Assembly (NCBI GenBank): GCA_002794035.1 | Contig: PCXQ01000004.1 | Span: 187,064 to 251,063, forward strand | Reading direction: 5' to 3' | Source: Candidatus Yanofskybacteria bacterium CG10_big_fil_rev_8_21_14_0_10_36_16 | Lineage (GTDB): Bacteria > Patescibacteriota > Minisyncoccia > 2-02-FULL-40-12 > IGHO2-01-FULL-4-A | Length of the DNA: 64,000 bases | In this document: piece after piece, positions 1 through 64,000 of the stretch | How the letters are laid out: each line of letters begins with the position of its first letter | Numbering within the stretch: the stretch's first letter is position 1 | Position numbers and translations under genes: made by a program | The notes under the pieces: model-generated | Database searches by the model: none | The model's input: the letters and a program-made list of their open reading frames with translations, nothing else | What the model was told of the DNA's origin: nothing

Positions 1-327
1 ATAAACATTGATCCTTTTAGTTTCTGGCACTCTTCAGAGAAAAAAGACCCAGGATTAAATTTATCGCTTTATGATAACAAAAGTGCTGACCAACTGCTGG
101 AAAATGCCAGGCAAACGGTAAGTTTTGATGAAAGAATGCGAGTATATGAAGAATTCCAAGATATTCTTATTGAAGATGCCCCCGCGGTTTTCCTATATAG
201 TCCTGACTATCTTTATGTTCAACCAGACAAAATAAAAAATAACAATACAAAAATAATATCGGTTCCATCAGAAAGATTCGGCAACATAAATAAGTGGTAC
301 ATAAATACTAAAAGAGTATTTAAATAA
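1..327 (+). CDS. ABC-type peptide/solute-binding protein (family 5), C-terminal fragment; 5' end lies outside the window
   Basis: Frame 1 is open from position 1 (INIDPFSFWHSSEKKDPGLNLSLYDNKSADQLLENARQTVSFDERMRVYEEFQDILIEDAPAVFLYSPDYLYVQP...). The C-terminal pattern resembles OppA/DppA-type periplasmic binding proteins. Confidence 0.45.
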   Translation: MNIDPFSFWHSSEKKDPGLNLSLYDNKSADQLLENARQTVSFDERMRVYEEFQDILIEDAPAVFLYSPDYLYVQPDKIKNNNTKIISVPSERFGNINKWYINTKRVFK

Positions 328-351
328 CACTTGGTCTTTGTAATTTCCCAT

Positions 352-428
352 ATTGCCCAATCGGTGGAATTGGTAGACCTGCCCGCCAGTGCCTGACGCC
401 GATGTGGTGCGTTACTTATACAAATGGA
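352..428 (+). repeat. tRNA-derived fragment: partial duplicate of the tRNA-Leu 5' portion (shares GGTGGAATTGGTAGAC) without a foldable cloverleaf
   Basis: A 16-nt identical D-arm segment matches the downstream tRNA-Leu. No matching T-arm or acceptor partner is found. Confidence 0.3.
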
Positions 429-515
429 GGGCGAGTGGTGGAATTGGTAGACACGTAGCGTTCAGGTCGCTATGGACGTAAGTCTGTGAGGGTTCAAATC
501 CCTCCTCGCCCACCA
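429..515 (+). tRNA. tRNA-Leu (anticodon CAG), type II with long variable arm; CCA encoded
   Basis: Acceptor GGGCGAG/CTCGCCC, D-arm GTGG-AATTGGTAG-ACAC, anticodon stem-loop GTAGCG-TTCAGGT-CGCTAT, long variable arm, T-arm AGGG-TTCAAAT-CCCT, discriminator A, CCA. Confidence 0.8.
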
Positions 516-650
516 TTTGTATGAAACACATCCCGCCAAGGCGGGATGTCGCAAGGCTTGTGGGTTCAACTCCCACCATCGGCACTAGACATTGACAGGC
601 AGATACACCCCGCCAATACGGGGCAACAAATTAAATAATTAAAAAATAAT

Positions 651-2681
651 ATGAAAAAAGAAGAATTAAATTTCTCGTTAGAAAAAATGAAAGAACAAAA
701 TAAAATAAATGATACAGACTCACAAATTGAGGCTGTTTTAAGCACGGTCCCCCAACCTCCCCAACCTAATACATTGAGGTCCCAAAGCACATCCTCAGGG
801 AGACCAAATCGAAGCAGGGGGAACAGAAACATGAGGACAACCAGACCAATGGGACCTACAAATAGACAAGCCCCTAGAGCAGGGTCATCCAGTTCAACCC
901 AACAACCCAACACCCAAAGAAAAAAAAATCGTTATCAGCGCAACAGACGCGATCTCGCGCGTCCAATAAAACGTCTTCCAAAAGTAGAAAGAGAGCATGA
1001 AAGATACACAGAAGCTGAGATTGATTCGCTTAAAGTAATAGCCCTTGGGGGTCTTGGTGAAATCGGCAGAAATATGACCATCTTTGAATACAAAGATGAA
1101 ATAATATTAGTTGATGCCGGATTGGGATTCCCTGAAGACGACATGCCTGGAGTTGATTACACCATTCCCAACACCTACTATTTACAGAACAGAAAAGAAC
1201 ACATCAAAGGGATGGTTGTTACACATGGACACTTAGATCACATAGGAGCTATCCCTTATATAATGAACAAGATAGGAAATCCGCCCATATATACCGCTGA
1301 TCTAACAAGAGGAATTATACTTAAAAGGCATCAGGATTTTAAACATCTGCCCGAACTGGAAATTGAAGTTATAAAACCAAAAGAAAAGGTAAAACTTGGA
1401 AAATACTTTGAAGTTGAGCCATTTCTAATAAACCACACTATTCCGGATGATTTAGCTTTGATTATTCGCACTCCCGCAGGCACTGTTTTTCACACATCTG
1501 ATTATAAATTTGATCCTCAACCACTAAATCAAGATCCCGTTGACTTTGGAGAATTAGATAAAATTGGCGACGCAGGCATTGATCTTTTGATGGCTGATTC
1601 AACAGGTGCAGAAAAAGATGAGCCATCAATGTCAGAAACCGTAATACAAGAAAACTTAGACAAAATTTTTGCAGAATCTGACAAAATGATAATAGCTAGC
1701 ACCTTCTCATCTCTAATTAACCGTATACAACAATTAATAACTTTGTCTGAAAAATACGGACGCAAGGTTATATTGGATGGATTTAGCTTGAAAAATAATG
1801 TTGCAATTGCTCAAGAATTAAAACAAATCAATATTAAAAAAGAGACCCTTTTGCCTATAGCAGAAATCGACAAATACCCCAGGGAAAAAATAACCGTAAT
1901 AGGTACGGGTGCTCAAGGCGAAGGCCAAGCAATGCTTATGCGCATAGCTTCAGGAGAACACAGATATATTAAACTTCTCAAAGGTGATTCCGTTATATTT
2001 TCTTCGTCTGTAATTCCTGGAAACGAAAGGTCAGTTCAAAGAATCAAAGATTTGTTTTATCGCATGGGAACCAAGGTGTATCATTACGGCATGATGGACA
2101 TCCACGCGTCGGGACATGGCCACAAAGATGATTTGAAAAAAATGATAAAACTCATAAAACCAAAATTCTTTATGCCTATTCATGGACAATACTCAATGAT
2201 GGTAAATCATAGTTATCTGGCCCAAGAAGAAGGAGTACCTGAAAAAAATATTATAATTGCCGATAATGGCTCAATAGTTCATGTTACTCCAAGCGAAGTC
2301 TGGCTAGATAAAAAAACTATACCTGCTGACAATGTAATGGTTGATGGCCTTGGTATTGGTGATATAGGAAATGTAGTACTTCGTGACCGACAAGTACTAG
2401 CCGAAGACGGAATGTTTGTTATAATTGCCTTAGTGGACTTTAAAACAGGAAAAGTTAGATCTAGCCCAGATATTATTTCACGTGGATTTGTCTACCTTAA
2501 AGAAAACAAAGACCTCCTTATGGAAGTCCGCAAAAAAGTGCGACACTTAATTGAAAAGAAAACTACAAAACCAATAAACCGCGACTATATAAAAGATCTT
2601 ATAAGAGACGAGATAGGTCTATTCTTATTCCAAAGAACAGAACGAAGACCGATGGTTCTGCCGGTTGTGATTGAAATATAA
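651..2681 (+). CDS. rnj: Ribonuclease J (metallo-beta-lactamase/beta-CASP) with a ~115-aa low-complexity N-terminal extension
   Basis: VVTHGHLDHIGAIPY (HxHxDH motif), DIHASGHGH, beta-CASP region. The first ~115 aa are rich in S/R/N/Q/P/T. Confidence 0.9.
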   Translation: MKKEELNFSLEKMKEQNKINDTDSQIEAVLSTVPQPPQPNTLRSQSTSSGRPNRSRGNRNMRTTRPMGPTNRQAPRAGSSSSTQQPNTQRKKNRYQRNRRDLARPIKRLPKVEREHERYTEAEIDSLKVIALGGLGEIGRNMTIFEYKDEIILVDAGLGFPEDDMPGVDYTIPNTYYLQNRKEHIKGMVVTHGHLDHIGAIPYIMNKIGNPPIYTADLTRGIILKRHQDFKHLPELEIEVIKPKEKVKLGKYFEVEPFLINHTIPDDLALIIRTPAGTVFHTSDYKFDPQPLNQDPVDFGELDKIGDAGIDLLMADSTGAEKDEPSMSETVIQENLDKIFAESDKMIIASTFSSLINRIQQLITLSEKYGRKVILDGFSLKNNVAIAQELKQINIKKETLLPIAEIDKYPREKITVIGTGAQGEGQAMLMRIASGEHRYIKLLKGDSVIFSSSVIPGNERSVQRIKDLFYRMGTKVYHYGMMDIHASGHGHKDDLKKMIKLIKPKFFMPIHGQYSMMVNHSYLAQEEGVPEKNIIIADNGSIVHVTPSEVWLDKKTIPADNVMVDGLGIGDIGNVVLRDRQVLAEDGMFVIIALVDFKTGKVRSSPDIISRGFVYLKENKDLLMEVRKKVRHLIEKKTTKPINRDYIKDLIRDEIGLFLFQRTERRPMVLPVVIEI

Positions 2682-2946
2682 AAGGTTCATTAAATCACAA
2701 AGAGATCCCGAACAAAGTGAGGGGCCGGTTGTCATCGAAATCTAATCTTGTGATTTGCGTGTTAAATTAGTAAGCCCCAATAATAATGGGCTTAGACTAA
2801 TTTAACCACAGAGGCTTGTCCAATTTTTTCGTTGGAACTTTAGCATTAGCACTCAACGTACTATTTGTACGCCTCGTACTAATGCTAAATTCCGCCTCAA
2901 ACTTAAACAAGCACGCAAATCACTAAAAACTTGGCAAACTAAGATT

Positions 2947-3951
2947 ATGCGTATTTTTAGTGGAATCAGGCCCAGCGGTAATTTGCATTTAGGCAATTAC
3001 CTTGGGGCTGTTAAAAATTGGATTGAATTACAAAATAAACCAGATACAGAGCTGGCGGTTTTTGGCGTTATGGATTATCACGGCATCACAACGCCTTATG
3101 ATCCAAAAACATACAGAAATCAAGTTTTGTCCGTAGCTACGGAGTATATTTCTGCAGGACTTAATCCGGACGGAAAAAAGATATTACTTATTCGCCAATC
3201 TCGTGTCCCCCAACACACAGAGCTCGCATGGCTTTTTAACACAATCACACCCATCAGTTGGTTAAATCGTCTGCCAACCTACAAGGAACAGCTTGAAAAA
3301 TCACCTAAGTATAATCATATAGGTCTTTTTGACTACCCAGTACTTATGGCAGCAGACATACTCGCATATAAAGCTGGGACCGTACCTGTTGGTGCTGACC
3401 AAATGGCACACATTGATATAACCAATGAGATAGCCAAGAAATTTAATTCTATGTTTGGAGAAACATTTAGCTCTGTAAAAGTGCCCAAGATTGAAGGAGC
3501 TCGCATAATGTCTCTTCAAAATCCAAACAACAAGATGTCCAAAACCACTTCGGCAGGCTCAGGACAAGCCGGAGATGAAGCAATAATGCTACTTGATACA
3601 CCAGATGAGGTCAGAAATAAAATAAAAAAGGCAGTAACCGACTCAGGTAGCGAGATAAAATTTGATATAAAAGAAAAACCCGCAATTTCAAACCTTCTCT
3701 CAATATTCAGCTTGGTGGTCAACAAAGAAATTCCTGAACTTGAAAAACAATATAGCAATAAAAGTTATTCTGAATTTAAAAACGATTTAGCAGAAGTTGT
3801 TGTATCATTCTTAAAGCCCTTCCAAGAAAAATATAAAGAAATTAATTCAAATCCAAATGAAGTAGAGGAAACATTGATTAAATCTGAAGAAAACGCTATA
3901 AATATAGTGAGCAGTACACTAAAAGAAGTAAAAGAAAAAATGGGTTTATAG
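2947..3951 (+). CDS. trpS: Tryptophanyl-tRNA synthetase
   Basis: Class I aaRS with N-terminal SGIRPSGNLHLGNYLGA (HIGH-like) and KMSKT (KMSKS). ~334 aa, typical TrpRS size. Confidence 0.9.
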   Translation: MRIFSGIRPSGNLHLGNYLGAVKNWIELQNKPDTELAVFGVMDYHGITTPYDPKTYRNQVLSVATEYISAGLNPDGKKILLIRQSRVPQHTELAWLFNTITPISWLNRLPTYKEQLEKSPKYNHIGLFDYPVLMAADILAYKAGTVPVGADQMAHIDITNEIAKKFNSMFGETFSSVKVPKIEGARIMSLQNPNNKMSKTTSAGSGQAGDEAIMLLDTPDEVRNKIKKAVTDSGSEIKFDIKEKPAISNLLSIFSLVVNKEIPELEKQYSNKSYSEFKNDLAEVVVSFLKPFQEKYKEINSNPNEVEETLIKSEENAINIVSSTLKEVKEKMGL

Positions 3952-4093
3952 CCCTGACAAAAACATACACAACGAGGAGGACGCCATGAAGAAAGCACTA
4001 TCCTTTATTATTATGATGCCCCTTTTCCCTCTTTTTTGCATAATGTGTGCCGAAACCCACAGAGTAAAATTTCCTCATTTTGAATAAAAATGC

Positions 4094-4120
4094 ACCCCCG
4101 CCTTGGCGGGGTCTTTATTT
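4094..4120 (+). terminator. Intrinsic terminator hairpin CCCCGCC-TTGG-CGGGG followed by a T-run
   Basis: GC hairpin plus TCTTTATTT, seen directly in the sequence. Confidence 0.6.
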
Positions 4121-4325
4121 GCATATAATCCATTTTTATGCTATATTGTTAAGTATTATACAGGTCCTTAATGAAATGATTTTCGTAGCGAGGATTTCAA
4201 ATTTTTAGACATAAACTATTAAAATTTGAGATGCATACTGGACGTATGTTGAACAAATTTTGATAGTTTAGAGCAAAAATTTTTAATCCGCAGTAGAAAA
4301 ATCATTGCGTTAAAGATCTGCCAGC

Positions 4326-4541
4326 ATGCCAGAACCAAAGAAACACAAAACTAGAGGCGGTAGTAACCGCAGAAGAAGCCACTTAGCACTAAAGAAATTA
4401 GTGCTGGTTTCATGTGGCCACTGTGGAAAGGCTAGAACTCCTCACCGTGTCTGCCCTAACTGTGGTTTTTACAAAAACATAGAAGCAGTAAACGTATTAG
4501 AAAAAGAATTAAAAAAGAAAGAAAAGAAAAACCGATCCTAA
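4326..4541 (+). CDS. rpmF: 50S ribosomal protein L32
   Basis: N-terminal KHKTRGGSNRRRSH plus the zinc ribbon C..C...C..C (CGHCGK...CPNCGFY). Confidence 0.85.
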   Translation: MPEPKKHKTRGGSNRRRSHLALKKLVLVSCGHCGKARTPHRVCPNCGFYKNIEAVNVLEKELKKKEKKNRS

Positions 4542-4612
4542 TGTACTAATTGATACTAGTGATGCTAAGATGTTCTAACAATTAACACCACTAGTATATT
4601 GGAACAGTATCA

Positions 4613-5116
4613 GTGGCCTCAAGACATTTGTCACGTTCAATAGCAATGCAATCACTCTATGAGTGGGATTTTGGTGGGCAAAAAAATGAAAAACTTCCCG
4701 AAATTGTCGAACACAACATACAAGAATTTGCTTCCGGCTTAAAGGAGGAGCATATTGAATTTGTTAAATCACTAGTTGAAGGAACAATCTCAAAACAAAA
4801 AGAAATAGACGCTATCGTAGAAAAAGCCGCTCCTCAGTGGCCAATAAAACAAATCGCGATGGTAGACAAAGCTGTATTACGCCTTGGTATTTATGAACTT
4901 CTATTTGGGAAAAGAGATGAGGTTCCTCCAAAAGTAGCTATAAATGAATCAATAGAGCTTGCTAAAACATTCGGTGGTGATGCATCAGGCAAGTTTGTAA
5001 ATGGAGTACTGGGAACTATTTACAGAGAAATCGGTGAACCAGGCAAAGATGATAAGCCAAAAGAAAAAGAAGATTCCCCTGACCCAGAGGAATCTGAAGA
5101 TAAAAAAACAGAATAA
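4613..5116 (+). CDS. nusB: Transcription antitermination factor NusB with an acidic/Lys-rich C-terminal tail
   Basis: N-terminal [18 protein letters not shown] matches the NusB ARExALQxLY pattern. Size and operon context (downstream of L32) fit. Confidence 0.7.
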
Positions 5117-5195
5117 GTTAATTAAAAATAAATTTGAATTAGGAATCAGGAATTAGGAGTTATGAATTTTAATTACAATTCATGATTCATGCTTC

Positions 5196-5918
5196 GTGAT
5201 TCTAGTTTTTATGCACGAAGATAAAGTGGCCGATTTAGAAAAAAATATCGGCATAACCTTCTCAAACAAGGACCATGCTTTACAGGCCCTTACGCACAGG
5301 TCATATCTCAATGAAAATACAAAATGGCATTTAGATCACAATGAGCGCCTAGAATTCTTAGGTGATGCGGTTTTAGAATTGGTTGTAACCGAATATTTAT
5401 ACACCAAATACCCCGACAAACCCGAGGGCGAAATGACGAATTGGCGCGCAGCATTAGTAAACTCAATAATGCTAGCTAAAATTTCGTCTAAATTCAGCCT
5501 GAATGACAATGTGCTTTTATCACGAGGCGAAGCTCGAGATACAGGAAGAGCAAGACAATATATACTGGCCAATGCGGTTGAGGCACTAATAGGAGCTCTT
5601 TACCTAGATCAAGGTTATAAGGTATGCGCGGAATTCATAAATAAATTTATTATTTCCGAACTTGACGATATACTAGAAAACAAACTCTACAAAGATTATA
5701 AGAGCTTATTCCAAGAAGAGGCTCAAGACAAAGTTGGTATTACCCCTACATATGAAGTGGTTGATGAATGGGGTCCGGACCATGCCAAAACATTTAAGGT
5801 AGGATTGTTCTTGGAAAAAGATAAGATATCTGAAGGTGAAGGCAAATCAAAACAAGAGGCCCAACAAGAAGCTGCGAAAAAAGGGCTAGAAGCAAAAGGA
5901 TGGGGAGAAAAAATTTGA
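5196..5918 (+). CDS. rnc: Ribonuclease III
   Basis: RNase III signature ERLEFLGDAVLELVVTEYLY and a C-terminal dsRBD. The start may be an internal Met. Confidence 0.9.
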   Translation: MILVFMHEDKVADLEKNIGITFSNKDHALQALTHRSYLNENTKWHLDHNERLEFLGDAVLELVVTEYLYTKYPDKPEGEMTNWRAALVNSIMLAKISSKFSLNDNVLLSRGEARDTGRARQYILANAVEALIGALYLDQGYKVCAEFINKFIISELDDILENKLYKDYKSLFQEEAQDKVGITPTYEVVDEWGPDHAKTFKVGLFLEKDKISEGEGKSKQEAQQEAAKKGLEAKGWGEKI

Positions 5919-5927
5919 TATTAACCT

Positions 5928-5960
5928 AAAACCCCTCCGCCTAAGGCGGAGGGGTTTTTA
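5928..5960. terminator. Bidirectional intrinsic terminator (AAAACCCCTCCGCC-TAA-GGCGGAGGGGTTTTT)
   Basis: Perfect GC-rich hairpin flanked by an A-run and a T-run, between convergent genes. Confidence 0.75.
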
Positions 5961-5978
5961 AATTTAAACAAAATTACA

Positions 5979-6182
5979 CTAAATAATAAAAGGCAAACGC
6001 ATAATATACCCGACAACAATCATTGTTATGCCCCAAATACCAATAGCGTGCTCACGACGCATAATCTTAAAAACAGCATCATCAACTTGGTGTTCTTGTC
6101 TGAAACGATAATGAACCATGATTGCCGTATAAGCAATCATGATTTTACCAACAACATCTAATGTTTCTCCGATTAATTCCAT
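5979..6182 (-). CDS. Small hypothetical membrane protein
   Basis: ORF with two hydrophobic segments. No recognisable family. Confidence 0.3.
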   Translation of the reverse strand: MELIGETLDVVGKIMIAYTAIMVHYRFRQEHQVDDAVFKIMRREHAIGIWGITMIVVGYIMRLPFII

Positions 6183-6238
6183 GTTTCTAAAAAAATAATA
6201 AAAATATTTTAATCCCCCGATATTAATTAATTTTAAAA

Positions 6239-6823
6239 TTGTCTTTTGTTATAATTAAAATTATGCACAAGAAAAGCATCTTCGTAATAATATTTGTTGG
6301 AGTTTTGCTGGCCTTATCTTTTTGGCTTTCAGAGCTTTTGGCAGAAAATGACGTGGTAAAAGAATTGGTATTTGGTTATGGTTATGCCGGAATGTTTTTA
6401 ATCTCCATAATAAGCGGATTCAACATCGTAATACCCGTGCCAGCTATTACTTTTTTACCAGTATTCACCGGAGCTGGACTAGGTTTTTGGAGCTCAATCA
6501 TTATAATCACTGCTGGTATGACAATCGGAGATGGACTGGGTTACATAATAGGACGCACTGGCAATAGATTAGCAAGGGACAAGAATAAAATTAAAAGATA
6601 CATAAAAGAAATAATGAACACCAAAAAAAAATACAATCTTGGTGTTGTGACCCTACTCTTTATTTATGCGGCATTTATACCGGCTCCCAATGAAGTAATA
6701 ATTATACCGCTAGGATTTATGGGGTATCGTTTTAAACACATTTTTCCAGTCGTATTAGCGGGCAACTTAGTTTTCAATACCCTCTCAGCCTTTGGAGTTA
6801 CAAATCTTTTTAAAATAATCTAA
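6239..6823 (+). CDS. DedA/VTT-family-like membrane protein (probable)
   Basis: Multi-TM protein. The GxxxP...E...G / VTLLFIYAAFIPAPNEVIIIPLGFMGY pattern is reminiscent of DedA. Confidence 0.4.
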   Translation: MSFVIIKIMHKKSIFVIIFVGVLLALSFWLSELLAENDVVKELVFGYGYAGMFLISIISGFNIVIPVPAITFLPVFTGAGLGFWSSIIIITAGMTIGDGLGYIIGRTGNRLARDKNKIKRYIKEIMNTKKKYNLGVVTLLFIYAAFIPAPNEVIIIPLGFMGYRFKHIFPVVLAGNLVFNTLSAFGVTNLFKII

Positions 6824-8388
6824 AAACCAGGCAATCTTATAGACCCGGGCTTTGTTGGATCAAATCCGTTAAGCACTTCTTCTCCATCATCATAACCATC
6901 CCCATCGGTATCGGGATTTTCAAGATCAGTTCCATAAATGCTTTCATAACTATCTAATAGCCCATCTTCATCTGTATCTCCAGAAAATATACTTCCAATC
7001 AATCCCTCAAACAACTCTTCGCCTGAAACAGACCCAGAAGGAACAGCAACTGAAACTGGCTCATTAAATCCGTTAAACCCATATGCAAATGTAGCAGTTA
7101 CAGTTGACGTCTCCTGAGGATCTATAAACAGTAAGTCAATACTTATCTTTCTGGGCAACAAATCATTTTTACCTATCCAAATATCTCCCGCCATTTGTAT
7201 GGCAGATAAAAGTTGGTTCATCTGCTGCTCAGAATAATTAGAATATTCTGAACTAATTCCCTTTTCTTCAGCTAGAATTTGTAAAACTTCACTAATATAT
7301 TTAACTAGGGCTTCACTATCTACAATAAATCTTAGGTGTCGCGTCTCTATGCCATCTATATTTTCGGAGCTCAATTCATCTCTCAGTTTTAAAATTCCTG
7401 ATTCTTTGAATTTGTCTATAAGCATTTGAGTTTCTTCATCCGTCAGCTGTTTACCGCCTATATCTAAACCTACGCCTTGATTCTGTACTTTGGTAGCATC
7501 AAATTCATACCATTGGCCTTTTATCTTATTTACAACTGGCACAAAAAGATTATTTACTTCTTGGCTATTCTCGCTATTATTGCCTAACTCAAAATCAGAT
7601 AGGTTTATGTAAAATTTGTGACCCGCACTTATTGTTTGAGCTGAAAAATTTACAAAATCTCCTACATCAATTCTTCCACTCATATCAAATTGGAATGTTG
7701 ACTTTTCATTACCTGGAATTGAATGGTCAAAAACTCCCTCTGAACTTAATCTAAACGAACCACTCAATCCATTAAATTTACCCACGTCTCCGTGCCCCTG
7801 CTCCTGAACTGAAACCTCTCCAGAAAATTGGGCCACTTCTACAGCATCTAGAACAAGTGAGCTCAACAATATATTAGCAAAAGAAGATTTGGACCTAACA
7901 AAACCGTTAATATTTGAATCCTCCTGATTAAAGGCTGACTGGCCAATAAAGAAATCAGCATTAACAGTTACCGAATACTTCCCTGATTTAACTTCGCTTA
8001 ATTTCTCTAATGAATTTATCAAAACAAACTCTGGAGTGCTTTGCCCCAAATACCAATATCCTGCAGCCGCTCCCGCAGCCAAAACAAGAAGTACAACAAA
8101 CACAATAGCCGCTTTTCTACCTGCAGATGATTTTCTAGGAATCGAGGAAACAACACTACTCTGAATTTTTGGCTGAGCTTGTTCGCCAAATGTCTGATTA
8201 ACTTCTCCACCGCTTGCCGACTTTAAATCATTTTCTGGAATACTTTTTTTACCATCAACTTCATTAAAAGCTTCCTCAACATCTTGCTCTTGCCAACCAG
8301 AACTTAAAAGAGCTCTTTTTATCAAAGAGTCGTCCGCGATTGTTTGTCTAGCCTGTTTTATATATTCTGTTATCTCACTTTTTGCCAT
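6820..8388 (-). CDS. Membrane-anchored hypothetical protein with C-terminal DxDxDG calcium-binding (thrombospondin-3/dockerin-like) repeats
   Basis: N-terminal small helical domain, one TM (AAIVFVVLLVLAAGAAAGYWYL), large extracytoplasmic region. C-terminus DTDEDGLLDSY...NPDTDGDGYDDGEEV. Confidence 0.5.
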   Translation of the reverse strand: MAKSEITEYIKQARQTIADDSLIKRALLSSGWQEQDVEEAFNEVDGKKSIPENDLKSASGGEVNQTFGEQAQPKIQSSVVSSIPRKSSAGRKAAIVFVVLLVLAAGAAAGYWYLGQSTPEFVLINSLEKLSEVKSGKYSVTVNADFFIGQSAFNQEDSNINGFVRSKSSFANILLSSLVLDAVEVAQFSGEVSVQEQGHGDVGKFNGLSGSFRLSSEGVFDHSIPGNEKSTFQFDMSGRIDVGDFVNFSAQTISAGHKFYINLSDFELGNNSENSQEVNNLFVPVVNKIKGQWYEFDATKVQNQGVGLDIGGKQLTDEETQMLIDKFKESGILKLRDELSSENIDGIETRHLRFIVDSEALVKYISEVLQILAEEKGISSEYSNYSEQQMNQLLSAIQMAGDIWIGKNDLLPRKISIDLLFIDPQETSTVTATFAYGFNGFNEPVSVAVPSGSVSGEELFEGLIGSIFSGDTDEDGLLDSYESIYGTDLENPDTDGDGYDDGEEVLNGFDPTKPGSIRLPGF

Positions 8389-8492
8389 CTATATTATTAT
8401 AACATTAATTAATTTATAAAATTATATACTTAGTGGATAAATACTATAAAACATGGTGGTATAATATAACTAGCTAAAAAATTAAAGCCTCC

Positions 8493-9026
8493 ATGAGCGA
8501 TCAAACACAATTAAACACAATCTATCCCAACCAACCGCCGCCGCCAAGACCACCATCTCCCCCTTCTTCTGATTCTCAGACGAACTATCAAATAACACCC
8601 GAAGCGGAAAGCCAAAAAACCGCTAACCGAGAAAGATTAGCCAGTTTTTTGATTTTGCTTTCTGGTTTTGCCATAACATATCTTGCATTTGCACACATAA
8701 ACAACCTCTGGCCTTGGGAAACAATATTCAACAATTCCATAAACGCCAAAACACCAAAAATAGTAAGGGACCTATGCTCAGCAAAAGTTTCGAAATCACT
8801 ATCAGTTGATAGTATAAAAATTACATTTCAACCAGTAAACCCCAGGGCATATTCTTGTGATTATGGAATATGGAGAGTAACAAATGGGTCTTCATTTGTT
8901 GAAACATCTTATTATTTTGATTCCCAAGGACGCTATCTTGATCACTGCAACCAAATAGAGCACCCCTCTGGATGCAATACCTACGGGTCATTGTTGTGCG
9001 ATAATACAGTAAATTTTTGCAGATAA
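8493..9026 (+). CDS. Hypothetical Pro-rich/Cys-rich membrane-anchored protein
   Basis: Pro-rich N-terminus, one TM, C-terminal region with 7 Cys. Confidence 0.4.
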   Translation: MSDQTQLNTIYPNQPPPPRPPSPPSSDSQTNYQITPEAESQKTANRERLASFLILLSGFAITYLAFAHINNLWPWETIFNNSINAKTPKIVRDLCSAKVSKSLSVDSIKITFQPVNPRAYSCDYGIWRVTNGSSFVETSYYFDSQGRYLDHCNQIEHPSGCNTYGSLLCDNTVNFCR

Positions 9027-9106
9027 TATAACAAATAATCTCAAAAATTAAATATTGAATATCAAGTCAACCTTGATATTCAAGTTGTTATTTTTGAACT
9101 TAATCA

Positions 9107-9304
9107 GTGTTTGACAATCATTTGTACAACCTAATGCTTCAAATAACCCAAGAGCATAAATCATTATGGAGAATCAAAAACAATTACGAAAAAGATGCTG
9201 GCGAATGCCCTGAGTGCCAAGCATTCTGGGACAAAATGGAAAAAGACAAAAAAGATCACATAAATGAATTGCAGGGATTAATAAAAAAGCATATGGAACA
9301 ATAG
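9107..9304 (+). CDS. Small hypothetical protein (CxxC)
   Basis: 65-aa ORF with a GECPECQ motif. Followed by tandem terminator hairpins. Confidence 0.3.
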   Translation: MFDNHLYNLMLQITQEHKSLWRIKNNYEKDAGECPECQAFWDKMEKDKKDHINELQGLIKKHMEQ

Positions 9305-9317
9305 CAACCAGCACGAA

Positions 9318-9386
9318 ACAAAAAAGCATAGAGTTATCTCTGTGCTTTTTTTATAAAAACAAGCCCCTCCTAGGAGGGGCTATTTT
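9318..9386. terminator. Two tandem bidirectional terminator hairpins (AAAAAAGCATAGAG..CTCTGTGCTTTTTTT and AGCCCCTCC-TA-GGAGGGGCT)
   Basis: Hairpins with flanking A/T runs between convergent genes. Confidence 0.7.
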
Positions 9387-9403
9387 AATGTAGTAATTAG
9401 CCT

Positions 9404-10024
9404 TTAAACCATACCGGATTTTACTCGCATTAGCGACACAAACGCTGACCTTTCCTGTTCGTTAAGCTTTGCAGTAATATATTTCATGGTTTCCTCAATA
9501 TTTGGGATCAGAACATGTTCCAAAGCATTAACTCTTCGGCGGGTTTTTTCTATTTCTTCTGCTAAAAGTTTTGCCGAGTGTTCGGTTTCAGCAAGTTCTA
9601 CCATATTTTTTAATGTTTTTGAAAATACTCTCAAAGCCCTGTCCATGCTAGAGCTGGTCGTAAATAAATCATAGGACAATATTTGTCCTTCTTCTTTATA
9701 TTCAAATTGGGGAACCTGAACACCCATAACATTTTTTGCCTCAGCTTTAAGACTTATTTTTTGACCCGGCGAATAAAAAGATTCTTTAATTACAGATCTT
9801 CTCATCTTGGCCGAGCTGAAAATAAACGAGAAAAACGCTAACCCTAAATCACTTTCAATCACCTCTCTCAAATCACGAGCTTTCTTAATTATGCTCATGA
9901 AGTGTTTCATCAAGCCATCGCGCTTCTCTTTAAGGAGCTTGTATCCCCTTCTGGCGGTTACCAACTTGGCCCTTAATTTTAAGAGCTCTTGGCGAGTAGG
10001 ATTTACATTTAGCTTGTTGGCCAT
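9404..10024 (-). CDS. atpD: A/V-type ATPase subunit D
   Basis: MANKLNVNPTRQELLKLRAKLVTARRGYKLLKEKRDGLM is the canonical V/A-ATPase D N-terminus. Confidence 0.85.
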   Translation of the reverse strand: MANKLNVNPTRQELLKLRAKLVTARRGYKLLKEKRDGLMKHFMSIIKKARDLREVIESDLGLAFFSFIFSSAKMRRSVIKESFYSPGQKISLKAEAKNVMGVQVPQFEYKEEGQILSYDLFTTSSSMDRALRVFSKTLKNMVELAETEHSAKLLAEEIEKTRRRVNALEHVLIPNIEETMKYITAKLNEQERSAFVSLMRVKSGMV

Positions 10025-10040
10025 AATTTAAATTAGATAA

Positions 10041-11429
10041 TTAAATAATTTGTTTCATATACTTCTCAATATACTCTGGTTTCAACCTCTTAAGTTCTGA
10101 TTTGGGCAAGATAGATAAAAGCTTCCATCCTATGGTTAGTGTTTCTAAGATACTCCTGTCTTCATCAGCGCCTTGTCTTATAAATTGGTCTTCGAACGCT
10201 TCGGCAAATCTAGCGTATTTTTTATCTACATCAGATAAAGCTGCTTCTCCCAAAATTACAGCCAATTCCTTAGCTTCTTTTCCTGAGGCATAAGCAGCAA
10301 AAAGCTGGTTCAAAATACCCGAGTGGTCCTCTCTGGTTTTACCTTCTCCTATGCCTTTGTCCTTAAGTCTTGAAAGAGAAGGCAAAACATCAACAGGAGG
10401 ATAAATACCCTTTCTGTATAAATCACGGGACATCATTATCTGACCTTCCGTAATATACCCGGTCAAGTCAGGGATTGGATGGGTTTTGTCGTCTTCAGGC
10501 ATTGTTAAAACAGGGATTTGAGTAATAGAACCCGGTCTGCCCTTGATTCTTCCAGCTCTTTCATAAATAGTTGAAAGATCAGTATAAAGATAGCCGGGGT
10601 ATCCCCTTCTACCGGGTATTTCCTTTCTTGCTGCTGACACCTCTCTCAATGCCTCACAATAGTTTGTAAGATCAGTTAAAATAACTAAAACGTGCATACC
10701 TTTTTCATATGCGAGATATTCTGCAGCGGTAAGAGCTAAACGAGGTAAAGTTATTCTTTCAATTACGGGGTCATCAGCTAGGTTAACAAAAAGCGTTGAT
10801 CTTTCTATTGCTCCAGTCTGCCTAAATTGATTGATAAAATATTCGGACTCCTCAAATGTGATACCCATAGCTGCAAACACTACAGCAAAATCGCCCTCAC
10901 TCTTACCATCTACCCTTACTACCTTTGCCTGCCTAGCAATTTGAGCCACAACTTCAGAGTGCGGAAGTCCAGACCCAGAAAATATAGGTAATTTTTGCCC
11001 ACGAACCAGAGTATTCAAACCGTCTATTGTAGAGATACCAGTCTGAATAAAATCATTAGGGAAATCTCTTGAGTAAGGGTTCAAAGGAGAACCATTAATA
11101 TTAAGCTTCTTTGAAGCAATCGGCGCAGGCAATCCGTCTTTAGGACTACCAGCCCCATCAAACACCCTGCCCAACATATCATCTGATACTCCGAGCTCCA
11201 TTGGTTTGCCCGTAAACCTAACTTTTGCATTGTCTACAGCAAGCCCTCTTGATTCTTCAAATATCTGAACGACTGCTCTGTCTCCAGATACTTCAAGCAC
11301 GCGACCTCTTCTTTTAGAGCCATCAGTTAATTCAATTTCGGCCACCTCTTCATAGCCAACGCCCTCAACCCCCTCAACAACCATAAGAGGTCCTGCGATG
11401 TCACTTATTGTCTTGTAAAATTTTGTCAT
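10041..11429 (-). CDS. atpB: A/V-type ATPase subunit B (non-catalytic)
   Basis: Strong similarity pattern to V/A-ATPase B ([11 protein letters not shown]..., nucleotide-binding fold without a canonical P-loop). 462 aa. Confidence 0.9.
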
Positions 11430-11445
11430 ATTACTTTATATTAAA

Positions 11446-13188
11446 TTAATTTTTAAAATTAAAACCATTAGACATATTTTTAATAAGTTCTTCTAGCTCT
11501 CCGAGTTTTTCTTCCGGCACAAACTTAGCTCTAGCAATTTTTTCCTTTAGATCTGTTGGAATTTCTTTCAAATTAACCCCTTTATCAAGAGCTCCTTCGG
11601 ACAGTCTGTGCATAGTTATTATCGCCTTTAAAAGCAAGTACATTTTTCTAACTGAACTATAAGTATCAACATCATCAAAAGCGTTCTGCTGTAAAAAGTC
11701 CTCTCTTATTGATTTTGCAGTCTCAAGAGTTAACTGCTCTTTTTCCGACAATGCCTCAATACCTACCAAGCGAACAATTTCCTGAAGCTTAGACTCTTCT
11801 TGCAATATTTCCATTGCTTTAATTCTTACATCACGCCAATCATCACCGGCGTTTTGAACCATGAATTTTCCTATCTCATCTAAATATAAAGAGTAACTGT
11901 TTAGCCAGTTAATTGCCGGGAAGTGCCTGCGGTATGCAAGCTGTGCTTCTAATCCCCAAAAAACCTTAACGACTCGCAAGGTGTTTTGGGTTACCGGCTC
12001 AGACAAGTCGCCACCCGGAGGAGATACAGCACCAATAACTGTAAGAGAACCGGTTCTATCCTCAGTGCCTAGACACCTAACATAACCAGCTCTTTCATAA
12101 AAACTTGCTGTCCTTGAACCCAGATAAGCAGGATACCCTTCTTCACCAGGCATTTCTTCCAGCCTTCCTGACATTTCACGAAGTGCTTCAGCCCAGCGAG
12201 ATGTAGAATCAGCCATCAAAGCCACATTGTAACCCATGTCTCTAAAGTATTCAGCAATTGTAATACCTGTATAAACAGATGCTTCACGAGCAGCAACGGG
12301 CATGTTTGATGTGTTGGCTATCAAAATAGTTCGTTCCATCAATGGTCTTCCGGTTTTTGGATCCTTAAGTTCGGGAAATTCCAACAAAACATCTGTCATT
12401 TCATTCCCTCTTTCACCACATCCTATAAAAACAATAATGTCGGCATCTGACCACTTGGCCAGCTGGTGTTGAACAACAGTTTTACCGGAACCAAACGGAC
12501 CGGGCACACAAGCTGTGCCTCCTTTTGCCACAGGGAAAAATGCATCTATAACCCTTTGGCCTGAGATTAACGGCTCAACCGAAACCAGCTTTTCTTTAAC
12601 AGGTCTTGGCTCTCTAATTGGCCAAACCTGCATCATTGAAATCTCCTTACCGCCTACAACCGCTATGGGTTCGGTTACTGTAAAACTGCCCGATTCAATT
12701 TTTTCTACTTTTCCAAAAATACCGGGAGGAATCATTATCTGGTGCTTAAACAAATCAGTCTCCTGAACTTCACCAAGAGGATCTCCGGGTGAAACAATAT
12801 CTCCGGATGAAACAACAGATTTAAACTGCCACTTCTTTCCGCGATCAAGTGCGGGAACCTCTACTCCTCTTTCAATAAATGGAGAGTTGCTTGATTCAGC
12901 AATTCCCGGAAGCGGACGCTGAACACCATCATATATGCTTCCCAAAAGACCGGGACCCAACTCCACCGAAAGAGGCATGCCGGTTGTGCTAACCGGATCA
13001 CCAGGCATCAAACCTGCAGTATCCTCATAAACCTGAATTGATGCCACATCGCCATGAAGTTCAATTATTTCACCAACTAATCTTTTATCGGATACCTTAA
13101 CAACATCATAAAGCTTAGCATTTTCCATGCCTGAAGCCTCTACAAGCGGACCTGAAACTTTTTTGATTGTACCTGTTTTTGTATTCAT
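11446..13188 (-). CDS. atpA: A/V-type ATPase catalytic subunit A
   Basis: Walker [10 protein letters not shown]. 580 aa with the non-homologous insert typical of A-subunits. Confidence 0.9.
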
Positions 13189-13216
13189 ATTAATTATTTT
13201 AATTATTAATTAATTA

Positions 13217-13537
13217 TTAATTTGATAAAATGTCCGACCCTACTGCTTTTTCTACTATCTTTTTTATATTTGCCAAACCGGCACCTGTTGAACCCTTGTG
13301 GGATGGAACAGCAATCAATGCCGGCAAGGCTCTTTTTGATAGCTCGCTAACAGCGCCTGATAGTTTGACATACCAGTCCTCGGTAATAAATATCACTCCG
13401 TAATTTCCACTATCGCAAAGCTTAATAAGTTCTTCCAGTGTTTTTTCAATAGTTTCCGCAGGGACGACATCTAAACCTAGGGCTTTAAACCCTATTACTG
13501 CTTCACCTGATCCAATTATTGCTATTTTATAATCCAT
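13217..13537 (-). CDS. atpF: A/V-type ATPase subunit F
   Basis: MDYKIAIIGSGEAVIGFKALGLDVVP is typical of subunit F. 106 aa. Confidence 0.8.
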   Translation of the reverse strand: MDYKIAIIGSGEAVIGFKALGLDVVPAETIEKTLEELIKLCDSGNYGVIFITEDWYVKLSGAVSELSKRALPALIAVPSHKGSTGAGLANIKKIVEKAVGSDILSN

Positions 13538-13549
13538 GGTAATGTTAGG

Positions 13550-14542
13550 TTATATAGCCCTTAGTGTTCTCTTTATCTCGCCTGAATCAATTTCATTCAT
13601 TTTGCCTGCCATTATCAAACGAATATTGATAACAGCAGAATGTTTCCTCTGGAAATATGAATAAACTTGTTCCGGTCCATAACTTAAATATCGCGCTTGA
13701 TTAATATATGAAATAAAATAATTATCTAAATCACGTTCAAACTCAAATAAATTTTTGTTTTCTAAATACTCGCGCAACGATTCTTTAACTTCATTGCTCT
13801 CATAACTTGCCAAAAAATTTGTGACACCGTCTTCCCCGCTCTCATAGGCAGTCATCAACTCACCAACGCTCCAAAAAGAATTATCACTCAACATTTTTTT
13901 AAATTCATTAGCCGGCAATTCAAATCTAAGAGCTCTCATAAAAGCAATCACTGTCGCATTACTTATTTTAATTTGAATAGATCTTTTAATAAATTCATTG
14001 CCCAAATTGTCGGCAATTTCATATTGCATTTGATACATGGCTTTAGTAACAGCAACATCTACTATCCAGGGCGCGCCAGAATTTGCTTCAACTTCTTTTT
14101 CTACAGCCACAATCAAATCTTTAAATTTTTCATCAAGGAACATAGACTTCCTTTCATTCATATAAGACTTAATGTCTTCCGGCGGGTAAACAGTCTCTCC
14201 TTCAAAACTTTCAACCTCTTTTACGCCTAAATATTTTTCTTTAAGCAAAAGACGCAAATTCAGAAAATCCCTCTCAATAAACAACAACCGAAAAAGGTCA
14301 TAATCTGGAATATCGCGTTTTAAAAATTCATAAAGCTCTGTAAAATCTTTCCTCATAGCATCTCTGTATTGTGCTGGCTCAAGATCTAATAAATTATCCG
14401 CGTAATCTGTATCATTTAAAACTCTGTAAGCATCATCAAAAGAAGGAGCATCAACCATGCGTTCTATATCTGTGTGATCGAGCATCTTTGACTCACGAGA
14501 CCAGACAAGAGAGCTAATTGTAATATATTTATCAGAATTCAA
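13550..14542 (-). CDS. atpC: A/V-type ATPase subunit C (eukaryotic d-like)
   Basis: ~330-aa helical protein in the operon position of subunit C. Confidence 0.7.
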   Translation of the reverse strand: MNSDKYITISSLVWSRESKMLDHTDIERMVDAPSFDDAYRVLNDTDYADNLLDLEPAQYRDAMRKDFTELYEFLKRDIPDYDLFRLLFIERDFLNLRLLLKEKYLGVKEVESFEGETVYPPEDIKSYMNERKSMFLDEKFKDLIVAVEKEVEANSGAPWIVDVAVTKAMYQMQYEIADNLGNEFIKRSIQIKISNATVIAFMRALRFELPANEFKKMLSDNSFWSVGELMTAYESGEDGVTNFLASYESNEVKESLREYLENKNLFEFERDLDNYFISYINQARYLSYGPEQVYSYFQRKHSAVINIRLIMAGKMNEIDSGEIKRTLRAI

Positions 14543-14563
14543 TTTATTGTTTATGAATTGTTA

Positions 14564-15133
14564 TTAATTATTTTTAAAAATATTTTCTGCTATTTCTTCT
14601 TTCATTTTTTCGCTAGCGCTTACTACCAATGCCTTATATGTCATATCAACCTCAATCCTATCCGTCCTGTAAACAAACCCGCCTGAAACACCCAAGATTT
14701 CATTGGAAATTTTGTCGTTTCGACCGCTCTTGCCAAGGGCTTTCTCGAGTATATTCTTGTTGTTGCCTGCACCAAACAATATACCTTCCGTTTTGGGCAG
14801 TTTCTTTAATGCTTCAGCCAAAAGCCCAACCTGTTTTTCTTCACTCATTTCTGACAAAAGATTCTCTGCTTTGTTAAAGACATCATTTAAGACTTTAACT
14901 TTTTTATCAAGAATCTTTGCAGAACCTTTTAGCTTAAAATTAAATAAAGCACTTTGTGTTTTACTTATAAGTTCCCTTCGTTTCTTTTCCAAAAGTTCTT
15001 TTCTGCGATTGCCTGTTTTGATATCCCACTCCGAAACTAGCGCTTCATATTTTTTAGCGTACTCTCCTTTTATTTCATCCGCCTTTGCCTCGGCGTCAGA
15101 TTTAATAGATTTTAATATATCAGATAAAGCCAA
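14564..15133 (-). CDS. atpE: A/V-type ATPase subunit E (peripheral stalk)
   Basis: 189-aa charged coiled-coil N-terminus (MALSDILKSIKSDAEAKADEIK...) plus globular C-terminus. Operon position fits. Confidence 0.75.
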   Translation of the reverse strand: MALSDILKSIKSDAEAKADEIKGEYAKKYEALVSEWDIKTGNRRKELLEKKRRELISKTQSALFNFKLKGSAKILDKKVKVLNDVFNKAENLLSEMSEEKQVGLLAEALKKLPKTEGILFGAGNNKNILEKALGKSGRNDKISNEILGVSGGFVYRTDRIEVDMTYKALVVSASEKMKEEIAENIFKNN

Positions 15134-15226
15134 GTTTTAATTAAACATTTAACCATTTCGACATTTAAGCAAGCTGAATTTATGCCAATTGTTTTTATGT
15201 TTAGATGTTTAGATATTTATGTAATA

Positions 15227-15700
15227 CTAAACTGTTATACCAAATATCAAAAGAATGCTGATAAGCAACCCTAACACAGCGTATGTCTCTACCATAGCAG
15301 AAAGAATAATTGCCTTACCCATGGCCTTTGGCTGTGTTGCCACTATTTTCATGCCTGAAGCAGATACCTTTCCTTGGTACCAACCTGAAGAAAAACCAGC
15401 GATAGCAATGGGCAAAGATGCGAAAAGCAAGCTCAAGCCATTACTCATTGTCAGTGCGACAATCTCTCCTCCAAACAGCCCGATTTTCTGTAATATTAAA
15501 AATGCTACCAAAAAACCGTAAATACCCTGTGTGGCTGGAAGGGCCTCAAGGACCAAAACCTTCCCGAACTTATCGGGGTCTTCTGATATAACGCCAGCGC
15601 CGGCCTGACCAGCAGCACTAACGCCGAGAACCGAACCAGCACCAGCAAAACCAACTGCCAATCCTGCTCCCAAAATAGCCAATGAAATTCCTAATTCCAT
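15227..15700 (-). CDS. atpK: A/V-type ATPase proteolipid subunit K (c-ring)
   Basis: 157-aa double-hairpin proteolipid with Gly/Ala-rich TM helices (GAGLAVGFAGAGSVLGVSAAGQAG). Confidence 0.85.
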   Translation of the reverse strand: MELGISLAILGAGLAVGFAGAGSVLGVSAAGQAGAGVISEDPDKFGKVLVLEALPATQGIYGFLVAFLILQKIGLFGGEIVALTMSNGLSLLFASLPIAIAGFSSGWYQGKVSASGMKIVATQPKAMGKAIILSAMVETYAVLGLLISILLIFGITV

Positions 15701-15807
15701 AATTAATTAAACTTACAATATACAACCTACAAATCACAAAGAGTCTTGAAATTTGTGAGTTGAAATTTGTGAGTTATTTTTGTTAAATTTTATTTTTAAA
15801 AACTAAA

Positions 15808-17760
15808 TTATTTTTCGTTAAATTGTATATATTTGCTTTCCATCTTCATGGGCTGAAATGCCCTTCCTCCACCTTCCATAAATTTTGGGAAAAACTCTAT
15901 ATACTGTAAACGTCCTGAATGAATAAATGCGCCCAAAGCGTTAATGCCGATATTAAACACATGCCCACCAATCAAAACCAAAAGACCGGCCAGCCAGCCA
16001 ACAAAAGGCATCTCCATCGCAAGCCCAGCAACAATATTTACTACCATACCGATAATGCTCGTGGTTAATCCTAGTGCGAGCAAACGTGAATAAGACAAAA
16101 CATCTGAAAAATATCCGACAACATCATAAAGCCCTAAAACTCCAATTGGCAATCCCAGCAATTTGTTTTTCTCGGCCATCCATTTTGATACCACAATTCC
16201 AACAGCTATCAAAAGTGTCAGATACTTAAATGGCACAGCAAGAGCTACTGGCAAAAGCCCTCCTGAAGAGGCGGCAAAAACCAAAAGTGAAATAAGCCCA
16301 ATCAGCCACAAACCGCTTCCCAACAAAGCACTCTTAATCTTTCCTTTTTTTATCTGCCACCATGTATTAATACCGAGGCCGAACAATACCTGAATTATTC
16401 CTAAAACCAAAGAAAGATAAAGTATGGCAATCGGATTTTCAAGAGGATTTAATATTTGCATTGATTCAAGTGGACCTCTGAGGAACCCTGGCATCTTCGA
16501 AAGTTCAACACCGAACCATCCGCCAAATACAGCGCCCAAAACAACCGATGCAATACCTCCCCAAAACACCACTCCGAATAATCCTCTGTCTTCTTTTGGA
16601 ATTTTAAATATTTTTACCGCAAGATATGAGATTAAAGCCAAAACAATACCATACCCAGCATCAGTAATAGCTAAACCAAAAAACAAAGTGAAAAATGGAG
16701 CCAAGAAGGGTGTTGGGTCTGGCTCTGAAGGCTGAGGCATGCCATACAAACTAGTAACAGACTCGAAAGGCTTACTCCAAGTATTTTTAAACTTAACAGG
16801 AGGAACCTCTTCATCATTGGCCCCTATCTCTTCTATGTGATACAGCGTTGTAATTTGAGCCAAAGACACATTGAGCTCATCAATATTTTCCTTATCTATC
16901 CAACCATAAATTGTGAAAGTAGAATTTGTTTTACCTTCTTTCTGCTCGTTTTCAGCTCTCATCTTTTGCCAACTCAAAAAATCATGAACAATTTTAAGTT
17001 CTCTTTCGTGTCTAGAAAGCTTGCCCGCTTCTTTTTTCAAATCATTAAGCTCTGTTGAAGATTCTTTGATTTTATTATTTAAATTTTCAACATATTCAGA
17101 AACACCCATATCAAGCTTGGGTAACTCCATCTCCCTTACCTGCATTGTCTCAAATAAAGCCTTTAACTTATCTTCATCTTCTTCCTTGTGAATTACATAA
17201 CTGTATAATTCTTGGTTTTCGATATTAGTTTTTTCAAAGGCAGAAAAAGGTAAATCTCTTGAAATATTGTCCGAAAATTCATCAACGCTTTTTTCAGACA
17301 ATAAAATAAAAGATATCTTATATCCAGCAGGCAACTCTTTGCCCGGTATTATATTAAGACTGTGCCATGGCCTTAATATATTGATTTCTGAATTGTTTTT
17401 GTCTATTAAATTAACTCTCTTGTTGATTTGTTCCTCTAAATCCTTTGATTCCTTCACAACCGTCTGATAATCAAAACTTTCTGCTGTTTTAATGGCATCC
17501 TTACGGCTAATAAAAATTCCACTTTCGAGGAATTTTTTAATACCTTTCTGGGGTGGTTTATAAAGCGCAATGAAATCTAGAGCAAATCTTAACTCAGCAA
17601 TGTTGTAATCTAAACCAGAAACAATATGGCTTCGGATTTCCTCTCCCCCATCTTTCTCACTCTCTATCTGAACAACCTCAAGTTCCTGAATTTTTTTCAG
17701 TATTTCATCGTGTTCCTTTTCAAGGGCGGTAATTTTTATTTTTACAATATCAGCAAGCAC
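15808..17760 (-). CDS. atpI: A/V-type ATPase subunit I (a-subunit, stator/proton channel)
   Basis: 650 aa. N-terminal coiled-coil cytoplasmic half and C-terminal multi-TM half with a conserved Arg-containing helix (YSRLLALGLTT). Confidence 0.85.
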   Translation of the reverse strand: MLADIVKIKITALEKEHDEILKKIQELEVVQIESEKDGGEEIRSHIVSGLDYNIAELRFALDFIALYKPPQKGIKKFLESGIFISRKDAIKTAESFDYQTVVKESKDLEEQINKRVNLIDKNNSEINILRPWHSLNIIPGKELPAGYKISFILLSEKSVDEFSDNISRDLPFSAFEKTNIENQELYSYVIHKEEDEDKLKALFETMQVREMELPKLDMGVSEYVENLNNKIKESSTELNDLKKEAGKLSRHERELKIVHDFLSWQKMRAENEQKEGKTNSTFTIYGWIDKENIDELNVSLAQITTLYHIEEIGANDEEVPPVKFKNTWSKPFESVTSLYGMPQPSEPDPTPFLAPFFTLFFGLAITDAGYGIVLALISYLAVKIFKIPKEDRGLFGVVFWGGIASVVLGAVFGGWFGVELSKMPGFLRGPLESMQILNPLENPIAILYLSLVLGIIQVLFGLGINTWWQIKKGKIKSALLGSGLWLIGLISLLVFAASSGGLLPVALAVPFKYLTLLIAVGIVVSKWMAEKNKLLGLPIGVLGLYDVVGYFSDVLSYSRLLALGLTTSIIGMVVNIVAGLAMEMPFVGWLAGLLVLIGGHVFNIGINALGAFIHSGRLQYIEFFPKFMEGGGRAFQPMKMESKYIQFNEK

Positions 17761-17843
17761 AGAACAAATTTTTAATTTCTAATTTATAATTTTTAAAAAA
17801 ATAATCTACAATATTTAAAAATTGAAAATTTAAAATTATAAAA

Positions 17844-18188
17844 TTAAAAGTCTTTAAGTTCGGTAATTTTTTTAACAACAAAATTGGCCATTTTATTAAT
17901 TCTGTCGTCTCCTATTTTATCCAGCTCTTCCAGCTTTGATTTTGTTTCACTTTCTTGATTTTCCTCCGCTTTCTTTATGTGTGCACTTGCCTTATCTTCC
18001 ATTTCTTTAATCTCGTTTTTTATTGATTCGACAGCGTTTTCATATCTGGCCTGACCTTCTTTTATTGCTTTTTCAAGTCTTCCTTCTTCGTTTTCCTGGG
18101 TTTCTTTAATTAAAAGTTCTGCTTCTTTTTCAGCTTCAATTATTTCTTCTGCTGGGTTATTTTTGTTTTTAGTCATGTTTTTTATCAA
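17844..18188 (-). CDS. atpH: A/V-type ATPase subunit H/G-like (peripheral stalk, charged coiled-coil)
   Basis: 114-aa E/K-rich coiled-coil protein at the 5' end of the ATPase operon. Confidence 0.5.
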   Translation of the reverse strand: MIKNMTKNKNNPAEEIIEAEKEAELLIKETQENEEGRLEKAIKEGQARYENAVESIKNEIKEMEDKASAHIKKAEENQESETKSKLEELDKIGDDRINKMANFVVKKITELKDF

Positions 18189-18893
18189 TACCCAAGATTA
18201 AAAAAATAAATTTGGGTATAAAATTACGATCAACATTTATAAGCTCAAAATCATATTATAATACACAAATAAACTAGGCGTGTCAAACATAATTATTGGA
18301 TAACCCCGTCCTTAATTTTGCAAAAAACAAGACAAAGACAACACACTCCCTCGCCAAAACTCGGTCGGGACTATTCGCCCACTGCGTCGCAATTGTTGTT
18401 TAAAATCAAAATATAAATTTATATCAAATAACTATTTTTAAAGGCAAAATTAAGGAGGGGTTGTTATTTAAATCAAATACTCAGCTCGTTCCACTCGATT
18501 GTGCTTTGGTAAAATAACAAAAAGAACGAAGCAAACTTCGTTCTGTATAACAAAAAAAAACTATTTCCGGAATCTTTCAATAAATAATATCTTTAAAATC
18601 CCGAGTGGTACAGAAGTCTTTTCATTTTTTACCGAGATAATCAAAGCCTTGGCATCTTTAGGCCTGAGTTGTAATAGTTGTAATAATAGAAACGGTTTTT
18701 TCATAATTCCTTTCATCCTTCACTCCCAATAAAAAACAAAAGCGCAACTTAATGTCCTTAATTTACTTATATATTAATACTAACAAACCACTGGGTCAAC
18801 AAAATATCCTTAACTTTCTTCATGAATTGTTTATTTTATACCTTTAAAATAGTAAAATAACAGTATAAGTAATTAACAAAGTACGTGCCGTAA

Positions 18894-20003
18894 ATGTACG
18901 ACAACTGCTTTAAAAAAATGAATAAATTTTATAAGTACTTCGCTTTTACCTCTCTCCTCTTTTTGGTGCCCTTTGTGGTATTTGGCGCAGAGTTTGTGTT
19001 TGGTAAAAGCACAGGAGTATCAAAAGGCGTTGTGGTTGACAATGACCTTTACTCAGCTGGCAGCACTATGGTTATCTCTGGAGACGTTTTAGGAGATGCC
19101 TATATCGCCGGAGGAAATATAATAGTAGACGGCTTTATATCAGAAGATCTTGTAGGAGTCGGAGGTAATGTAACGATAACCGGGAACATAGGAGACGACA
19201 TAAGAATGGCCGCCGGAACATTGATTGTCCGCGGTAGTGTAGGTGGAGATATGATAGCCGGAGCCGGAAATATTGATGTTGAGACATCTGTTGAAGGTGA
19301 CATTAGAATAGCAGCGGGAGAAGTTTATCTAAACGGACCCGTAACTGGCAGAGCAAGAATAGATGCCGACAAAGTTACCATAGGTAGAAATGCAGTAATA
19401 ACAGGTGAGGTCGTATATCACGCTTCACAAGAAGCAATTGTAGAAAATGGCGCTGATATTTCAGGTACGCTAACTTATGAACCAATAGGGATCAAAGATA
19501 GCCGAGATAAACTAAACGAAAAAGCTAGGGCGTTTTTCGCATTCTTCACTATAACCAAATTCTTAATGATTTTAGCCGGAGCATTGATTTTAGGATTAAT
19601 GTTTAAGAAATACATGGTTGAACTAGTAGAAAGAGTTTATGACAAAACACTTGTTGAGATCGGAAGAGGTTTTGCCTTCATGATTCTTGCACCAGTTATT
19701 TCCATTATACTTCTTGTTACTGTTATAGGTGCGCCAATTGGATTTCTAGGACTTATAGGAATTTTGGGACTAATGATATTTACCTGCCTCATGGCTCCTG
19801 TAGTTCTGGGCAGTATTCTTTACAAGTGGTTATCCAAAGGCAAGGTAAAGGTTGATTGGAAAACAATATTGCTGGGAGTTACTGTGTTCTCCCTACTCTC
19901 CTTTATCCCTATTATAGGATGGATTATCCAATTAATAGTAGCCATCGCCACAACAGGCGCTATTGTCTACACCAAGTGGCAATTAGTAAAAAACTGGAGA
20001 TAA
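18894..20003 (+). CDS. Secreted beta-helix repeat (bactofilin/DUF4097-like) protein with C-terminal membrane anchor helices
   Basis: Signal peptide. Repeated GxIxGDxxxAGGNIxVxG units (GDVLGDAYIAGGNIIVDG, GGNVTITGNIGDDIRMAAG...). 3-4 C-terminal TM segments. Confidence 0.45.
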   Translation: MYDNCFKKMNKFYKYFAFTSLLFLVPFVVFGAEFVFGKSTGVSKGVVVDNDLYSAGSTMVISGDVLGDAYIAGGNIIVDGFISEDLVGVGGNVTITGNIGDDIRMAAGTLIVRGSVGGDMIAGAGNIDVETSVEGDIRIAAGEVYLNGPVTGRARIDADKVTIGRNAVITGEVVYHASQEAIVENGADISGTLTYEPIGIKDSRDKLNEKARAFFAFFTITKFLMILAGALILGLMFKKYMVELVERVYDKTLVEIGRGFAFMILAPVISIILLVTVIGAPIGFLGLIGILGLMIFTCLMAPVVLGSILYKWLSKGKVKVDWKTILLGVTVFSLLSFIPIIGWIIQLIVAIATTGAIVYTKWQLVKNWR

Positions 20004-20025
20004 AAACAAAACCAACCGAGCAAAA

Positions 20026-20050
20026 AAAACCCCGCTATAGCGGGGTTTTT
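20026..20050. terminator. Bidirectional intrinsic terminator (AAAACCCCGC-TATA-GCGGGGTTTTT)
   Basis: Perfect hairpin with flanking A/T runs between convergent genes. Confidence 0.75.
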
Positions 20051-20122
20051 AAGATACAAAACAGCCTCAAAGACATTTTCTCTTACAGGCATCCTTTATA
20101 TTAGAATGACTGTTGAGTTGAT

Positions 20123-21241
20123 TTATTTCACGGGAGATTGGAATGTTTTGATTGCCGATTCAAAGACTTTTGTGGCTTCGCTTTCTGTGTCATATGGAAA
20201 ATGCAAAATAGTTAAAGCCCATTGAGTATTTACCAAATAGACATATCTTATAGCCTGCCCGCTGGCACCGGCAGCATCCAGCACAGCTCTTTTCATTGAA
20301 AGGCCATTTATTGTTATATCCTCTCTGTCTGCCATAGCATTCTGCTCAAGCCAATCTTCATAACTTTCAATAGCAGGAGAATCAAAAATATTTTCTACGT
20401 TGATAATAAAATAAGAACCAAGCGCCCACCCCTCGGTATCCTGAGGAATTTGAACTGTTTCAGTAGGTGTAAAAATCACACCTTGATCTACTTCGTGCCA
20501 AAACCAATTTGTTGGAATATCGATAGAATAACTAACTGGTGATTTAGACTGAACAAAAGTTTTTAAGTTTGCACGACTTATGACAAGAGAATCAAGAATC
20601 TTTTCAAATTCTTCCAACGAAAGCTCTTCCGGATTGGAATTGTAAAAAACTATTCCTGAAAATTGACCGCTCTTTAAGTTCACAAGTCCTGCTAATCTGC
20701 CCTCGCCTACCCCAAACACAGGACCTTCGACACCACTTCTTTCGCCTTCAAAACTTTTATCATCTAAAATTAACATTTCTCCAAAGTCTTTTTGAATTAC
20801 TTTGTATGGCTCTATTTTCATATCCGGTTTTACTGATACAAATTTAAAATAATATTTTCCGTCTTCTTTTCTAAAACCTCTAGTATCAGTAATCAAGCCT
20901 TCTCTACCAGCGCTAAAGTCATCTGTGATTCCCCCGAATTCAAGACCTGAGAAATTAGAAAAGGTTCCTACCAATTTGTTTCCCGTTGTTCCGCCAGGCC
21001 TTCTGCCCGGTTCATATATATCAGCAGATACATTTCCAAACTCTGCAGGATATTCAAAATATAGCCCCAAATCTTCGTCTTTAAAGAAAGACAGATTTTC
21101 ATTATTTTCAACATCGTTTTTATCCCTAGTTAAATAGATTGCAAAAAAAGTTCCAAGCAATAAAGATATTACGAAAAATACTAAGGTTACAGATTGTTTT
21201 TTATTCATCCCCTCACTCATTAAGAATAAATCTAAAGCCAA
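20123..21241 (-). CDS. Hypothetical secreted/membrane-anchored protein
   Basis: N-terminal TM/signal (VTLVFFVISLLLGTFFAIYL). No recognised domain. Confidence 0.4.
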   Translation of the reverse strand: MALDLFLMSEGMNKKQSVTLVFFVISLLLGTFFAIYLTRDKNDVENNENLSFFKDEDLGLYFEYPAEFGNVSADIYEPGRRPGGTTGNKLVGTFSNFSGLEFGGITDDFSAGREGLITDTRGFRKEDGKYYFKFVSVKPDMKIEPYKVIQKDFGEMLILDDKSFEGERSGVEGPVFGVGEGRLAGLVNLKSGQFSGIVFYNSNPEELSLEEFEKILDSLVISRANLKTFVQSKSPVSYSIDIPTNWFWHEVDQGVIFTPTETVQIPQDTEGWALGSYFIINVENIFDSPAIESYEDWLEQNAMADREDITINGLSMKRAVLDAAGASGQAIRYVYLVNTQWALTILHFPYDTESEATKVFESAIKTFQSPVK

Positions 21242-21423
21242 ATCTTGACCTATGATTATATTCTTAAAAATTAATTAAATGATAGCAGTATTTTACAAGC
21301 GAAACCCCACAATACAAAGACAAATTCTTCATGAGTGTGGGGATTCATGTTTTTATTTAACCAGACAATAGGCAAAAATAAAACCCCCACAACGGCGAGG
21401 GTTTGTGAAAATATACAGAGAAA

Positions 21424-21984
21424 TTAATCTAAAACAGGATCTTTAAAACCAGATTCTCGGATATTTTTAGAACTAGAGACCCTAGAAAAACTATCTGGCG
21501 TTATATTGCCCTGTTCTAAAATTGAATCTTGTAATCTTTTTCGTCTTTCTTTGTCTTCCTGTTTATATGATCTATGAAAGGGCCTCTCGGAAGCAATCTT
21601 AAGTTTTCTTAAAATTCTTTCAACGTCAATCTCATGCAAACTTAAGGCAATTCTTAAAACATCCTCATCTGATGATTTTCTTTCAGGAGCAAGCGGACAA
21701 ACCAGTTCTCCAGTTTCCAAATCAACAGAAACATGATAACAACCATCACGGCAACTACTTGTTATTACCCAATATCCAGAACGATAAGCACGCATATACT
21801 GATCTGCATATCCTGTCCTACCATCGGCCTGCAAGGCAAGGTAAGGAACTTGTTGCCAAAGAGATCTTTGCAGTCTTGAAATTTCACGTATTTTATCAAT
21901 TAATTCTTTTGCGGTAGACCCAATTTCTTCGAAAATATCTTGTGGTATCATCGAAACTCTCCTATATAAAAATACTACTGACAT
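21424..21984 (-). CDS. Hypothetical protein with Cys cluster (CRDGCYHVSVDLETGELVCP)
   Basis: ORF only. Possible zinc-ribbon-like motif. Confidence 0.3.
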   Translation of the reverse strand: MSVVFLYRRVSMIPQDIFEEIGSTAKELIDKIREISRLQRSLWQQVPYLALQADGRTGYADQYMRAYRSGYWVITSSCRDGCYHVSVDLETGELVCPLAPERKSSDEDVLRIALSLHEIDVERILRKLKIASERPFHRSYKQEDKERRKRLQDSILEQGNITPDSFSRVSSSKNIRESGFKDPVLD

Positions 21985-22066
21985 ACTATAGTAAAAGTTA
22001 GCCTTTTACAAACAGTCTTATATACACAAACAAAAACCCCGCCAAATACGGGGCTTCTATATAATT

Positions 22067-22786
22067 TTATCTCTTTCCAGTTAGTTCAGCCCAATGGGTT
22101 TTAGGTCTAAACCTTTGAGACCCATTGGCACACAACTCGCATTCACTTGCCTCTACTGCCCAAACCCTTTTTTCAATCAAAGATATAACCCCCCTATCTC
22201 CATAATAACTTACGGGCAACTCAGGAGGACGATGAACCAAAACACCGATAAAAGGCACCCAATTCACGGGGCTGTAATTACCTTCATCAACTGCTTCCTT
22301 GACTGCGTTTAATGTTGTAGAGGTAGTAATAAGCTCCTCAATCTGTAGCACTGTCTCCCCTTCCGGAATTTGGACTCTTTTCCAGAGCATTTTTCCATTT
22401 TGGCTAGGATCTTTTTCTGTGAACATAAAAATCTTTGCACCAAGCGCTCTGGCTACATCGTGGCCAAAAGTTATACCAGCCATTGGTGAACCAATTACCC
22501 AATCTATTTTTTCATTGGGCATATAAAATCTAATTTTACGAGCCATCTGATTTGCCAGAATCTCAGAAAGATTCAAGTACTTTAACACCCGCAAACAATC
22601 AAAAAAACCATTACTGCACTTTCCTGAGGTAAGTTCCACATGAGGGTCTTCTATTTTACCGCTATGCATCCAATAAGCATCGCAAACATCAAACCATTTT
22701 AACATTGTTGAGATAGGAACATTTATATCTTTAAAATCCTCAGGTCGTAATCTCTCCACTTCTTTTAAAGTCATCTTAGCCTCCAA
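22067..22786 (-). CDS. Orotate phosphoribosyltransferase-like (type I PRTase) protein with a Cys-containing C-terminal extension
   Basis: PRPP-binding motif VLQIEELITTSTTL. Upstream region WVIGSPMAGITFGHDVARALGAKIFMFTEK is similar to PyrE. Confidence 0.55.
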   Translation of the reverse strand: MEAKMTLKEVERLRPEDFKDINVPISTMLKWFDVCDAYWMHSGKIEDPHVELTSGKCSNGFFDCLRVLKYLNLSEILANQMARKIRFYMPNEKIDWVIGSPMAGITFGHDVARALGAKIFMFTEKDPSQNGKMLWKRVQIPEGETVLQIEELITTSTTLNAVKEAVDEGNYSPVNWVPFIGVLVHRPPELPVSYYGDRGVISLIEKRVWAVEASECELCANGSQRFRPKTHWAELTGKR

Positions 22787-22871
22787 CCTAAACTATATGC
22801 CCCATTTTTATAACAAAAAAGGCGCGCCAATCGTCAAGCCGCCCTTAATACAAATCTTAATAAATTTTTTA

Positions 22872-23219
22872 TTATTCTTCAGGTGCTATTTCTTCTGCAC
22901 CATCCTTATTCTTCAAATAGGCCTGAACTTCTTCATCAGCAGGATCGTTCTCAGGAAGCCCTGAGGAATTAAGCGCATTAACAAGCGCTTCTTCTATCTG
23001 GGGTGAAACATGTGTAATACTCTTTAAATGTTCAAAAAATAGTCTACCCATTGATAAAGAAAAAACGGCAGGCCACCTCATATCTCTTCCTTCAAAAAAT
23101 AAATAGGCATGCGGAAAGGGACTGCCACAATTGCACATTTCGAATTTTATTTCTGACACCTCTTTCGGTGTTTCTTCCGGCATTCGGGGCTGTTCCGACA
23201 CTTGGTTTCTTCCTCTCAA
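22872..23219 (-). CDS. Hypothetical protein
   Basis: ORF only. Confidence 0.3.
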   Translation of the reverse strand: MRGRNQVSEQPRMPEETPKEVSEIKFEMCNCGSPFPHAYLFFEGRDMRWPAVFSLSMGRLFFEHLKSITHVSPQIEEALVNALNSSGLPENDPADEEVQAYLKNKDGAEEIAPEE

Positions 23220-23307
23220 ATATTATGATTATTGTATGGCTTTTTTAAATGTGCTGAAAATATTTTATATTATTTCATAAATTATGTCAAATATTTATTA
23301 TTCGGTT

Positions 23308-24012
23308 TCAAGCCAACTCTTTCCATATTCTTTCAGCCAATAATGCAATATCTTTTCTTGCCCTATTAACACATGATTGTGCCTTCCTTCTATAATTAGG
23401 CATATGCTGACGAGTTATAATTTTTCTGGGGAATAATGAATCCCCATACTTTATAACCCCCGAACCGCTGTAACCTTGAAATGTTGAACCAGCCCATCCC
23501 TCACTTCCAAAATATAATCGCTTACTTGTTTGCTCAAGCAAACTGCTAATATTTGACATAGAATCCTCACTGCCTGATACCGTTGCTATGTCAAAATCCA
23601 AGTTTAATTCTCGCAAAATATTGCTAAGTATTAAAATGCTTCTTCCGGTATCTATGCACTCTGTAACTAACAATACGTGTGTTGGAGCAATCTTCTTTAC
23701 CAGCTCTTTTATCTTGCAAAATGTTTCCGTATTGCCATGTCGGCCACCGGAAACAAAACGAATATCTGTTTTAGACAAACCCTTCCCCATCTGAAACCTG
23801 TCGATAAGCCTTTTTATAAAAAGACTTACTAATCTACCGCTGGCATCATCGCTTAAAATAAAATCATAAGTTTTTCCTGATTGAATAATCTTTTTAGCTA
23901 AAACAAAAAGAGTTGGCGCTATCTCTCTAATCTTTTCTAATTCAATATCTTCAAGCATAGATTCTCTGAAACTCGGCTCATAATTTCCAGATTCTTTCTG
24001 AACTTCGTACAT
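23308..24012 (-). CDS. Phosphoribosyltransferase-domain protein (second type I PRTase-like)
   Basis: PRPP-binding-like motif HVLLVTECIDTGRSI. Otherwise divergent. Confidence 0.45.
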   Translation of the reverse strand: MYEVQKESGNYEPSFRESMLEDIELEKIREIAPTLFVLAKKIIQSGKTYDFILSDDASGRLVSLFIKRLIDRFQMGKGLSKTDIRFVSGGRHGNTETFCKIKELVKKIAPTHVLLVTECIDTGRSILILSNILRELNLDFDIATVSGSEDSMSNISSLLEQTSKRLYFGSEGWAGSTFQGYSGSGVIKYGDSLFPRKIITRQHMPNYRRKAQSCVNRARKDIALLAERIWKELA

Positions 24013-24173
24013 CTATACCTCCATCCAATTTTTAATTTTAAAAAACTATATTGATAATACCACAAAAATTAATACTGGTCAATAAAATACTTCCTTTTAA
24101 TAACCCCCAGATCAAAACAAAAAGGGGCCAATAAATAGCCCTTTGAAAATATTTTTAAAGTTTTAAATAACTC

Positions 24174-24413
24174 TTAAGCAAAAAGAAGCCAGTACCAAAC
24201 TCCGAGAAATAGCGCAAACACAAAAACTCTTAGCAGCTTCGAAAAAATAAAACTTGAGCTATTGAAGCCATTATCTTCATACCCCAATTTATCTAAAACC
24301 GAATGATTATCTTTTTCAAATCGTTCAATCCCCAATCTGTAAGCTTCTGCTAACAAATTAACGAATCCCAGACAAAAGAAAAACCATGCCAACACAATCT
24401 TAAAAAACAACAT
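24174..24413 (-). CDS. Small hypothetical membrane protein
   Basis: 79 aa, 2 TM. Confidence 0.3.
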   Translation of the reverse strand: MLFFKIVLAWFFFCLGFVNLLAEAYRLGIERFEKDNHSVLDKLGYEDNGFNSSSFIFSKLLRVFVFALFLGVWYWLLFA

Positions 24414-24446
24414 TCTTCCACCTCCTTTACGTTTTCGTAAAAAAAT

Positions 24447-24713
24447 CTACCTTAAAACATGCGCATTAAAGAAACTAAGTAGCCAAGACTGGTCTGTAGA
24501 TAAATAACGAGTGGCCCACATAATAATATTGGCAATTACTGCACAAACGGTTATTGCATAAGCAATAAGAAACCCAATTTCTTTAGATGTCTTAAGTGCA
24601 TAAACAGCAACGACTATAGACACACTGGTAAACCCAATCAAAACAGGCATTTGAAAAAAGTACCCAACAACAAATCCAACAAGAATCAAAAGGATAGCCG
24701 TAACTAAACCCAT
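24447..24713 (-). CDS. Small hypothetical membrane protein
   Basis: 88 aa, 3 TM. Confidence 0.3.
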   Translation of the reverse strand: MGLVTAILLILVGFVVGYFFQMPVLIGFTSVSIVVAVYALKTSKEIGFLIAYAITVCAVIANIIMWATRYLSTDQSWLLSFFNAHVLR

Positions 24714-25107
24714 TACACACCTTCTCTAAATTGTTAAACAACTTGCTAGAATATACTACATGATTATATTTATGTCAAGACAAATTAAAACCGAGCTAAG
24801 CTCGGCTAATGTGTTCTTGTAAACCTTCCGCGGGCGGATAGATCATACGGGGAATTTGTTCTTGGTATATTTTTTCGTATATATTTTTGAGCTTGGTTTC
24901 TTTCACGTTCTTTTTTGATATAGTCTGCCGTCCTATTAATATCATATGGATTTCTGTCAGCACTGGAACCCTGAGAATCCTTTGCCACCTTTCACTCCTA
25001 ATTATTATAGGTACTAAATCAAATTTAACATATAAAATTTAAACCGTCTACCCAACATCCCATCTATTAAAAAGGCCCGCCCTGGCAGGTCATTTTAAAA
25101 ATTAAAA

Positions 25108-25437
25108 TCAGAAACGGCCACTTGAAACAAAGTGTTCAATTTCAGTTATTAAATTGCACTCAAGACATAGAACAAAATATTCTGTTAGCCAAGAATCCCC
25201 TTCCGGGCTATCCACAGTTTGCACATAATGCTTAACGACTGGTTGCATGTGATAACATTTTGAACAAGTGTATTGATTAACTTGGTCTAAACTTACTACT
25301 AAATACCCATGGGGCACACCATCATACCTTATACCGGCCCATCCCCCTGTTTGAGATATTGATGCTAAATATTTTTTCCACTCATACTGTGTCTTATACA
25401 ACTTTATGCCTTCAGGTAGAAATTCTAGAACAACCAC
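25108..25437 (-). CDS. Hypothetical protein with CxxC...CxxC
   Basis: CSKCYH...CLEC possible zinc ribbon. Confidence 0.3.
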   Translation of the reverse strand: MVVLEFLPEGIKLYKTQYEWKKYLASISQTGGWAGIRYDGVPHGYLVVSLDQVNQYTCSKCYHMQPVVKHYVQTVDSPEGDSWLTEYFVLCLECNLITEIEHFVSSGRF

Positions 25438-25640
25438 TGGGTTAGAATCACGATCAACAAAAAAATATATATTCTTGTATCTTTGTCAATATTAATTATT
25501 TTTTAAATTAAAAGGGTTTCCTTTGAAAAATCCAAAAAGCAATCACAAGGTTTTTTCTTTAGAATTTCTTACTGTAAAAGTTTTGTGAATAAATATCCCA
25601 CAACCTTATGGTTTTATGATTGAGGCAACTAACCTAAAAA

Positions 25641-26132
25641 TTAATTGAGGGCCCAAATAGCGTAATTTAAATATGTTGCAAAGCTAACCCAAAGAAGATA
25701 AGGAACCAGAAGATATGCAGCTAGCTTTGATATTTTATAAAAAACCTTGATTGTCCAAACAATAGCAAACCAAAGCACCACAATATCAACCAGAGCCAAT
25801 CCTGGATTTTTAAAGCCAAAGAAAATAATTGACCAAATAGCATTTAATAAAAGTTGAAAACCAAAAATACTAAGCGCCGTTCTTACACTCCTTTGACTCC
25901 AGCCATTCCGCCACACTAAAAATGCAGCAACACCCATTAGTGTATAAAGAATTGTCCAAACGGGTCCGAACACCCAAGCGGGAGGGTTCAATGCCGGCTT
26001 TGTAATTGTAGCGTACCAATTTGGAATTGCAGAAAAAGTAAACAGAGAACCGATAACCCCAGCTGACTGGGAAACAGTAATAGCAATTACTAATTTAAAA
26101 AAAATATTTATCTTCATACTATAATTATACAA
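25641..26132 (-). CDS. tspO: TspO/MBR family tryptophan-rich sensory protein
   Basis: LNPPAWVFGPVWTILYTLMGVAAFLVW plus 5 TM and the Trp-rich pattern typical of TspO. Confidence 0.8.
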   Translation of the reverse strand: MYNYSMKINIFFKLVIAITVSQSAGVIGSLFTFSAIPNWYATITKPALNPPAWVFGPVWTILYTLMGVAAFLVWRNGWSQRSVRTALSIFGFQLLLNAIWSIIFFGFKNPGLALVDIVVLWFAIVWTIKVFYKISKLAAYLLVPYLLWVSFATYLNYAIWALN

Positions 26133-26222
26133 AAAAACACTGTTTTACACAGTATCCCTTACCCCAACTACACAAAAAAAAATAATCAAATTAAAGTAAA
26201 GCCCCGCTATAGCGGGGCAAAA

Positions 26223-26420
26223 TCATCTCCAGACAGAAAAACCTTTTTGTTTAAACCATTTCTTAACTTTACAGGTATCACGATCAAAACTTTCAATAGA
26301 AACAAAATAATCTCTCACTTCGCCATTTATAGCCGAAGCGCAAATTTCTGCATCTCGCTTATTCTTAAAACTCCCATAAAATTTTAAACCACCTTCATCA
26401 ATAAGATCAAACACCGCCAT
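26223..26420 (-). CDS. Small hypothetical protein, paralog of the adjacent ORF
   Basis: Shares R.DAE.CA...EVRDY.V.I.S.D..T..V..W.K..GFSVW with 26433..26708. Confidence 0.4.
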   Translation of the reverse strand: MAVFDLIDEGGLKFYGSFKNKRDAEICASAINGEVRDYFVSIESFDRDTCKVKKWFKQKGFSVWR

Positions 26421-26432
26421 ACCACATACTCC

Positions 26433-26708
26433 TTATGTAATATTAAAATCTTGTGTTTTTTTAGGACTAACCCAGACAGAAAAACCGACGGTCTTCTCCC
26501 ATGAAGTAACCCGGCCAGTTTGTGGATCATATGAGATAATATCCACCCCATAATCACGCACTTCGTGATTGCCACCAAAAGCACAATCTTCAGCATCTTC
26601 CCTATTGTTAAAGGTTGCGAAAAAATATTTACCGTCTTTGAAAAATCTATAGAGTAATTCATGATCCTGTTTATCACTTGGATCAAACATTCTTGTTTTC
26701 TCCTTCAA
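26433..26708 (-). CDS. Small hypothetical protein, paralog of the adjacent ORF
   Basis: Tandem paralog (see 26223..26420). Confidence 0.4.
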   Translation of the reverse strand: MKEKTRMFDPSDKQDHELLYRFFKDGKYFFATFNNREDAEDCAFGGNHEVRDYGVDIISYDPQTGRVTSWEKTVGFSVWVSPKKTQDFNIT

Positions 26709-26842
26709 TTAAGTTTTAATTAACTGAAATAAATATATCACGACAATACACTGCTGTCAAATATAAGTGTCCATACATTTTCTGAGGTTGTAATCAAGGA
26801 CAGATTTGTAATTAAAAAGACCGATTTCTCGGTCTATAAATT

Positions 26843-27199
26843 TCATGATGCCTTTAAAATATTCATCAAGCTTTCTATTTTCTCATTAATCTCTTTTGCC
26901 TCATCATAGCTTCTTTCTTTAACCACCACAAACAGCTCAGTCTCCAGCTCATTGATCAGCACCCTTATAAATGTCGGATTGCCTGATTTCAAATATACCC
27001 CGTTCACTCTTTCATCAAATTGATTAACTTCATACCTAGCATCTTCAAAATCAAACTCACAGCTTAAAGCTTCTGCAAATGCTGATTTACTTCCAGGAAC
27101 ATGTTTAACCCTATCTGCCTCAAGAGCATCAAGAAATAAATTGAGCCTGGAAAATGGTAAATTCGTTGCAATATGTTTGCGATTCTCTGGAACGGCCAT
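26843..27199 (-). CDS. Hypothetical protein
   Basis: ORF only. Confidence 0.35.
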   Translation of the reverse strand: MAVPENRKHIATNLPFSRLNLFLDALEADRVKHVPGSKSAFAEALSCEFDFEDARYEVNQFDERVNGVYLKSGNPTFIRVLINELETELFVVVKERSYDEAKEINEKIESLMNILKAS

Positions 27200-27282
27200 T
27201 TCTTTCTCCTTTCATTCACTTATTAAAGTATTGGAATTATAGCACCGAATTATATCTTGTCCAGCCAAACTGGATTATCATG

Positions 27283-27534
27283 TCATGCATTTATCTGCAT
27301 TTTCATTTTTCTCCACCGTTGAATCCCGCCAAAAGCAGTAAAGACAAAGAAATAACCCTGCACAACGAATGCTCGCCACGCTTCAGCGTAATAAGTTTCA
27401 ATGCCTGTACCCAATTGTCCAATGAGCATTCCTATAGTAAAGATAATGAATTTCTTGTCGGAAAGCTTTCCCCCACAGTAGGAAAACCATCCCCATGCTA
27501 TAAGTTGAGTACTTATCATAACCCAAAGAATCAT
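27283..27534 (-). CDS. Small membrane protein with weak PnuC-like motifs (WGWFSY ... QGYFFVFTAFGGIQRW)
   Basis: 83 aa, 3 TM. Motif resemblance to PnuC GWYxW and C-terminal QG.Y...F..I.G..W. Preceded by an AAGGAGAA Shine-Dalgarno sequence. Confidence 0.35.
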   Translation of the reverse strand: MILWVMISTQLIAWGWFSYCGGKLSDKKFIIFTIGMLIGQLGTGIETYYAEAWRAFVVQGYFFVFTAFGGIQRWRKMKMQINA

Positions 27535-27887
27535 TGATGTTCTCCTTGTTCTTGCAAATACTATAAAATTACCTGCCGACCCAACCGTGGCGGGAGAAGA
27601 AAGCTCACAACATACAATTTGGCTCCCGAATTAAAACTTTCACAAACCCCGAAGGAGAACAAGTTTCCTAAGGTGCATGCTTTTGAAATTATTTTACCAA
27701 ATCTAATACATAAATCCGAAACCCTCCTTCGCACAAAACTACGGAAGAGCGCAGAGCGAAACCTGAAATGATGCACCCGCCTCTATTTTTCTGGAGCAAA
27801 GGAGGTAGGACAGCAAACTCATCCAAGCGGACTTCTGCTTTCTTTTTTTAAAAAATTGACATCTACTGTATTTGCCCCATAGCATCA

Positions 27888-28937
27888 CTAGCGGATATTG
27901 TTTATAGAATTCTTTGCTGTATCATGTTTGACTTTCATGATATTGCTCAGCGTCTCTATAGTAAATGCTCTTGTTTCAAACAAAACAAGCACCTCATCGT
28001 CAATTTCTGGTAAAATTGCTTTTGTTTCAGATTCTATATCACTGACAGCAACGAGTTTCTTAAAAAGAAAAGAGTGCCAAGGATATGCAACCTTTACCAA
28101 CCTGTCCTGTATAACCTCGGCACGCACAACAAGAGAAGTGTTAAAGATACCGAGAAAACGGGCTGGCATTTCATATTCAATTTTCACTTTTTCTTCATCA
28201 ACTTGAATGGATTTCACATTTTCGTCTTTCAACAAAATTCCTTTGGCAAAATTTTCCAGCTCTTGTCCTGATTTCACTTGAGAGTGCTCTTTTACAGTTT
28301 CAAGAAAATCGCTTTTCTCTTTCTCATCCCATTCGCGAATCTCTCGTGCTTCTATCGAAATAGTATTCCTCTGCAAAAAATCTAAATCACTCTCATTATA
28401 TTGAACAACTGCTTCTCTTTCTATATGGTCAGGGTCGCCTTCTACTGGATCTATTTCTAAAATAGCAGGACCTGCCGCATTATCGTTTGTGCTATCGGTC
28501 ACAGAGGATGGATTTACTACCTCTATTATGGCAGGGCCTGGAGCACTTTCACCCTCACTCTCAAGAGTGCTCACAATCTGCACAGCGCCAACAACGATTG
28601 TTCGTCCGTTTGAATCGGCAGTTACAAATTCAAATTCATATGTTCCTGCCATGGGTGGTGTTACGTAAATTACATTTCCGCTTTGTGTACTAAATTTATA
28701 TGGACCAGACGTTTGACGCCATGAATAGGTACGCATAGTTCCATCGTCTATACTCGTTGATCCGTCGAGTATGAATCTTTGTCCAACCATACCCTCAACA
28801 CTTGTTGCCTTAACCTCTCCTTTAATATCGCCGAGTTTTATATAATAATCAGTCGCCGCGTACACTGATGCAACTGTCCCCAAAAAGACCACAAACATCA
28901 AGGTAGAAAGTATTGTTTTTTTGATATATATTTTCAT
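27888..28937 (-). CDS. Secreted protein with PKD/Ig-like domain
   Basis: Signal peptide. TYSWRQTSGP...GTYEFEFVTADSNG resembles a PKD fold. Confidence 0.45.
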   Translation of the reverse strand: MKIYIKKTILSTLMFVVFLGTVASVYAATDYYIKLGDIKGEVKATSVEGMVGQRFILDGSTSIDDGTMRTYSWRQTSGPYKFSTQSGNVIYVTPPMAGTYEFEFVTADSNGRTIVVGAVQIVSTLESEGESAPGPAIIEVVNPSSVTDSTNDNAAGPAILEIDPVEGDPDHIEREAVVQYNESDLDFLQRNTISIEAREIREWDEKEKSDFLETVKEHSQVKSGQELENFAKGILLKDENVKSIQVDEEKVKIEYEMPARFLGIFNTSLVVRAEVIQDRLVKVAYPWHSFLFKKLVAVSDIESETKAILPEIDDEVLVLFETRAFTIETLSNIMKVKHDTAKNSINNIR

Positions 28938-29242
28938 ACTATTTCTGTTACATAGTAACAGAAATGGTGATAAATAGCCACCAGAAGAATCTAAAGAAAT
29001 CTCTTTGCCAAAAAGTTTCTTTTAAACATTGCTTATTCCCCCGAAAGCATTAAAATCTGTTTCATTTCCCGCCAAAGTGTCCCGCCGGAGGCGGGACACG
29101 GAGCGAAGCCCAGCCCCGCCAATGGCGAGGATGAGCAACATGCTGGCCGGCAAGGCAGAGCGAACACTTTCATCTTCAAAAAATGAGTTCATGTCTATTT
29201 TTTGGCTCTGGGAACATGGGGCACCAAAGGACAGCAATAAAG

Positions 29243-29282
29243 ACCCCGAAAGGGATCTGACCCCTTTCGTTATTTTAAAATT
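29243..29282 (+). terminator. Intrinsic terminator (CGAAAGGG-atctgac-CCCTTTCG + TTATTTT) closing a GC-rich noncoding segment
   Basis: 8-bp GC hairpin plus T-run. Confidence 0.55.
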
Positions 29283-29350
29283 TTGATTTTGGTATAAAAG
29301 TATGTTAAATAATTTAATATACTTAAGTACTTTGACAAAAGGAAGAAAAA

Positions 29351-30874
29351 ATGCCAAAAAAATATACCCCGGGAAAACCCGGTGAATTTCCATTTACACG
29401 AGGAACCCGATCTCTAGGGTATCAAGATCCTAAGAAAAAGTTTTGGACAATGAGAATGTTCTCTGGTTTTGGATCTGCTGAAAACACTAATGAGCGTTTT
29501 AAAAAACTATTATCCGAAGGTGAAACTGGATTGTCAACCGCATTTGATATGCCCACCCTTTTAGGACTTGATTCTGATGATCCTAGGGCCAAATGGGATA
29601 TCGGAAAGGGAGGGGTCGCAGTTTGTACTCTCGAGGATATGGAAGTCCTTTTCAAAGACATACCATTAGACAAAGTTACAACCTCTATGACAATAAATGC
29701 TCCTGCTGCAGTTTTATTGGCAATGTATATTGCTGTTGCAGAAAAAAAAGGGATTTCAAAGAATCAAATTGGAGGAACAATCCAAAATGACATTTTAAAA
29801 GAATATATTGCTCAAAAAGAGTGGATTTTTCCCCCATTACCTTCAGTGCGTTTAATAGTTGATACGATTGAATATTGTTCTGAATTTGTACCACGCTGGA
29901 ACACTGTTTCAATCTCCGGCTACCACATTCGAGAGGCAGGAGCTACAGCAGTACAGGAATTAGCTTTTACTTTGGCAGATGGCATAGCCTATGTCGAAGC
30001 ATGTATAAAAAGAGGCTTGCGAATTGATGATTTTGCGTCCAGACTTTCTTTCTTTTTTGATTTTCACAATAATTTTTTTGAAGAAATAGCAAAATTAAGA
30101 GCCGCCCGATATTTATGGGCACACATTATTAAAGAAAGATTCGGCGCACAAAACACGAGATCGATGATGTGTAGAATGCACGTCCAAACTGCAGGCTGCA
30201 CACTAACTCACCAACAACCCTTGAACAACATCGTCAGAGTAGCAATACAAGCTCTGGGTGCGGTTTTGGGGAATACCCAATCACTACACACAAATTCTTA
30301 TGATGAAGAATTGTGCCTACCCTCCGAGGAAGCTGTCATAATTGCCTTGCGTACTCAGCAAATAATTGCCCACGAAACAGGCATTGCAAATGTTCCTGAT
30401 CCCCTTGGTGGCTCTCCCTACATAGAAGGTCTCACCAAAAAATTGATAGAAGACGCACGAGATTATATAAAAAAAATAGATGACATGGGAGGCATGATAA
30501 AAGCTATTGAAAAAGGTTTTCCTCAAAAAGAGATACGAGACTCGGCTTGGCTTGATAAAAAGTTTCAAGACGATAAAACCAAAATCGTAGTTGGTGCAAA
30601 TAAATTTAATGACACATCAGAAGAAGAAAGTTGTGGAAATTTTGAAATTGATCCTCAAGCTCAAACACGTCAACTAGAAAGACTTAAAGCTTTCAAGGCA
30701 AGAAAAAATTCTAAATTAGTTAAAGAATCTTTATTAGAAATAAAAATTGCGGCTATGGAAAATAAAAACCTGATGCCCTATTTAATTGAAGCTGTAAAAA
30801 ACAACGTTACTCTTGGTGAAATTTGCACCAGTTTAAAAAAGGTATTTGGAGAGTATCAGGAGGTGGCAAATTGA
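29351..30874 (+). CDS. B12-dependent acyl-CoA mutase large subunit (methylmalonyl-/isobutyryl-CoA mutase substrate-binding TIM barrel), lacking a B12 domain
   Basis: FPFTRGTRSLGYQ...FWTMRMFSGFGSAENTNERFKKLLSEGETGLSTAFDMPT matches the MCM/ICM N-terminal barrel. Confidence 0.85.
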   Translation: MPKKYTPGKPGEFPFTRGTRSLGYQDPKKKFWTMRMFSGFGSAENTNERFKKLLSEGETGLSTAFDMPTLLGLDSDDPRAKWDIGKGGVAVCTLEDMEVLFKDIPLDKVTTSMTINAPAAVLLAMYIAVAEKKGISKNQIGGTIQNDILKEYIAQKEWIFPPLPSVRLIVDTIEYCSEFVPRWNTVSISGYHIREAGATAVQELAFTLADGIAYVEACIKRGLRIDDFASRLSFFFDFHNNFFEEIAKLRAARYLWAHIIKERFGAQNTRSMMCRMHVQTAGCTLTHQQPLNNIVRVAIQALGAVLGNTQSLHTNSYDEELCLPSEEAVIIALRTQQIIAHETGIANVPDPLGGSPYIEGLTKKLIEDARDYIKKIDDMGGMIKAIEKGFPQKEIRDSAWLDKKFQDDKTKIVVGANKFNDTSEEESCGNFEIDPQAQTRQLERLKAFKARKNSKLVKESLLEIKIAAMENKNLMPYLIEAVKNNVTLGEICTSLKKVFGEYQEVAN

Positions 30875-31980
30875 CTACAAAAATATTGCTGGTAAAGGGT
30901 GGACTAGATGGTCATGATCGTGGAATTCAAATTGTGACTAAGGCTCTGAGAGATTCTGGTTTTGATGTAATTTATGGTGGCCTTTATTGTTCTCCCGAAG
31001 AAATAGCAGCAATAACCATTCAAGAAAATGTCGATGTGGTTGGAATTTCCACACACAGCGGAAATCATCTGGGTATTTTTTCAGAAACCATAAAAATTTT
31101 AAAAGAAAAAACAAATACCCACTGGCCCATTATTGGCGGAGGAATTATTCCAGCAAACGACATCCCCGCTCTTGAGAAAATGGGTGTAGATAAAATTTAT
31201 TTACCAAGTACTAACATTACAGAAATTGTTGAATTCATAAAGGGGCTGAAGTTAATGAAAAGAAAAAAAGAATCACAACAAAAAACAATTGAAAGAATTT
31301 TAAAAGGAGAAGTTTTTGCGGCAGCGTCTTTAATGTCATTAGTTGAACAAGGCGACAATAACGCAAAGAAAATAATTTCTAAATTACCAGATTTATCCCC
31401 CCAAACTATTGTAGTTGGCATAACTGGCTTCGGCGGCGTTGGAAAAAGTACTTTAATTAACAAACTTATCGAACATTTCAGAAAGGACAGAAAAACTGTT
31501 GGGGTTATAGCATGTGACCCAGTGAGTGTTTCCCGTGGTGCAGTTATGGGAGACAGAATAAGAATGAAAGATCACGCCCAAGATGAGGGTGTTTTTATAA
31601 GAAGTATTGTTCAACGCCAAAATTTCAAAGGAGTAACACCGACAACCCCATCAATTATAAAAATTTTGGGAGCAATGAAAAAAGATATAATAATTGTCGA
31701 AACTGCTGGAGCCGGACAGGAAAATTCAGGATTTAAAGACCTCGTAAAAGTTTTAGTATGGGTTTCTGTTCCCGGACTTGGTGATAAAATCCAAATGCTT
31801 AAGGGTGGAGGTATTGAAACTGCCAATATTATAGTTGTAAACCAATCGGATAAAGCAGCCTCGTATTTGACATTTCAAGATCTTAAAGAACATTTTGAAA
31901 ACACCAAAAAAATATGCAAAACCAATTCTCTGACAGGAGAAGGCATTTCCGAATTAGTCAAAGCAATAAAAGTGGTTTAA
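30871..31980 (+). CDS. Cobalamin-binding domain fused to MeaB/ArgK-type G-protein chaperone (acyl-CoA mutase small subunit-MeaB fusion)
   Basis: KILLVKGGLDGHDRG (DxHxxG B12 motif) then P-loop GITGFGGVGKST. Probable TTG start at 30871 with AGGAGGTG 5 nt upstream, overlapping the upstream TGA (TTGA). Confidence 0.8.
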   Translation: MTTKILLVKGGLDGHDRGIQIVTKALRDSGFDVIYGGLYCSPEEIAAITIQENVDVVGISTHSGNHLGIFSETIKILKEKTNTHWPIIGGGIIPANDIPALEKMGVDKIYLPSTNITEIVEFIKGLKLMKRKKESQQKTIERILKGEVFAAASLMSLVEQGDNNAKKIISKLPDLSPQTIVVGITGFGGVGKSTLINKLIEHFRKDRKTVGVIACDPVSVSRGAVMGDRIRMKDHAQDEGVFIRSIVQRQNFKGVTPTTPSIIKILGAMKKDIIIVETAGAGQENSGFKDLVKVLVWVSVPGLGDKIQMLKGGGIETANIIVVNQSDKAASYLTFQDLKEHFENTKKICKTNSLTGEGISELVKAIKVV

Positions 31981-32081
31981 AAATAAACCGCTTTTTTATT
32001 TAATTTAAACTGTCCAATTCCTAATAAAAACAACAAAATGGACACTCGTACATTTTTAGGTCTTTATTGTTGTACTACAGC

Positions 32082-32140
32082 GGCTCCGGGAAGCAACGTC
32101 TCAGCAGGACAAATAGGACTCCCCGCCTCTGGCAGGACAA
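32082..32140 (-). repeat. Partial direct copy of the tRNA-Asn 3' end (GGCTCCGGGA-GCA..AGCAGGAC), candidate distal att site of a tRNA-Asn island
   Basis: 10/10 match to the tRNA-Asn acceptor/3' region plus a second 8-nt match to the T-stem. Same orientation as tRNA-Asn at 34558..34632. Confidence 0.4.
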
Positions 32141-32234
32141 ACTTCTCATCCTGCCCTCAAAAACTAGTTAAAACAAAAATACAGGGTTAACTCTGTATTT
32201 TTATTTTACAAGTTCTGAACTGCTTGCGATGAGT

Positions 32235-32350
32235 CCGTCGAATGGTTGCCTGTGTCCTAACGTGCAACTAAGCAAGAACGAGGAAGTACTGAGCACAGCA
32301 GTGCGAATGTAGATTCGAGAGAATCATCGAACATATTATGTGTCTAAGTT
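32235..32350 (+). repeat. Imperfect direct repeat copy A (~110 nt)
   Basis: AACGTGCAACTAAGCAAGAACGAGGAAGTACTGAGCACAG...AGTGCGAATGTAGATTCGAGAGAATCATCGAACATATTATGTGTC is ~85% identical to copy B at 33655..33810. Confidence 0.7.
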
Positions 32351-32375
32351 AGAGAAACCAGGTTCCTATAATTTG

Positions 32376-32702
32376 TTATCCAAACACTAAAACCTTATCT
32401 GACTCATCAATCATTTTTACCAAATCGATCATAGTGGTTATAGGACAAACCTTACTTTCGGATTTAGAACGAATTTTAAGACAAGTCTCGCAGGCCACAA
32501 GAACACCTTTTAGGTCTTTGAACTCCTGGATTCTCTTGGAGATATCAAACTGTTCAGTATCAGAAATGTCTTCAACTTCAACTCCTTCATTCATAAGAGA
32601 GATTTTAACCGAATGACCCGCTTTTAATGCGGTAATGGCTAAACGAAATGTATTCCAGATATGTTCTGGATTTTTAGATTGTAAAATAATGCCGATTTTC
32701 AT
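32376..32702 (-). CDS. DsrE/DsrF-like family protein
   Basis: MKIGIILQSKNPEHIWNTFRLAITALKAGHSVKISLMNEGV fits the DsrE/TusD-like fold. 108 aa. Confidence 0.55.
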   Translation of the reverse strand: MKIGIILQSKNPEHIWNTFRLAITALKAGHSVKISLMNEGVEVEDISDTEQFDISKRIQEFKDLKGVLVACETCLKIRSKSESKVCPITTMIDLVKMIDESDKVLVFG

Positions 32703-32704
32703 AA

Positions 32705-32926
32705 TTATTTCCTAGCCCACATCCAAAACCTCTCATGCAGATAATAAACTAGGGTTAATATAATACCAGCAACTACGGAAATTTCTCCCGACTTCTTGAT
32801 TTCCCCGGTATACACATAAACAACCACGCCAGTAATAATCATGGCGAATATTCTCCAACTTACTGCTTTTATTATAGGTCGAACACGATTGTTCCGAACC
32901 ATCGCTCTGATAAAATTTATCGTCAT
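32705..32926 (-). CDS. Small membrane protein (DUF2061-like)
   Basis: 73 aa, 2 TM, basic N-terminus. Confidence 0.35.
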   Translation of the reverse strand: MTINFIRAMVRNNRVRPIIKAVSWRIFAMIITGVVVYVYTGEIKKSGEISVVAGIILTLVYYLHERFWMWARK

Positions 32927-32932
32927 AAGTAT

Positions 32933-33616
32933 CTAACTTAAATCTTTTTTCTTTTCCTCAAATTCTTTTTTATCAATCTCGCCACGGGCATAGCGTTCTT
33001 TTAGAACATCTAGGGCAGATTTGGAACCTCCGTTTCTGCCTTGGCTCATCAACCATTTTACAAGAGCAACTATGCCAGCAATAATCAGAGCCCACCATAA
33101 AAACATAAAAATAAAACCGAGACCCCCGAAACCACCAAAACCAAAATTCATCATATTGTTTGTTGAATTATTATTGCCGAAGGGAGACGACCACCCTCCC
33201 CACATCATATTCATCATGGGCATCCAACCACCGCTTATTGCCGGGAATGCCGCCGAAGTATCACAACCAGAAAGACGCTTGCCCATAACGATATGAATTT
33301 GTTCTTCACCGTCTTCACCGTGTGCCTGAATCATCATAGCGTTCATGGCGACGTGAGATTCACCAGCCATCTGTCCCATAAAATACTCGCCAAGAACTCC
33401 ATACTGCTCATCATTTAGATCGGCACAAACAACCTCTTTTGCCTGAAGTTTATTCCAAAGTTCTTTGCCTTCTTGTTCTTCGCGAGCAGTGTGCTCAACA
33501 ACCTCGTTCCAATCAACAGAAGTATTGGAAAACCCACCCATCATTTGGGCGTTGACTGCAGATGTTATTACTAGAAGGGCACCGAAAATAAATATTGCAA
33601 GTAGTGTGTTTTTCAT
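32933..33616 (-). CDS. Secreted Met/His/Gly-rich protein with C-terminal TM helix and SHOCT domain (possible metal-binding)
   Basis: Signal peptide MKNTLLAIFIFGALLVITSAVNA, the most likely start. The longer ORF to 33703 would run into repeat copy B. Met-rich MPMMNMMWGG / HVAMNAMMIQAH. C-terminus DVLKERYARGEIDKKEFEEKKKDL is a SHOCT motif. Confidence 0.5.
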   Translation of the reverse strand: MKNTLLAIFIFGALLVITSAVNAQMMGGFSNTSVDWNEVVEHTAREEQEGKELWNKLQAKEVVCADLNDEQYGVLGEYFMGQMAGESHVAMNAMMIQAHGEDGEEQIHIVMGKRLSGCDTSAAFPAISGGWMPMMNMMWGGWSSPFGNNNSTNNMMNFGFGGFGGLGFIFMFLWWALIIAGIVALVKWLMSQGRNGGSKSALDVLKERYARGEIDKKEFEEKKKDLS

Positions 33617-33654
33617 AAGATAAATATAGCACACCTTACTCTTTCTAGCCATAT

Positions 33655-33810
33655 TTTTCCGACCGAACGTGCGACTAAGCGAGAGCGAGGAAGTACTGAG
33701 CAAAGTGAGTGAATGAAAGTGAATGAATACTGAGGTTAGCAGGCCGAACGTGCAGTGCGAAGTAGATTAGACAGAATTATTGGACATATTATGTGCCCAA
33801 ATTGGAAAAG
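33655..33810 (+). repeat. Imperfect direct repeat copy B (~155 nt, carries a 47-nt internal insertion/duplication)
   Basis: See copy A. Followed by hairpin AAGTGCG-cagttat-CGCACTT. Confidence 0.7.
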
Positions 33811-33868
33811 CAAAAAACAAAAAAGTGCGCAGTTATCGCACTTGACTGTAGTAAATTATGTTTTCCTG

Positions 33869-34411
33869 TCAGATGTTTGCTTTTCTAAATAACAACCCAG
33901 ATACCGCAAAAATTGCGGCAAAAATAAAATTGACAATAAATACACCAACAACACCTGCATTCCCCCAAGAAACTTCGGGCGAAATAATCAAAGCAACCAC
34001 TGGAACTAAAAACTGGATGAGTGCCACAACAAACAATGTGTATGCCATTCCATGTGACTTAAAGCGTGAAAGCAAAGAGCCGATGAACCCAACAATAGGT
34101 ACTGCCCAATACATCGAGTTGACTGAGTTATCTTCGCTTCCGATAATACCGACAGCACCACTGACCCAACCGAGAAGAAAAACCCCGAAGAACCCCATAA
34201 TAAAAGCGAAGCAGTATAACTTATTGCGGGTCTTTAACCATTGCCATAATTCATAGGCGCCGCCGACAATCAAAAACATAACACCAAAAGCAACAGTTTC
34301 ATTCCATTGAACTTCGTCTGCGAATGGTTGAAACTGTATTGCTAAAAGCATTATCAATATAAGTGCCACAACAACAGCCCACACTCTTTGTCTTTTTGTA
34401 ATATTTTTCAT
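33869..34411 (-). CDS. Multi-TM hypothetical membrane protein
   Basis: About 6 TM helices. Start probably at the internal Met (MKNITKRQRVWAVVVALILIML). Confidence 0.4.
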   Translation of the reverse strand: MKNITKRQRVWAVVVALILIMLLAIQFQPFADEVQWNETVAFGVMFLIVGGAYELWQWLKTRNKLYCFAFIMGFFGVFLLGWVSGAVGIIGSEDNSVNSMYWAVPIVGFIGSLLSRFKSHGMAYTLFVVALIQFLVPVVALIISPEVSWGNAGVVGVFIVNFIFAAIFAVSGLLFRKANI

Positions 34412-34557
34412 AATTCTCCTATTTAAACAGTACTTTGATAATTTAACCACACTTAGGTTCATCAGTCCATCGAGCTCAGCTCGGTCCATGCTTGGGTTCT
34501 TCGACTAAACTCAGGATAAATAAAATAAAACACTAGGAAAATCCTAGTGTTTTATTG

Positions 34558-34632
34558 TGGCTCCGGGAGCAGGACTCGAACCTGCAACCATCTCCTTAAC
34601 AGGGAGCCGCTCTACCATTGAGCTATCCCGGA
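34558..34632 (-). tRNA. tRNA-Asn (anticodon GTT), CCA encoded
   Basis: Minus strand: TCCGGGA-TA-GCTC-AATGGT-AGAGC-G-GCTCC-CTGTTAA-GGAGA-TGGTT-GCAGG-TTCGAGT-CCTGC-TCCCGGA-G-CCA. Confidence 0.85.
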
Positions 34633-34868
34633 ATGTTGTTATCTAGCCATTTTCTACCTTGGCCAGACTTCAAAAAACGTTCTCTCGTTATCGCTTCTTT
34701 TTTAGTATTGAATTCTTCTGAGTGAATTAGTACGAATGGGCCATTTGACCTAGTCCATCTGTTACTACCAGCATTATGCTCCTTTAATCTATTAAAAACA
34801 TTTTTTGAAGTTTGACCAATATATCTCTTATTATTTTTGTTACTTCTCAATACGTAAACATAAAACAT
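34623..34868 (-). CDS. GIY-YIG nuclease family protein (YhbQ/UPF0213-type, Slx1-like)
   Basis: MFYVYVLRSNKNNKRYIGQTSKNVFNRLKEHNAGS matches the YhbQ GIY-YIG pattern. The last codons and stop (TAG) lie inside the tRNA-Asn 5' end. Confidence 0.75.
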   Translation of the reverse strand: MFYVYVLRSNKNNKRYIGQTSKNVFNRLKEHNAGSNRWTRSNGPFVLIHSEEFNTKKEAITRERFLKSGQGRKWLDNNIPG

Positions 34869-34869
34869 A

Positions 34870-35065
34870 AAATTACCATTGTCAGCCAGAGGCTGATCAG
34901 CCTACGGCTGAAGCTATCCCGGAATGAATTGTTAAACATTTATCCGGCCAATGGTAGAGCAGCGAACTGATCCACCATTGAGTCCCGACGTTTTAGTCGG
35001 GATCCTCGATTTTGTAATCCTGCTAAAGCAGGAAACAAATATCGGGACCATCCCGGAATGTTTCC
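34870..35065 (-). repeat. Scrambled tRNA-Asn 5'-end fragments (three copies of CATTCCGGGAT..., an inverted duplicate of the D-arm, and palindromic hairpins)
   Basis: Minus-strand reads CATTCCGGGATGGTCCCGAT, CAATGGTGGA..GCTCTACCATTG, and CATTCCGGGATAGCT-[TCAGCCGTAGGCTGATCAGCCTCTGGCTGA]-CAATGGTA directly upstream of the GIY-YIG ATG. Confidence 0.6.
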
Positions 35066-35167
35066 ATATTTAATTGTACGTCTATTCTAACAAAAATTAC
35101 GATATTTGCAAACCAAATCAATGTTTTTTTAGAAATAAAAAACCTGCAAATGCAGGATTTTTATAGT

Positions 35168-37351
35168 TTAAAACTCTAAAAGCTTACTTAAACCAGAAAC
35201 AATTTTACCAACCGTAGGGAGATAAAGCTCTTCAAGCTCTGGTGAAAATGGTACTGGCGTGTCTTCAGCTGCAATCAATACAACTGGTGCATCCAAATCC
35301 TCAAAAGACTCTTCGCTAATTCTACTCACTATCGTTTGGCCAAAACAACCAGTTTTAGATGCTTCGCATGTTACCAAAACTCTGCTAGTTTTTTTGATTG
35401 ACTCAGAAATGCATTCAAAATCAACAGGAATTAAAGATCTCAAATCTATAATCTCTATTGTCTTGCCTGTTTCGGCTTCCACTCGCTTAACCGCTTCAAT
35501 AGCTCTAAACATCTGAGAGCCATAACTAATAACAGTTGCATCTACCCCCTCTTTTAAAATTCTAGCCCTACCAAAAGGAACAGTATAATCGCCTTCAGGA
35601 ACTGGGGTGTTGAGCTCGGGAGGAATCATGCCGGATTCCGGATTTAAATTATAAATCCCCTTATATTCTACAAAAATTACAGGACTGTCATCTAATATAG
35701 CAGAATTTAGCAAACCCCTTGCATCAAATGATGTTATGGGAGCAACAATCTTAAAACCCGGCGTAGAGGCAAACCATGATTCTGGGTGAGCACTATGAAA
35801 AGAAGATGAGCCCTTGGTCCAGCCAGAAGGCATCCGGAAAACAATTGGCATTGGACCGAAACCTCTAGCAATCTGATTGGCTACAAAATTTACCATAATC
35901 ATAAAAGCAGATGATGAAAAATCAGCAAATTCAAATTCAACAATAGGTCTGAGATTTAAATAAGTAGATCCCACAGCCATTCCAACTATTCCTGATTCAG
36001 CTAAGGGCATATCAATTACACGCCTTTGATAAATTTTGTTAATTTTATAAAAATCTTCTGGCCATTCAATATTATCAAAAATACGAGAAAGTCCTTCTGT
36101 AACCTTAAATGCACCACCACTTAATCCAATGTCTTCTCCTAGAAGAATCACATTGGGGTCTTTTGTCATTCTTGTTATTAATGCTCCCCTGATTGCTTCA
36201 CGGTATGTAATTAAATCTCCATTGTTTGGAGGTAAAACAATTTCATTTTCGTGAACAATCTCAGGCATAAAAATAGACCTCCTGATATCTTTCACTTTTG
36301 GTCCAGAGCATTTTTCAGATCGCGCCAAATCTTCTTTAACAGTTTGTTCTGCCCTTTCTTCAATTTGATCAAGAGTCTTATCATCAACTTGGAATTCATC
36401 GGTAAGACGTTTTAACAAAGCATCAACAGGATCCTTTTTTCTCCACTTCTCTAGCATTTCTTCTGGCACATATTTGTGACTATCAGCAAGTGAATGTCCC
36501 GCCATTCTCATGGTTTTTGCAACAATAATAGAGATGATTTTTTCATTTCTTGCACGATCAAGAGCCCTAGAAACAGTGTTATAAACCATACCAACATTCG
36601 TACCATCAATTAAAAATCCTTCCACATTTCTGCCATAACCCAAAGCCCTGAGAGCTAAAGTTGGAGACCTAAATTCAAAAAAGTTAGGAGTACCAAATGC
36701 CCATTGATTGTTTTCGATTACAACAACCATAGGCAACTCTTTTACAGCTGCAATATTCAATGCTTCATGCACAATACCAATACTAGTTGCTCCATCTCCT
36801 AAAAAAGCCAGTACAGCATCCTCGGAATTGTGAAAATTTATTCCAAAAGCACAACCTGAAGCAATTGGCAACATTATGCCCAAGTGGCTAACAAAAGGAA
36901 TTATTCTTTTTTCAAAATCTCCAAAATGGAGGCTAGCATCCCAACCATGAGTAGGGCCATCTTTTTTTGCACAGATCTGGCACATTATTTCGTAAGGTGT
37001 TAGTCCGCGGACCAAATGAGTGCCTAGGTCCCGAATGGCTGGTGCAAACCAATCTTCTTTTTTGAGTGCATAACCAGCACCAACAGCAGTTGCTTCATTT
37101 CCTAAACTTGAAAGATGCTTGCCCAATGCCTTACCTTTTTTGATCAAAAGTTTAATTTCTCTCTCTGTCTTTCTGGTAAGATGCATATAGTAATACAATT
37201 CTTTATACAGTTCCCTTAAATCACATTGAGATTCAGTAACAACTTGAGATTCTATACCCTCAGCAGATATACGATAAACAACATCGTTTAAATCTTTAAA
37301 AGGATCAATCTTCTCTAATTTTCTATACATTTCTGCAAAATATCTGGGCAT
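35168..37351 (-). CDS. 2-oxoacid dehydrogenase E1 component, fused alpha-beta subunits (TPP-dependent)
   Basis: N-terminal half carries the E1-alpha TPP motif (LGDGATSIGIVHEALNIAAV...ENNQWAFGT). C-terminal half is transketolase-like E1-beta. 727 aa. Confidence 0.8.
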   Translation of the reverse strand: MPRYFAEMYRKLEKIDPFKDLNDVVYRISAEGIESQVVTESQCDLRELYKELYYYMHLTRKTEREIKLLIKKGKALGKHLSSLGNEATAVGAGYALKKEDWFAPAIRDLGTHLVRGLTPYEIMCQICAKKDGPTHGWDASLHFGDFEKRIIPFVSHLGIMLPIASGCAFGINFHNSEDAVLAFLGDGATSIGIVHEALNIAAVKELPMVVVIENNQWAFGTPNFFEFRSPTLALRALGYGRNVEGFLIDGTNVGMVYNTVSRALDRARNEKIISIIVAKTMRMAGHSLADSHKYVPEEMLEKWRKKDPVDALLKRLTDEFQVDDKTLDQIEERAEQTVKEDLARSEKCSGPKVKDIRRSIFMPEIVHENEIVLPPNNGDLITYREAIRGALITRMTKDPNVILLGEDIGLSGGAFKVTEGLSRIFDNIEWPEDFYKINKIYQRRVIDMPLAESGIVGMAVGSTYLNLRPIVEFEFADFSSSAFMIMVNFVANQIARGFGPMPIVFRMPSGWTKGSSSFHSAHPESWFASTPGFKIVAPITSFDARGLLNSAILDDSPVIFVEYKGIYNLNPESGMIPPELNTPVPEGDYTVPFGRARILKEGVDATVISYGSQMFRAIEAVKRVEAETGKTIEIIDLRSLIPVDFECISESIKKTSRVLVTCEASKTGCFGQTIVSRISEESFEDLDAPVVLIAAEDTPVPFSPELEELYLPTVGKIVSGLSKLLEF

Positions 37352-37457
37352 TTTTAACCTCCCTCAGAAGATAAACTGGTTCAAATTTACCCCATCTTAT
37401 CAAAAAAGTAAATATGTAATTACTAAGCACAGCCACTAAGCTTCCGGGCAAAAAATA

Positions 37458-38894
37458 TTGTTCTATGCTATTATTTATGTAATGGATAATTACCCCAAAC
37501 TACAAGAAAAAGAATTGCCCAAACCGCCTCACTGGACTAAGGCCATAGGCGTTGGTGTCGTTGTAACAGGTCTTGCAATAGGAACAGGAGAACTCATTTT
37601 GTGGCCACACCTAATAACAAAACATGGCCTTTCTCTTTTGTGGTTGGCTCTTATCGGAATAACCTGCCAATATTTTATAAACAGAGAAGTTGCGCGCCAC
37701 GAAGTAGCTACAGGCGAAAGCTTCTTCACTACTTCAGCTCGGATCATTCAGTGGTCTGTATTTTTTTGGCTTTTTTCAGCTATTGCACTTTATATCTGGC
37801 CGGGCTGGGCCTCAGCCATTGCTACAACACTAAAAGAGCTCTTTGGATTTGGGAGCCACCTTGGATGGTCATGGGCAACACTAGCTTTAGTTTTGGTACT
37901 AACTTTTAGCGGAAAAGTGGCATATAGCATGCTTGAAAAATCACTAAAGATAACTGTGCCGACATTCTTTGTACTTTTGTTAGTTATCAGTTATTTGAAT
38001 TTATCATGGGGAGAAATTAAAACAGCATTAGCTGGGGTAGTTGCTTTTGGCACGATACCTGAAGGCGTTGATATAAACGTCCTACTGGGCGCTATTGTTT
38101 TTGCAGGTGCAGGAGGAATGCTTAACCTGACAGTATCTTTGTGGTACAGAGACAAACAAGTAGGCATGGGAAATTATATAGGCCGTGTTGTTAACCCAAT
38201 AACAGGCAAAAAAGAAGCTGTTACAGCAACAGGTTTTAAATTTGACACAAACAATAAAGCAAACATGCAAAACTGGCGAGGTTGGATGAGATACGTAATG
38301 ATAGACCAAGGATTAATATTCTTATGTCTTGGATTTGTAACCTTGTTCCTACTTAGCGTAAATGCACACTCGGTTCTCTCCCCTATGGGACTAGTGCCTG
38401 AAGGTCTTGAAATAGCTGTTGTCCAAGCAAATATTTTTGGAAACATATGGGGACCAATAGGATTTAAATTGTTCCTTGTTATGGCGTTCTTGATGTTATT
38501 CTCTGTAATGTGGACCGTAATAGATGCTTTAACAAGAATGGTATCAGATATTATTTACACCAACGCAAGAGAAGGCAAATACAAAGGAGTGTTTAGGGTA
38601 TTTAACAAATTCTCCATAGGACAGCTTTATTATGGAGTTATAGTAATCGTAGCTATCATTGGGGCTTTTCTTATACCGCTAAAACAACCCCTTACACTTT
38701 TAGTAATATCGGGAGTTTTATCTGGTCTAACCATGGCTATTTATACTCCATTCCTTATATACATAAACAACAAACACTTACCTAAACCACTAAGACCTTC
38801 GTGGTTTACAAATGTTGCCATGAGTGGAATTTCAGTTTTCTTCATGTACTTTGCTTATAAAGTTATCGTTGATGCATTTACTAAAATAATATGA
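37458..38894 (+). CDS. NRAMP-family-like membrane transporter (probable divalent metal transporter)
   Basis: 11-12 TM. The HGLSLLWLALIGI..EVARHEVATGESF segment resembles the NRAMP FGYSLLWVLLLSN..LAARLGIVTGKDL region. Confidence 0.45.
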   Translation: MFYAIIYVMDNYPKLQEKELPKPPHWTKAIGVGVVVTGLAIGTGELILWPHLITKHGLSLLWLALIGITCQYFINREVARHEVATGESFFTTSARIIQWSVFFWLFSAIALYIWPGWASAIATTLKELFGFGSHLGWSWATLALVLVLTFSGKVAYSMLEKSLKITVPTFFVLLLVISYLNLSWGEIKTALAGVVAFGTIPEGVDINVLLGAIVFAGAGGMLNLTVSLWYRDKQVGMGNYIGRVVNPITGKKEAVTATGFKFDTNNKANMQNWRGWMRYVMIDQGLIFLCLGFVTLFLLSVNAHSVLSPMGLVPEGLEIAVVQANIFGNIWGPIGFKLFLVMAFLMLFSVMWTVIDALTRMVSDIIYTNAREGKYKGVFRVFNKFSIGQLYYGVIVIVAIIGAFLIPLKQPLTLLVISGVLSGLTMAIYTPFLIYINNKHLPKPLRPSWFTNVAMSGISVFFMYFAYKVIVDAFTKII

Positions 38895-39538
38895 TAAGCG
38901 ATGCAGTAGGGTTAATTTTAATATTTGGCATATCAGCAGGCACGATTGTCTGGAGATGGTATTTTGGCAGGAAAAATAAAATTTCATTAAGAACCGATAT
39001 TTTTATCGGTATTTTTATTATTTTACTTACCGCTCTGCTTTTATTATTAATGGGACGACTGCCTTGGTGTGCATGCAATCAAATATGGATTTGGTCAGGC
39101 GATGTTTTTTCCGAACATAACTCACAGCACATTACAGATCCCTATTCCCCTACTCACTTTATACACGGCATACTTTTTTACTTATTGCTTTGGGTATTCG
39201 CTAGACGAATCCCCATAGGAGTAAGGTTGCTTATGGCCATAGCTCTTGAGTCAGCATGGGAAGTAATTGAAAACACAGACGCAGTTATTGAATATTATAG
39301 AGCAAACACAATATCTCTTGGTTATTATGGTGACAGTGTTATTAATTCCATTTCCGATATTGTCGTTATGGCCATAGGTTTTGTTTTTTCTTGGAAAGTC
39401 CCCACCTGGGTTTCTGTCTTAGTACTGGTTGTTATAGAAGTATTTTTGGCATTTTGGATAAAAGACAATCTTACTTTAAATATAATAATGTTTATTCATC
39501 CATTTGAAGCCATAAAAAACTGGCAATTAGGAATGTAA
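38891..39538 (+). CDS. Hypothetical multi-TM membrane protein
   Basis: ORF overlaps the upstream stop (ATGA). 5-6 TM. Confidence 0.4.
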   Translation: MISDAVGLILIFGISAGTIVWRWYFGRKNKISLRTDIFIGIFIILLTALLLLLMGRLPWCACNQIWIWSGDVFSEHNSQHITDPYSPTHFIHGILFYLLLWVFARRIPIGVRLLMAIALESAWEVIENTDAVIEYYRANTISLGYYGDSVINSISDIVVMAIGFVFSWKVPTWVSVLVLVVIEVFLAFWIKDNLTLNIIMFIHPFEAIKNWQLGM

Positions 39539-39577
39539 CTTTTGTAAAAATATAATTTACATGTAATAATTTAAAAA

Positions 39578-40117
39578 ATGATAGAAGAAAAAAATAAAAA
39601 TCAAACAGTTGTTTTTGGCGGAGGGTGTTTTTGGTGTACAGAAGCAATTTTTAAATCATTAAAGGGAGTTATTTCAGTTTTGCCCGGGTACGCAGGAGGT
39701 ACCACAGACAACCCTACATACGAAGATGTATGTACCGGTATCACAGGTCATGCCGAAGTAATAAAAATAGAATATAATCCTGAAACTATATCATTTGATG
39801 ATCTTTTAACGGTTTTCTTCTCTACGCATGATCCTACAACCCCAAACCGGCAAGGTGCTGATGTGGGAACACAATATCGATCAGCTATTTTTTATACAAC
39901 AGGCGAACAAAAAGAAGAATCGGAAAAATTTATTGAAAAATTAAATGAATCAGGTCCAAAAATAGTAACGGAAATCACGAAACTAGATAAATTTTTTGAA
40001 GCAGAAGATTATCACAAAGATTATTACTCAAAAAACACTTCAGATTCTTATTGCCAAGTTGTAATAAATCCCAAACTTGAAAAACTCAAAAAACGATTTT
40101 CCGAATTATTGAAATAA
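39578..40117 (+). CDS. msrA: Peptide methionine sulfoxide reductase MsrA
   Basis: Active-site GGGCFWC plus the conserved core GYAGGTTDNPTYEDVCTGITGHAEVIKIEY. Confidence 0.9.
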   Translation: MIEEKNKNQTVVFGGGCFWCTEAIFKSLKGVISVLPGYAGGTTDNPTYEDVCTGITGHAEVIKIEYNPETISFDDLLTVFFSTHDPTTPNRQGADVGTQYRSAIFYTTGEQKEESEKFIEKLNESGPKIVTEITKLDKFFEAEDYHKDYYSKNTSDSYCQVVINPKLEKLKKRFSELLK

Positions 40118-40118
40118 A

Positions 40119-40152
40119 ATACCACCCCGCCTTAGCGGGGTGGTATTTTTTA
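40119..40152. terminator. Bidirectional intrinsic terminator (ACCACCCCGCC-TTA-GCGGGGTGGT + TTTTTT)
   Basis: Perfect hairpin with flanking A/T runs. Confidence 0.75.
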
Positions 40153-40177
40153 TTGTGTTACTTGCCTAAAATAATTG

Positions 40178-42157
40178 TTATTTCAGTGCAGTCACATGAA
40201 CAGGACTTGAAGTTGTACGGTTGCCAGAAGTATCCTCTGCAACTGCTGTTAATGTATATGTTGTATTGGGCTTGCCTGGAACGCTCCAGCTGCAAGCATA
40301 GTTTACAGTAACATCCGTACAGACAAGACTACCATCAACATAAAACTCTACTCTCGATACTCCAACATCATCTGTGGCGTCCGCATTTATTACTAGAGTT
40401 TGTCTTCTGGGAACACCTGCGCCATCTGTAGGATATGTTATTGATACACTAGGAGGCGTTATGTCTTGTGAGGGTGTTGGAGTTGGAGTGGGAGATGGGG
40501 TCGGCGTAGGCGTGGGGGTAGGTGTTGGGGTTGGATCAATAGAAAATTCATAAGCTCCAATTTCGGGCGCACCGCCTTGCGGAACCATCACACCATTAAT
40601 ATCAGCATTTAAACCGACATAAACACCTGAATCAATTGAAGACGAAGTGCTCTGCAAAGTAAAGTCACCTGCTGGTGCGTTTACGAACTGAGGATCTTCA
40701 GCAATGTTATTGTCGGGATTGCCGGAAGAATTTAGATTGCTGATAAGTTGGGACATGGTCCAATCTATGGTGTTGGAATGAAAAACATAGCCGGAGTCGC
40801 TACGGTAGTAGGTATTGTTTGTTGTCACATATTCCGCTGTACCATTAGTGTGATAAAAATCTTCCTCTAAATTCTCAGCAAAAATGTTGTTCTTGATTAC
40901 TATTGCTCCATTAAAAGCATTGTCATTGTATTCAAGTTTGATACCCTTGCCATTATTGCCATAAGAGACGTTGTTTAAAACATTTACCCCCGTTCCAAAA
41001 CCTAGATATTCAACCTCTATACCAGCTATACCATTACCATAAGAAACATTGTAATAAACCTCAACATTTTGAAAAGCATTGATATTACTGATAACAATTC
41101 CCCAATCCCCATTATTGCGGGAGATATTGTACCTGAAAGTTCCACCATCAGAAAGGTATGTATGGAATCCTGCTCTAAGATTGTCTTCAAAAACAGAATT
41201 CTCTATTAACCAGTTGCCAGCTGCGTAACCGCCATAATTTCCAGCGTAAATTCCATGGGATCGAGGATCTCCATTGGAATCAACATAGCCATTGTTCTTC
41301 ACTAAAACATTCTGAATTACCGCATTGTCACTGGTAAAGATAATACCATTTCCCCCAGCCTTGATAGTTGTAAGGTTTTTCAAAGTAACATTGTCTGCTC
41401 CGTTGTGAAGGAGTATATTCCCATCACCATTTGTTTTTGTCACATCTATACTATCAACAACTATATAGTCAGCTCCACTGACATAGATAGCACGATCGCG
41501 TAGCGGTACCTCAATACCCGGATTTGTATAATACTGATTTGGGTCTGAAGGAGAGTAAACATATAGAGTTGAAAGTTCCCACACCCACTGACCGTCAGCT
41601 ACCAATTCTCCAAGAGTAGTTTTTTCTACACCTCGTATGCCATTTACAAAAATTTGTCTTGGGTCACTAGACCAAGGTACATACCAAACATTTTGCAAGC
41701 CAGGATACTGAGTCCAAGTTGGAATAAATTCAGAACCGTCTATAAGAGGATTAGCTCCGCTACCATAAGCTCCATAAGTTATTGGACTTGAGGATGTCCC
41801 GCTTGTGATGACATCCAATTGCTCTTTCCATGTCTCTCCTCTTTTGAAAAACACAGAATCACCAGGAGCAAGAGCTTGCGACTCTACCCTAGCAATAGTC
41901 TTCCATGGACTAGATGCAGATGTACCTGAATTTGAGTCATTGCCGGCTGTTGAATCAACATAATAAGAATTGCCAGCAGCTGAGCTCACGTTTGTTTTAA
42001 ACAAATGCGCATTCATAAAAACACCCACTGGAATTATAATACCGAGGGTGGAAACCAAAAGAATTGTTTTAATTTTTAAAACAAATTCCCCTGCCTGAGG
42101 ATTTTTGTCCTCATTAATATTTAAATCTTGATTCATTTTTTGAATCTGTAAACTCAT
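40178..42157 (-). CDS. Secreted right-handed beta-helix (pectate-lyase-fold) protein with (PT)n linker and C-terminal Ig-like domain
   Basis: Parallel beta-helix repeats (NNGYVDSNG, GIYAGNYGGYAAGNWLIENSVFEDN...), PTPTPTPTPTPSPTPTPTPS linker, Big-like C-terminus. Confidence 0.55.
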   Translation of the reverse strand: MSLQIQKMNQDLNINEDKNPQAGEFVLKIKTILLVSTLGIIIPVGVFMNAHLFKTNVSSAAGNSYYVDSTAGNDSNSGTSASSPWKTIARVESQALAPGDSVFFKRGETWKEQLDVITSGTSSSPITYGAYGSGANPLIDGSEFIPTWTQYPGLQNVWYVPWSSDPRQIFVNGIRGVEKTTLGELVADGQWVWELSTLYVYSPSDPNQYYTNPGIEVPLRDRAIYVSGADYIVVDSIDVTKTNGDGNILLHNGADNVTLKNLTTIKAGGNGIIFTSDNAVIQNVLVKNNGYVDSNGDPRSHGIYAGNYGGYAAGNWLIENSVFEDNLRAGFHTYLSDGGTFRYNISRNNGDWGIVISNINAFQNVEVYYNVSYGNGIAGIEVEYLGFGTGVNVLNNVSYGNNGKGIKLEYNDNAFNGAIVIKNNIFAENLEEDFYHTNGTAEYVTTNNTYYRSDSGYVFHSNTIDWTMSQLISNLNSSGNPDNNIAEDPQFVNAPAGDFTLQSTSSSIDSGVYVGLNADINGVMVPQGGAPEIGAYEFSIDPTPTPTPTPTPTPSPTPTPTPSQDITPPSVSITYPTDGAGVPRRQTLVINADATDDVGVSRVEFYVDGSLVCTDVTVNYACSWSVPGKPNTTYTLTAVAEDTSGNRTTSSPVHVTALK

Positions 42158-42321
42158 AAAAATAAAGAGGAGTAAATCTTAAATCAAACATATTTAAGGA
42201 GATATTTATTCCGCGACCTTCTATAAGTTTATATTAAAAATTTTAAAAATAACACCTTTTTAGAATACCTGTTTTTTTTATAAATTACAATGAAAAATCA
42301 TGCGCCACCAAAAAAGCCCGG

Positions 42322-42366
42322 TTGAATCCCAACCACTTAGGTCGGAATCAACCGGGCCTTGCTTGC
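42322..42366 (-). terminator. GC-rich intrinsic terminator belonging to the high-GC gene (GCCCGGTTGA...TCAACCGGGC + TTTTTTGG on the minus strand)
   Basis: 10-bp GC stem and U-run immediately 3' of the stop at 42383. Confidence 0.65.
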
Positions 42367-42382
42367 CGTCGAGATGACGGCG

Positions 42383-43039
42383 TCAAAGGTTTTTTTCTAG
42401 GAACTTGCGGACACTCTTTATGACGTTGTCCGCCGCTCCCTTGAATGTGTACCCGTCCTCCTGGATTTTGACCAAGGGCTTCCACTCGCCGTCGGGCGAC
42501 TTTGCCATCACGGCGACCTGGAGGTTCTTCTTTAGCTCCTTGGACTTGTGGTTCATGAAGCTCCCATTTCGTTCCTCCATGCCCCGGCCGACAACCACGA
42601 CCTTGTACTGGGCCTGGTCTTCGTCAGGGACAACCTGGAATTCCTTGCCCGCCCTCTTGGCGAGATCCGATGCACTGTCTTCCCAGTCTTGAACCGGGAA
42701 TCCGTCGTCCAAGCCGGCCTCGAAGAACACGGGGTATCCGCCAGCGGAATTCTTGTCTCCCCCGCCGAAAGGCGAAGTGAACATCTTGCCGACCTTCTTT
42801 GCTGGCGCCATCGCCTTTGCGGCGAGGCTGGTATCGTCGGATTCTTCGGAGGCTTCCGCCGGCTGGGCGGGAGCCGCCTGCTCCATCTCTTCGATCTCGG
42901 CCTTAGTGTAGCCCGCCTTGGCGAGCTCCAGCTTCTCCTCGACGGTGAGCGTGGCCGCGTCGGCCGTCGCCACTGCGAAGAAAATGGCTACCACGATGCT
43001 CAACACTGTGTTGAACTTCATCTCAGTCTTCCACTCCAT
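42383..43039 (-). CDS. High-GC secreted hypothetical protein (compositionally foreign gene)
   Basis: ~58-60% GC by eye with GC3-rich codons against a ~33-35% GC background. Signal peptide MKFNTVLSIVVAIFFAVATADA; the start may be the internal Met. Confidence 0.5.
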   Translation of the reverse strand: MEWKTEMKFNTVLSIVVAIFFAVATADAATLTVEEKLELAKAGYTKAEIEEMEQAAPAQPAEASEESDDTSLAAKAMAPAKKVGKMFTSPFGGGDKNSAGGYPVFFEAGLDDGFPVQDWEDSASDLAKRAGKEFQVVPDEDQAQYKVVVVGRGMEERNGSFMNHKSKELKKNLQVAVMAKSPDGEWKPLVKIQEDGYTFKGAADNVIKSVRKFLEKNL

Positions 43040-43424
43040 GTCTAAGGGTTGATTTGAGGTACCTGCATTAGATACCTGTAAAGTACTATATTATTAATAC
43101 TAACACATATTTAAAGCTAAGTCAAATGTTCGTTTTTTTAAAGACTTGTTGATAATATTAAACATAAATAATGTTACAATTAATATATAATTAATCATTG
43201 TCAATATTTTTGGTAGTATTTACCCTATCAAAGCATTACATAGGACTTACGCGTTTGGATAAGTTCAAGGCAAAATGGCTAAGAAATGGCGAGTCGTACT
43301 GAAGTACGATAAGTTTTTTCTTAGCCATTTTAACGTAGAAATTAGCCAAACCCACGTGGCTTGAACAGGACAAGCCCAGCATTTTAGGGCTTCCTGTGAA
43401 AGCGCGTAAGTTCTAATTTATTAA

Positions 43425-43928
43425 ATGAAAACATCTCACGTATGGATAATCGTAATAGTCGTCGCATTCTTTGGTCTTGTTTGGAGCCTTTCAAAAGATA
43501 GGGCGCCATCAGAAGAACCAAACGCAGAAGGAGAGGAACAAACCCAAATGGAGCAAAAAATGGAAGAAACCAAAGCTACTACAGTTAAAACTAGTACTGA
43601 AACAAACATAAATAAACCCCTTCTTGAATCAGGAACCGCAGAAGACACTGCAAGATACTCTCAACTAGTAAAGGAATATGAAACCAGAAGAGTTCAGTTT
43701 GATGCAAATTGCCGAGTAAATAGCCCGAACAGCACATTCAAAAACAACACAGCAGTTATGTTCGATAACAGATCAGCTGATACAAAAATCATTACAGTTG
43801 GAGGCGTAGATTACAACTTCCCTGCTTATGGTTATAAAATAATAAATATTGCAGGCATTGATTTACCCGCAAATGTTTCAATAGATTGCAATGGTGTGGT
43901 AGTTGAAACATTTTTGATTCAAAAATAA
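43425..43928 (+). CDS. Hypothetical secreted protein
   Basis: Signal peptide/TM (VWIIVIVVAFFGLVWSL). No recognised domain. Confidence 0.4.
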   Translation: MKTSHVWIIVIVVAFFGLVWSLSKDRAPSEEPNAEGEEQTQMEQKMEETKATTVKTSTETNINKPLLESGTAEDTARYSQLVKEYETRRVQFDANCRVNSPNSTFKNNTAVMFDNRSADTKIITVGGVDYNFPAYGYKIINIAGIDLPANVSIDCNGVVVETFLIQK

Positions 43929-44299
43929 CAAATTCATCAAAATTTGCGTTTTGGATTAATATATGTTAGGATAAAGGTATTATCAGGTACAAAAGATACA
44001 AAACAAAAGCCCCGCAAATAGAAGAATCGGATTTAACGACCCCTGAATTTAAGGAAAAATACAACGAAAACATACCCCCTGAAACAACCCCGGTATCAAT
44101 CAAAGCATTGAATCAATTCCGCAAAAAACATCCTCATCTTTTCAAGCAAAGCAACTGGTCCATAGACAAACACCGCAAAAGAGTTATGGATTGGATATTC
44201 TCAAACGAAGTTTAAATAAAACCCCTATAGGGGTTTTATTGTACTCAAAAATAAAAAATGATTTAATTAATTATATATAAGAAATTATAAATAATTAAA

Positions 44300-44752
44300 A
44301 TGAAGATAATCAAACTTAACAACATTATTGGAACTTCCCAAGAGGCCAAGGTGCCGGGTGACCAAGGGTCAAGCAGGCGCCTGCTTTTGGCAAAAGATGG
44401 CTTGGGGTATTCATTTCATGACACAATTATTACTGCAGGAGCTGAAATGAGACTTCACTACACCAATCACATAGAAACAGTATATTGCGTTTCAGGAAAC
44501 GGCGAGGTTGAAGATCTAACCACCAAGAAACGTCACAAAATTGAAGAAGGTGTTATGTATGTTTTAGATAAACACGATGACCACATTTTACATGGTGGAA
44601 CTGAAGATATGCGCCTAATTTGCATATTTACCCCAGCTCTTGTAGGAAATGAGCGCCAAGACGAAAGCGGAAGCTTTCCCATAATGAATGAGGTCTTGCA
44701 GGAAATAAAACAAATTAAAGAAAAAGTTGAAAAAATTGAAGAACAACTTTAG
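44300..44752 (+). CDS. EctC-like cupin (ectoine synthase family), solitary
   Basis: LHYTNHIETVYCVSGNGEVEDL...GVMYVLDKHDDHILHGGTEDMRLICIFTPALVGNERQDESG parallels the EctC core. No ectA/ectB nearby. Confidence 0.6.
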   Translation: MKIIKLNNIIGTSQEAKVPGDQGSSRRLLLAKDGLGYSFHDTIITAGAEMRLHYTNHIETVYCVSGNGEVEDLTTKKRHKIEEGVMYVLDKHDDHILHGGTEDMRLICIFTPALVGNERQDESGSFPIMNEVLQEIKQIKEKVEKIEEQL

Positions 44753-44822
44753 CCTTACTTAATATTTAAAATATATTAAATCCACCCTAAGGTGGATTTA
44801 ATTTTTATTATAATTTTTAATA

Positions 44823-46127
44823 TTAATAACCACGTAGCTTTTCTATCTTATGATGCTGTCTTATTTTCTCAAGAGCTTTTGCCTCTATCTGTCTTATTCT
44901 TTCGCGGGTAACAGCAAAAACCTTTCCAACCTCTTCAAGGGTATGCCCGATACCATCAGCTAATCCAAATCTCATTTCTAAAATCTTCTGCTCCCTAGGA
45001 GTTAGATCATCTATTATGTCTTTCAATCTCTCGCGCAATATCCTTCTCCCTGCCGATGTTTCCGGGGATATTGTTTCATCATCTGCTACAAAATCCGCCA
45101 ATGAACTATCCTCATCATCTTCACCAACAGGCGCTTCAAGAGATACTGTATCTTGAGAAATTTTTATAATATGATGAATTTTCTCAACATCCATACCCAT
45201 TTCAGAAGCAATCTCATCAGGCAATGGCTCTCTACCAAGATCCTGCACTAAACGCCTGACCACCTGCTGATATTTGTTTATAGTTTCTACCATGTGCACA
45301 GGTATGCGAATAGTACGTGCTTGATCTGCTAAAGCTCGGGTAACTGCCTGCCGTATCCACCATGTTGCATATGTTGAGAATTTATAACCCTTTGTATAAT
45401 CAAATTTTTCCACCGCCCTAGAAAGGCCTATATTCCCTTCTTGTATTAAATCCAACAAGGTAAGATTTGGGGATCTTCCAACATATTTTTTAGCTATTGA
45501 AACAACCAGTCTGAGATTTGAAAGCATAAGCAATTGTCTGGCAGCTTCATCTCCGTTTTGTATCCTTTTGGCGAGATCAACCTCCTCGTCTCTTTTTAGC
45601 AATGGATAGTTGCCTATTTCTCTTAAATACATCTGAACAGAATCAGTACCACCTGCCTTATGAAGCTCTTTTTCTAACTTTCTTTTTTCTTCAAAATCTT
45701 TTACAGCTTCCTGCTTAAATACTTTGGAAGTATCTACGATGTTTATATTTGCTGCATCTAGATGGTCATAAAGAAGCTCAAGATCTTGTATATTTTTTTC
45801 TACATTAGGAAACTGATTCAATATCTCAGATTCAGTAATGAATCCTCTGTGGCGCCCCCTATCAATTAACTGCTGAATCTTTTCCTCTACAACATTTACC
45901 TTCTTAATCTTTGTTTTTGATTTAGTACTGCCTTTAGCAGAAGAGTTCCTCGAAGATCTAGTTTTTATATTTTCTTCTGAAGAGTGGGCTGTTTTTCTTT
46001 TGGTGGTTTTAGGAGAAGCGGTTTTTTTGTTTACTGCCTTTTTGGGCTTTGTTTTTGATTTGGTCTTATTGCCTGTTTTTTTACCGCCAAATTTATTATT
46101 ATTTTTTTTTGTTTGCTTTTTTGCCAT
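44823..46127 (-). CDS. rpoD: RNA polymerase sigma-70 factor RpoD with Lys-rich N-terminal extension
   Basis: Region 2-4 signatures ([37 protein letters not shown]; region 4 [25 protein letters not shown]). Confidence 0.9.
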
Positions 46128-46166
46128 AAAAATAACGCTTTGTTTTTTATAAAGCGCTTGCTGTTT

Positions 46167-47975
46167 TTATTTTAACTTTGCAAGTTCGCCGGATAATTCG
46201 GTAAACTTTGCCACTAATGATGTTAGTTGCTCTTTATTGCCTGTTTTTTCGGTTTCCCTAATCTCAAAGCTTAAATCCCCTAATTTTTTTTGAATATTTC
46301 TCAATTTCGCCTGATAAATAAGTTTAGCAAATTCTTCTTTTTTTGATTCATCACTGAAATCTTTCCATATCTCCTCAGCTCTAAAATGCAATAAATCAAC
46401 CTTTTTCTTTGTGTTTTCATTAGTATTTTCTTTACCGGATTTATTGTTTAGATAGTCTAATAATTCTATTAATTCATTAGACCAGAAATCATGTTTAAAA
46501 TCAACCCCCCTTATCAACTCCGGACTTAAACAGACAAGCTCAGCGATACTTTGTTCATAATGCTTAAACTTACCAATATCGCCTGTTTCTTCAGATCCTT
46601 CGTCATCATATTCATAATTTGCAGACGTTTCAGAAAATACAGGCTCTGCTATATTGTTTAATTCATTATAAATCAAATCTTCTTTGGTCTTAACCTTTAA
46701 TGCAAGCTCCGCCACCCAGTGAGCCTGCTCCACCTTGCTACTTATAGATTTTATAATGGGCAAAAGTTTTTGAGTAACCATCTTTTTGCCAAGAGCAGTT
46801 GCGGTATCGGCACCAGTTGTTACTTTTTTAAAGAAATACTCCATAAACGGTTTTGATTTTGAAGAATATTCTTCCCATTTTGAACCGTAAGCCTTAACAT
46901 AATCAGAAGGATCTTTTAATTTGGGATCGTCTATCGAAATGACTCCAACATTAAAATTCTGGGCAAGAGCAAGATCGACACCTCTTTGTGTTGCGATCTC
47001 CCCCGCCGCATCCTCATCAAAACAAAGATCTAAATTGTCAGTATAACGCTTTATAATTTTTAAATGACTAGCAGTTAAAGCAGTACCTGATGTGGCCACG
47101 GCATTACCAACGCCAGCTTGGTGAGACATCACAACGTCCATATTTCCCTCAACTGCCAAGCATTTATCCTTGCTTCTTATTTCCATTCGCGCCTTATCTA
47201 AGCCGTAAAGCAATCTGCTTTTGTCATATATTGGGGTTTGAGGTGTGTTTATATACTTGGCCACAGCTTCACCGCCAGAGGTGGGTCCACCTCCAACATC
47301 AAAAATCCTACCAGAAAATCCCACAACCTGACCGCTTAAATTAGTTACAGGAAACATGATCCTATTTCTAAATCTATCATAAATACCACTCCCAGACCCT
47401 CCACCTTGCCCATCAACATTTCTTTTAATGCCCATGCCTGATTTTGAAATCTCTTCCTCAGAATATCCTCGTGTTTTTGCAAAATTACTAAAAGAAGACC
47501 AATCATCAGGAGCAAATCCCAAACGAAAATTTTTAATTGACTCGTCAGTCGTTCCCCTTTCGTGTAGATACTTCAAAACATTCTTTCCTGTGTTTGAATG
47601 CCAAAGTTGTTTTTCAAAAAATTTAGTTGCTAATTCAGATATCTCAAAAAGTATTGTTTTTTCAGATTGAAATTCCTTATATTCCGGTGTTGACTGCTTA
47701 AGTTCAACCCCAGCTTTTGTGGCAAGCATTTTTAATACTTCAGGGAACTCTAACCCCTCAATTTCCTGAACAAAGGTAAACATATCCCCGCCCTTTGAAC
47801 ACCCGAAGCAATGAAATATTTGCCTTTCTGGGTTAACAAAAAACGAGGGGGTTTTCTCGTTATGAAACGGGCATTGTGCCTTATAGTTAATGCCTGACTT
47901 GTTAAGCTTTACATAGCCACCTATCACATCAACGATATCGAGGCGATCTTTAATTTTTGACACATTATCTTCCAT
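46167..47975 (-). CDS. dnaG: DNA primase DnaG
   Basis: Zinc-binding CPFHNEKTPSFFV...FHCFGCSKGGD, TOPRIM (VEGNMDVV). Confidence 0.9.
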   Translation of the reverse strand: MEDNVSKIKDRLDIVDVIGGYVKLNKSGINYKAQCPFHNEKTPSFFVNPERQIFHCFGCSKGGDMFTFVQEIEGLEFPEVLKMLATKAGVELKQSTPEYKEFQSEKTILFEISELATKFFEKQLWHSNTGKNVLKYLHERGTTDESIKNFRLGFAPDDWSSFSNFAKTRGYSEEEISKSGMGIKRNVDGQGGGSGSGIYDRFRNRIMFPVTNLSGQVVGFSGRIFDVGGGPTSGGEAVAKYINTPQTPIYDKSRLLYGLDKARMEIRSKDKCLAVEGNMDVVMSHQAGVGNAVATSGTALTASHLKIIKRYTDNLDLCFDEDAAGEIATQRGVDLALAQNFNVGVISIDDPKLKDPSDYVKAYGSKWEEYSSKSKPFMEYFFKKVTTGADTATALGKKMVTQKLLPIIKSISSKVEQAHWVAELALKVKTKEDLIYNELNNIAEPVFSETSANYEYDDEGSEETGDIGKFKHYEQSIAELVCLSPELIRGVDFKHDFWSNELIELLDYLNNKSGKENTNENTKKKVDLLHFRAEEIWKDFSDESKKEEFAKLIYQAKLRNIQKKLGDLSFEIRETEKTGNKEQLTSLVAKFTELSGELAKLK

Positions 47976-48178
47976 ATGATTTACAGAAATTAATCCTGAA
48001 CAAAGCCGAATGGGTTAATTTTTGACACACTATCTTTCGCACAAGCAATATTTAATAGTTATTACTATACAATAACCAAAATATCAAAAACACTAGACAT
48101 TTACCAGTTTATATTTTACAAGTTAATTATTTTGTGATATAGTATAAATAGCGATATTGAAAATAAAAGGAGAAGAAA

Positions 48179-48397
48179 ATGAGATATCCAGAATTTAAAC
48201 CATTACCTTTGCATGTAGTCATTATATGCATATTAATACCGGAATTTATTTTCATCTTAGATAAAGAAATAGAACCCTGGATGCTCTTGGCAGGCTTTTT
48301 AGGAGGTTTATCTTTTTATTATTTTATACTTTTACCTATTTTAAAATTTATTGATGGCTTGTCAGCAAAAGCATACAATAAAATATTTTCCCATTAA
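48179..48397 (+). CDS. Small hypothetical membrane protein
   Basis: 72 aa, 2 TM. Terminator hairpin follows at 48402-48426. Confidence 0.3.
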   Translation: MRYPEFKPLPLHVVIICILIPEFIFILDKEIEPWMLLAGFLGGLSFYYFILLPILKFIDGLSAKAYNKIFSH

Positions 48398-48470
48398 TAG
48401 TAAGCCCGCTTCAGCGGGCTTTTTTGTTATACGGCGAGCCATGTACCAAAAACTCTAAATAAAAATTTTA

Positions 48471-49943
48471 TTATTCTGGAAGTTTTTCTTTGATTTGTGA
48501 TTTCTTAGGTTTTTGTTGGCTTAGCCATTCCCTGATAAATAGTGTGGCTCTCACATCATCTTCGTTGTATTTGAGAATTTTATCTTTTAATTTTTTATCC
48601 TTATTATTAAGCCAATCATTATACCAAACAACCGACTCCGCTCCCCCAGCATCTTCCGCTTCCCAATCAAAACCTAAATAACGGGCAACATCTTTTAAAC
48701 TATAAAAATACAACGGCAAAACAACGGAACGCGTCAATATTAAATGCAAATCAAATGCATTATCTTTGAATTTTTTTTCAAGATCCCGAGAAATGCCATA
48801 CCTTGCTGCAAACTTATTAAATACCTGCATCTCATAACTTGAATAATAATAAACAACAAAATCATCAAGTTCTTCCAAATATTTTAGAAAATCCTCCCAC
48901 ATTCTTTTTTGATCATCTTTGCTGTCAGCCCAAAAATATTTGTATTCAGTCTTATTGCCTGTTTTTTGTAAGAATCCCCACAAATAATCAATATCGACAG
49001 TAGGGTCTGATTCAATATCAAAATGTATCTCGTTTTTTACTTCGGGAAATTCTGATTTTTGAACAACATAAAATTCATTGCTAATTAAAGCATTGGCCTG
49101 ACTTTGGAAACGCATAATCTTATCAAAATTCCAAAAAGTTAAATCACGCTGCAAATCATTTACATCAGTATTTGCAAGATCCCGAACTGTTTTTATGCCT
49201 ATATCATAAAGCTGGCGCTGATCTGACTGGCTTATTCTATAAACCAGTGAAACATCATCACAGTCCTTAGCTTCTGATTCACAAAGAGCATACCATGGAG
49301 AACGCTTGCAGCCACTCTTCAAGAAAGGAGCGGGTTTTTCACCATTAAGTATTTTTTCAATTTCAGTAAGTGACATCTTAAACTGATCAACAAAATCATC
49401 AACCAAAAATGACCTCTCCTCCCCTTCTGCATTAATAATGTAGGCATCTCTGGGTCTTACACCTTGAATACGCTCAAGTATTAAACTATAAAATACAAGC
49501 TGAAATTTATATTCTGTTCTTACTTCTGGACCAAGTTTTACATCATAAACCACATAATAATGATCTCCGAAGTTAGACTTAACATTTCGTCCTAACTCTG
49601 ACGTAGGACGTGCCTCCAAAAGATCGGGCATACCAACCCAATCCTCATCCATTAACACGCCATGATAAATATTCTTACCCTCTTTCATTAGTTCTACAGT
49701 GGCCAAGAAAGCCTCGTCGAGATCTTTTAACAAAGAAGGGTCAATTTCTTCAAATTTTTTCGAATTTATAAGTTCCTTTTCGTGATTTAAACCTCCCTTG
49801 TGGATCATATCAATCAAAGGGGGTGTTTCCTTTGTCTTCTTAAGTTCACTATAAATATCGTACCAAATCCAATGGGGGCACTGAAAAAACTTATAAAAAT
49901 GTTCTCCAGTAATAACAAATTTTTTATCTTTAGATTTTATCAT
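48471..49943 (-). CDS. RecB-family PD-(D/E)xK nuclease fused to an RNase H-like domain (TM0106/DUF2779-like)
   Basis: N-terminal CPxxxW (FQCPHWIWYD). PD-(D/E)xK motifs GMPDLL and VVYDVKLG. C-terminal HFDIESDP...YLWGF RNase H-fold-like. Confidence 0.45.
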   Translation of the reverse strand: MIKSKDKKFVITGEHFYKFFQCPHWIWYDIYSELKKTKETPPLIDMIHKGGLNHEKELINSKKFEEIDPSLLKDLDEAFLATVELMKEGKNIYHGVLMDEDWVGMPDLLEARPTSELGRNVKSNFGDHYYVVYDVKLGPEVRTEYKFQLVFYSLILERIQGVRPRDAYIINAEGEERSFLVDDFVDQFKMSLTEIEKILNGEKPAPFLKSGCKRSPWYALCESEAKDCDDVSLVYRISQSDQRQLYDIGIKTVRDLANTDVNDLQRDLTFWNFDKIMRFQSQANALISNEFYVVQKSEFPEVKNEIHFDIESDPTVDIDYLWGFLQKTGNKTEYKYFWADSKDDQKRMWEDFLKYLEELDDFVVYYYSSYEMQVFNKFAARYGISRDLEKKFKDNAFDLHLILTRSVVLPLYFYSLKDVARYLGFDWEAEDAGGAESVVWYNDWLNNKDKKLKDKILKYNEDDVRATLFIREWLSQQKPKKSQIKEKLPE

Positions 49944-50048
49944 TATATTAATCGTATTATAAAAACAAATAAAATAAAAGTTGATTTTTTTACCAAAATA
50001 ATAAAAATCCGCATTTTTACGGATTTTTATTATTTTTATATTTTATAA

Positions 50049-50774
50049 TTACTGATTTTCAGGCAACTCAACACTTAATACTTCATCTCCTTTTTCTATT
50101 GATCTAACTAAGTCCATACCATTTGTAACCTTGCCGAAAACCGTGTGAAGACCATTAAGATGTGGCTGATCTTTTATTGTTACAATGAAGAACTGGCTGC
50201 CGTTTGTATTCGGACCCGCATTAGCCATAGCGATTGAACCAACGGTAACAGGCAAAGATTCAAGATCATAATCATACTCATACCCCTTAGCTTCGAGTTG
50301 TGAAATTTGAGAGTCAGACAATCCAAATCCAGGTGATTTTGGATTTATCTCATCTTCAAAAGCATAACCGGGACCACCTGTTCCATCATTAGAAGGATCA
50401 GTATCTTTAGAAAGAGGGTCGCCTCCTTGAATCATAAAGTCAGAGATAACTCTGTGAAACTTTGTACCATCATAAAATCCCTGGCCAGCAAGCAACATAA
50501 AGTTGCCCACGGTTTTTGGTGCAATTGTTGGATAAAGTTCAAGTTCTATATCTCCCTTGGTGGTATTTAAAACTACTCTTACTTTATCGGGTAAATTTTC
50601 CTCGGTAACTGTTTCAATATCTCCGTTTTTATCTTCCATTTTTTCATCTATTTGGGCCACGGAACCGTCGTCATTTAAAGCAATTTCCTCTGATCTTTCG
50701 GAAAAAAACAAAAAATACCCGCCAACGACAGCTAAGACAGCCAAAAATATGGTTAAATATCCAAATTTAGTCAT
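50049..50774 (-). CDS. ppiB: Cyclophilin-type peptidyl-prolyl cis-trans isomerase, membrane-anchored
   Basis: N-terminal TM. FHRVISDFMIQGGDP...GGPGYAFEDE cyclophilin core. Confidence 0.85.
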   Translation of the reverse strand: MTKFGYLTIFLAVLAVVGGYFLFFSERSEEIALNDDGSVAQIDEKMEDKNGDIETVTEENLPDKVRVVLNTTKGDIELELYPTIAPKTVGNFMLLAGQGFYDGTKFHRVISDFMIQGGDPLSKDTDPSNDGTGGPGYAFEDEINPKSPGFGLSDSQISQLEAKGYEYDYDLESLPVTVGSIAMANAGPNTNGSQFFIVTIKDQPHLNGLHTVFGKVTNGMDLVRSIEKGDEVLSVELPENQ

Positions 50775-50849
50775 AAATATTAATTATCAAGTATGAATGC
50801 AATACGCAAATAGACATACTTGAATAATTGTTTTATTTTAATAAACCTT

Positions 50850-51464
50850 TTATTTTCTAAGATATTTTTTAATGGGCAATAAAAAAATAGTGCCCAATAC
50901 AGAAAAGAAAACCATAGAAATAATCAAAAAATTAAAACCTATTGATATTGCAATGAATCCACCTATAGCAGCTAGGGTAGCACTGGATAAATCAGTAAGT
51001 GTAAAATACACTCCCCATTCTGTACCCTCCTTGTGATTATCAATATGTCTGGTAAAAATTGCCACATAAGAAGGAAAGGTCATGGCTGTAAAAAACCCCA
51101 AAACAAACTGTATAATATAAAGCTGCCATGGCAAATTTATAACAAGATACAAAAGAGGAATTACCGACATCACAACACTTCCCCAAAATAAGAACATAAA
51201 ATCATCCTTTTCTCCTTTGATTTTATCAATAAATGCAGCAAGGGGTATTTGCAAGGTACTTTTGGTAAATAAATATACAGCAACTGAAACACCGACAACA
51301 GCAGCGTTACCCCCAATAATAAAATCTTCTATAAAAATAGCAAAAACTGGAGAAAAAAGACCCGCCGCTCCAACAAGTATCACATCGGATACAATAAGCA
51401 ACCTAATAACAAAATTTATATCTTTTAAAAAGTAATGTTTTAACGCTAATATTTTTTTGTCCAT
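50850..51464 (-). CDS. Hypothetical 6-TM membrane protein (MFS-half-like)
   Basis: 204 aa, ~6 TM. Confidence 0.35.
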   Translation of the reverse strand: MDKKILALKHYFLKDINFVIRLLIVSDVILVGAAGLFSPVFAIFIEDFIIGGNAAVVGVSVAVYLFTKSTLQIPLAAFIDKIKGEKDDFMFLFWGSVVMSVIPLLYLVINLPWQLYIIQFVLGFFTAMTFPSYVAIFTRHIDNHKEGTEWGVYFTLTDLSSATLAAIGGFIAISIGFNFLIISMVFFSVLGTIFLLPIKKYLRK

Positions 51465-52855
51465 TATTTTAGTTTATCTGAAAAGTAAGATGAAAGCTCA
51501 TCTATTTTTATTCTTTCCTGCTTCGCAGTATCTCTATCGCGCACAGTAACTGTACCGTCTTCCAAACTATCGAAATCAACAGTAACACACCACGGCGTAC
51601 CTATTTCATCCTGAGCATAATAACGCTTACCTACATTTCCCCTATCATCCCAGACAGTTGTAAATTCAGAACTCAAATTATCAAAAATTTCCTGAGCCTT
51701 TTTAACAAGTTCGGGTTTATTTTTCAACAATGGAAAGACAGCGACTTTATATGGTGCAAGCTTAGGATGTAATTTCAAAACAACCCTCTTGTCATTGCCT
51801 TCTCCCTCTTCGTAATAAAACTCAAGCATAACCATGAGCATCAAACGAGTAAGGCCAAAAGTAGGCTCTATAACATGGGGGGTAAATTTATTACCCGATT
51901 CGGGATCCGTGTACTCAAGATCAACCCCAGAGTGTTTTGAATGATTTTTAAGATCAAAATCAGTCCTGTAAGCGAGTCCGAATAATTCTTTCCATCCTAT
52001 CGGTGTCTTATATTCAATATCCGCAGTGCGGTTACTATAATGCGATAATTCTTCTTTTTCGTGCTCTCTTACCCTCAGGTTGTCTTTGTTGAAACCGATT
52101 TCTTTCAACCAATCCTGCTGTTGGGCAAGCCAATATTCAAACCATTTTTGCCAATCATTTTTTTCAATGAAGTATTCAAATTCCATGAGATCAAATTCTA
52201 AAGTACGAAAAGTAAAATTACCCGGAGTAATTTCATTGCGAAAAACCTTACCCACAGAAGCAATACCGAACGGCAGTCTTATACGAGTTGTATCAAGAAC
52301 ATTTTTGAAGTTAACAAACATTGATTGAGCAACTTCCCCACGCAAATAAACAACACTTTTATCCCCCTCAACCGAACCAATAGAGGTTTGGAAAAGCAAA
52401 TTAAACTTTCGTGCCTTGGTAAACTCCCCTTTTGCTCCGCATTTTGGACAAGCAATTTTATGAGTTTCAATAATCTCTGACAATTCATCTGCAGATTTGC
52501 CTTCCACCTTCTGATCTGGCAAGGCATTTTCAATTAAATGATCAGCGCGGTGCCTGGTTTTGCATTTTTTGCAATCAACCATTGCATCACTAAAGCTCGA
52601 AACATGTCCTGATGCTTCCCAAACTTTTGGGTTCATCAAAATAGCAGCATCTAAACCCACCATATCTCGTCGTGACTGAACAAACCTCTTCCACCACCAA
52701 TCCCGCAAATTATTTTTTAATTCCACGCCAAGCGGGCCATAGTCCCAAGAGTTGGCCAAACCGCCATAAATCTCAGAGCCGGGATACACAAAACCCCGCC
52801 TTTTAGCCAGTGAGGTTATTGTATCTATTAAATTGTTATTCTTTTCTTTGCTCAA
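51464..52855 (-). CDS. glyQS: Glycyl-tRNA synthetase (dimeric alpha2 type)
   Basis: N-terminus LAKRRGFVYPGSEIYGGLANSWDYGPLG is the signature of alpha2-type GlyRS. Class II motifs present. Confidence 0.9.
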   Translation of the reverse strand: MSKEKNNNLIDTITSLAKRRGFVYPGSEIYGGLANSWDYGPLGVELKNNLRDWWWKRFVQSRRDMVGLDAAILMNPKVWEASGHVSSFSDAMVDCKKCKTRHRADHLIENALPDQKVEGKSADELSEIIETHKIACPKCGAKGEFTKARKFNLLFQTSIGSVEGDKSVVYLRGEVAQSMFVNFKNVLDTTRIRLPFGIASVGKVFRNEITPGNFTFRTLEFDLMEFEYFIEKNDWQKWFEYWLAQQQDWLKEIGFNKDNLRVREHEKEELSHYSNRTADIEYKTPIGWKELFGLAYRTDFDLKNHSKHSGVDLEYTDPESGNKFTPHVIEPTFGLTRLMLMVMLEFYYEEGEGNDKRVVLKLHPKLAPYKVAVFPLLKNKPELVKKAQEIFDNLSSEFTTVWDDRGNVGKRYYAQDEIGTPWCVTVDFDSLEDGTVTVRDRDTAKQERIKIDELSSYFSDKLK

Positions 52856-52872
52856 TATATAAAAGATTAAAT

Positions 52873-54702
52873 CTAGTTTTCTTGAACAGTCCCACCTGCT
52901 TTATCTACTGCCCTTACAGTATTAATCAATGCCTCCCTTCTGGTAATTTCCTGACTTGTTATTGTGTCGCGCCCTGTAAATATCGTTTCTTTTAACAAAT
53001 CGGCTGGCGAATTAATCTGGTTAATTGATGGTACTATTGATATCTGGAAATATGCCTCATAAGGAGGAAATGAAGTACCCACACCCCCCGGAACAGAGCC
53101 AATGTCCCAGAAAATAGAATTGCTATTTGAATCATATTGAGGCAGAGTACCTGTTACATTTGAGCGAGTATTCCCAACCCACTCAACTCCGGGCAATAAT
53201 TGTCCTGTAATTTCCGCGGGTGCTATCAAATTAACAGGATTGGCCACTGACCACCTTATTGTAAGAGTTGTTTTCTCGTCAACTTTAGGAGGCCAAGGAC
53301 CTGAAGAACCCCACTCAAAATCATCAACATAAAGTTCTTGTCTAAATGAAAGATTGGTTGCAATTCTTGTCAGAAGCTCGTCTTCTGCGATCAAACGATC
53401 AACGCCAAGATCGGGAGGAACATTAGTTGTCTCAATTCTAGGAGTAATTTTAACCAATGAATTTTGACTTCCTATTACTCCTCCTGGAAATTCTTCTTTA
53501 AGTCTTACCGTGAATTTAACAGATCCGGTCTGATTTGCTCTTAACACACCCAGCTGAGGAACAACTGAGGCATTCCAATAAACAGTATTTAATCTGCTGT
53601 CAAAAAAACCATCTGACTCAACTGATGTTAGATCAAACATCTCGCCATCAAGTTTTGCAGACAATCCCACGCCCAAAAGATCTCGGGTGGTATTGTTTTT
53701 AAATTTAATCTCATAACGCAAGGTTTCTCTTAATCGAGCAACATATTCTTCAACACCATTGACGGTAGCCGAAATAGACAAAAAAGGACTGGCAATAGCT
53801 GTCGAAGCTGTCACCCTCTCGAAATCAATATAGGTTTCCCCTTCTGGCGTGCTTACCTTTCTTCTCACTGTTGCTGATATTGTTTTGGAATCTCTTTCAT
53901 CTCCAATCAAAATACCTGAGATGCTAATACGAGAACCCTCCCCCGCCCTCAGTCTTGGGATAAGCCAAACGTTTTCTCCTTTGTTATAAATTGGCTTAGT
54001 GGTAAACACACGAAAAGTATCCGGCAATTCAATCTCAATCAAGACATCTTCAAAATCTTCCTCTGTTTCGTTTCTATAATCTAATATATAGGAAACATCC
54101 TGACCGTTAACTGCAGTTGGCGGAGCAACCAAGGTCAAACTAATAGGCAAAGAAGTAATAGTGGTAGTGGTGGAAGCTTCTTTTGCTATTGTGGTAACCA
54201 AATTTCCCGGCTGGAATGACAACACAGCCTTAACCTGCTTAATATTACCCCTGTCACCAACTATATAGGCAGTGAACTCTCTTTCTCCCTGCTCACCAGC
54301 TCCGATCTTCCCTATATCAATAACCTTGTTGTTAAGATCAATAATTTCTTCATCAACAATAACTATAGAATCGGCGGGATAAGTAAAAGTAAGTTTGGCA
54401 TCTATCAAATCTACCCTATTGTTGTTTTCATAAGAAACTTTATAAGTTACGAATTCTCCCCCTTTAACTTCACTTGGACCATCAATACCAACATTGACCT
54501 TGCTTTCACTAAAAGAACTCCTCCCAAGGAAGAAAAACAGTACACCAACTGCAACAATCAAAACAGCACCCGCTATCACATGCTTTATGCCAAACTTAAA
54601 ACCCCGTTTCTTTTCTTCTGAATTGGGTACTATTATAGGCTTAGGAATTGGAGTTACATCAAACCTTGGTTCTGAAATCTGATCTGAGCTTGGATTATCC
54701 AT
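52873..54702 (-). CDS. Large membrane-anchored surface protein with repeated beta-rich domains
   Basis: N-terminal TM, then ~550 aa of Thr/Val/Ser-rich beta-strand-like repeats. Confidence 0.4.
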   Translation of the reverse strand: MDNPSSDQISEPRFDVTPIPKPIIVPNSEEKKRGFKFGIKHVIAGAVLIVAVGVLFFFLGRSSFSESKVNVGIDGPSEVKGGEFVTYKVSYENNNRVDLIDAKLTFTYPADSIVIVDEEIIDLNNKVIDIGKIGAGEQGEREFTAYIVGDRGNIKQVKAVLSFQPGNLVTTIAKEASTTTTITSLPISLTLVAPPTAVNGQDVSYILDYRNETEEDFEDVLIEIELPDTFRVFTTKPIYNKGENVWLIPRLRAGEGSRISISGILIGDERDSKTISATVRRKVSTPEGETYIDFERVTASTAIASPFLSISATVNGVEEYVARLRETLRYEIKFKNNTTRDLLGVGLSAKLDGEMFDLTSVESDGFFDSRLNTVYWNASVVPQLGVLRANQTGSVKFTVRLKEEFPGGVIGSQNSLVKITPRIETTNVPPDLGVDRLIAEDELLTRIATNLSFRQELYVDDFEWGSSGPWPPKVDEKTTLTIRWSVANPVNLIAPAEITGQLLPGVEWVGNTRSNVTGTLPQYDSNSNSIFWDIGSVPGGVGTSFPPYEAYFQISIVPSINQINSPADLLKETIFTGRDTITSQEITRREALINTVRAVDKAGGTVQEN

Positions 54703-54766
54703 TTTTATAAGGTTAATATATTTTTAGAATTTAAATATTATTATTAAACTAGTACTATATCAACAT

Positions 54767-55312
54767 TCATCTTACCACATTTTGTATTAGTTGTAATGAC
54801 CCAAATCTTCTCTCAACAGCCTCTTCTATGCTCAATCCCTTACCATAACCGAGCACATTAACTGCTTCCGCGTGTATTTTTTTAAACTCTTTTTGCCAAA
54901 ATATATCTTTTTTATTGGCAAAAAGGTTAATATCATTAAGTTTGTTACTTAAAAAGTCCCATAAACTGCCGTCTCTCTCTCCCTCCATTACAACCTTGTC
55001 CATTAATTCAACAATAAAAAATGAAACTGCAAGCGCCTTAATGTCTGACTTTATCTTGCTGAAAGCATTTAAACAATAAGCGCTAGTTATTATAGGATGT
55101 CCATTGCCTTGAACCAAATTAAAATCAACCAAATTCAAAATATCCAGATGGCTTGCCTGTTTTGATGTCGAACGAAGAACACTCTTGGCTTGATAAACTT
55201 GTTTTCCATCTTCCTGAGTATAACAAATCACCAACTCATCATATTCACGAATAGGTATTTTTTTAATAATAAATGCACGCATAGTATTTATTATAGAATA
55301 AATATCTTTCAA
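54767..55312 (-). CDS. recO: RecO-like DNA repair protein (short form, no obvious zinc finger)
   Basis: N-terminal OB-fold pattern AFIIKKIPIREYDELVICYTQEDGK..AKSVLRS and C-terminal ...NVLGYG resemble RecO. Confidence 0.4.
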   Translation of the reverse strand: MKDIYSIINTMRAFIIKKIPIREYDELVICYTQEDGKQVYQAKSVLRSTSKQASHLDILNLVDFNLVQGNGHPIITSAYCLNAFSKIKSDIKALAVSFFIVELMDKVVMEGERDGSLWDFLSNKLNDINLFANKKDIFWQKEFKKIHAEAVNVLGYGKGLSIEEAVERRFGSLQLIQNVVR

Positions 55313-55388
55313 TACCTAGATTTACAAAATCCCAGCCACTAAAACAGCTAGGATTCTATATTTTTCTTAAATTTAATAAAAAATCTAT

Positions 55389-58300
55389 TTATTTTTTAAT
55401 TCCAATCCAAACCTTTTGGTTTTCTATTTCAAATTCTTTCTCAACATCAAAAGCCTCTTCTGTCTTTTTACCCTGTTCAAGATGACTCAACACGGATGCT
55501 TCTTTTATTTCGTCTGAAAAAACACTGAAGGTGTTAACAACGGAATCACTTTCTGAATACCACACAACTCTAACCTTTTGCTCATAGTTATACCCTGCCT
55601 CCTTCCTCATGTCCTGAAAATATCTAATTATATCTCGAGCAATACCTTCGTTTTTCAATTCAGTAGTTACATTGGTGTCTAAAATCACATCATCTTCTTG
55701 AGTAGTGTTATAAATTACCTTTTTAACATTAAGCTCCTCCTTTATCAGCCCTTCGAGTTCTGAGCCAAATGGCATAAGTTTTTTGTTCATTTTAACTGAG
55801 ACACTCATTAATGGCTGACGAACCTTGATTTCTTTTTCCTTTCTTTGTGCCAAACCAAGAGCAACAACGTCTCTAAGGGCAACCATTTTTTCCTCAAGAT
55901 CATCACTTTCAAACTTTTTATGGTGGTGAGGCCAATCTTCAAGATGTACTGATTCCACATTGTCAGATATTTTTTTATAAATATGGTCTGCTATAAATGG
56001 GGTAAATGGCGCCAGCAATTTACACACCTCTATTAAAAGATGTCTGAAAAATCTTAAGTTTTCTTCAAGGATTACCTTGTCTTCAGGTTTTTGAAATCTG
56101 CCTCTAGATCTTCTCAACCACCACTTGGACAAATCATTAACAACAAAATCTTCAATTGCCCTCGCAGATGCGGTGTAATTATAGTCATCCAAATCATTAC
56201 CCACTTTTGCCTTAAGTCTGTTTAATCGAGACAGCACCCATTCGTCAAGAATATTTTGAGGAGTATTTGAAGAAGTTTTTTCTTTAAAACCGCCGTATAA
56301 TTCCAAGAATCTTAGAGTGTTAACGAGTGTAGTTAAAAAGCCATTCATGTTTTTCTTAACATCATCAAGAGAAAACAACTTTGTTTCACCGGGATTGTTT
56401 ACCGTATAGAAATACCAACGTCCCGCATCTGCTCCAAACTGCTCAATAATGTCATGGGGATCAACTGCGTTACCAAGCGACTTGGACATTTTTTTGCCCT
56501 TGTCATCAAGGACATGGGAATAGGACAATACATTTTTGTATGGAAAACCCTTATCTAACAAACTCGATACTGCAAGCAATGTATAGAACCAGCCCCTTGT
56601 TTGATCAATCCCCTCTGCAATAAAATCGGCCGGAAAATTATCCTCAAAAACTTTTTTGTTTTCAAAAGGATAGTGCCACTGAGCATAAGGCATGCTCCCC
56701 GAATCAAACCAAACATCTACAACTTCCGGAACTCTTTTCATTTGCTCTTTGCATTTAGGACATTTTATAGACACTTCGTCTACATAAGGCCTATGCAAAT
56801 CTATAGATCCCCCTTCGTTGTAGGGATAATTTTTAAACTCAAATTTTCTTAATTCACCCCTGTCTGGATAATTCTTCTTTCTGATGTCTAACATTTCTTC
56901 ATCGGACAAGTTATCAAGCGCGCTACTCAATAACCAAATTGGGTCGCCGTGGCTAACCAAAAGAAATTTCTTGCCTTCATGTTTATCGTCTAACTCTTTT
57001 ACAACTAAAAACATCCTGGCTTTTGCCTCTCTCCATGTCTCACCATCGCCATAACGCATATCTAAGGTTCTATTTATGTTTTCTGGTATGCAAGCATAGT
57101 GATTTTTACCCTCGCAAATACTGCCGTGATCAAGTTCTTTTAATCTATCGTCAGTATGTACCTGTTTTCCTAATACACTAGCAACAATGTGTGCGGAATG
57201 CTGAGTTCTCTTAAACGGAGAGGCATATATATAATCTACACCTCCTTCTTTTTTAAGTTTTTTAGCAACTTCTTCTACTTCTTTTATTCCTTCGGGTAAT
57301 AAATCATAACTATCATTCTCAAGACGTGAAGCTATTATGTCCTTGCCATCAATATTGTTTTTCTCGCTCGTACCATGACGTAAAATATAAAAAGTATTCT
57401 TTTCACGATATCTGTTTTTATCAAGATCTTCCAAAGAACTAATTACTTTATGTTCCTCGCATTTACCACATTCCCAAACAGGCAAAGGTGTTCCCCAAAA
57501 TCTCTCTCTAGAAAAAGCCCAGTCCTTTACATCACGCAAAAACTCACCAAATCTACCCTCTTTCAAATTTTCGGGAACCCAATTAATTTTATTATTGTTC
57601 TTTAAAAGATTATCCCTAATCTTGGACATTGCTACAAACCATGAATCCTTGGCATAGTAAATCAAAGGACTCTTGCACCTCCAACAGAAAGGATATGAGT
57701 GTTCATAATTCTTCACATCATACAGGAATCCTTTTTTATCTAAATAATTTATTATTTCTTTATCGGCATCTTTTACATATTTTCCTTCAAAACCCTTAAC
57801 ATCCTCTGTAAAAAGACCTTGCTCGTTAACAGTGTGGTGCATAGGCAATCCGATATTTTTACCAAGCTGATAATCATCCTCTCCGTACATTACTGCTGTA
57901 TGTACAACGCCTGTACCTTCTTGAGTTGTGACAAAGTCAGCTCCATAAACCTTGTATGACTTTTCCGATTCTAGAGATTTAATGTCAAAAAGAGGTTCAT
58001 ATTCAATGCCTACGAGATCTTTGCCTGTAAATTCAGCAACCACATCAAGAGGTTTATCTTTTTTGACATTAACAACAGCATCTTCAGCAACAATTAAATA
58101 CTCAGGGCCATTTTTAACCAAAAGATATTTAATCTTCTCCCCCACTGCCAATGCAACGTTGCCGGGCAATGTCCATGGAGTAGTAGTCCATGCCAATATA
58201 TAACTGTTGTCCTTTAAATTATGGCTATCAGGATTTTTAATTTTAAATTTTACAAAAACTGATGGCTCTGAAACATCCTTATACCCTTGAGCCACTTCGT

Positions 58301-58862
58301 GACTGGACAATGCCGTACCACACCTCGGACACCACGGTAAAATCTTATGCCCTTTATACAAAAGGCCTTTTTTGTTTATCTGACCCATCACCCACCAAAG
58401 AGACTCCATATATTTCCAGTCATAAGTAACATAAGGGTCGTCTAAATCAATCCAGAAACCAATTCTATCAGTAAATTTTTCCCAAAGATCTTTATACTTC
58501 CATACGCTCTTTTTAGCCATTGCGTTAAATTTGCCAACACCATATTTTTCAACTTCGGTTTTATCTTTTAGACCTAGCTCCTTTTCAACCTCTATTTCAA
58601 CAGGTAGCCCATGCGTATCCCAACCGCCCTTTCTTAAAGCATAAAATCCCCGCATTGTTTTGTAGCGGTTAAAAAGATCTTTTACTACCCGGCCAAAAAA
58701 GTGATGCATGCCAGGCTTACCATTTGCAGTGGGAGGACCTTCAAAAAATACAAACTTCTTCCCCTTTTTTCTGTTATTAAGGGAACGTTCGAAAATCTTT
58801 CTTTCTTTCCAGAATTTAAGAATTTTTTCTTCAATTTTTGGGAAAATGTTTTCTTTAATCAT
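55389..58862 (-). CDS. ileS: Isoleucyl-tRNA synthetase (type 2) carrying an inserted histidine-phosphatase-superfamily domain
   Basis: PPTANGKPGMHH (HIGH-like), YPFCWRCKSP, WFDSGSMPY, KMSKSLGN. Between WGTPLPVWECGKCEE and DLHRPYVDEV lies a ~165-aa module with RHG (FYILRHGTSEKN) and SHG (LLVSHGDP) motifs. Confidence 0.85.
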   Translation of the reverse strand: MIKENIFPKIEEKILKFWKERKIFERSLNNRKKGKKFVFFEGPPTANGKPGMHHFFGRVVKDLFNRYKTMRGFYALRKGGWDTHGLPVEIEVEKELGLKDKTEVEKYGVGKFNAMAKKSVWKYKDLWEKFTDRIGFWIDLDDPYVTYDWKYMESLWWVMGQINKKGLLYKGHKILPWCPRCGTALSSHEVAQGYKDVSEPSVFVKFKIKNPDSHNLKDNSYILAWTTTPWTLPGNVALAVGEKIKYLLVKNGPEYLIVAEDAVVNVKKDKPLDVVAEFTGKDLVGIEYEPLFDIKSLESEKSYKVYGADFVTTQEGTGVVHTAVMYGEDDYQLGKNIGLPMHHTVNEQGLFTEDVKGFEGKYVKDADKEIINYLDKKGFLYDVKNYEHSYPFCWRCKSPLIYYAKDSWFVAMSKIRDNLLKNNNKINWVPENLKEGRFGEFLRDVKDWAFSRERFWGTPLPVWECGKCEEHKVISSLEDLDKNRYREKNTFYILRHGTSEKNNIDGKDIIASRLENDSYDLLPEGIKEVEEVAKKLKKEGGVDYIYASPFKRTQHSAHIVASVLGKQVHTDDRLKELDHGSICEGKNHYACIPENINRTLDMRYGDGETWREAKARMFLVVKELDDKHEGKKFLLVSHGDPIWLLSSALDNLSDEEMLDIRKKNYPDRGELRKFEFKNYPYNEGGSIDLHRPYVDEVSIKCPKCKEQMKRVPEVVDVWFDSGSMPYAQWHYPFENKKVFEDNFPADFIAEGIDQTRGWFYTLLAVSSLLDKGFPYKNVLSYSHVLDDKGKKMSKSLGNAVDPHDIIEQFGADAGRWYFYTVNNPGETKLFSLDDVKKNMNGFLTTLVNTLRFLELYGGFKEKTSSNTPQNILDEWVLSRLNRLKAKVGNDLDDYNYTASARAIEDFVVNDLSKWWLRRSRGRFQKPEDKVILEENLRFFRHLLIEVCKLLAPFTPFIADHIYKKISDNVESVHLEDWPHHHKKFESDDLEEKMVALRDVVALGLAQRKEKEIKVRQPLMSVSVKMNKKLMPFGSELEGLIKEELNVKKVIYNTTQEDDVILDTNVTTELKNEGIARDIIRYFQDMRKEAGYNYEQKVRVVWYSESDSVVNTFSVFSDEIKEASVLSHLEQGKKTEEAFDVEKEFEIENQKVWIGIKK

Positions 58863-58914
58863 TGATTATATGTAATAACTCAATTTAATTATAATATATC
58901 AAATTTTAACAATA

Positions 58915-58940
58915 ATAAAACCCCGTTGAATACGGGGCTA
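58915..58940 (-). terminator. Intrinsic terminator (CCCCGT-ATTCAA-CGGGG + U-run on the minus strand)
   Basis: Hairpin immediately 3' of the stop of the 58938..59591 gene. Confidence 0.6.
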
Positions 58941-59591
58941 TTTTTCTATTTCCCTATCTTGAGATACTTCACTTAATATTCGTTCTGCCTCTTCTACCGC
59001 TAACCAACTATAAATTTTGTTTTCAACTTTAAAAACCAACCTAACCAACAAAACAACAACCATAAACGAAAAGGATATCTGACTGGCCCAACCCCAAAAT
59101 AAATCAGGGAATATATTACTATGCATTGCATTGTGAAATATTTCCAACTGAGACAGAATGTAAAAATCCATTCCTAAGATTCTTTTTAGTACCATAAAAA
59201 CATCAGGCAAAATGTTAAAAAATACACCCAATGAAGCAAGAAAAAATGGACTGGCTAATTTAAGATTATCAGCAACTTCAATTTTTGAAACATTAACAGA
59301 CACAACGACCCTCAAAAAATGCATCAAGGGTTCTCTAAAAACAAAAAGTATTATACACGAACCAATCATCATATCAATCAAGAGATAAACTGAGCTTAAA
59401 AATAAAAATTCTGATTTAATAGCATAATCTTTGTGCGGAATTGCATCCAACAAAAAATGACAGAAAAAAGAAACTGAACAAACAACAAAAACCATAAGCA
59501 ACTTTTTGTTCATCCATTTCCTGCCAATAAATATTTTCTTGACCAAAACTGCTATCAAAGAACCAGCCAACATATGGGGCGATGCAACCAA
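58938..59591 (-). CDS. Hypothetical multi-TM membrane protein
   Basis: 217 aa, ~6 TM. Confidence 0.35.
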   Translation of the reverse strand: MVASPHMLAGSLIAVLVKKIFIGRKWMNKKLLMVFVVCSVSFFCHFLLDAIPHKDYAIKSEFLFLSSVYLLIDMMIGSCIILFVFREPLMHFLRVVVSVNVSKIEVADNLKLASPFFLASLGVFFNILPDVFMVLKRILGMDFYILSQLEIFHNAMHSNIFPDLFWGWASQISFSFMVVVLLVRLVFKVENKIYSWLAVEEAERILSEVSQDREIEK

Positions 59592-59661
59592 ACCAACCTC
59601 CTAAATTATTATTTAAAGTACCGTTTTCAATAATAAGGAATAAAAAAAATTATGGCAACTA

Positions 59662-59688
59662 AAAAACTCCGCCTTAGCGGAGTTTTTT
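59662..59688. terminator. Bidirectional intrinsic terminator (AAAAAACTCCGCC-TTA-GCGGAGTTTTTT)
   Basis: Perfect hairpin with A/T runs, 3' of argS. Confidence 0.7.
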
Positions 59689-59716
59689 AAAAATAAAATC
59701 CGTGTTTACAATATGG

Positions 59717-61420
59717 CTACATTTCCTCAGGAGCTTCTATACCCAAAAGCCCAAGACCATTTTTGATAATTTGAGATACTGCCATTATTAAGCCCAACCG
59801 CAAAGCACGCTTTGTCTCATCAGGCTCATTTAAAACAGGGGCAGCTTCGTAAAAAGAGTTAAACTTTGAAGCTAAGTTGTACAAATATTCACAAAGTTGA
59901 TTTGGATAATGGTTTTTAGCGACATCAGACACAACTTCAGGAAATCTCACCAAATAACGCAAAAGCGGTTTTTCCTCATCACCCACAGAATCAACAAAAT
60001 CAGAATCATCGCTTAACTCATTAGATGAATTATCTGCTTTGCGAAGAATACTTTTTATACGAGCATGGGTATACTGCAAATACGGACCAGTATTGCCTTC
60101 AAAATTCAAAACCTTATCCCACTCAAAAACAATATCGCTGTGTCTGTTGTGAGATAAATCAAAATATTTAACTGCTCCAATCGCAACCTTCTTTGCTACT
60201 TGTTCTTTGTTTTCTAAATCCTGATTCTTTTCCTCTATAATTTTAAGAGCTAATTCATTTGCCTTATCCATAAGCACCTCAGGGCTGACATCTGTCCCCT
60301 TTCTTGTACTCATGGCTCCTTCTGCTAATTTTAATATACCGTAACTTATATGTTCCCCCTCGCCATTGCTTTTAATATGTCCCATCAAATCAAGAACCTT
60401 AAACAGCTGTCTGAAAATATGTTCCTGCCTATTGTCTACAACAAACAACTGGCGCGAGAAGCCCTGCTTTTTCTTAAAAATAAATCCGGCAATATCCCGC
60501 AAAAGATACATAGTAGCACCATCTGATTTAACGAGTAAGGCAACACCTAGCCCATATTCCTCAAGATCAACAATCTTTGCTCCTTCTGATTCCTTAAGTA
60601 ATCCCTTTTCTTCAAGCTCATCAAGGACTGCCGGCATCTTGTCTTCATAAAAACTTTCCGGCCAGTTGTGATCAGATTTTCTTATATTTAATAATTCATA
60701 AGTTTTCTCAAATTCCTGCCAGCTTAATTTTGCAAATTTTTCCCAAAGTTTTTTATTTTCCTCATCACCCTTTTCTAATGCAGCAAACTCTGCCTTTCCT
60801 TTCTCTCTAATATCAGGGTCATGTTTAGCTTTTTCATTTATATCAATATAAAGCTTATTTAATTCCTCTATTGGATTTTCTTCTACAACCTTTTCATCAC
60901 CAAAATTTTTATAAGCATACAGTAAAAGCCCAAACTGAGTTCCCCAATCACCTATGTGACTGTCTGATTCAATGTTATAACCGGAAAATTTTAATATTCG
61001 ATAAAGAGCATCACCTATGATGGCTGTTCGCAAATGGCCAAGGTGAATAGGCTTTGCAATATTAGGCTGGAAATATTCTATTAATATTTTATCCTTTTTG
61101 TCATCTCCCCTGCCGAATTCTTCCTTTTGTTTTAAAATCTCTTTGGCGTTTTTTAACAGTACATTTTTGGAATAATAAAAATTTATAAATCCAGGTGCAG
61201 CAAATTCAATTTTTGAAAAAGCTTTTTTAATATCACCGTCATCCTTTAATTTTTTTATGATTAGTTCTGCTTCGTCTTTTGGATTTGAATTATTTTGTTT
61301 AGCAACAACAAAAGAAACGTTACATGCTAAATCACCCCTGTCTTCCAGTGGATATGATATGTCAAAATTACTAATATTCGTAATTTTTTCTATTATTTCA
61401 TGCAGTGTGGCTTTGGTCAT
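59717..61420 (-). CDS. argS: Arginyl-tRNA synthetase
   Basis: HIGH region NIAKPIHLGHLRTAIIGDAL, ArgRS N-terminal add-1 domain, DALR anticodon-binding C-terminus. Confidence 0.9.
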   Translation of the reverse strand: MTKATLHEIIEKITNISNFDISYPLEDRGDLACNVSFVVAKQNNSNPKDEAELIIKKLKDDGDIKKAFSKIEFAAPGFINFYYSKNVLLKNAKEILKQKEEFGRGDDKKDKILIEYFQPNIAKPIHLGHLRTAIIGDALYRILKFSGYNIESDSHIGDWGTQFGLLLYAYKNFGDEKVVEENPIEELNKLYIDINEKAKHDPDIREKGKAEFAALEKGDEENKKLWEKFAKLSWQEFEKTYELLNIRKSDHNWPESFYEDKMPAVLDELEEKGLLKESEGAKIVDLEEYGLGVALLVKSDGATMYLLRDIAGFIFKKKQGFSRQLFVVDNRQEHIFRQLFKVLDLMGHIKSNGEGEHISYGILKLAEGAMSTRKGTDVSPEVLMDKANELALKIIEEKNQDLENKEQVAKKVAIGAVKYFDLSHNRHSDIVFEWDKVLNFEGNTGPYLQYTHARIKSILRKADNSSNELSDDSDFVDSVGDEEKPLLRYLVRFPEVVSDVAKNHYPNQLCEYLYNLASKFNSFYEAAPVLNEPDETKRALRLGLIMAVSQIIKNGLGLLGIEAPEEM

Positions 61421-61563
61421 AATTTTATGAACTTAAATCTACTAATATTATTCTAACATTTTTAACAAGATTTTGGCATATTTTACTTTTTAGTCAACAA
61501 TGACTTAGCTTAATTAAATTATATAATTTGTTATAAGTTGTTCTTTTACAAGGAGAAAGAAAT

Positions 61564-62265
61564 ATGACAAAAATCATTTTTTTGTTTTTAATTTTTACTT
61601 TACCTAGTTTTTCTGCTGATTTAAAAAAAGAAACAATGGTGGCAGCCCTAACCTTTGATGACGGGCCCAACCCTGAGTTTCTGAAAAATGCCCTGCCTTA
61701 TCTAGAAAAGGAAAACGTAAAAGCAACTTTCTTTGTTATCGGTTTTAAAGCAAAAAAATACCCAGATTTTATTGATAAAATGTTCAAATCTGGCCATGAA
61801 ATAGCCAACCACTCCATGAACCATGTTTGCCTTGTAAGGCCAAGTCCCAAATGGAGCGGATGCCCCGACCTTTCAGAGGAAAAAGCAATAAAAGAGGTCA
61901 ACGATGCATCTCTTGCTATTCAAAAAATCACCGGTAAAAAACCAAGCTTTTTAAGACCGCCTCATTTTGCCATGACCCCAAGTCGAAAAAATGCAATTGA
62001 GGAATCTTTGGGCATCAAAGTTCTTATACACGGTTCTAATTCAGTGGGTTCTCTTGATTGGAGCTTTAATGATAAGAATAAAATATTTAACCAAGTCAAA
62101 AAAACCATTACGGAAAGGAATTTCAAACCTGTTGTAATAGTTTTTCATGAAAGAAACGTAACCCTTGAAGCATTACCTGAAATTATAAAATTTATGAGAG
62201 AGGCTGGATACAAATTTGTAACGCTTGAGGAATTTGTAAAAATAGCACCTAAGGCCAATATTTAG
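61564..62265 (+). CDS. Polysaccharide deacetylase (CE4/NodB homology), secreted
   Basis: Signal peptide. TFDDGPNPEF..., HEIANHSMNH, LRPPHF NodB motifs. Confidence 0.8.
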   Translation: MTKIIFLFLIFTLPSFSADLKKETMVAALTFDDGPNPEFLKNALPYLEKENVKATFFVIGFKAKKYPDFIDKMFKSGHEIANHSMNHVCLVRPSPKWSGCPDLSEEKAIKEVNDASLAIQKITGKKPSFLRPPHFAMTPSRKNAIEESLGIKVLIHGSNSVGSLDWSFNDKNKIFNQVKKTITERNFKPVVIVFHERNVTLEALPEIIKFMREAGYKFVTLEEFVKIAPKANI

Positions 62266-62279
62266 AAAAGGAGGAAGAA

Positions 62280-63236
62280 ATGACAACGAAATGCACAGCA
62301 CTGATTATAGCTACTTTGTTCTGTTTACCCTTAATGGGCGAAGAGCATGATCCCAATCCCCCATCTATAGTAAAAGCAGTATATTTAACGGTAACTTCTG
62401 TATCAAATTCTGATAAACTATCGGGGATTTTAAAAAATTTAGAAGGCACAGAAATAAATGCTCTTATAATAGACATACGCTCTAACGGCCAGAATGTTCT
62501 TTTTATGGAAAACGAAAAAGTAAAAAATATATTAAACCATTTACACTCAAAGGGATTTTATCTTATAGCTCGCATAGTGGTCTTCAATGCAGGCAAAAGC
62601 TGGTATGATCCGGGGAACAAAAACAGATGGCGAGTTGTGGCCGACTCCTCTCTTCTCGCTTTATCTCTTGGATTTGATGAAATAAATTACGATTATGTCA
62701 GATATGGTTCGGTAAATGAACCCAAAAGCAATACTCCAGTTTCAGAACGAAGAGGAGTTATAAAAAGCTTTTTTGAATTTTTAAGAGAAGAAGTCGGAAA
62801 CAAAACCGGCAAACCTATTTCAGTTGATATTTTTGGAATTACCTTCCTTAAACCTTCCAATACAATCGGCCAAGCACTTGAGGATGCCGCTGAAAACTTT
62901 GATTATGTAATGCCAATGCCCTACCCCTCGCACTGGTCTCAAGGAAGTTTCGGTTTTGAAAATCCAGCTCACCACCCATATGACGTAGTTTATAAATCAT
63001 TAATATCCGGCTGGAACAAAACAAAAGACAACCCTGCCACAAGAGCAAAACTAAGAACTTGGGTTCAAGCTTTTAATTTGGATTCTCATTACAGATACTA
63101 TAAATATTCAGAAGAGCACATAAGAGCACAAATAAATGCCTGTTATGATGCCGGATGCGTCGGCTGGGCCTTGTGGAACCCAAACAATAGATATGACCGA
63201 GAATCTTTAATACCAAAAGAAAGGAGGTCACCATGA
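62280..63236 (+). CDS. Secreted hypothetical protein, possibly a glycoside-hydrolase-like TIM barrel
   Basis: Signal peptide. Size and alternating beta/alpha-like pattern. Genomic pairing with the CE4 deacetylase. Confidence 0.3.
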   Translation: MTTKCTALIIATLFCLPLMGEEHDPNPPSIVKAVYLTVTSVSNSDKLSGILKNLEGTEINALIIDIRSNGQNVLFMENEKVKNILNHLHSKGFYLIARIVVFNAGKSWYDPGNKNRWRVVADSSLLALSLGFDEINYDYVRYGSVNEPKSNTPVSERRGVIKSFFEFLREEVGNKTGKPISVDIFGITFLKPSNTIGQALEDAAENFDYVMPMPYPSHWSQGSFGFENPAHHPYDVVYKSLISGWNKTKDNPATRAKLRTWVQAFNLDSHYRYYKYSEEHIRAQINACYDAGCVGWALWNPNNRYDRESLIPKERRSP

Positions 63237-64000
63237 TTTTGCTTGCCAGAAATCTTTTGTTAATTTTATTTTTTACAGTTTTAGCCACAGGAGCAGATTT
63301 AGAAGCCTCGCCAAAAAACAGATGCAGGGTTAGTTTCCCAAGCGACAGCTCTATCGACTGGTTTTGCTACCAAATTAAACAAAACGAGACAGCCGAAAGC
63401 TTATTCGGTAAACACTGGGAGAACGTTCTTAGGTTTAATAGAATAGACCGAAACCATTTAAGACCGGGTAAATACATAAAAGTTCCAAATGATTTAAAAA
63501 GCGTTGTTGATTTTAATCCCATGCCGTTGAAGCTGGATAGAGCAAAGGATTACAGAAAATATGTGTTAATAGACTTAAGTGAACAGTTTTTAGGGGCTTA
63601 TGATTACGGTGAGCTTACGTTATCACTTCCTGTTGCAACCGGTACTCCAGGCCATGGCACGCCAAAAGGCTTATTTAAAGTTTGGGGCCGAGAAAGATGG
63701 CACCGATCAACCAAATACACGATATCAGGCACAGGCATTTTATACCCCATGTACTGGGGCATTTGGTTCCACACATCGAAAAACTGGGTTAGATTTTGGA
63801 TTCACAGCAGAGACATGCCCGGACAACCAGCATCGCATGGATGCGTGGGTTTATATGACGAAGAAATGCAAAAGAAATTTTATAAAAGACCAGATAGTCC
63901 GGAATTAATGGATTCAAAAAAATTATACTTATGGCTATTCCCCGATGGCTTAAAAGATGATGTTCCCGGCAGTAAATTAACAGAATATCCTGAGGGCTTA
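63233..64000 (+). CDS. LysM-domain L,D-transpeptidase (YkuD family), 3' end outside the window
   Basis: ATG at 63233 overlaps the upstream TGA (ATGA), with AAAGGAGG upstream. Signal peptide, LysM-like SIDWFCYQIKQNETAESLFGKHWENVLRF, YkuD core ...HTSKNWVRFWIHSRDMPGQPASHGCVGLYDEEM. Frame 2 is open to the window end. Confidence 0.75.
   Translation, partial: MILLARNLLLILFFTVLATGADLEASPKNRCRVSFPSDSSIDWFCYQIKQNETAESLFGKHWENVLRFNRIDRNHLRPGKYIKVPNDLKSVVDFNPMPLKLDRAKDYRKYVLIDLSEQFLGAYDYGELTLSLPVATGTPGHGTPKGLFKVWGRERWHRSTKYTISGTGILYPMYWGIWFHTSKNWVRFWIHSRDMPGQPASHGCVGLYDEEMQKKFYKRPDSPELMDSKKLYLWLFPDGLKDDVPGSKLTEYPEGL

Follow-up and report, generated by a model that had tools for sequence, protein, structure and literature searches.

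Two overlapping genes on the forward strand of the window (the whole stretch of DNA that was analysed, 64,000 nucleotides) encode the substrate barrel of an acyl-CoA mutase and a B12-binding domain fused to a MeaB-type GTPase. The features of the locus, together with a 2-oxoacid dehydrogenase gene lying further downstream, are as follows.

29247..29269, both strands: G+C-rich terminator-like hairpin with T-runs on both strands, closing the upstream units
29270-29350: AT-rich stretch following this hairpin, with a presumed promoter inside
29351..30874, + strand: large subunit, IcmA-like acyl-CoA mutase substrate barrel, 507 aa (ORF and profile matches)
29459..29461, + strand: codon (TTC) of Phe37, equivalent to Tyr89 of P. 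shermanii methylmalonyl-CoA mutase (MCM) and Ile90 of HCM (alignment)
29813..29815, + strand: codon of Gln155, equivalent to Arg207 of MCM (alignment)
29921..29926, + strand: Tyr191-His192, matching the catalytic Tyr243-His244 pair of MCM, kept (alignment)
30858..30865, + strand: Shine-Dalgarno sequence AGGAGGTG within the 3' end of the barrel gene, 5 nt ahead of TTG 30871
30871..31980, + strand: small subunit fused to a chaperone, B12 domain plus MeaB-type GTPase, 369 aa (ORF and profiles)
30880..31245, + strand: cobalamin-binding Rossmann domain, residues 4-125 (Pfam, TIGR00640)
30907-30924, + strand: DGHDRG motif with the cobalt-ligand His15
31306..31977, + strand: MeaB/MeaI-type G domain, residues 146-369 (profiles, motifs)
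31426-31452, + strand: P-loop motif GFGGVGKST, within the stretch 31417-31452
31510-31566, + strand: switch I region (motif DP...GDRIRM)
31690-31722, + strand: switch II region (motif ETAGAGQ)
31768-31812, + strand: switch III region (motif GDKIQMLKGG), holding Q308 and K311
31840-31851, + strand: NQSD motif where NKxD is expected
31968..32005, + strand: terminator-like hairpin (31968-31995) and a T-run; the site overlaps the stop codon and closes the two-gene operon
35168..37351, - strand: fused E1 alpha-beta 2-oxoacid dehydrogenase (E1_dh, Transket_pyr, Transketolase_C)

The first-pass annotation described the 507-aa protein as a substrate barrel with no B12 domain, and its sole Pfam match is indeed PF01642 MM_CoA_mutase (E 4e-203, barrel residues 6-500, profile positions 24-512 of 512). 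TIGR00641 is matched above its cutoff (706 bits, cutoff 303.8). The barrel is shorter at the N-terminus by ~41-46 residues than homologues of ~560 aa. It is not a pseudo-enzyme, as Tyr191/His192 are kept and the entire Pfam profile is matched; the same Tyr/His pair is kept in all of the nearest 120 homologues. The NCBI record (PJE51129.1) names the protein 'methylmalonyl-CoA mutase', and UniProt likewise lists it as MCM.

The second protein is recorded as PJE51130.1, 'hypothetical protein COV29_02550'. It had been read as a DxHxxG B12 domain fused to a MeaB P-loop GTPase, and Pfam matches to both parts agree with this (PF02310 B12-binding, residues 4-116; PF03308 MeaB, residues 153-367). The B12 domain scores 123 bits with TIGR00640 (cutoff 57), and its DGHDRG motif is invariant across 27 homologues. 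The NQSD motif of the G domain retains the Asn and Asp of NKxD but has Gln for Lys, and the preferred nucleotide could therefore be a different one; relatives show NQSD, NKAE, NKAD and others. The chain ends 2 residues past the last residue matched by MeaB models, with no C-terminal tail; the Pfam MeaB match covers the profile only up to position 232 of 273, and TIGR00750 scores 184 bits, under its cutoff of 240.75. When an AF2 model of the fusion (pLDDT 91, pTM 0.91) is superimposed, the whole chain fits the N-terminal half of IcmF with a TMq of 0.87 and an rmsd of about 3.2 A. IcmF structures, released in 2015, were probably among the training data of AF2, however, so the modelled domain arrangement is weak evidence.

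The second reading frame stays open from TTG 30823 up to the TAA at 31980, and gives 369 aa when started at TTG 30871. At the junction, AGGAGGTG (30858-30865) is followed by GCAAA and then TTGA, in which the TTG (30871-30873) overlaps the TGA stop of the barrel gene (30872-30874), as first described; the Shine-Dalgarno sequence is strong. Homologues back the TTG 30871 start: 11/11 close relatives begin 0-7 residues ahead of a conserved K/R-[IV]-L-L strand, and the relative in locus L082 has a clear AGGAGGT-5nt-ATG at the homologous position, its protein starting MQKKIRVLL. In public gene calls the protein starts at TTG 30823 and has 385 aa, which would result in a 52-nt overlap with the barrel gene. 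GC and GC3 of both genes are like those of housekeeping genes, and by composition both are native to the genome.

Gene order was compared across 80 GTDB loci, in most of which barrel, B12 subunit and MeaB-like GTPase are separate, adjacent genes in that order. Loci with the Phe/Gln signature (see below) and this order include L003, L039, L049, L055, L057 and L068; split barrel/B12/MeaB operons with a Tyr/Arg signature also exist. In the window, the second and third genes of this layout are fused. B12-GTPase fusions also occur in other genomes, for the most part of Planctomycetota (such fusions make up 29 of the best 150 50%-identity clusters), so the arrangement is uncommon but not unique. They almost always lack the C-terminal tail of MeaB: the median number of residues after the G-domain model is 1 in 112 fusions, versus 73.5 in 88 stand-alone proteins. 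The fusions in Planctomycetota and other phyla are about 375 aa long and tail-less, with the same domain order as in the window. However, their identity to the window protein is only 33-37%, and most of their genes are not beside a barrel gene. Where barrels do lie next to such fusions, the Arg207 position is occupied by Gln (L023, L028) and the Tyr89 position, where covered, by Phe (L028), tying tail-less fusions to ICM-type (Phe/Gln) mutases in the scorable cases. The fusions bear generic names, e.g. 'cobalamin-dependent protein' and 'LAO/AO transport system ATPase'. A single origin for the Planctomycetota-type fusions and the window clade receives a bootstrap of at most 21.

The closest parallel in domain content is IcmF of Cupriavidus metallidurans (4xc6, 5cjt, 8ssl), which comprises the same modules: B12 domain, MeaB-like G domain and barrel. 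The first-pass annotation was right that the domain set equals that of IcmF. The G chaperone of IcmF is, as in the window fusion, covalently joined to its client's B12 domain, the B12-to-G order is the same, and the predicted mutual arrangement of the two domains is alike. The fused half aligns colinearly with residues 55-397 of IcmF (E 1e-39), and switch III residues Q341/K344 of IcmF align with Q308/K311, the Q341 position being set by the Q341A chain in 8ssl. IcmF is, however, a single polypeptide of about 1,100 aa arranged B12-G-barrel, whereas the window has two chains, with the barrel gene first. The IcmF G domain also lacks a C-terminal tail.

Descent from an IcmF gene that was split, with its barrel relocated upstream, would account for the shared domains, the shared pocket residues, the tail-less G domain and the superposition of the model. 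This history is nevertheless extremely unlikely. The barrel shares 37% identity with an IcmF barrel, but 48% with the large subunit of HCM and 62-76% with large subunits that stand alone; for the fused half the figures are 26% with IcmF and 33-47% with other fusions and stand-alone MeaB-like proteins. With the IcmF model NF045497 the two proteins score 337 and 173 bits, far short of its cutoff of 1500. The gene order matches the commonest three-gene operon, proteins with barrel-B12-G in a single chain and in the same order exist (P0401, P0426), and short stand-alone G proteins are found within the window's own clade. On present evidence the window pair is not IcmF-derived, and the earlier description of it as a split and reordered IcmF does not hold. 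As both halves are nearer to stand-alone subunits and the gene order is the commonest one, the simplest history is that the B12-subunit and GTPase genes at the end of the operon became fused.

Inspection of the substrate-specificity residues, as the first-pass annotation had suggested, gives an IcmF/ICM-like result, with Phe37 and Gln155. Pocket positions were calibrated on solved structures, the Tyr89 position being set by the difference between 1req and 5req (Y89F). In one alignment the triplets are Tyr/Ala/Arg in MCMs, Ile/Asp/Gln in HCM (4r3u giving Ile/Asp), and Phe/Ala/Gln in both the genuine IcmF of L080, with all three domains, and the window barrel. Phe/Ala/Gln is present in 119/120 of the nearest barrels. 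Phe/Gln at the Tyr89 and Arg207 positions is what we take to be the defining pair of ICM. The separate barrel and DxHxxG B12 subunits encoded side by side are also as in ICM, with an extra G domain on the small subunit. Judged from two to three pocket residues and from the gene context of relatives, as opposed to that of this genome, the enzyme most likely interconverts butyryl-CoA and isobutyryl-CoA and is not the MCM of its annotation.

As annotated, the enzyme would turn methylmalonyl-CoA into succinyl-CoA as part of a propionate pathway, its small subunit carrying a fused MeaB. This agrees with its public name, with matches of the barrel to the MCM equivalog NF006944 (590 bits) and to human MCM (E 1e-134), and with the Tyr/Arg split operons; in addition, a mutase in a Parcubacterium, called 'striking', was read as MCM by Castelle et al. 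2017 (PMC5220378). However, the 590 bits fall short of the NF006944 cutoff of 876, Tyr89 and the carboxylate-binding Arg207 are replaced by Phe37 and Gln155, and no carboxylase or epimerase is found near the mutase genes. In relatives, including one of the Parcubacteria group, the same pair lies within a butyryl-CoA beta-oxidation cluster, and so with butyryl-CoA enzymes and not with those of propionate. MCM activity is thus very unlikely. Another or broader substrate, such as isovaleryl-CoA or pivalyl-CoA, a hydroxylated C4-CoA or an undescribed short, branched acyl-CoA, is unlikely to a lesser degree. Under this reading Phe/Gln would mark merely a non-carboxylate pocket, and the family does hold several further pocket signatures. 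IcmF has the same Phe/Gln pair and also accepts isovaleryl-CoA and pivalyl-CoA as substrates (PMC9974510), as PDB titles likewise indicate, so the pair pins down no single substrate. The closest solved structure to the barrel by sequence is moreover the HCM large subunit (E 5e-149, 48% identity). Against this, Ile90 and Asp117 of HCM are Phe37 and Ala64 in the window barrel, so a hydroxylated substrate is not expected; the Phe/Ala/Gln triplet is that of true IcmF, and the relatives' clusters are C4 beta-oxidation sets.

The host belongs to Candidatus Yanofskybacteria, a reduced-genome CPR bacterium, in line with the minimal metabolism first supposed. CPR genomes are not known to encode B12 synthesis. 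The view that a B12 mutase is unexpected here is fair, but there is precedent in a Parcubacterium, itself without B12 synthesis (Castelle et al. 2017, PMC5220378). The genes might be a non-functional relic in a reduced genome without B12 supply, adenosylation or pathway partners. Consistent with this, no acyl-CoA dehydrogenase, thiolase, CoA-transferase/ligase, adenosyltransferase, B12 transporter or cobalamin riboswitch was found in the 64-kb window plus 10 kb on either side. A relic is nonetheless highly unlikely: both ORFs are intact, all catalytic and nucleotide-binding motifs invariant in 27 homologues are kept, and the strong Shine-Dalgarno sequence, start-stop coupling, flanking terminators and native composition all point the other way, while the search for partners covered ~84 kb of a 288-kb contig. 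The ICM-type mutase is real and probably functional.

The fused E1 to which attention had been drawn is real and lies 3.2 kb past the end of the fusion gene, but its link to the mutase is weak. No E2 or E3 was found in the window plus 10 kb on either side, and the E1 gene is absent from the relatives' loci. The suggested hint of a propionyl-CoA pathway is not upheld, as no propionyl-CoA/methylmalonyl-CoA pathway is indicated. Under the ICM reading, a link from valine to isobutyryl-CoA through this E1 is conceivable, which would make the E1 a possible source of isobutyryl-CoA and at most a candidate member of the mutase system.

Among known systems, Streptomyces cinnamonensis IcmA/IcmB has separate barrel and B12 subunits and the Phe/Gln signature, as in the window. 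A predicted isobutyrate/butyrate isomerisation feeding beta-oxidation has been described for Syntrophothermus lipocalidus Slip_0757-0760 (PMC5017805). Relative to IcmA/IcmB systems with a separate GTPase, the small subunit and GTPase of the window form one polypeptide, the GTPase is without a C-terminal tail of roughly 73 residues, the barrel is without about 41-46 N-terminal residues, and no adenosyltransferase gene is adjacent. HcmA/HcmB of Aquincola tertiaricarbonis (4r3u) is also split into large and small subunits and is the best-scoring solved relative of both parts (B12 domain to HcmB: 44% identity, model rmsd 1.1 A). The SIMIBI P-loop GTPase fold, the P-loop and switches I/II/III are shared with MeaB/MMAA (2qm7, 8dpb, 8gju), whose job of gating AdoCbl loading and removal would by analogy be expected of the window G domain. 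MeaB is a stand-alone homodimer held via its C-terminal arm. It is described as always dimeric (PMC10481361). In contrast, the window G domain is tethered covalently to its client's B12 domain, lacks the C-terminal tail (which is taken to be the dimerisation arm) and carries NQSD in place of NKxD.

Given the domains, motifs, gene overlap, signature residues and synteny in relatives that are directly observed, the two genes likely form one operon for a heteromeric AdoCbl-dependent ICM-type mutase with a fused GTPase chaperone, and from these we infer its substrate, GTPase mechanism and physiological role. The 507-aa barrel would bind acyl-CoA in a hydrophobic, uncharged Phe37/Gln155 pocket, predicted to suit butyryl-CoA and isobutyryl-CoA and to be unable to hold the carboxylate of methylmalonyl-CoA. 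The B12 domain would bind the cofactor base-off/His-on via His15 of DGHDRG and cap the barrel. At the C-terminus of the B12 domain, the MeaB/MeaI-type GTPase would use GTP to gate AdoCbl loading and removal of damaged cofactor. Without the MeaB tail, the G domain is probably activated, like that of IcmF, when it pairs in trans with a G domain belonging to a second mutase complex. Together with the strong Shine-Dalgarno sequence, the TTGA overlap would couple translation of both chains and favour equimolar synthesis, and the layout probably arose by fusion of genes two and three of the widespread barrel/B12/MeaB-like GTPase operon. To judge from relatives, the enzyme would interconvert isobutyryl-CoA, from isobutyrate or valine, and butyryl-CoA, followed by the enzymes of beta-oxidation; B12 would have to be scavenged by the host.

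No literature description of tail-less B12-G fusions as a class was found. It is possible, at a little under an even chance, that all of the following hold together: that these fusions form a distinct, self-chaperoning class of small subunit and belong to a fusion series, that the tether replaces homodimerisation, and that the module provides CPR bacteria with an isobutyrate/butyrate route. If so, the series would run from three genes to two (the window locus) and to one chain, either barrel-B12-G (P0401, P0426) or B12-G-barrel (IcmF), and tethering of chaperone to client would substitute for chaperone homodimerisation. The Parcubacteria module would be a B12-dependent route from isobutyrate or valine to or from butyrate in reduced-genome CPR, and at least some CPR 'methylmalonyl-CoA mutases' would be misassigned ICMs. 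For the present genes, the records give MCM and a hypothetical protein, while the pocket and the context of relatives indicate butyryl/isobutyryl-CoA isomerisation. [quoted passage not shown] Ecologically, corrinoid scavenging by a CPR bacterium would be implied. IcmF has been treated in recent review articles and structural studies as a notable exception in having a G-protein metallochaperone fused to its client (PMC10481361), and the Drennan laboratory has engineered a minimal 'B12 domain + MeaB' system that traps the active state (PMC9974510). The window fusion extends this known theme without overturning current understanding: it is a natural version of the minimal pair, in one 369-aa chain and recurring in several lineages, and would be a compact test object for how tethering may stand in for chaperone dimerisation.

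Judged from its sequence, the locus is probably a real two-gene B12 mutase of the isobutyryl-CoA mutase (ICM) type, with the small subunit fused to its G-protein chaperone, and is probably functional. The genes and flanking features, with the nearby 2-oxoacid dehydrogenase, are:

29247-29269: terminator-like hairpin
29351-30874, + strand: barrel ORF, acyl-CoA mutase large subunit, 507 aa
TTG 30871 to 31980, + strand: fusion ORF (B12 domain plus MeaB-type G domain), 369 aa from this start; reading frame open from TTG 30823
31968-31995: terminator-like hairpin
35168-37351, - strand: fused E1 alpha-beta 2-oxoacid dehydrogenase

No promoter-like enrichment is seen around the gene pair. The barrel is PJE51129.1 by exact-sequence look-up, annotated as 'MAG: methylmalonyl-CoA mutase' from Candidatus Yanofskybacteria bacterium. 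PF01642 is its sole Pfam match (E 4e-203, positions 24-512 of 512 in the profile), it scores 706 bits against TIGR00641 (cutoff 304), and no B12 domain is found in it with Pfam and NCBIfam profiles. The next ORF, read from TTG 30871, carries a B12-binding domain (PF02310, residues 4-116) and a MeaB domain (PF03308, residues 153-367) in one chain. Both parts of the gene description in the first-pass annotation, a barrel without a B12 domain followed by a B12-MeaB fusion, are thus borne out. Clustered with the fusion are PJE51130.1 ('hypothetical protein COV29_02550') and UniProt A0A2J0Q7S3 ('B12-binding domain-containing protein'); public databases already contain the B12-G architecture, named generically or wrongly.

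The gene junction reads AGGAGGTG (30858-30865), GCAAA, TTGA, so the fusion's TTG start and the barrel gene's TGA stop overlap, as had been proposed along with its Shine-Dalgarno (SD) sequence. Public gene calls start at TTG 30823 instead, giving 385 aa (P0001; PJE51130.1). Several lines of sequence evidence favour TTG 30871 as the probable start. The strong SD lies at optimal spacing upstream of it, and in 11 of 11 close homologues the start is 0-7 residues ahead of a conserved K/R-[IV]-L-L strand. In a Parcubacteria-group relative (L082), AGGAGGT-5nt-ATG stands unambiguously at the homologous position, with a product beginning MQKKIRVLL, and a second relative (L084) has a similar SD and ATG. 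The possibility that a programmed frameshift makes a single chain of the barrel and the fusion was considered and rejected, as there is a strong SD and a start codon at the junction; it is also countered by the relatives, where gaps of 11-24 nt separate the genes and the second has its own SD and ATG.

Substrate-pocket positions were calibrated on PDB chains and one IcmF (single-chain ICM) locus (L080). The column of Tyr89 of methylmalonyl-CoA mutase (MCM) is fixed by comparing 1req with 5req, which differ only at the Tyr89Phe site, and holds Phe37 in the window barrel. MCM Arg207 (FMVRNTY) aligns with Gln155 (YIAQKEW), and Asp117 of 2-hydroxyisobutyryl-CoA mutase (HCM) aligns with Ala64. In the profile alignment, both reference MCMs are Tyr/Ala/Arg at these three positions, HCM is Ile/Asp/Gln, and the genuine three-domain IcmF of L080 (Vicinamibacteria) is Phe/Ala/Gln, the same triplet as in the window. 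This triplet is found in 119 of the 120 nearest barrels (62-76% identical to the window barrel), which occur in groups such as Bathyarchaeia, Aminicenantes, Thermodesulfobacteriota and Nitrospirota. In the literature (Ratnatilleke 1999; Cracan 2010; Jost 2015), Arg207 of MCM binds the substrate carboxylate, and the Phe/Gln pair is the ICM signature. Phe37/Gln155 is therefore of the ICM/IcmF type rather than the Tyr/Arg of MCM, and the barrel scores below the cutoff of the MCM equivalog model (590 bits, cutoff 876). Loss of catalytic residues, which would have made the protein a pseudo-enzyme, is not seen, MCM Tyr243/His244 being kept as Tyr191/His192. Thus, by its residues at diagnostic positions, the barrel is predicted to be neither a pseudo-enzyme nor an MCM.

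Some barrels at other loci have unusual pockets. Those of L043 (4343-6046) and L053 (4273-5997) are Leu/Ile/Asn with Gln replacing Tyr243, and the genes there are ordered B12, barrel, G; that of L041 (4131-5954) is Val/Ile/Gly with Asp replacing His244, and that of L081 (1783-3621) is HCM-like, Val/Asp/Gln. These four may have other or new mutase specificities.

The first-pass annotation called the pair IcmF-like, and read it as an IcmF that had been split and reordered. The first label holds for domain content and predicted function, and fails as an evolutionary description; the second is made very unlikely by both identities and gene order. The window barrel is 36.8% identical to an IcmF barrel, 44.7% to human MCM, 48% to HCM and 62-76% to stand-alone Phe/Gln large subunits, and the window fusion is 26% identical to IcmF, as against 33-47% to other fusions and stand-alone MeaB-like proteins. 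Both proteins are far nearer to stand-alone subunits than to IcmF. A genome-contig scan found no relative above 43% identity among the at least 600 pattern matches listed. ORFs were called in 80 GTDB loci from these matches and scored with three purpose-built profiles. The common arrangement among them is a barrel of ~560 aa, a B12 subunit of ~140 aa and a MeaB-like GTPase of ~320 aa, encoded by three separate neighbouring genes in that order, in both Tyr/Arg and Phe/Gln flavours. Thus, the barrel-first layout of the window is the canonical operon order with the last two genes fused; the order in IcmF is B12-G-barrel.

Among the same 80 loci, the window clade and Planctomycetota/Phycisphaerae (L023, L025, L026, L028-L034, L036-L038) have single-ORF B12-G fusions, as does L076. 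Barrels adjoining the Planctomycete fusions have Gln at the Arg207 position (L023, L028) and, where it is covered, Phe at the Tyr89 position (L028). In an exhaustive search of 1.84 billion representatives, B12-G fusions account for 29 of the best 150 clusters, which were classified by architecture, and single-chain barrel-B12-G proteins for four, which makes the fusion recurrent, not common. P0401 (887 aa) and P0426 (913 aa) are the two complete ones among the four, and both are Phe/Ala/Gln with a short N-terminus and no C-terminal tail. Their domain order is that of a 'reverse-order IcmF', and to our knowledge this single-chain architecture has not been described. The B12-G fusion belongs to a series that begins with three genes and ends with one. 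P0374 (1918 aa) and P0376 (4508 aa), both giant, carry repeated G domains ahead of a Tyr/Arg (MCM-type) barrel and a B12 domain; each may result from gene models having been run together, or be a true MMAA-MMUT-like fusion.

G-domain and barrel trees were generated by neighbour-joining with 100 bootstraps. In the G-domain tree, the window clade has full support (bootstrap 100) and its extension to P0017-P0019 strong support (99). Deeper nodes, including those of the Planctomycete fusions, have bootstrap values of 21 or less, compatible with one or several origins of the fusion. The barrel tree gives no resolution below the window clade. Stand-alone short G proteins (P0013-P0016) also fall inside the window clade with no adjoining B12 gene. 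Those of 251-285 aa at L088 (1181-2038), L089 (430-1185) and L090 (1179-1934) are 56-60% identical to the window G domain, and no B12 or barrel gene, or degraded remnant of one, was found beside them in these loci. The C-terminal tail is absent from P0013 (L089, L090); some 45 extra residues remain in P0016 (L088). At L089, the short G protein gene shares its 3' end with an overlapping acyl-CoA dehydrogenase gene.

In an alignment of 27 B12-G fusions, the DxHxxG motif (D13, H15, G18) and the P-loop (G186, G189, G191, K192, S193) are invariant. Switch I (D216, P217, G223, D228, R229, R231), switch II (E277, G280, G282, Q283) and the switch III stretch (P301, G304, D305, Q308, K311, G313) are conserved, with Q308/K311 corresponding to Q341/K344 of IcmF, as pinned by the Q341A IcmF chain 8ssl. 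The base-specificity motif of the window fusion is NQSD, not NKxD. The B12 domain (TIGR00640, residues 3-124) adjoins the N-terminal helices of the MeaB part almost without a gap (NF006958 match from residue 129), and the protein ends two residues past the last position matched by the MeaB models. The tail beyond the G-domain model has a median length of 1 residue in 112 fusions, with seven exceptions to tail loss, versus 73.5 in 88 stand-alone MeaB-like proteins. The missing tail is presumably the dimerisation arm of MeaB, which the G domain of IcmF is not known to carry either. In an AF2 model of the fusion (pLDDT 91.3, pTM 0.91), the entire chain superposes on IcmF's N-terminal half (TMq 0.87-0.88, rmsd about 3.2 A), a fit to be read with the caveat that, from its 2015 release, IcmF was probably in the AF2 training data; against MeaB, the G domain alone is matched (TMq about 0.55-0.60).

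GC and GC3 of both mutase genes equal those of the housekeeping genes, which in the window include RpoD, DnaG, several aminoacyl-tRNA synthetases, RNase J, NusB and RNase III. Recent horizontal transfer as the explanation of the locus is therefore rejected. The window also holds MsrA, TspO, many unassigned ORFs and an apparently complete V/A-type ATPase operon (9404-17760, - strand; I, c, E, C/AC39, A, B and D subunits) in a CPR genome. The isoleucyl-tRNA synthetase (55389-58862, - strand; 1157 aa) has a His_Phos_1 (histidine-phosphatase) domain inserted at residues 491-661, splitting the catalytic domain in two, an insertion shared by an independent contig (L085). A lone ectoine-synthase-like cupin (44300-44752, + strand; PF06339, E 5e-46) has no other ectoine genes nearby. 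Convergent with the mutase operon and directly downstream lie a DsrE-like protein, a DUF2061 membrane protein and a SHOCT-domain membrane protein (32376-33703, - strand), a trio also found on contig L001. An 81-aa GIY-YIG nuclease-domain ORF (34623-34868, - strand) overlaps tRNA-Asn (34558-34632, - strand) by 10 nt at its 3' end.

In the window and 10 kb on each side, no cobalamin riboswitch (the Rfam matches are two tRNAs only), adenosyltransferase, B12 transporter, beta-oxidation gene or E2/E3 was found. The E1 alpha-beta gene is a genuine fusion, as the first-pass annotation had it, but the distance between it and the end of the B12-G gene is 3.2 kb rather than 4 kb. Among solved structures it is closest to the Thermus thermophilus 2-oxo acid dehydrogenase E1 (1um9), the branched-chain enzyme, and pyruvate dehydrogenase E1s score almost equally. 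If it is a branched-chain enzyme, it would supply isobutyryl-CoA from the valine keto-acid, fitting an ICM. The linkage to the mutase is not conserved in relatives, and the connection is a lead only. The neighbouring 478-aa ORF (37458-38894) has no Pfam match.

In the relatives L082/L083, the barrel is 76% and the fusion 57% identical to the window proteins, and RelA on the same contig is 76% identical to that of a 'Parcubacteria group bacterium'; the fusion of L084 (P0017) is 41% identical. Around the mutase genes, these relatives have the enzymes required for butyryl-CoA processing. Syntrophic isobutyrate degraders follow the same logic, with an ICM cluster feeding beta-oxidation (PMC5017805). 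Castelle et al. 2017 termed a 'methylmalonyl-CoA mutase' in a Parcubacterium 'striking', with carboxylase and epimerase missing and butyryl-CoA enzymes present (PMC5220378).

By homology, the observations themselves being sequence features, the Phe/Gln pocket of the barrel would bind butyryl- or isobutyryl-CoA, and the B12 domain of the fusion would cap the barrel, His15 providing the lower ligand to cobalt. As in every class I mutase, Co-C bond homolysis would start the 1,2-rearrangement. The tethered G domain would use GTP to open the B12 domain so that AdoCbl can be delivered, and to eject damaged cofactor. Lacking the C-terminal tail, it would have to partner in trans with a G domain from another mutase complex, as shown for IcmF (PMC10481361). 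The TTGA overlap and SD would favour coupled, equimolar synthesis of both chains. No description of the two-gene fusion architecture was found in the reachable literature, where IcmF is treated as the exception. The fusion should hold modest interest for B12 enzymology, where it offers a natural minimal client-chaperone fusion, and for metabolic reconstruction of the CPR.

Follow-up and report, generated by a model that had tools for sequence, protein, structure and literature searches.

The window analyzed here, a 64,000-nucleotide stretch of DNA from a Candidatus Yanofskybacteria (Parcubacteria/CPR) genome with 37 per cent GC, raises the question of whether the segment at 32.08–34.56 kb was once inserted at the 3' end of the tRNA-Asn gene that adjoins it. 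An initial annotation had described an intact tRNA-Asn(GTT), four minus-strand genes, a direct but partial repeat of the tRNA 3' end, and no integrase. The tRNA and the four genes were confirmed, whereas the repeat proved weaker than described (Table 1). ARAGORN and Rfam agree on the tRNA gene, which forms an intact border on one side; the four ORFs are present, and three of them belong to Pfam families; and the geometry is that of an intact tRNA, 2.4 kb of genes, and a degenerate direct copy of the last ~20 nt of the tRNA. The genes scanned between 20 and 50 kb contain no Pfam domain of a recombinase, an integrase, or a remnant of either, and a tblastn search with a serine recombinase known from tRNA-Asn elsewhere gave no match in the window.

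Table 1. Features of the tRNA-Asn locus, with positions in the window.
Feature	Positions	Strand	Basis or remark
Interrupted, degenerate direct copy of the 19 nt that precede the terminal A of tRNA-Asn (GAGTCCTGCTCCCGGAGCC)	32082-32121	-	distal border candidate
Hairpin with perfect arms and T-run	32169-32208	-	inverted repeat I6; fold
Direct repeat R, copy 1, downstream of DsrE	32256-32356	.	
DsrE-family protein, 108 aa	32376-32702	-	Pfam PF02635, E 2.7e-9
DUF2061 small membrane protein, 73 aa	32705-32926	-	Pfam PF09834, E 2.3e-14
SHOCT protein, 227 aa, Met/His/Cys-rich envelope protein	32933-33616	-	SHOCT PF09851, E 6.6e-9
Direct repeat R, copy 2, upstream of the SHOCT gene; palindrome ACATAATATGT and 47-nt internal duplication	33663-33809	.	
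Terminator-like hairpin 3' of gene D	33823-33843	-	terminator scan
Gene D, 180 aa, multi-TM, AGGAG ribosome-binding site	33869-34411	-	ORF
Terminator-like hairpin, 15 bp and T-run, directly 3' of tRNA-Asn	34524-34556	-	inverted repeat I10; terminator scan
tRNA-Asn(GTT), encoded CCA	34558-34632	-	ARAGORN; Rfam RF00005, 69.9 bits; proximal border
GIY-YIG endonuclease gene, 81 aa	34623-34868	-	Pfam PF01541, E 1.3e-17; PHROG homing endonuclease 3e-10
Two decayed copies of the 5' ~20 nt of tRNA-Asn, each insertion-split	34874-34926, 34971-35060	-	D3, D6, I13

The interval between position 32376 and tRNA-Asn holds genes for a membrane protein (gene D), a SHOCT protein, a DUF2061 protein, and a DsrE-family protein, all on the minus strand. 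The profile searches suggested in the initial annotation placed the last three in their families: the SHOCT match is C-terminal (residues 201–226; 35.7 bits vs. a cutoff of 27), the DUF2061 match scores 54 bits (cutoff 23.1), and the DsrE match covers the full length of the protein (37.6 bits; cutoff 22.7). Gene D falls into no family in Pfam, NCBIfam, or PHROG; its relatives number 1361 cluster representatives at E ≤ 0.001, and the best are 51–53 per cent identical over the full length. Gene D has a terminator-like hairpin at its 3' side and would be transcribed separately from the other three genes. These would be transcribed as a leaderless message from a putative extended -10 promoter and end at the hairpin at 32169–32208, which is likely the terminator of the unit; the extended -10-like sequence, TGCTATATT, was read from the DNA and stops 6 nt before the SHOCT ATG.

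The SHOCT protein begins with a signal or hydrophobic segment at its N-terminus; then come a helical outer domain, a linker rich in Met, a single TM helix, and the SHOCT domain at the C-terminus. An alignment of thirty-nine sequences has C64, C118, H42, H88, H99, H108, and more than ten Met residues as invariant positions. Its AF2 model has a helical N-domain (pLDDT 80–90); compared to PDB, the model has no match at E ≤ 0.001, no metal-protein homolog was retrieved by fold search, and PDB holds no sequence relatives of either the SHOCT protein or DsrE. Within DsrE, C71-x2-C74 and C86 are conserved in an alignment of four sequences. Repeat R has no further copies in the window, the fetched loci, or IMG/VR. 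We rejected it as a riboswitch or sRNA (the consensus folds are weak on both strands) and as a homolog of the conserved ~75-nt leader of DsrE-SHOCT in loci L014 and L010, where the alignment reflects generic terminator or promoter likeness only.

The candidate distal border is a degenerate, interrupted copy with no clean att repeat. Its longest run identical to the tRNA has 10 contiguous bases (32082–32091 = 34559–34568; GGCTCCGGGA) and is followed by a 12-nt insertion (32092–32103), a second block of 7 bases (32104–32110 = 34569–34575), and a third, overlapping 7-nt block (32115–32121 = 34571–34577). Combined, the blocks are colinear with 19 of the 20 terminal bases of tRNA-Asn, and the copy spans exactly the acceptor/T-stem tail up to the discriminator base and CC. 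A hairpin with a T-run (32030–32075) begins within 8 nt of the copy in the predicted fold and was not called by the terminator scan; it weakly suggests the context of a tRNA end. An SRP or other structured RNA at 32075–32165 was rejected, as Rfam returned nothing there either at gathering thresholds or at E ≤ 10.

Three further 10-mers of the tRNA occur by chance in the window, so exact-word statistics do not favor the copy, and BLAST at E ≤ 1 does not report the tRNA/copy pair. We also applied a chaining score, which is post-hoc in that it was designed once the data had been seen. Under this post-hoc score, the 19 colinear bases rank top in the whole window on both strands (the best score on the opposite strand is 11), and a score of 19 was reached in none of 200 Markov simulations of 64 kb and by 5 of 400 shuffled tRNA tails compared to the real window (P ~0.0125). 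The best match is in direct orientation and 2.4 kb downstream of the tRNA 3' end, a placement that makes up ~2 per cent of the search space. Given the top chain score and the predicted position and orientation, the similarity at 32082–32121 is probably true homology to the tRNA-Asn tail, degenerate as it is. The partial copy is weaker than claimed earlier: it is direct and above chance by a post-hoc test (P ~0.01), but it amounts to 10 contiguous nt, or 19 nt with two insertions, and lacks BLAST significance.

The genes themselves carry no foreign signal in the codon-usage check that had been proposed: in GC, GC3, and codon log-likelihood, all four deviate from the other window genes by no more than ±1.2 SD, and none is unlike the host in composition or codon usage. 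Compared to their relatives, the SHOCT protein and DsrE are under strong purifying selection, and dS is saturated (at least 1.4). Recent horizontal transfer of the cargo is therefore rejected, and any transfer must have been ancient; ordinary composition together with saturated dS leaves no sign of a recent one. The expectation that such cargo would be unusual in a reduced genome was not borne out either. Relatives of the SHOCT protein number 2120 at E ≤ 0.001, and identity is 74–87 per cent for the best 119 non-identical ones (three of these 119 are named as Parcubacteria or bacterium MAGs). Of seven contexts examined in relatives, six show the pairing of SHOCT with DsrE. DsrE-SHOCT is widespread in Parcubacteria, and the module is ~80 per cent identical between genomes whose primases are 36 per cent identical.

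Proximity to tRNA genes recurs among the relatives. DsrE-SHOCT lies directly downstream of tRNA-Gln (L014/15), of tRNA-Ser (L013, L049), and of a tRNA-Gln 3' remnant (L010), and a 2.9-kb copy of the module, 99.97 per cent identical, is found in two contexts, with the identity beginning one base after the tRNA-Gln CCA. Five related loci (L006, L013, L014, L016, and L049) were scanned for a partial tRNA copy in direct orientation, and none has one, although the module directly follows the tRNA in three of them.

Under the island model, an empty-site allele would join tRNA-Asn directly to ...CTGTAGTACAACAATAAAG. For the flanking genes, identity to the nearest relatives does not exceed 62 per cent (MeaB) and 55 per cent (E1); none of these relatives is syntenic, and they are too distant for an empty-site comparison. 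Sought through MeaB, the empty site yielded one unrelated Dehalobacterium match in the genome-contig scan and nothing in the first metagenome scan. No presence/absence polymorphism was seen; every same-species contig that reaches the region carries the segment. In two same-species contigs, L024 and L026, the window's tRNA (100 per cent identical to the window up to CCA) is followed by a recombinase 3' end, which has 85 per cent protein identity to the recombinase tail of L036; this junction may be an assembly cross-over. Contig L001, from the same assembly, was rejected as an alternative upstream context: it is a proven chimera at the window's tRNA-Asn and carries the housekeeping genes def-fmt-hpf at 52 per cent GC. 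Logan contig L053 passes without a break from the anticodon stem of the window's tRNA into the island, and a k = 31 graph cannot separate paths that share the 32-nt tail.

Elsewhere, tRNA-Asn is a real integration target, since twenty-two metagenome contigs have the end of one large-serine-recombinase element directly after the ...GAGCCA that closes tRNA-Asn genes or partial, tRNA-like 3' ends. An intact tRNA-Asn is directly upstream in thirteen of these contigs and an intron-containing tRNA-Asn in about six more, and the tRNA sequences at the element end vary between contigs. The recombinase of the element is a large serine recombinase of 547 aa with the Pfam domains Resolvase and Recombinase, and its ORF extends into the tRNA in antisense; decaying versions, truncated to 102 aa in L048 and to 269 aa in L040, also occur. 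In L041, the tRNA is followed by 133 nt, a perfect 20-nt repeat of the tRNA end, and the element. The right end of the element (attR) was not captured in any fetched locus, and the literature search gave nothing relevant on a serine recombinase with tRNA-Asn. The conserved element end (GATAGGATGAACATCAGCGAAAGCTGG...) and the recombinase directly after the tRNA CCA are absent from the window, which instead has a different terminator and gene D after tRNA-Asn. At the other end of the tRNA, the last four codons and the stop of the GIY-YIG gene overlap the first 10 nt of tRNA-Asn; this gene is outside the proposed island but is part of the same tRNA-Asn hotspot, and the two decayed copies of the tRNA 5' sequence are on this side too. 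At least three kinds of mobile DNA share tRNA-Asn as a target in these bacteria.

We hypothesize that the segment is an old, decayed, ameliorated genomic islet with lineage-typical cargo, not demonstrably active, and we give this reading an even chance of being right. DNA would have inserted at the tRNA-Asn 3' end, restoring the tRNA and displacing the original tail 2.4 kb downstream; the displaced tail would later have degenerated, as 12 nt were inserted, a short stretch was duplicated, and the terminal A became G. Loss of the recombinase and a shift of the genes to host composition would have left the segment fixed in the chromosome and immobile. The module could equally have been inherited vertically, with rearrangements at tRNAs. 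A weighty competing account, about which we are nonetheless doubtful, is that the four genes are native and that 32082–32121 is a chance similarity in a GC-rich intergenic hairpin region or an unrelated scar, e.g. of repair after endonuclease cutting. The shortness of the contiguous identity, the other chance 10-mers, the silence of BLAST, and the shuffled tails that equal the chain score somewhere in the window all agree with native genes, as do their ordinary composition and codon usage and a cargo that is widespread, strongly constrained, and saturated in dS; moreover, the relatives of gene D are at the same distance (~51–53 per cent) as those of the flanking E1 (55 per cent) and MeaB (62 per cent). 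Against this account, no other match in the 128 kb of strand searched is as good as the copy, which sits in the ~2 per cent of positions and in the orientation that the island model predicts and corresponds precisely to the acceptor/T-stem tail as far as the discriminator base and CC, at a tRNA that is a proven integration target in other genomes.

The remaining accounts tie the segment to an integrating element more directly. An unlikely one is that the segment is a stripped remnant of the tRNA-Asn large-serine-recombinase element, with the recombinase end deleted and the distal att decayed. That element family uses exactly this site in twenty-two contigs, its recombinase is found in truncated and decaying forms, and L024 and L026 show the window's tRNA followed by a recombinase 3' end, but the possible cross-over in these two contigs weakens the last point, the window retains no trace of the recombinase or of the conserved ~270 nt at its end, and the twenty-two element loci contain none of the four cargo genes; the same improbable account expects the element right end to be joined to CAATAAAACACTAGG. 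CIMEs are cis-mobilizable, integrase-less stretches of DNA flanked by att sites and moved by the integrase of a related ICE, as with ICESt1/ICESt3 of Streptococcus thermophilus. We think it very improbable that the segment is a minimal element of this sort, with usable att sites and excised and moved in trans by the recombinase of a co-resident element. It does lie between a tRNA and a sequence that resembles a tRNA tail, recombinases specific for tRNA-Asn exist in the community, and a near-identical DsrE-SHOCT module occurs in two contexts of another genome pair with the break at a tRNA end. Yet the distal copy, split by 12 nt and a duplication, is unlikely to be a working site, the window has no recombinase, no circular junction or empty site was seen, saturated dS and full amelioration argue against recent movement, and no partial tRNA copies bound the module in the five other loci scanned. 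Only slightly less remote is a broader version in which tRNA-Asn is a multi-user dock (3' serine-recombinase elements, 5' GIY-YIG cassettes, and anticodon-loop group I introns) and the segment is an integrase-less copper-module passenger, recognizable through its tail-like distal site and movable by an incoming element (accretion, or CIME-like). The initial annotation had left the choice between a decayed island and a minimal element mobilized in trans; the decayed islet is favored, whereas nothing supports mobilization in trans, with the distal repeat split by 12 nt.

The SHOCT-DUF2061-DsrE unit would handle a soft metal, copper or another, at the cell envelope: on the outer side of the membrane, the SHOCT protein would display its invariant Met, His, and Cys residues, and the DsrE-like protein would supply a cytoplasmic CxxC...C thiol site. 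These invariant residues are only suggestive of metal binding. In relatives L010–L012, the gene order is DsrE, SHOCT, a CsoR-type repressor (PF02583), an HMA P-type ATPase, and an HMA/DsbD_2 protein; the linkage to CsoR/CopY and CopA is confined to these relatives, and among the genes scanned between 20 and 50 kb of the window, Pfam finds no CsoR, CopA, or HMA gene beside the module. Neither the window neighborhood nor the related loci contain sulfur-relay partners (DsrF/H, TusB/C/E) or sulfur-oxidation genes, and the NCBIfam SaoD model scores 16 bits on DsrE (cutoff 169). The genomic context of the module points to metal handling over sulfur relay. The literature search gave nothing relevant linking SHOCT with copper, and the genomic link to CsoR and CopA in relatives makes a copper function of SHOCT-DsrE directly testable.

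The segment is a fairly ordinary feature of modest novelty. If it is an islet, it would be a further example of very small CPR genomes keeping flexible islets at tRNA genes, and it would indicate that such islets can carry ordinary, strongly conserved lineage genes and not exotic cargo alone. Two by-products, the SHOCT-DsrE module and the tRNA-Asn target, are more useful than the island, and neither alters current concepts; the pair of a Met/His/Cys-rich SHOCT protein and a DsrE-like protein is among the most conserved uncharacterized modules seen here in Parcubacteria.

Compared to known systems, the segment resembles tRNA-integrated islands and islets and their decayed 'anchored' remnants in having accessory cargo between an intact tRNA and a putative partial direct 3' copy; it differs from them in having a degenerate repeat, a cargo common in the lineage, no integrase, no compositional signal, and no empty-site allele among the contigs compared. 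Like CIMEs, it lacks an integrase, lies between att-like sequences, and occupies a site that integrase-bearing elements use, but its distal site looks non-functional, the window has no cognate element, and no mobility was observed. Large-serine-recombinase elements (phiC31, Bxb1, and SCCmec-Ccr type; here L027–L048) target the tRNA-Asn 3' end, as proposed for the segment, and L041 and L044 have a partial tRNA-like tail directly before the element end, whereas the window lacks the recombinase and the conserved element end and carries unrelated cargo. The window DsrE is like the DsrE/TusD sulfur-relay family (PF02635) in its profile score, small size, and conserved cysteines, but has no DsrF/H or TusBCDE partners. 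Finally, although the window module lacks the neighbors found in CsoR-CopA-CopZ copper efflux operons and matches no known copper protein in structure or sequence, DsrE-SHOCT stands immediately upstream of CsoR-family, HMA ATPase, and HMA/DsbD_2 genes in L010–L012, and the Met/His-rich motifs of the window SHOCT protein resemble those of periplasmic Cu(I) binders.

The segment at 32.08–34.56 kb, between tRNA-Asn(GTT) and a degenerate copy of the tRNA tail, carries four genes of about average composition for the window: for GC, GC3 and codon-usage likelihood, none deviates by more than 1.2 SD from 55 window genes. The tRNA, ORF and domain calls bear out the gene descriptions of the initial annotation, which had proposed an integrase-less tRNA-Asn island. 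No recombinase domain was detected among the genes scanned from 20 to 50 kb, and PHROG scans of the four cargo genes returned nothing phage-like.

Features of the segment, its flanks and related loci
Feature	Position	Strand	Remarks
tRNA-Asn(GTT)	34558–34632	-	four minus-strand genes downstream of tRNA 3' end
Gene D	33869–34411	-	180 aa, multi-TM, AGGAG ribosome-binding site
Terminator of gene D	33823–33843	-	gene D's own
SHOCT protein gene	32933–33616	-	227 aa, C-terminal SHOCT domain
DUF2061 gene	32705–32926	-
DsrE family gene	32376–32702	-
Strong hairpin	32169–32208		ends SHOCT-DUF2061-DsrE trio
Repeat R, direct pair	32256–32356; 33663–33809 (copy 2)		two blocks, 88 and 80 per cent identity
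24-codon ORF	32072–32146	-	MRSLSCQRRGVLFVLLRRCFPEPL; GAGGG motif 4 nt upstream
GIY-YIG gene	34623–34868		81 aa
Decayed copies of tRNA first ~20 nt	34874–34926; 34971–35060		each insertion-split
Mutase, B12-binding/MeaB fusion, fused E1 alpha-beta	29351–31980; 35168–37351		
~75-nt element	L014:3184–3305 and 5858–5973; L016:2460–2581; L010:1811–1931; also L011, L012, L015

Repeat R brackets the SHOCT-DUF2061-DsrE trio, and its copy 2 has a 47-nt internal duplication. We found neither a convincing RNA fold for this repeat nor a further copy in the window or anywhere else searched. An extended -10-like sequence, TGCTATATT (33616–33640), stops 6 nt short of the SHOCT start codon, and another, TGTTATAAT, lies 6 nt ahead of a start codon in a relative (L014:3285–3305). 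Neither start codon is preceded by a Shine-Dalgarno sequence, and this arrangement suggests leaderless transcripts for the SHOCT and DsrE operons.

The copy of the tRNA tail has the same orientation as tRNA-Asn itself and lies 2.4 kb downstream of it. On the plus strand, 32082–32091 equals tRNA-Asn GGCTCCGGGA and is followed by 12 additional bases, by GCAGGAC (32104–32110) and by an AGGACTC block (32115–32121) that overlaps the preceding block in tRNA content. Read on the tRNA strand, GAGTCCTGCTCCCGGAGCC is complete and in order through the discriminator base and CC, and the terminal A of the tRNA is G in the copy. The partial direct repeat of the initial annotation is thus present and correctly oriented, but it is interrupted and weaker than written, and neither BLAST nor exact-word statistics single it out as significant. 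By a chaining score devised post hoc, after the pattern was seen, the copy scores 19, the maximum for both strands of the window; the tail of the other tRNA in the window scores 12–14. This value was reached in none of 200 Markov simulations and by 5 of 400 shuffled tails compared with the real window. Though degenerate, 32082–32121 is probably homologous to the tRNA tail. The main rival explanation, to which we give a lower but appreciable probability, takes the four genes as native and the resemblance to the tail as a product of chance or an unrelated scar. The 24-codon ORF, which overlaps both a GC-rich hairpin and the degenerate copy, is probably not a gene.

If the segment had been inserted, the empty site would be tRNA-Asn fused to CTGTAGTACAACAATAAAG. 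An element sitting upstream of the islet would have an attR in which any sequence is joined to part of the tRNA tail, with CAATAAAAC coming next. In the window, tRNA-Asn runs into CAATAAAACACTAGG, and the segment is present in all of the same-species contigs L001–L005 and L051–L053 (99.9–100 per cent identity). The nearest homologs of the flanking genes are distant (only 62 per cent identity for the MeaB fusion and 55 per cent for E1), and synteny of their loci with the window is limited to MCM-MeaB, so no empty site could be identified.

Two other same-species contigs, L024 and L026, led to evidence that tRNA-Asn receives insertions. Both match the window at 100 per cent identity across E1, the GIY-YIG gene and tRNA-Asn up to its last base, and then diverge into sequence absent from the window. 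The first 36 nt of this new sequence retrieved 22 loci in a metagenome contig search, the element junction being tRNA-Asn followed by GATAGGATGAACATCAGC. The element begins immediately past the CCA of an intact tRNA-Asn at 13 loci, where the tRNA sequences vary by contig, and at about six further loci a group I intron interrupts tRNA-Asn. In one locus (L041) the tRNA is separated by 133 nt from an exact 20-nt copy of its own end, and the element comes after that copy; three others (L034, L044 and L047) have just partial tRNA tails ahead of it. The element sequence corresponds to the 3' end of the gene for a 547-aa large serine recombinase (Resolvase and Recombinase domains), whose reading frame runs through the junction and terminates in antisense to the tRNA; the genes downstream vary among loci. 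Since this element occurs at tRNA-Asn ends, the tRNA-Asn tail is a genuine, widely used integration site, which raises the prior for the geometry initially proposed. No trace of the element family was found within the window, and its right end was not recovered in the fetched loci. The first ~270 nt of the element are 80–93 per cent identical among loci (L027–L048; L024:4312–4522; L026), and by eye its cargo resembles restriction-modification or defence genes.

The L024/L026 junction itself may be an assembly cross-over, because L001, from the same assembly, is chimeric inside the same tRNA. L001:1–1771 (ERZ27293400 k141_656813) carries def-fmt and hpf from an organism of ~52 per cent GC, fused within tRNA-Asn to the Yanofskybacteria island of 37 per cent GC, a warning for all junction analysis at this tRNA. 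In the Logan contig L053, the tRNA's own anticodon stem continues into the island, though a k=31 graph cannot resolve the two paths through the common 32-nt tail.

On the 5' side, the GIY-YIG gene ends within the first 10 nt of tRNA-Asn and is preceded by the two decayed copies of the tRNA start, an arrangement that looks like repeated cassette insertion restoring the tRNA. Homologs of this gene lie directly upstream of tRNA-Asn in L031, L043 and L027. Group I introns (Rfam RF00028, 63–80 bits) occur in tRNA-Asn at L032:2554–2871, L046:2614–2832 and L027:2463–2740, and by eye also in L030, L038 and L040. The ribozyme core is preceded by an HNH-motif ORF (CxNCHxEIH). L010:10331–10569 holds a further group I intron.

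The idea that the cargo is unexpected in a reduced genome did not survive comparison with relatives. The SHOCT protein has 2120 of them at E<=0.001, and the best 119 non-identical ones are 74–87 per cent identical. Of seven contexts examined, six (L006, L010 and L014 types, L016, L049 and L050) have a DsrE gene next to the SHOCT gene or separated from it by one gene, L013 being the one without it. Neither gene D nor DUF2061 was found in L006–L016 by tblastn, and DUF2061 is likewise missing among the genes listed for L049 and L050. Between the window SHOCT and DsrE genes and those of four relatives, dS is saturated (1.4 to infinite) and dN is ~0.12–0.25; SHOCT is 80 per cent identical in L013 versus 36 per cent for dnaG, the sole housekeeping gene in common with one of those genomes. 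By these values the DsrE-SHOCT module is ancient, under very strong purifying selection and not a recent import. Against L006, L010, L013 and L014, SHOCT dN/dS is ~0.06–0.08 wherever dS is estimable; for an envelope protein without a characterised function, such conservation is exceptional.

In L014 and L015 the module lies directly downstream of tRNA-Gln(ttg) and in the same orientation. L013 and L049 have it behind tRNA-Ser(gga), L010 behind the 3' remnant of a tRNA-Gln, and L006–L009 at 1.8 kb from tRNA-Gln; no tRNA adjoins it in L016 or L050. A partial tRNA copy in direct orientation was found in none of five loci scanned (L006, L013, L014, L016 and L049), so the adjacency may be due to something else, for example breakpoints of rearrangements or the transcriptional context. 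A 2.9-kb DsrE-SHOCT segment is 99.97 per cent identical between L014:3184–6063 and L016:2460–5339, which have unrelated upstream contexts. The identity starts exactly with the first base past the tRNA-Gln CCA, and the segment reflects either recent movement or an assembly artefact. Upstream of DsrE-SHOCT is a conserved ~75-nt element that has two short hairpins, of which one shows a compensatory change, followed by a terminator hairpin and the extended -10 (TGTTATAAT) 6 nt before ATG; a second copy lies 2.7 kb downstream, ahead of another gene. It matched no Rfam family and may be a small RNA or leader.

A copper or soft-metal role in the envelope is our best inference for the cargo. In L010–L012, genes for a CsoR-family repressor, an HMA P-type ATPase and an HMA/DsbD_2 protein directly follow the DsrE-SHOCT pair. 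The extracytoplasmic part of the SHOCT protein has 2 Cys, 4 His and >10 Met invariant in 39 homologs, and C71-x2-C74 and C86 are conserved in the DsrE-like protein. The AF2 model of the SHOCT protein has a confident helical outer domain but found no PDB fold match.

The window has a GC content of 37 per cent, and its SHOCT and E1 proteins have identical counterparts under the name of a Candidatus Yanofskybacteria MAG (CG10_big_fil_rev_8...; Parcubacteria/CPR). Accessory-type genes (TspO, methylmalonyl-CoA mutase with the B12-binding/MeaB fusion, fused E1, MsrA and ectoine synthase) occupy 20–45 kb together with many ORFs that lack a family assignment; the housekeeping genes rpoD and dnaG come next (44.8–48 kb). 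The closest homologs of the mutase, MeaB fusion and E1 alpha-beta are only 55–76 per cent identical, and such metabolic gene content looks uncommon among Parcubacteria.

Most economically, the segment is read as an old and decayed islet that has become fixed and ameliorated at a tRNA-Asn hotspot and carries a lineage-typical, probably metal-related envelope module; our confidence in this reading is roughly even. That the islet is active or mobilised in trans is unlikely. Features of this kind are well known, and the side observations are for the most part what makes the region interesting.

Follow-up and report, generated by a model that had tools for sequence, protein, structure and literature searches.

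An island of about 765 bp with deviant base composition (42302..43066, unstranded) lies in a 64-kb stretch of the genome of a Candidatus Yanofskybacteria bacterium, referred to here as the window, and carries a protein-coding gene that is likely real and of horizontal origin. This gene (42383..43039, minus strand) encodes a protein of 218 aa and was recognised from the ORF list, codon-position GC, codon usage and homology. It would represent a very clean, compositionally fresh single-gene acquisition in a streamlined CPR bacterium, it points to a part of the genome that is variable and encodes surface proteins, and its product reveals a family of secreted proteins that is unannotated and has a predicted LptE-like fold. 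If the donor was the host of the CPR cell, the gene could also mark the identity of that host and the biology of the host interaction.

Composition and coding content of the island

The island was delimited by sliding GC and by maximum-likelihood two-state segmentation, and consists of one ORF, a terminator and a short 5' leader. The GC content from 42302 to about 43066 is 58-59%. The segment 42322-43045, for which the preliminary description had given a GC content of about 58-60%, has 58.1% GC and the ORF 58.4%, compared with 36.9% in the remaining window and 37.1% in the full 64 kb (SD of 4.7% across 300-bp windows); the sliding-GC check placed a peak 300-bp window of 64% GC (z = 6.4) inside the island. 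The background was previously put at about 33% and has to be corrected to about 37%, and the intergenic DNA immediately beside the island has 21-28%. Apart from a short tRNA-Leu stretch at the start of the window, the island is the only long stretch in it above 50% GC. Likelihood segmentation set the left edge at 42302 (support 42296-42318) and the right edge at 42971-43078, the right one being less sharply defined since GC is lower in the codons of the signal peptide.

The GC contents at the three codon positions of the ORF (GC1/GC2/GC3) are 0.60/0.38/0.78. The remaining 47 ORFs of 120 aa or more in the window, RpoD, DnaG and GlyRS among them, served for comparison and have a GC3 of 0.313 +/- 0.048 with a maximum of 0.455. 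The island gene (z = 9.9) is therefore indeed unlike any other gene in the window, as had been noticed from its GC3-rich codons. Its synonymous choice is opposite to that of the host genome: AAG is used in 92% versus 28% of cases, TTC in 100% versus 21%, GAC in 86% versus 25% and GTC in 47% versus 8%. Besides C-ending codons, those ending in G (AAG, GAG, CAG, GCG) are enriched, and GC richness is also seen in the non-coding terminator and 3' UTR.

The island is protein-coding, as follows from its codon-position GC pattern, the length of its open frame, the protein homologues and the lack of an Rfam match. Three-base GC periodicity is strong across the island, and the gene-like relation GC1 > GC2 << GC3 is seen in the frame of ORF 42383-43039 only. 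The stop-free stretch spans 231 codons, a length equalled in 17 of 2000 composition-matched shuffles. The ORFs on the opposite strand (e.g. 42548-43045), dismissed earlier as artefacts of GC richness, are atypical in their GC at the codon positions and are backed by no independent evidence, and both the codon-position pattern and homology favour the minus-strand frame. Translation from ATG 43039 gives the 218-aa product listed in the preliminary description, while the JGI/ENA gene call uses ATG 43021, giving 212 aa; the latter (MKFNT...) is probably the true start and yields a canonical signal peptide. The product is recorded at NCBI as PJE51141.1 (COV29_02610, Candidatus Yanofskybacteria bacterium).

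The gene has its own GC-rich intrinsic terminator, as first described (42310..42360, minus strand), identified by RNA folding, inverted-repeat search and a terminator scan. Its GC-rich stem of 21 bp (42313-42360) closes a loop of 5 nt and is followed by U6; the structure folds at -46.7 kcal/mol (z = -5.75), a stability that was not reached in any of 200 shuffles. A second, small hairpin (42365-42381) lies directly 3' of the stop codon. On the upstream side, a consensus scan returned a candidate sigma-70-like promoter (43097..43125, minus strand; TTGACT, 17-nt spacer, TG-extended TAGTAT) with 9 of 12 consensus matches. It is situated about 58 nt ahead of ATG 43039, where the DNA is AT-rich like that of the host. 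Promoter-like sites occur here at chance frequency (3 versus 2.4 in shuffles), and the candidate might at best be regarded as a weak prediction for the element driving the gene.

The possibility that the hairpin belongs to an integron gene cassette was rejected. In such cassettes an attC site of the form 5'-RYYYAAC ... GTTRRRY-3' follows the ORF and an IntI integrase is found nearby, whereas the hairpin has GTT in its 5' arm and AAC in its 3' arm on either strand, which is the reverse of attC, and no IntI was found among the neighbours.

The encoded protein and its family

The protein opens with a signal peptide region at residues 7-28, MKFNTVLSIVVAIFFAVATADA (42956..43021, minus strand), recognised by hydropathy (Kyte-Doolittle maximum of 2.73, centred at residue 19) and by a helix at residues 10-23 in the AlphaFold2 (AF2) model. 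It is of the Sec/SPase-I type with an A-x-A motif, the cleavage site being judged by eye, and export of the protein by Sec would be expected from this sequence. The hydrophobic N-terminus and a pI of 4.9 bear out the original reading of a secreted, acidic protein. No lipobox is present, and the island protein is not a lipoprotein, because it contains no cysteine at all. The signal peptide is followed by a short helical hairpin at residues 30-56, LTVEEKLELAKAGYTKAEIEEME (42872..42952, minus strand; AF2 and alignments), with helices at 33-41 and 46-55 (pLDDT 85-91), and then by an acidic, Ala/Pro-rich disordered linker at residues ~57-84 (42788..42871, minus strand; AF2), with pLDDT 36-56 and no secondary structure.

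The remainder, residues ~85-218 (42386..42787, minus strand), is a C-terminal alpha/beta domain with an LptE/PelC/CsgG/TolB-N-like fold according to the model, and forms the conserved core of an undescribed secreted-protein family. A single-sequence AF2 model reached a pLDDT of 46 and was replaced by one based on an alignment of 44 sequences, in which this domain has a pLDDT above 90. The top 27 matches of a Foldseek search against the PDB were nearly all LptE/RlpB-type lipoproteins (E from 4e-5), consistent with the two-layer alpha/beta sandwich of LptE that the island protein is predicted to adopt. A sequence-profile search of the PDB did not match LptE and returned insignificant SSB matches only. 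The statement that the protein has no recognisable domain thus holds for Pfam and NCBIfam, neither of which matches it, but not beyond them: a family is detectable and a fold recognisable.

Scans of the protein against Pfam, NCBIfam, PHROGs and PADLOC returned nothing significant, nor did a structural search of BFVD. Among 5.8 billion proteins, a word-seeded search retrieved the island protein itself and nothing else, and no other protein above 40% identity was found among 15 billion. An exhaustive phmmer search of 1.84 billion cluster representatives recovered nine further proteins (E 3e-9 to 5e-4). Eight of these align to residues ~65-218 with 28-39% identity, and the match of the ninth, P0005, is confined to the low-complexity linker. 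The homologues lie on other contigs and are 24-39% identical overall, the best of them about 31-39%. A profile built from the phmmer homologues collected 55 proteins, mostly secreted and of about 153 aa, one of which is annotated to a Pyrinomonadaceae (Acidobacteriota) MAG. When aligned by hhalign to a family profile built without it, the island protein matched with 99.3% probability (E = 1.5e-20) over 208 columns, and we count it as a member together with P0003, P0008, P0006, P0010 and others. Pfam matches no member among the 44 examined, and the family is therefore considered undescribed.

Motifs shared across the family include EDSxxDL, F-VV, EAD..VV..R and WKP, and the members inspected have Cys-free signal peptides. 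P0003 and P0008 share the full architecture of signal peptide, helical motif, linker and C-terminal domain. The helical motif common to these two and the island protein is of the type 'xTxEExxxMxxaGxSxxxI' and the linker motif is KVGxxFxxPFG; related helical-hairpin motifs occur in P0003, P0008 and P0009, in two copies in the first two. The family loci that could be read range from 42 to 58% GC, and the short-form members match their surroundings there in composition.

P0008 (on the 733-kb contig L002) is the sole full-architecture homologue on a long contig. Its gene has a GC3 of 0.65, compared with 0.38-0.45 in five of six neighbours (0.59 in the sixth), and ends in its own long GC-rich hairpin with a T-run.

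The fold shared by LptE, PelC, CsgG, LpoB and the TolB N-domain is that of a cell-envelope scaffold which binds envelope polymers or partner proteins. Because of this likeness a binding or scaffolding role outside the cytoplasmic membrane can tentatively be proposed for the island protein by analogy, though we would not call it probable, and a role as surface or host-interaction factor is speculation.

Insertion site, origin and alternative readings

The island lies within a 1.27-kb gap between a gene for a beta-helix/Big_7 surface protein (40178-42157) and one for a secreted-looking protein of 167 aa without family match (43425-43928). Further neighbours encode an orphan ectoine-synthase-like cupin (EctC-like), MsrA, RpoD and DnaG. 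The gene was not found in any of the 31 related CPR loci inspected (L005-L035), a check that had been proposed at the outset. The insertion region, which is rich in surface proteins, is accessory or variable judged from gene order, because only DnaG-RpoD is syntenic in these loci and everything past RpoD differs. For an empty-site comparison, the closest GTDB genomes have a DnaG identity of 58% and share the DnaG-RpoD synteny only. Scans of metagenome contigs with the 167-aa protein and with a 34-nt flank from the beta-helix gene gave no match, the collection apparently not containing the organism; the closest homologue of the beta-helix protein is 75% identical and occurs in another organism and context. 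No integrase, transposase or tRNA was found among the neighbours at the island edges. The sole flanking repeat is a 10-bp direct repeat, ACATATTTAA, at 42188 and 43105. It was considered as a target-site duplication and rejected, being at chance level (an estimated ~0.6 expected) and enclosing DNA of 21% GC.

Horizontal transfer is indicated by the deviant composition and codon usage together with phyletic incongruence, the relatives of the gene being found on other contigs and apparently in other lineages. The proposal of recent transfer made in the preliminary description agrees with the un-ameliorated high-GC composition and with the fact that the only relatives lie outside this genome, at loci of 42-58% GC. 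Lawrence-Ochman regressions estimate donor GC from each codon position; by them, a GC3 of 78% corresponds to a donor of about 65% GC and the GC1 to one of about 53%. These figures show no decay towards the GC3 of 31% in the host genome, because amelioration would make the GC3-derived figure the lower of the two; for a single gene, the regressions are no more than indicative. On the scale of base-composition drift the transfer would be recent, since the third codon positions keep the donor bias. It may be set against recent transfer that a closer relative would be expected somewhere in public data, and the best is 31-39% identical.

The donor genome would accordingly have had roughly 58-65% GC and have belonged to an unsampled organism. 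The homology search suggested earlier for naming the donor lineage led to none, the best homologue being too distant (31-39%): with no sequence at ~40-100% identity in the collections searched, no donor can be named. Probably it came from a group of bacteria in which the family occurs, e.g. one like the Acidobacteriota. Some related Paceibacteria/Yanofskybacteria loci have 54-58% GC, and a GC-rich CPR donor is possible.

The proposed course of events is as follows. A fragment of about 0.77 kb, comprising a complete gene and its own intrinsic terminator, would have been acquired horizontally, probably by DNA uptake and illegitimate recombination into an intergenic spacer of the 37%-GC chromosome, and excess foreign DNA would have been trimmed after insertion. 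Transcription would now probably begin in the AT-rich, host-like DNA upstream and stop at the imported hairpin. The product would be exported via Sec and may serve, like other proteins of its fold, in binding or scaffolding beyond the membrane.

The insertion could be real and yet dead on arrival, that is, neutral foreign DNA which is not expressed, has no function in the CPR cell and awaits deletion. Since there is only one sequence variant, no sign of purifying selection can be read from it; the promoter match does not exceed chance expectation, the codon usage is poorly suited to the host genome, and the gene is unique to its lineage. The gene also has no Shine-Dalgarno motif, which is uninformative because most host genes have none either. 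We regard this reading as unlikely: the ORF is unbroken through its 218 codons and encodes a full signal peptide and a full domain, the fragment amounts to exactly one gene plus terminator where a streamlined genome would be expected to lose useless DNA, and two populations with differences elsewhere carry the island unchanged.

Another reading treats the island as a moron-like, self-contained single-gene cassette that hops between unrelated bacteria, its LptE-fold domain perhaps coming from a diderm host or neighbour. It is suggested by P0008, likewise a GC3-elevated single gene with its own hairpin terminator, and we consider it quite unlikely. A domain captured in this way might bind outer-membrane or LPS components of the host or neighbour during attachment. 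The two cases, the island gene and P0008, are too few to conclude on such a cassette. A viral origin of the gene was rejected, given no significant PHROGs match, no relative on a viral contig and no structural match in BFVD.

The preliminary description had also raised the possibility of chimeric or contaminating sequence, i.e. DNA of a high-GC organism that the assembler had joined into the CPR contig. At the left edge the composition changes over a few bases, and the genome derives from a metagenome, both of which are compatible with this. The gene is also recorded, though, on contigs of 288 kb (NCBI), 252 kb (JGI) and 39.9 kb (ENA, MEGAHIT). The ENA contig k141_997620 (L001; ERZ27293400) carries an identical island with both junctions. 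It matches the window over 34558-53021 with a single mismatch in 18,464 bases, at 39216 and outside the island, and continues beyond the match, immediately 3' of a tRNA-Asn, with completely different sequence. Because of this divergence at the 3' end of the tRNA-Asn, L001 is, to judge from its sequence, a separate assembly of a slightly different population, whose read set may overlap with that of NCBI. Under chimerism, sequences would have to be falsely joined twice, 765 bp apart, so as to frame exactly one ORF and its terminator in an intergenic spacer, with the same low-GC genome continuing on both flanks, and the MEGAHIT contig, which differs elsewhere, would need the coincidence a second time. 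No edge repeats able to mislead an assembler exist at the junctions, and the gene stands on separate NCBI and JGI contigs. Chimerism or contamination is thus very unlikely.

Retention of GC-rich codons by selection in a native gene is more improbable still. Highly expressed genes favour C-ending codons in some AT-rich genomes, so that translational selection on such a gene might be invoked, and the gene is intact with a strong terminator. However, its GC3 is 10 SD away from all 47 other ORFs, including those for RpoD, DnaG and GlyRS, the bias extends to G-ending codons and to the non-coding terminator and 3' UTR, and the searches of other CPR sequences turned up no homologue.

A GC-rich island in an AT-rich genome often turns out to be an RNA gene, and the hairpin contains a string that the first reading had called T-arm-like, but a structured ncRNA or tRNA-derived remnant with a fortuitous ORF is hardly credible in view of the strong three-base periodicity, the significant protein homologues and the confident AF2 domain, and neither Rfam (at gathering thresholds or E <= 1, across 42150-43450) nor ARAGORN (tRNA/tmRNA) matched anything there. 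The preferred reading is that of a horizontally acquired gene.

Comparison with known systems

The structural matches point first to LptE (RlpB; PDB 3bf2, 4rh8, 5ixm_B), the outer-membrane lipoprotein of the LptDE translocon. The island protein resembles LptE in its modelled fold at about 10% identity, and fails the tests of LptE profile and lipobox: the profile PF04390 does not match it at E <= 1, nor any of 44 family members at E <= 0.01, and unlike LptE it has no lipobox or Cys and possesses an additional helical hairpin and an acidic linker. No Lpt genes were seen within the 64-kb window. CPR bacteria are generally described as having neither lipopolysaccharide nor an outer membrane. The predicted fold class is also shared with PelC, the periplasmic domain of CsgG, the N-terminal domain of TolB and LpoB. 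These are lipoproteins or machine parts encoded in dedicated operons, whereas the island gene stands alone without such neighbours, lies in no pel or csg operon and encodes a protein with no site for lipidation.

As a genetic unit, the island can be compared with phage morons, which are extra genes with their own promoter and terminator and a deviant GC content between phage genes. It is similarly a self-contained unit of one gene that deviates in composition, ends in its own terminator and stands between unrelated genes; the P0008 gene on L002, of the same architecture, is likewise GC-elevated and has its own long hairpin terminator. Unlike morons, the island lies outside any prophage, with cellular genes (MsrA, RpoD, DnaG) on its flanks.

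Horizontal transfers in Patescibacteria are frequent and well documented; they account for up to 13% of genome length and are mostly within the phylum and mostly not recent (PMC12455944). In contrast, the present island is compositionally fresh, and its source was apparently either a member of another phylum or some lineage of high GC. Compared with un-ameliorated islands of the Lawrence-Ochman type, it differs in being a single gene cut nearly exactly to the ORF and terminator, with no integrase, tRNA, edge repeats or identifiable donor. A foreign gene revealed by its GC content is nevertheless a textbook kind of event, and with those islands it has in common the abrupt shift in GC and GC3, limited here to one gene, the non-syntenic accessory location and relatives that are found only in other lineages.

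A compositionally atypical homologue and the donor question

The protein P0008, a homologue of the island protein with the same full architecture, is encoded at 6001-6900 of L002 (ENA ERZ23486227 scaffold_1, 733 kb) and is compositionally atypical within its own genome, with a GC3 of 0.65 compared to 0.38-0.45 in five of its six neighbours and 0.59 in the sixth. Its gene is followed by a long GC-rich hairpin and T-run of its own, which, together with the deviating GC3, hints that the gene moves as a single-gene unit. Relatives sharing the DnaG-RpoD synteny (L011, L012, L015 and L019; Paceibacteria/Yanofskybacteria) span 42-58% GC. The GC content of this clade thus varies widely, and a GC-rich CPR bacterium may therefore have been the donor of the island.

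Surroundings of the foreign gene

The foreign gene is separated from the 167-aa secreted-looking protein gene by a 385-bp spacer, which is AT-rich except for a stretch of about 40% GC (43236-43400, especially 43272-43331) that contains an inverted repeat (29-nt arms, 79% complementary, 2-nt loop). The repeat around 43272-43331 had no match in Rfam; it may serve as an operator or as a terminator for both strands, or may encode a small RNA.

A neighbouring beta-helix/Big_7 surface protein (40178-42157, minus strand) has a homologue at L087 8499-10385, from a 46%-GC organism in the same ENA sample (75% protein identity, 78% at the nucleotide level). The L087 copy has other neighbours: it follows ClpP/NusA and adjoins a second beta-helix gene. 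Each copy matches the GC3 of its own genome, so they are not recently related. The same non-syntenic region of the CPR genome holds an ectoine-synthase-like cupin (44300-44752, plus strand; Pfam Ectoine_synth, E 5e-46), which stands alone, with neither ectA nor ectB among its neighbours.

Translation initiation in host genes

Most ORFs in the window lack an upstream Shine-Dalgarno motif and have very AT-rich leaders, often with TAATTAA-like strings (for example 11446-13188, 10041-11429 and 44300-44752), suggesting that initiation in the CPR host is independent of Shine-Dalgarno pairing.

The tRNA-Asn boundary

The near-identity between the window and the ENA MEGAHIT contig L001 ends directly 3' of a tRNA-Asn(GTT) gene (34558-34632, minus strand), beyond which the two are completely different (leftwards from the tRNA in the window; 18465-18675 in L001). 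On the window side follow a 206-aa protein without a Pfam match and a SHOCT-domain protein, then the methylmalonyl-CoA mutase and MeaB genes. The 3' side of a tRNA gene is a classic site of integration for strain-specific islands.

What the first reader, a model, noticed from the sequence alone, without database searches (positions are those of the whole stretch)
56915..57401. Histidine-phosphatase (PGAM-like, RHG/SHG) domain inserted into the connective-peptide region of IleRS
A ~165-aa insert lies between the catalytic-core motif region (ISR-like ...FSRERFWGTPLPVWECGKCEE) and the DVWFDSG/KMSKS half of the Rossmann fold. It is absent from canonical IleRS and carries the branch-1 histidine-phosphatase catalytic signatures: FYILRHGTSEKN (RHG), a mid-domain His (KRTQHSAH), and the C-terminal LLVSHGDP. 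The reading frame is continuous, so this is an in-frame domain fusion rather than a separate gene. A phosphatase/mutase module inside an aaRS could act on a nucleotide or phosphorylated signalling substrate, or serve a moonlighting role. I am not aware of this architecture being described.
Basis: partly seen in the sequence, partly recalled or inferred. Interest (0 to 1): 0.7.

Follow-up and report, generated by a model that had tools for sequence, protein, structure and literature searches.

The report
Active phosphatase domain spliced into IleRS
The isoleucyl-tRNA synthetase of this ultra-small (CPR/Patescibacteria) bacterium has a complete, apparently active histidine-phosphatase enzyme spliced into a zinc-knuckle loop of its catalytic core, an arrangement found in hundreds of related species, derived from a neighbouring gene and seemingly never described, so it points to an unknown phosphate-removing step linked to tRNA charging.

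Summary
Confirmed. ORF 55389..58862 (-) is one uninterrupted 1157-aa type-2 IleRS. Residues 484-684 are an extra ~200-aa domain that matches Pfam His_Phos_1 (E 1.4e-26). It replaces a 6-17-aa loop between the two CxxC halves of a zinc knuckle just upstream of DVWFDSG.

R495, H496, R552, E576 and H638 are invariant in 117 orthologue clusters. The AF2 models are confident, and the closest folds are PhoE, PspA and CobC-type phosphatases, not dPGM.

The architecture is not an artefact. The motif scan matched 310 GTDB species genomes, and 79 of the 80 loci examined have it (Yanofsky-, Ryan-, Nealson-, Harrisonbacteria and others).

In relatives whose IleRS lacks the insert, the same phosphatase is a separate ~190-aa gene sitting between argS and ileS, at +1 to +6 nt or overlapping it, in identical synteny. 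The same subfamily also occurs at two other IleRS sites, at the equivalent ValRS loop, on the ArgRS C-terminus and on TsaC.

The substrate is unknown. The best guess is a tethered phosphomonoesterase acting on a nucleotide or tRNA-end phosphate. The main rival is a hitch-hiking housekeeping phosphatase.

I found no paper describing it. I rate it a new variant of a known kind, of moderately high interest.

The parts
55389..58862 (-). Whole gene: type-2 isoleucyl-tRNA synthetase with an embedded histidine phosphatase (1157 aa plus stop)
   Evidence: ORF. TIGR00392 ileS 897 bits against cut-off 621. PF00133, PF08264, PF19302 and PF00300 all hit. 100% identical to P0001 in NCBI. AF2 pLDDT 92.2, pTM 0.85.
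57414..58862 (-). IleRS residues 1-483: first half of the Rossmann fold, the CP1 editing domain, and the region up to the first half of the zinc knuckle
   Evidence: Aligns to 8c8w residues 13-477. TTTPWT and GTGxVH editing-motif residues are invariant.
58701..58712 (-). Class I signature motif in its swapped form, GMHH (residues 51-54)
   Evidence: Translation. 91 of 117 orthologues have G/AXHH and 26 have HXGH. GXHH is described for IleRS2 in PMC10485003.
57459..57470 (-). First CxxC of the zinc knuckle (CGKC, residues 465-468)
   Evidence: Translation. C465 is invariant and C468 is present in 108 of 117.
56811..57413 (-). Inserted domain, residues 484-684: branch-1 histidine phosphatase plus its C-terminal helix/strand extension and linkers
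   Evidence: Borders come from the alignment to solved IleRS2 and to insert-less CPR IleRS. The domain-only AF2 model has pLDDT 93.5 and pTM 0.91. Foldseek best matches are 4ij5, 1h2e, 6e4b and 4pz9.
56877..57389 (-). Pfam His_Phos_1 match (residues 492-662)
   Evidence: E 1.4e-26, 93.8 bits against cut-off 21.7.
57372..57380 (-). RHG motif: R495 and the nucleophile H496
   Evidence: Translation. R495 and H496 are invariant in 117 of 117.
57207..57209 (-). R552, the second phosphate-binding arginine (SPFKRT)
   Evidence: Invariant in 117 of 117.
57135..57137 (-). E576, the putative general acid
   Evidence: Invariant in 117 of 117 inserted forms. It is Asp in a few standalone relatives.
57090..57116 (-). 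Cap-region cysteine pair C583...C591 (CEGKNHYAC)
   Evidence: Conserved in 91 and 97 of 117 inserted domains and absent from standalone forms. Its role is unknown.
56946..56954 (-). SHG motif: H638, the second catalytic histidine, within the subfamily motif VSHGDP(I/L)W
   Evidence: H638 is invariant. The motif was used as the search pattern that matched 310 GTDB species genomes.
56751..56762 (-). Second CxxC of the zinc knuckle (CPKC, residues 701-704)
   Evidence: C701 and C704 are invariant.
55389..56810 (-). IleRS residues 685-1157: DVWFDSG strand, KMSKS (56478..56492), anticodon-binding domain and type-2 C-terminal domain
   Evidence: Aligns to 8c8w residues 484-866. In KMSKS, K791 and K794 are invariant and M792, S793 and S795 nearly so. 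PF08264 and PF19302 hit.
59717..61420 (-). argS (ArgRS), the upstream member of the conserved cluster
   Evidence: PF00750, PF05746 and PF03485 hit. In relatives the standalone phosphatase gene lies between argS and ileS.
58938..59591 (-). 217-aa ORF with no Pfam match, hydrophobic, occupying the argS-ileS gap where relatives carry the standalone phosphatase gene
   Evidence: Homologues lie in the same position in L028 and L036.
51464..55312 (-). Downstream conserved synteny: recO (54767..55312), DUF11 protein (52873..54702) and a class II aaRS (51464..52855)
   Evidence: Pfam hits. The same gene order appears in most of the 80 GTDB loci and in the loci with the standalone phosphatase.

Best explanation
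Shown by the evidence here:
- The gene encodes a bifunctional protein.
- The host is a normal-looking type-2 IleRS. It has a GXHH-type signature motif, KMSKS, an intact CP1 editing site and both zinc knuckles.
- Spliced into the loop of the second zinc knuckle, 13 residues upstream of the DVWFDSG strand, is a complete ~200-aa branch-1 histidine phosphatase of the short PhoE/PspA/CobC type.
- The domain belongs to a Patescibacteria-specific subfamily (motif VSHGDP[IL]W plus a C-terminal 'NLSxEEL...GELRK' extension).
- In related Paceibacteria this subfamily is a separate ~190-aa gene lying between argS and ileS, at +1 to +6 nt from ileS or overlapping it.

Inferred:
- In this lineage the gene was moved into ileS and the separate copy was lost.
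- Chemically the domain should work like every family member. H496 attacks a terminal phosphate held by R495, R552 and H638. E576 protonates the leaving group. The phospho-histidine is then hydrolysed.
- The domain is a phosphomonoesterase kept in 1:1 stoichiometry with, and next to, a class Ia synthetase. Its substrate is a phosphorylated nucleotide or RNA end connected with tRNA charging, for example a blocking 2'/3'-(pyro)phosphate on the tRNA acceptor end, or a nucleotide by-product of adenylate chemistry.
- The link is tethering rather than precise channelling, because the same domain sits at three different places in other IleRSs.
For: Domain identity and integrity:
- establish the family and the fold.
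- The catalytic pentad is invariant in 117 clusters that are only about 47% identical in the insert.

Reality and breadth:
- All 120 best homologue clusters carry PF00133 plus PF00300.
- The motif scan matched 310 GTDB species genomes; 79 of the best 80 loci have the domain inside IleRS at the same site.
- The insert's GC content equals that of the host gene.

Operon origin:
- Five independent standalone homologues (P0126, P0142, P0144, P0145, L089) all lie directly upstream of an insert-less ileS; argS lies upstream wherever the contig extends that far (not within L001/L002 for P0126). The downstream neighbours match the window.
- No insert-bearing locus has a second copy within 7 kb.

Recurrent association with tRNA and adenylate enzymes:
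- Two further insertion sites in IleRS, and double-domain IleRSs.
- The equivalent loop of ValRS in more than 60 clusters.
- An ArgRS C-terminal fusion and a TsaC fusion in 4 clusters.
- One IleRS also carries a NUDIX domain.

Precedent:
- tRNA 3' ends are pyrophosphorylated by toxSAS enzymes, which blocks charging (PMC11559606).
- His_Phos domains are fused to nucleic-acid enzymes in NCBIfam PRK07238 (RNase H/acid phosphatase, the second-best NCBIfam hit) and in mycobacterial MutT1.
Against: - No substrate evidence of any kind was obtained.
- The nearest solved structures are small-molecule metabolic phosphatases at only 21-24% identity.
- The domain has a cap subdomain like small-molecule enzymes and is not markedly basic: median pI 6.8 when inserted and 8.8 when standalone.
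- The three IleRS insertion sites share no obvious geometry, so there is no sign of channelling.
- In the same lineages TsaC is fused to many unrelated enzymes (MGMT, TruB, GNAT, CPDase, NUDIX), and ValRS sometimes carries an alpha/beta-hydrolase. Fusion by itself is therefore weak evidence of a shared pathway in these genomes.
- I could not inspect model coordinates, so I do not know where the phosphatase pocket points.
Confidence: 0.5

Rival explanations
1. Hitch-hiking housekeeping phosphatase. The domain is an ordinary metabolic phosphatase, for example phosphoserine, sugar-phosphate or ribazole-type, or a short mutase. It ended up inside IleRS through adjacency and genome streamlining. 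It gains co-expression only and has no mechanistic link to aminoacylation.
For: - The closest structures and weak NCBIfam hits are PspA, PhoE, CobC, GpgP and archaeal dPGM.
- CPR TsaC is promiscuously fused to MGMT, TruB, GNAT, NUDIX, CPDase and AAG.
- ValRS with alpha/beta-hydrolase inserts exists.
- The ArgRS C-terminal fusion looks like simple read-through of neighbouring genes.
- The insertion sites differ between IleRSs.
Against: - Every fusion partner seen for this subfamily is a tRNA-related, adenylate-forming enzyme.
- The gene keeps its place next to ileS even where the IleRS is of a different subtype.
- Insertion at the homologous loop of two paralogous synthetases, and repeated internal insertions, are not what simple read-through fusion gives.
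- No curated family cut-off is reached.
- The residues after the catalytic Glu (L-D-H-G) differ from the R-H-Y-G of dPGM. The dPGM residues are from my own knowledge of E. coli GpmA.
Confidence: 0.3
2. Protein phosphatase. The domain removes phosphate (pHis, pSer, pThr or pTyr) from IleRS itself or from a partner, for example to reverse a toxin kinase or to reset signalling. SixA, PGAM5, Sts-1 and the MutT1 C-terminal domain work this way.
For: - Family members include protein phosphatases.
- Mycobacterial MutT1 joins NUDIX to an RHG domain that dephosphorylates sensor kinases (PMC12407098).
- One IleRS (P0250) carries both NUDIX and His_Phos.
- There is a weak SixA hit (TIGR00249, 26-31 bits).
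Against: - The SixA cut-off (74.5 bits) is not reached.
- The domain has the cap insertion between E576 and H638 that is typical of small-molecule enzymes, and it aligns best with them.
- No kinase is conserved in the neighbourhood.
Confidence: 0.1
3. Catalytically dead structural module. The fold is kept as a spacer or tRNA-binding surface and no longer hydrolyses anything.
For: One degenerate paralogue (P0241) has RHG changed to RAG. That protein has also lost HIGH, KMSKS and CP1.
Against: All five catalytic residues are invariant in 117 clusters, although the rest of the domain is only about 47% identical.
Confidence: 0.03
4. Artefact. A frameshift, chimeric assembly or mis-called gene has joined two separate genes.
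For: A few GTDB loci show the gene split by frameshifts (L014, L020, L036, L048). These splits are in other places and look like MAG errors.
Against: - One uninterrupted ORF.
- IleRS sequence lies on both sides of the insert.
- The same architecture occurs in 79 of the 80 examined species genomes from many studies and in 120 protein clusters.
Confidence: 0.01

Closest known systems
Bacterial type-2 IleRS (e.g. Priestia megaterium IleRS2, PDB 8c8u/8c8w; Thermus thermophilus 1ile)
   Same: Alignable over the full length outside the insert (E 1e-265). Same CP1 editing domain, zinc knuckles, KMSKS and type-2 C-terminal domain (PF19302). The GXHH variant of the signature motif is the one described for IleRS2.
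   Different: The solved enzymes have about 6 residues where this protein has a 201-residue phosphatase domain.
Short branch-1 histidine phosphatases: PhoE (1h2e), H. thermophilus phosphoserine phosphatase iPSP1 (4ij5), CobC alpha-ribazole phosphatase (6e4b), Rv2419c GpgP (4pz9)
   Same: Same fold (Foldseek E ~1e-12, TM 0.71-0.81, rmsd 2.2-3.0 A). Same catalytic residues and a similar size (~200 aa).
   Different: Only 21-24% identity, and no curated family threshold is reached. Those are free-standing enzymes. This one is embedded in a synthetase and has its own C-terminal extension and VSHGDP[IL]W motif.
Fusions of a histidine-phosphatase domain to nucleic-acid or nucleotide enzymes: Rv2228c-type RNase H/acid phosphatase (NCBIfam PRK07238) and mycobacterial MutT1 (NUDIX + RHG domain)
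   Same: An RHG phosphatase is covalently joined to an enzyme of nucleic-acid or nucleotide metabolism. PRK07238 is the second-best NCBIfam hit for the insert and the best for the standalone relative P0126. The MutT1 architecture recalls the NUDIX + His_Phos IleRS P0250.
   Different: Those are end-to-end fusions in Actinobacteria. Here the domain is inserted inside the catalytic domain of an aminoacyl-tRNA synthetase. Scores are far below those families' cut-offs.
IleRS with an inserted GNAT domain (NCBIfam NF040702, 'ileS_w_GNAT') and the CP1 editing domain itself
   Same: Precedents for a separate catalytic domain nested in IleRS. CP1 is the classic hydrolytic insertion into the class Ia Rossmann fold.
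   Different: The NF040702 score is 348 against a cut-off of 1999, so this is a different family. The inserted enzyme is a phosphatase, not an acetyltransferase or an aminoacyl-ester hydrolase. I did not examine where the GNAT domain sits.

Membership tests
Histidine phosphatase superfamily, branch 1 (Pfam PF00300) | Profile match above the curated gathering score | tested here: met
   93.8 bits against 21.7, E 1.4e-26, profile positions 2-171 of 194.
Histidine phosphatase superfamily, branch 1 (Pfam PF00300) | Catalytic core: RHG (Arg plus nucleophilic His), a second Arg, an acidic proton donor and a second His | tested here: met
   R495, H496, R552, E576 and H638 are present and invariant in 117 orthologue clusters.
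Histidine phosphatase superfamily, branch 1 (Pfam PF00300) | Alpha/beta/alpha fold of the PGAM type | tested here: met
   AF2 pLDDT 93.5. Foldseek to PhoE, iPSP1 and CobC gives probability 1.00 and TM 0.71-0.81. This is a predicted structure, not a solved one.
Histidine phosphatase superfamily, branch 1 (Pfam PF00300) | Phosphatase or mutase activity through a phospho-histidine intermediate | not testable with these tools
   Needs an enzyme assay with an H496A control.
Cofactor-dependent phosphoglycerate mutase (dPGM) | Score above the curated equivalog cut-offs | tested here: not met
   dPGM_arch 72.7 against 225. TIGR01258 16.5 against 81.7. GpmB 44-49 against 261.
Cofactor-dependent phosphoglycerate mutase (dPGM) | dPGM-type substrate-binding residues and the long cap | tested here: not met
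   After E576 the sequence reads L-D-H-G, not R-H-Y-G, and E576 to H638 is 62 residues against about 95 in E. coli GpmA. The dPGM residues are from my own knowledge. dPGM structures superpose worse (rmsd >6 A against 2.2-3 A for the phosphatases).
SixA, CobC and PspA equivalogs | Score above the curated cut-offs | tested here: not met
   SixA 26-31 against 74.5. CobC 53-54 against 162.9. PspA 49-54 against 350. The standalone relatives also fall below the cut-offs.
Isoleucyl-tRNA synthetase (TIGR00392), type 2 | [quoted passage not shown] | tested here: met
   897 bits against 621. GMHH, the accepted GXHH variant. In KMSKS, K791 and K794 are invariant and the other positions nearly so. TTTPWT and GTGxVH residues are conserved. 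PF19302 is present. Best PDB hits are IleRS2.
Isoleucyl-tRNA synthetase (TIGR00392), type 2 | Charges tRNAIle, and is the cell's only IleRS | not testable with these tools
   Only 64 kb of the genome is available, and whole-genome content could not be fetched.
Mupirocin-resistance IleRS MupA/MupB | Score above the exception-model cut-off | tested here: not met
   851 and 835 bits against 1900.
IleRS with GNAT domain (NF040702) | Score above the cut-off | tested here: not met
   348 bits against 1999.

The most novel reading that the evidence does not exclude
Class Ia synthetases of Patescibacteria have acquired a third catalytic site. It is a built-in phosphatase, joined in some proteins by a NUDIX domain. 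Before charging, it heals tRNA acceptor ends that carry a blocking 2'/3'-phosphate or pyrophosphate, for example after attack by toxSAS-type or RNase toxins. Alternatively it destroys a phosphorylated nucleotide inhibitor or by-product at the synthetase. Either way this would be a previously unknown quality-control or repair step physically coupled to aminoacylation.
Probability: 0.2. Interest if true: 0.9.

Novelty: new variant of a known kind. Interest (0 to 1): 0.66.

Why it matters
Aminoacyl-tRNA synthetases are among the most conserved enzymes known. Apart from the editing domains, catalytically active domains nested inside their cores are rare in bacteria.

Here an intact phosphatase has been placed inside IleRS at three sites and inside ValRS. 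It is also fused to ArgRS and to the t6A enzyme TsaC, across a large part of the Candidate Phyla Radiation. In other relatives it stays as the gene immediately upstream of ileS.

That pattern argues for a phosphate-removing activity that these tiny-genome organisms need together with tRNA charging. If the substrate is a tRNA end or a nucleotide made or used by the synthetase, it would define a new accessory step in translation and a new route of resistance to tRNA-targeting toxins.

If it is only a hitch-hiker, it is still a clear natural example of domain insertion into a zinc-knuckle loop. It is also a caution for reading fusions as functional links in streamlined genomes.

The domain additionally gives a simple sequence marker (VSHGDP[IL]W inside IleRS) for a large group of Paceibacteria.

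Tried and rejected
- **CP1-less IleRS.** I suspected that the 915-980-aa proteins with the domain at about residue 260 were IleRS without CP1. Mapping showed they are N-terminally truncated fragments that start inside CP1. Only P0241 truly lacks CP1, and it is degenerate.
- **Counting insertion events.** An NJ tree of 159 domain sequences had long tips and very short internal branches, with standalone and inserted forms interleaved. I did not use it to count events.
- **First GTDB scan.** The attempt with a 15-sequence alignment failed because no stretch was conserved enough. A 6-sequence alignment worked.
- **dPGM, SixA, CobC or PspA orthology.** Rejected, because every score is far below its cut-off.
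- **Basic charge as a sign of RNA binding.** Inconclusive: median pI 6.8 for inserted forms and 8.8 for standalone forms, with a wide spread.
- **Missing PPase or PGM in Parcubacteria.** The papers I read gave nothing usable. Whole-genome gene content could not be queried with these tools.
- **Recent acquisition.** Not supported, because the insert's GC and GC3 equal those of the host gene.
- **RNA elements.** Rfam found only two tRNAs in the window and nothing near the gene.
- **Literature.** Seven of the ten searches looked for a description of this architecture and found none; the other three supplied background on toxSAS toxins, the GXHH motif and MutT1.
Full report
**1. What is in the sequence**

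On the minus strand, 55389..58862 is a single uninterrupted ORF of 1157 codons. It is an isoleucyl-tRNA synthetase. NCBIfam TIGR00392 scores 897 bits against a cut-off of 621. [quoted passage not shown] In the middle, Pfam His_Phos_1 (PF00300) matches residues 492-662 with E 1.4e-26 and 93.8 bits against a gathering score of 21.7.

The identical protein is deposited as 'MAG: isoleucine--tRNA ligase [Candidatus Yanofskybacteria bacterium CG10_big_fil_rev_8_21_14_0_...]' on a 288-kb contig. The window therefore comes from a Candidate Phyla Radiation (Patescibacteria) genome. This fits its ~37% GC.

**2. Exact borders and site**

- phmmer against all PDB chains aligns residues 10-483 to residues 13-477 of Priestia megaterium IleRS2 (8c8w, 8c8u). 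It aligns residues 685-1070 to residues 484-866.
- The additional piece is therefore residues 484-684, window 56811..57413. That is 201 aa where the solved enzyme has about six.
- Alignment with the closest insert-less CPR IleRSs gives the same borders. Those enzymes have 6-17 residues between '...GS.EEL' and '(D)LHRP(Y/W)(V/I)D'.
- The insert lies between CGKC (465-468) and CPKC (701-704). These are the two halves of a zinc knuckle that precedes the DVWFDSG strand. C465, C701 and C704 are invariant and C468 nearly so.
- The knuckle is thus kept, and the phosphatase hangs from its loop. This site is downstream of the CP1 editing domain, not within it.

**3. Is the domain a live enzyme?**

- In an alignment of 117 orthologue clusters (53-65% identical overall), R495, H496, R552, E576 and H638 are invariant. 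So are D517, S548 and R616.
- Meanwhile the insert as a whole is only 47% identical on average, against 58.5% for the host. That pattern indicates purifying selection on the active site.
The conserved residue in that motif is R552, and the acid catalyst E576 was missed.
- The full-length AF2 model has pLDDT 92.2 and pTM 0.85. The domain alone has pLDDT 93.5 and pTM 0.91.
- Foldseek against the PDB puts the domain closest to the short phosphatase-type members. These are H. thermophilus phosphoserine phosphatase 4ij5/4ij6, PhoE 1h2e, CobC 6e4b/6nru, Rv2419c 4pz9 and the riboflavin-pathway phosphatase 9mmh. TM is 0.71-0.81, rmsd 2.2-3.0 A and identity 21-24%.
- dPGMs superpose much worse, with rmsd above 6 A.
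- No NCBIfam equivalog is reached: dPGM_arch 72.7/225, CobC 53/163, PspA 49-54/350, SixA 26-31/74.5.
- The conclusion is a bona fide branch-1 histidine phosphatase of its own subfamily, more phosphatase-like than mutase-like.

The host also looks functional. K791 and K794 of KMSKS are invariant, and M792, S793 and S795 nearly so. The CP1 motifs (TTTPWT, GTGxVH) are conserved. The signature motif reads GMHH, the swapped GXHH form shown to be active in IleRS2.

**4. Distribution**

- All 120 best homologue clusters (51-100% identity) carry both PF00133 and PF00300.
- A search of 1.84 billion representative proteins with the insert alone gave 2436 hits at E<1e-3 and 266 at E<1e-10. Most of the top 150 are IleRS or IleRS fragments with the domain at the same place. 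The rest are ~190-aa free-standing proteins at 29-41% identity.
- Scanning one genome per GTDB species for [IL][VI]SHGDP[LI]W found 310 loci encoding a relative.
- Of the best 80, 79 have the domain inside IleRS and one has it as a separate gene.
- Named lineages include Yanofsky-, Ryan-, Nealson-, Niyogi-, Colwell-, Harrison-, Azam- and Uhrbacteria, Spechtbacterales and 'Paceibacterota'. One is a complete 1.17-Mb genome (CP129476.1).
- The insert's GC (0.363) and GC3 match the rest of the gene (0.368), so the arrangement is old.
- An assembly artefact is excluded.

**5. Where it came from**

The closest free-standing homologues were looked up on their contigs. In every case (P0126, P0142, P0144, P0145, and GTDB locus L089) the ~190-aa phosphatase gene lies directly upstream of an insert-less ileS of 938-976 aa. 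For the three with annotated gene calls (P0126, P0142, P0145) the junctions are +1, +6 and -10 nt. argS lies directly upstream of the phosphatase gene wherever the contig extends that far; it is not seen within L001/L002 for P0126. Downstream come recO, a DUF11/DUF7619 protein and a class II aaRS.

The window has exactly this gene order. The differences are that the phosphatase is inside ileS and that a 217-aa hydrophobic ORF with no Pfam match fills the argS-ileS gap.

None of the 79 insert-bearing loci has a second copy within 7 kb. The standalone and inserted forms share the VSHGDP[IL]W motif and the C-terminal 'NLSxEEL...GELRK' extension.

This is a split-versus-fused ('Rosetta stone') pair. 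The likely history is that an operon partner of ileS was internalised. The direction of that change is inferred.

**6. The association is recurrent**

- Other Patescibacteria IleRSs carry the domain at different sites. One site is after D(C/V)WFESGSMPYA. Another lies between the KMSKS half and the anticodon-binding domain. Some carry two copies (P0143, P0211, P0242).
- One IleRS (P0250) has a NUDIX domain in CP1 in addition to the phosphatase.
- ValRS carries the same subfamily at the homologous loop, between ISRQxWFGHQIPVWY and DTLDTWFSSG. This occurs in more than 60 clusters from Falkow-, Komeili- and Peregrinibacteria.
- It is fused to the C-terminus of ArgRS (P0138).
- In four clusters it is fused to the t6A enzyme TsaC/Sua5.
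- Every partner seen is a tRNA-related enzyme that makes an acyl-adenylate and PPi.

**7. What tempers the inference**

In the same organisms TsaC is fused to many unrelated small enzymes: MGMT in most cases, and also TruB, 2H-CPDase, NUDIX, GNAT and a DNA glycosylase. Some ValRSs carry an alpha/beta-hydrolase instead. Fusion is evidently cheap in these streamlined genomes.

The three IleRS sites share no obvious geometry. The domain has the cap typical of small-molecule phosphatases and is not markedly basic.

I could not read model coordinates, so the direction of the pocket relative to the synthetic site or the tRNA path is unknown. I also could not query whole genomes for ppa, PGM or serB, or for a second IleRS.

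**8. Mechanism**

Shown:
- A bifunctional polypeptide with an intact synthetase and an intact histidine-phosphatase active site.
- Conserved physical or operonic linkage of this phosphatase subfamily with class Ia synthetases.

Established for the family:
- H496 attacks a terminal phosphate bound by R495, R552 and H638.
- E576 protonates the leaving group.
- Phospho-His is then hydrolysed.

Inferred (about 0.5):
- The enzyme removes a phosphate from something connected with tRNA charging and works by tethering and stoichiometry.
- One candidate is a blocked tRNA 3' end. toxSAS toxins pyrophosphorylate the CCA end and stop aminoacylation, and the NUDIX + His_Phos IleRS would fit a two-step removal.
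- The other candidate is a nucleotide by-product of adenylate chemistry.

Rivals:
- An unrelated housekeeping phosphatase riding along (about 0.3).
- A protein phosphatase like SixA or the MutT1 C-terminal domain (about 0.1).
- A dead structural module (about 0.03).
- An artefact (about 0.01).

**9. Known or new**

Seven of the ten full-text searches looked for a description of the architecture and found none. The remaining three gave background on toxSAS toxins, the GXHH motif and MutT1. A 2026 preprint that annotated domain architectures of 96,219 IleRSs from GTDB does not mention a phosphatase or Patescibacteria. The library is incomplete, so an existing description cannot be ruled out.

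The sequences are public and automatically labelled 'class I tRNA ligase family protein' or 'isoleucine--tRNA ligase'.

Both components are well-known families, and precedents exist for nested or fused domains: CP1, the NCBIfam 'ileS_w_GNAT', RNase H/acid phosphatase and MutT1. I therefore class it as a new variant of a known kind. It is a widespread, conserved and apparently undescribed architecture with unknown function.

**10. Verdict**

- The function is open but testable.
- Interest is 0.66.

Noticed in passing
window 58701..58712 (-), IleRS residues 51-54: The class I HIGH signature is the swapped form GMHH. Among 117 insert-bearing orthologues, 91 have G/AXHH and 26 have canonical HXGH. 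In IleRS2 this swap was shown to confer mupirocin hyper-resistance (PMC10485003).
   Followed up: partly
window 57090..57116 (-), residues 583-591 (CEGKNHYAC): A cysteine pair in the cap region of the phosphatase is conserved in 91 and 97 of 117 inserted domains. It is absent from the free-standing relatives. It could be a disulfide, a metal site or a redox switch specific to the inserted form.
   Followed up: no
P0143, P0211, P0242, P0250 and P0241 (related proteins): IleRS variants in other Patescibacteria. Some have two histidine-phosphatase domains at different sites (1379-1419 aa). One has a NUDIX domain inserted in CP1 plus the phosphatase (P0250, 1382 aa). One is a degenerate paralogue lacking HIGH, KMSKS and CP1, with RHG changed to RAG (P0241).
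   Followed up: partly
P0268 and about 60 further clusters, P0304, P0381; locus L011: ValRS of Falkow-, Komeili- and Peregrinibacteria carries the same phosphatase subfamily at the loop homologous to the IleRS site. A few ValRSs carry an alpha/beta (serine) hydrolase domain instead. The named lineages with the ValRS insert and those with the IleRS insert do not overlap in my lists.
   Followed up: partly
P0263 and the P0395-P0511 set: The t6A enzyme TsaC/Sua5 of these bacteria is a fusion hub. Most copies are fused to an MGMT-type DNA_binding_1 domain. Others are fused to TruB, 2H cyclic phosphodiesterase, NUDIX, GNAT, a purine DNA glycosylase or (4 clusters) this phosphatase.
   Followed up: no
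loci L001, L003, L089 versus L007: The insert-less IleRSs that sit next to the standalone phosphatase gene are of two different subtypes: ITANNPMGVHH...PWLDAG and PPFANGLPGIHH...DCWFDSG. The gene adjacency has therefore survived divergence or replacement of the synthetase.
   Followed up: no
window 9404..17760 (-): An operon for a V/A-type ATPase (subunits D, B, A, C/AC39 and I) rather than an F-type ATP synthase.
   Followed up: no
window 29351..31980 (+) and 35168..37351 (-): A methylmalonyl-CoA-mutase-like large subunit (676 bits) is followed by a B12-binding/MeaB fusion. Nearby is a fused E1 alpha/beta 2-oxoacid dehydrogenase. This looks like branched-chain or propionate catabolism that depends on B12, which is unexpected in a reduced CPR genome. 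The mutase region has opposite GC skew to its surroundings.
   Followed up: no
window 58938..59591 (-): A 217-aa hydrophobic ORF with no Pfam match fills the argS-ileS gap, where relatives have the standalone phosphatase gene. Homologues occupy the same position in L028 and L036.
   Followed up: no
window 54767..55312 (-): recO here is short (181 aa, TTG start) and matches only the RecO_N domain. Several relatives have 240-260-aa RecO with the C-terminal domain as well.
   Followed up: no
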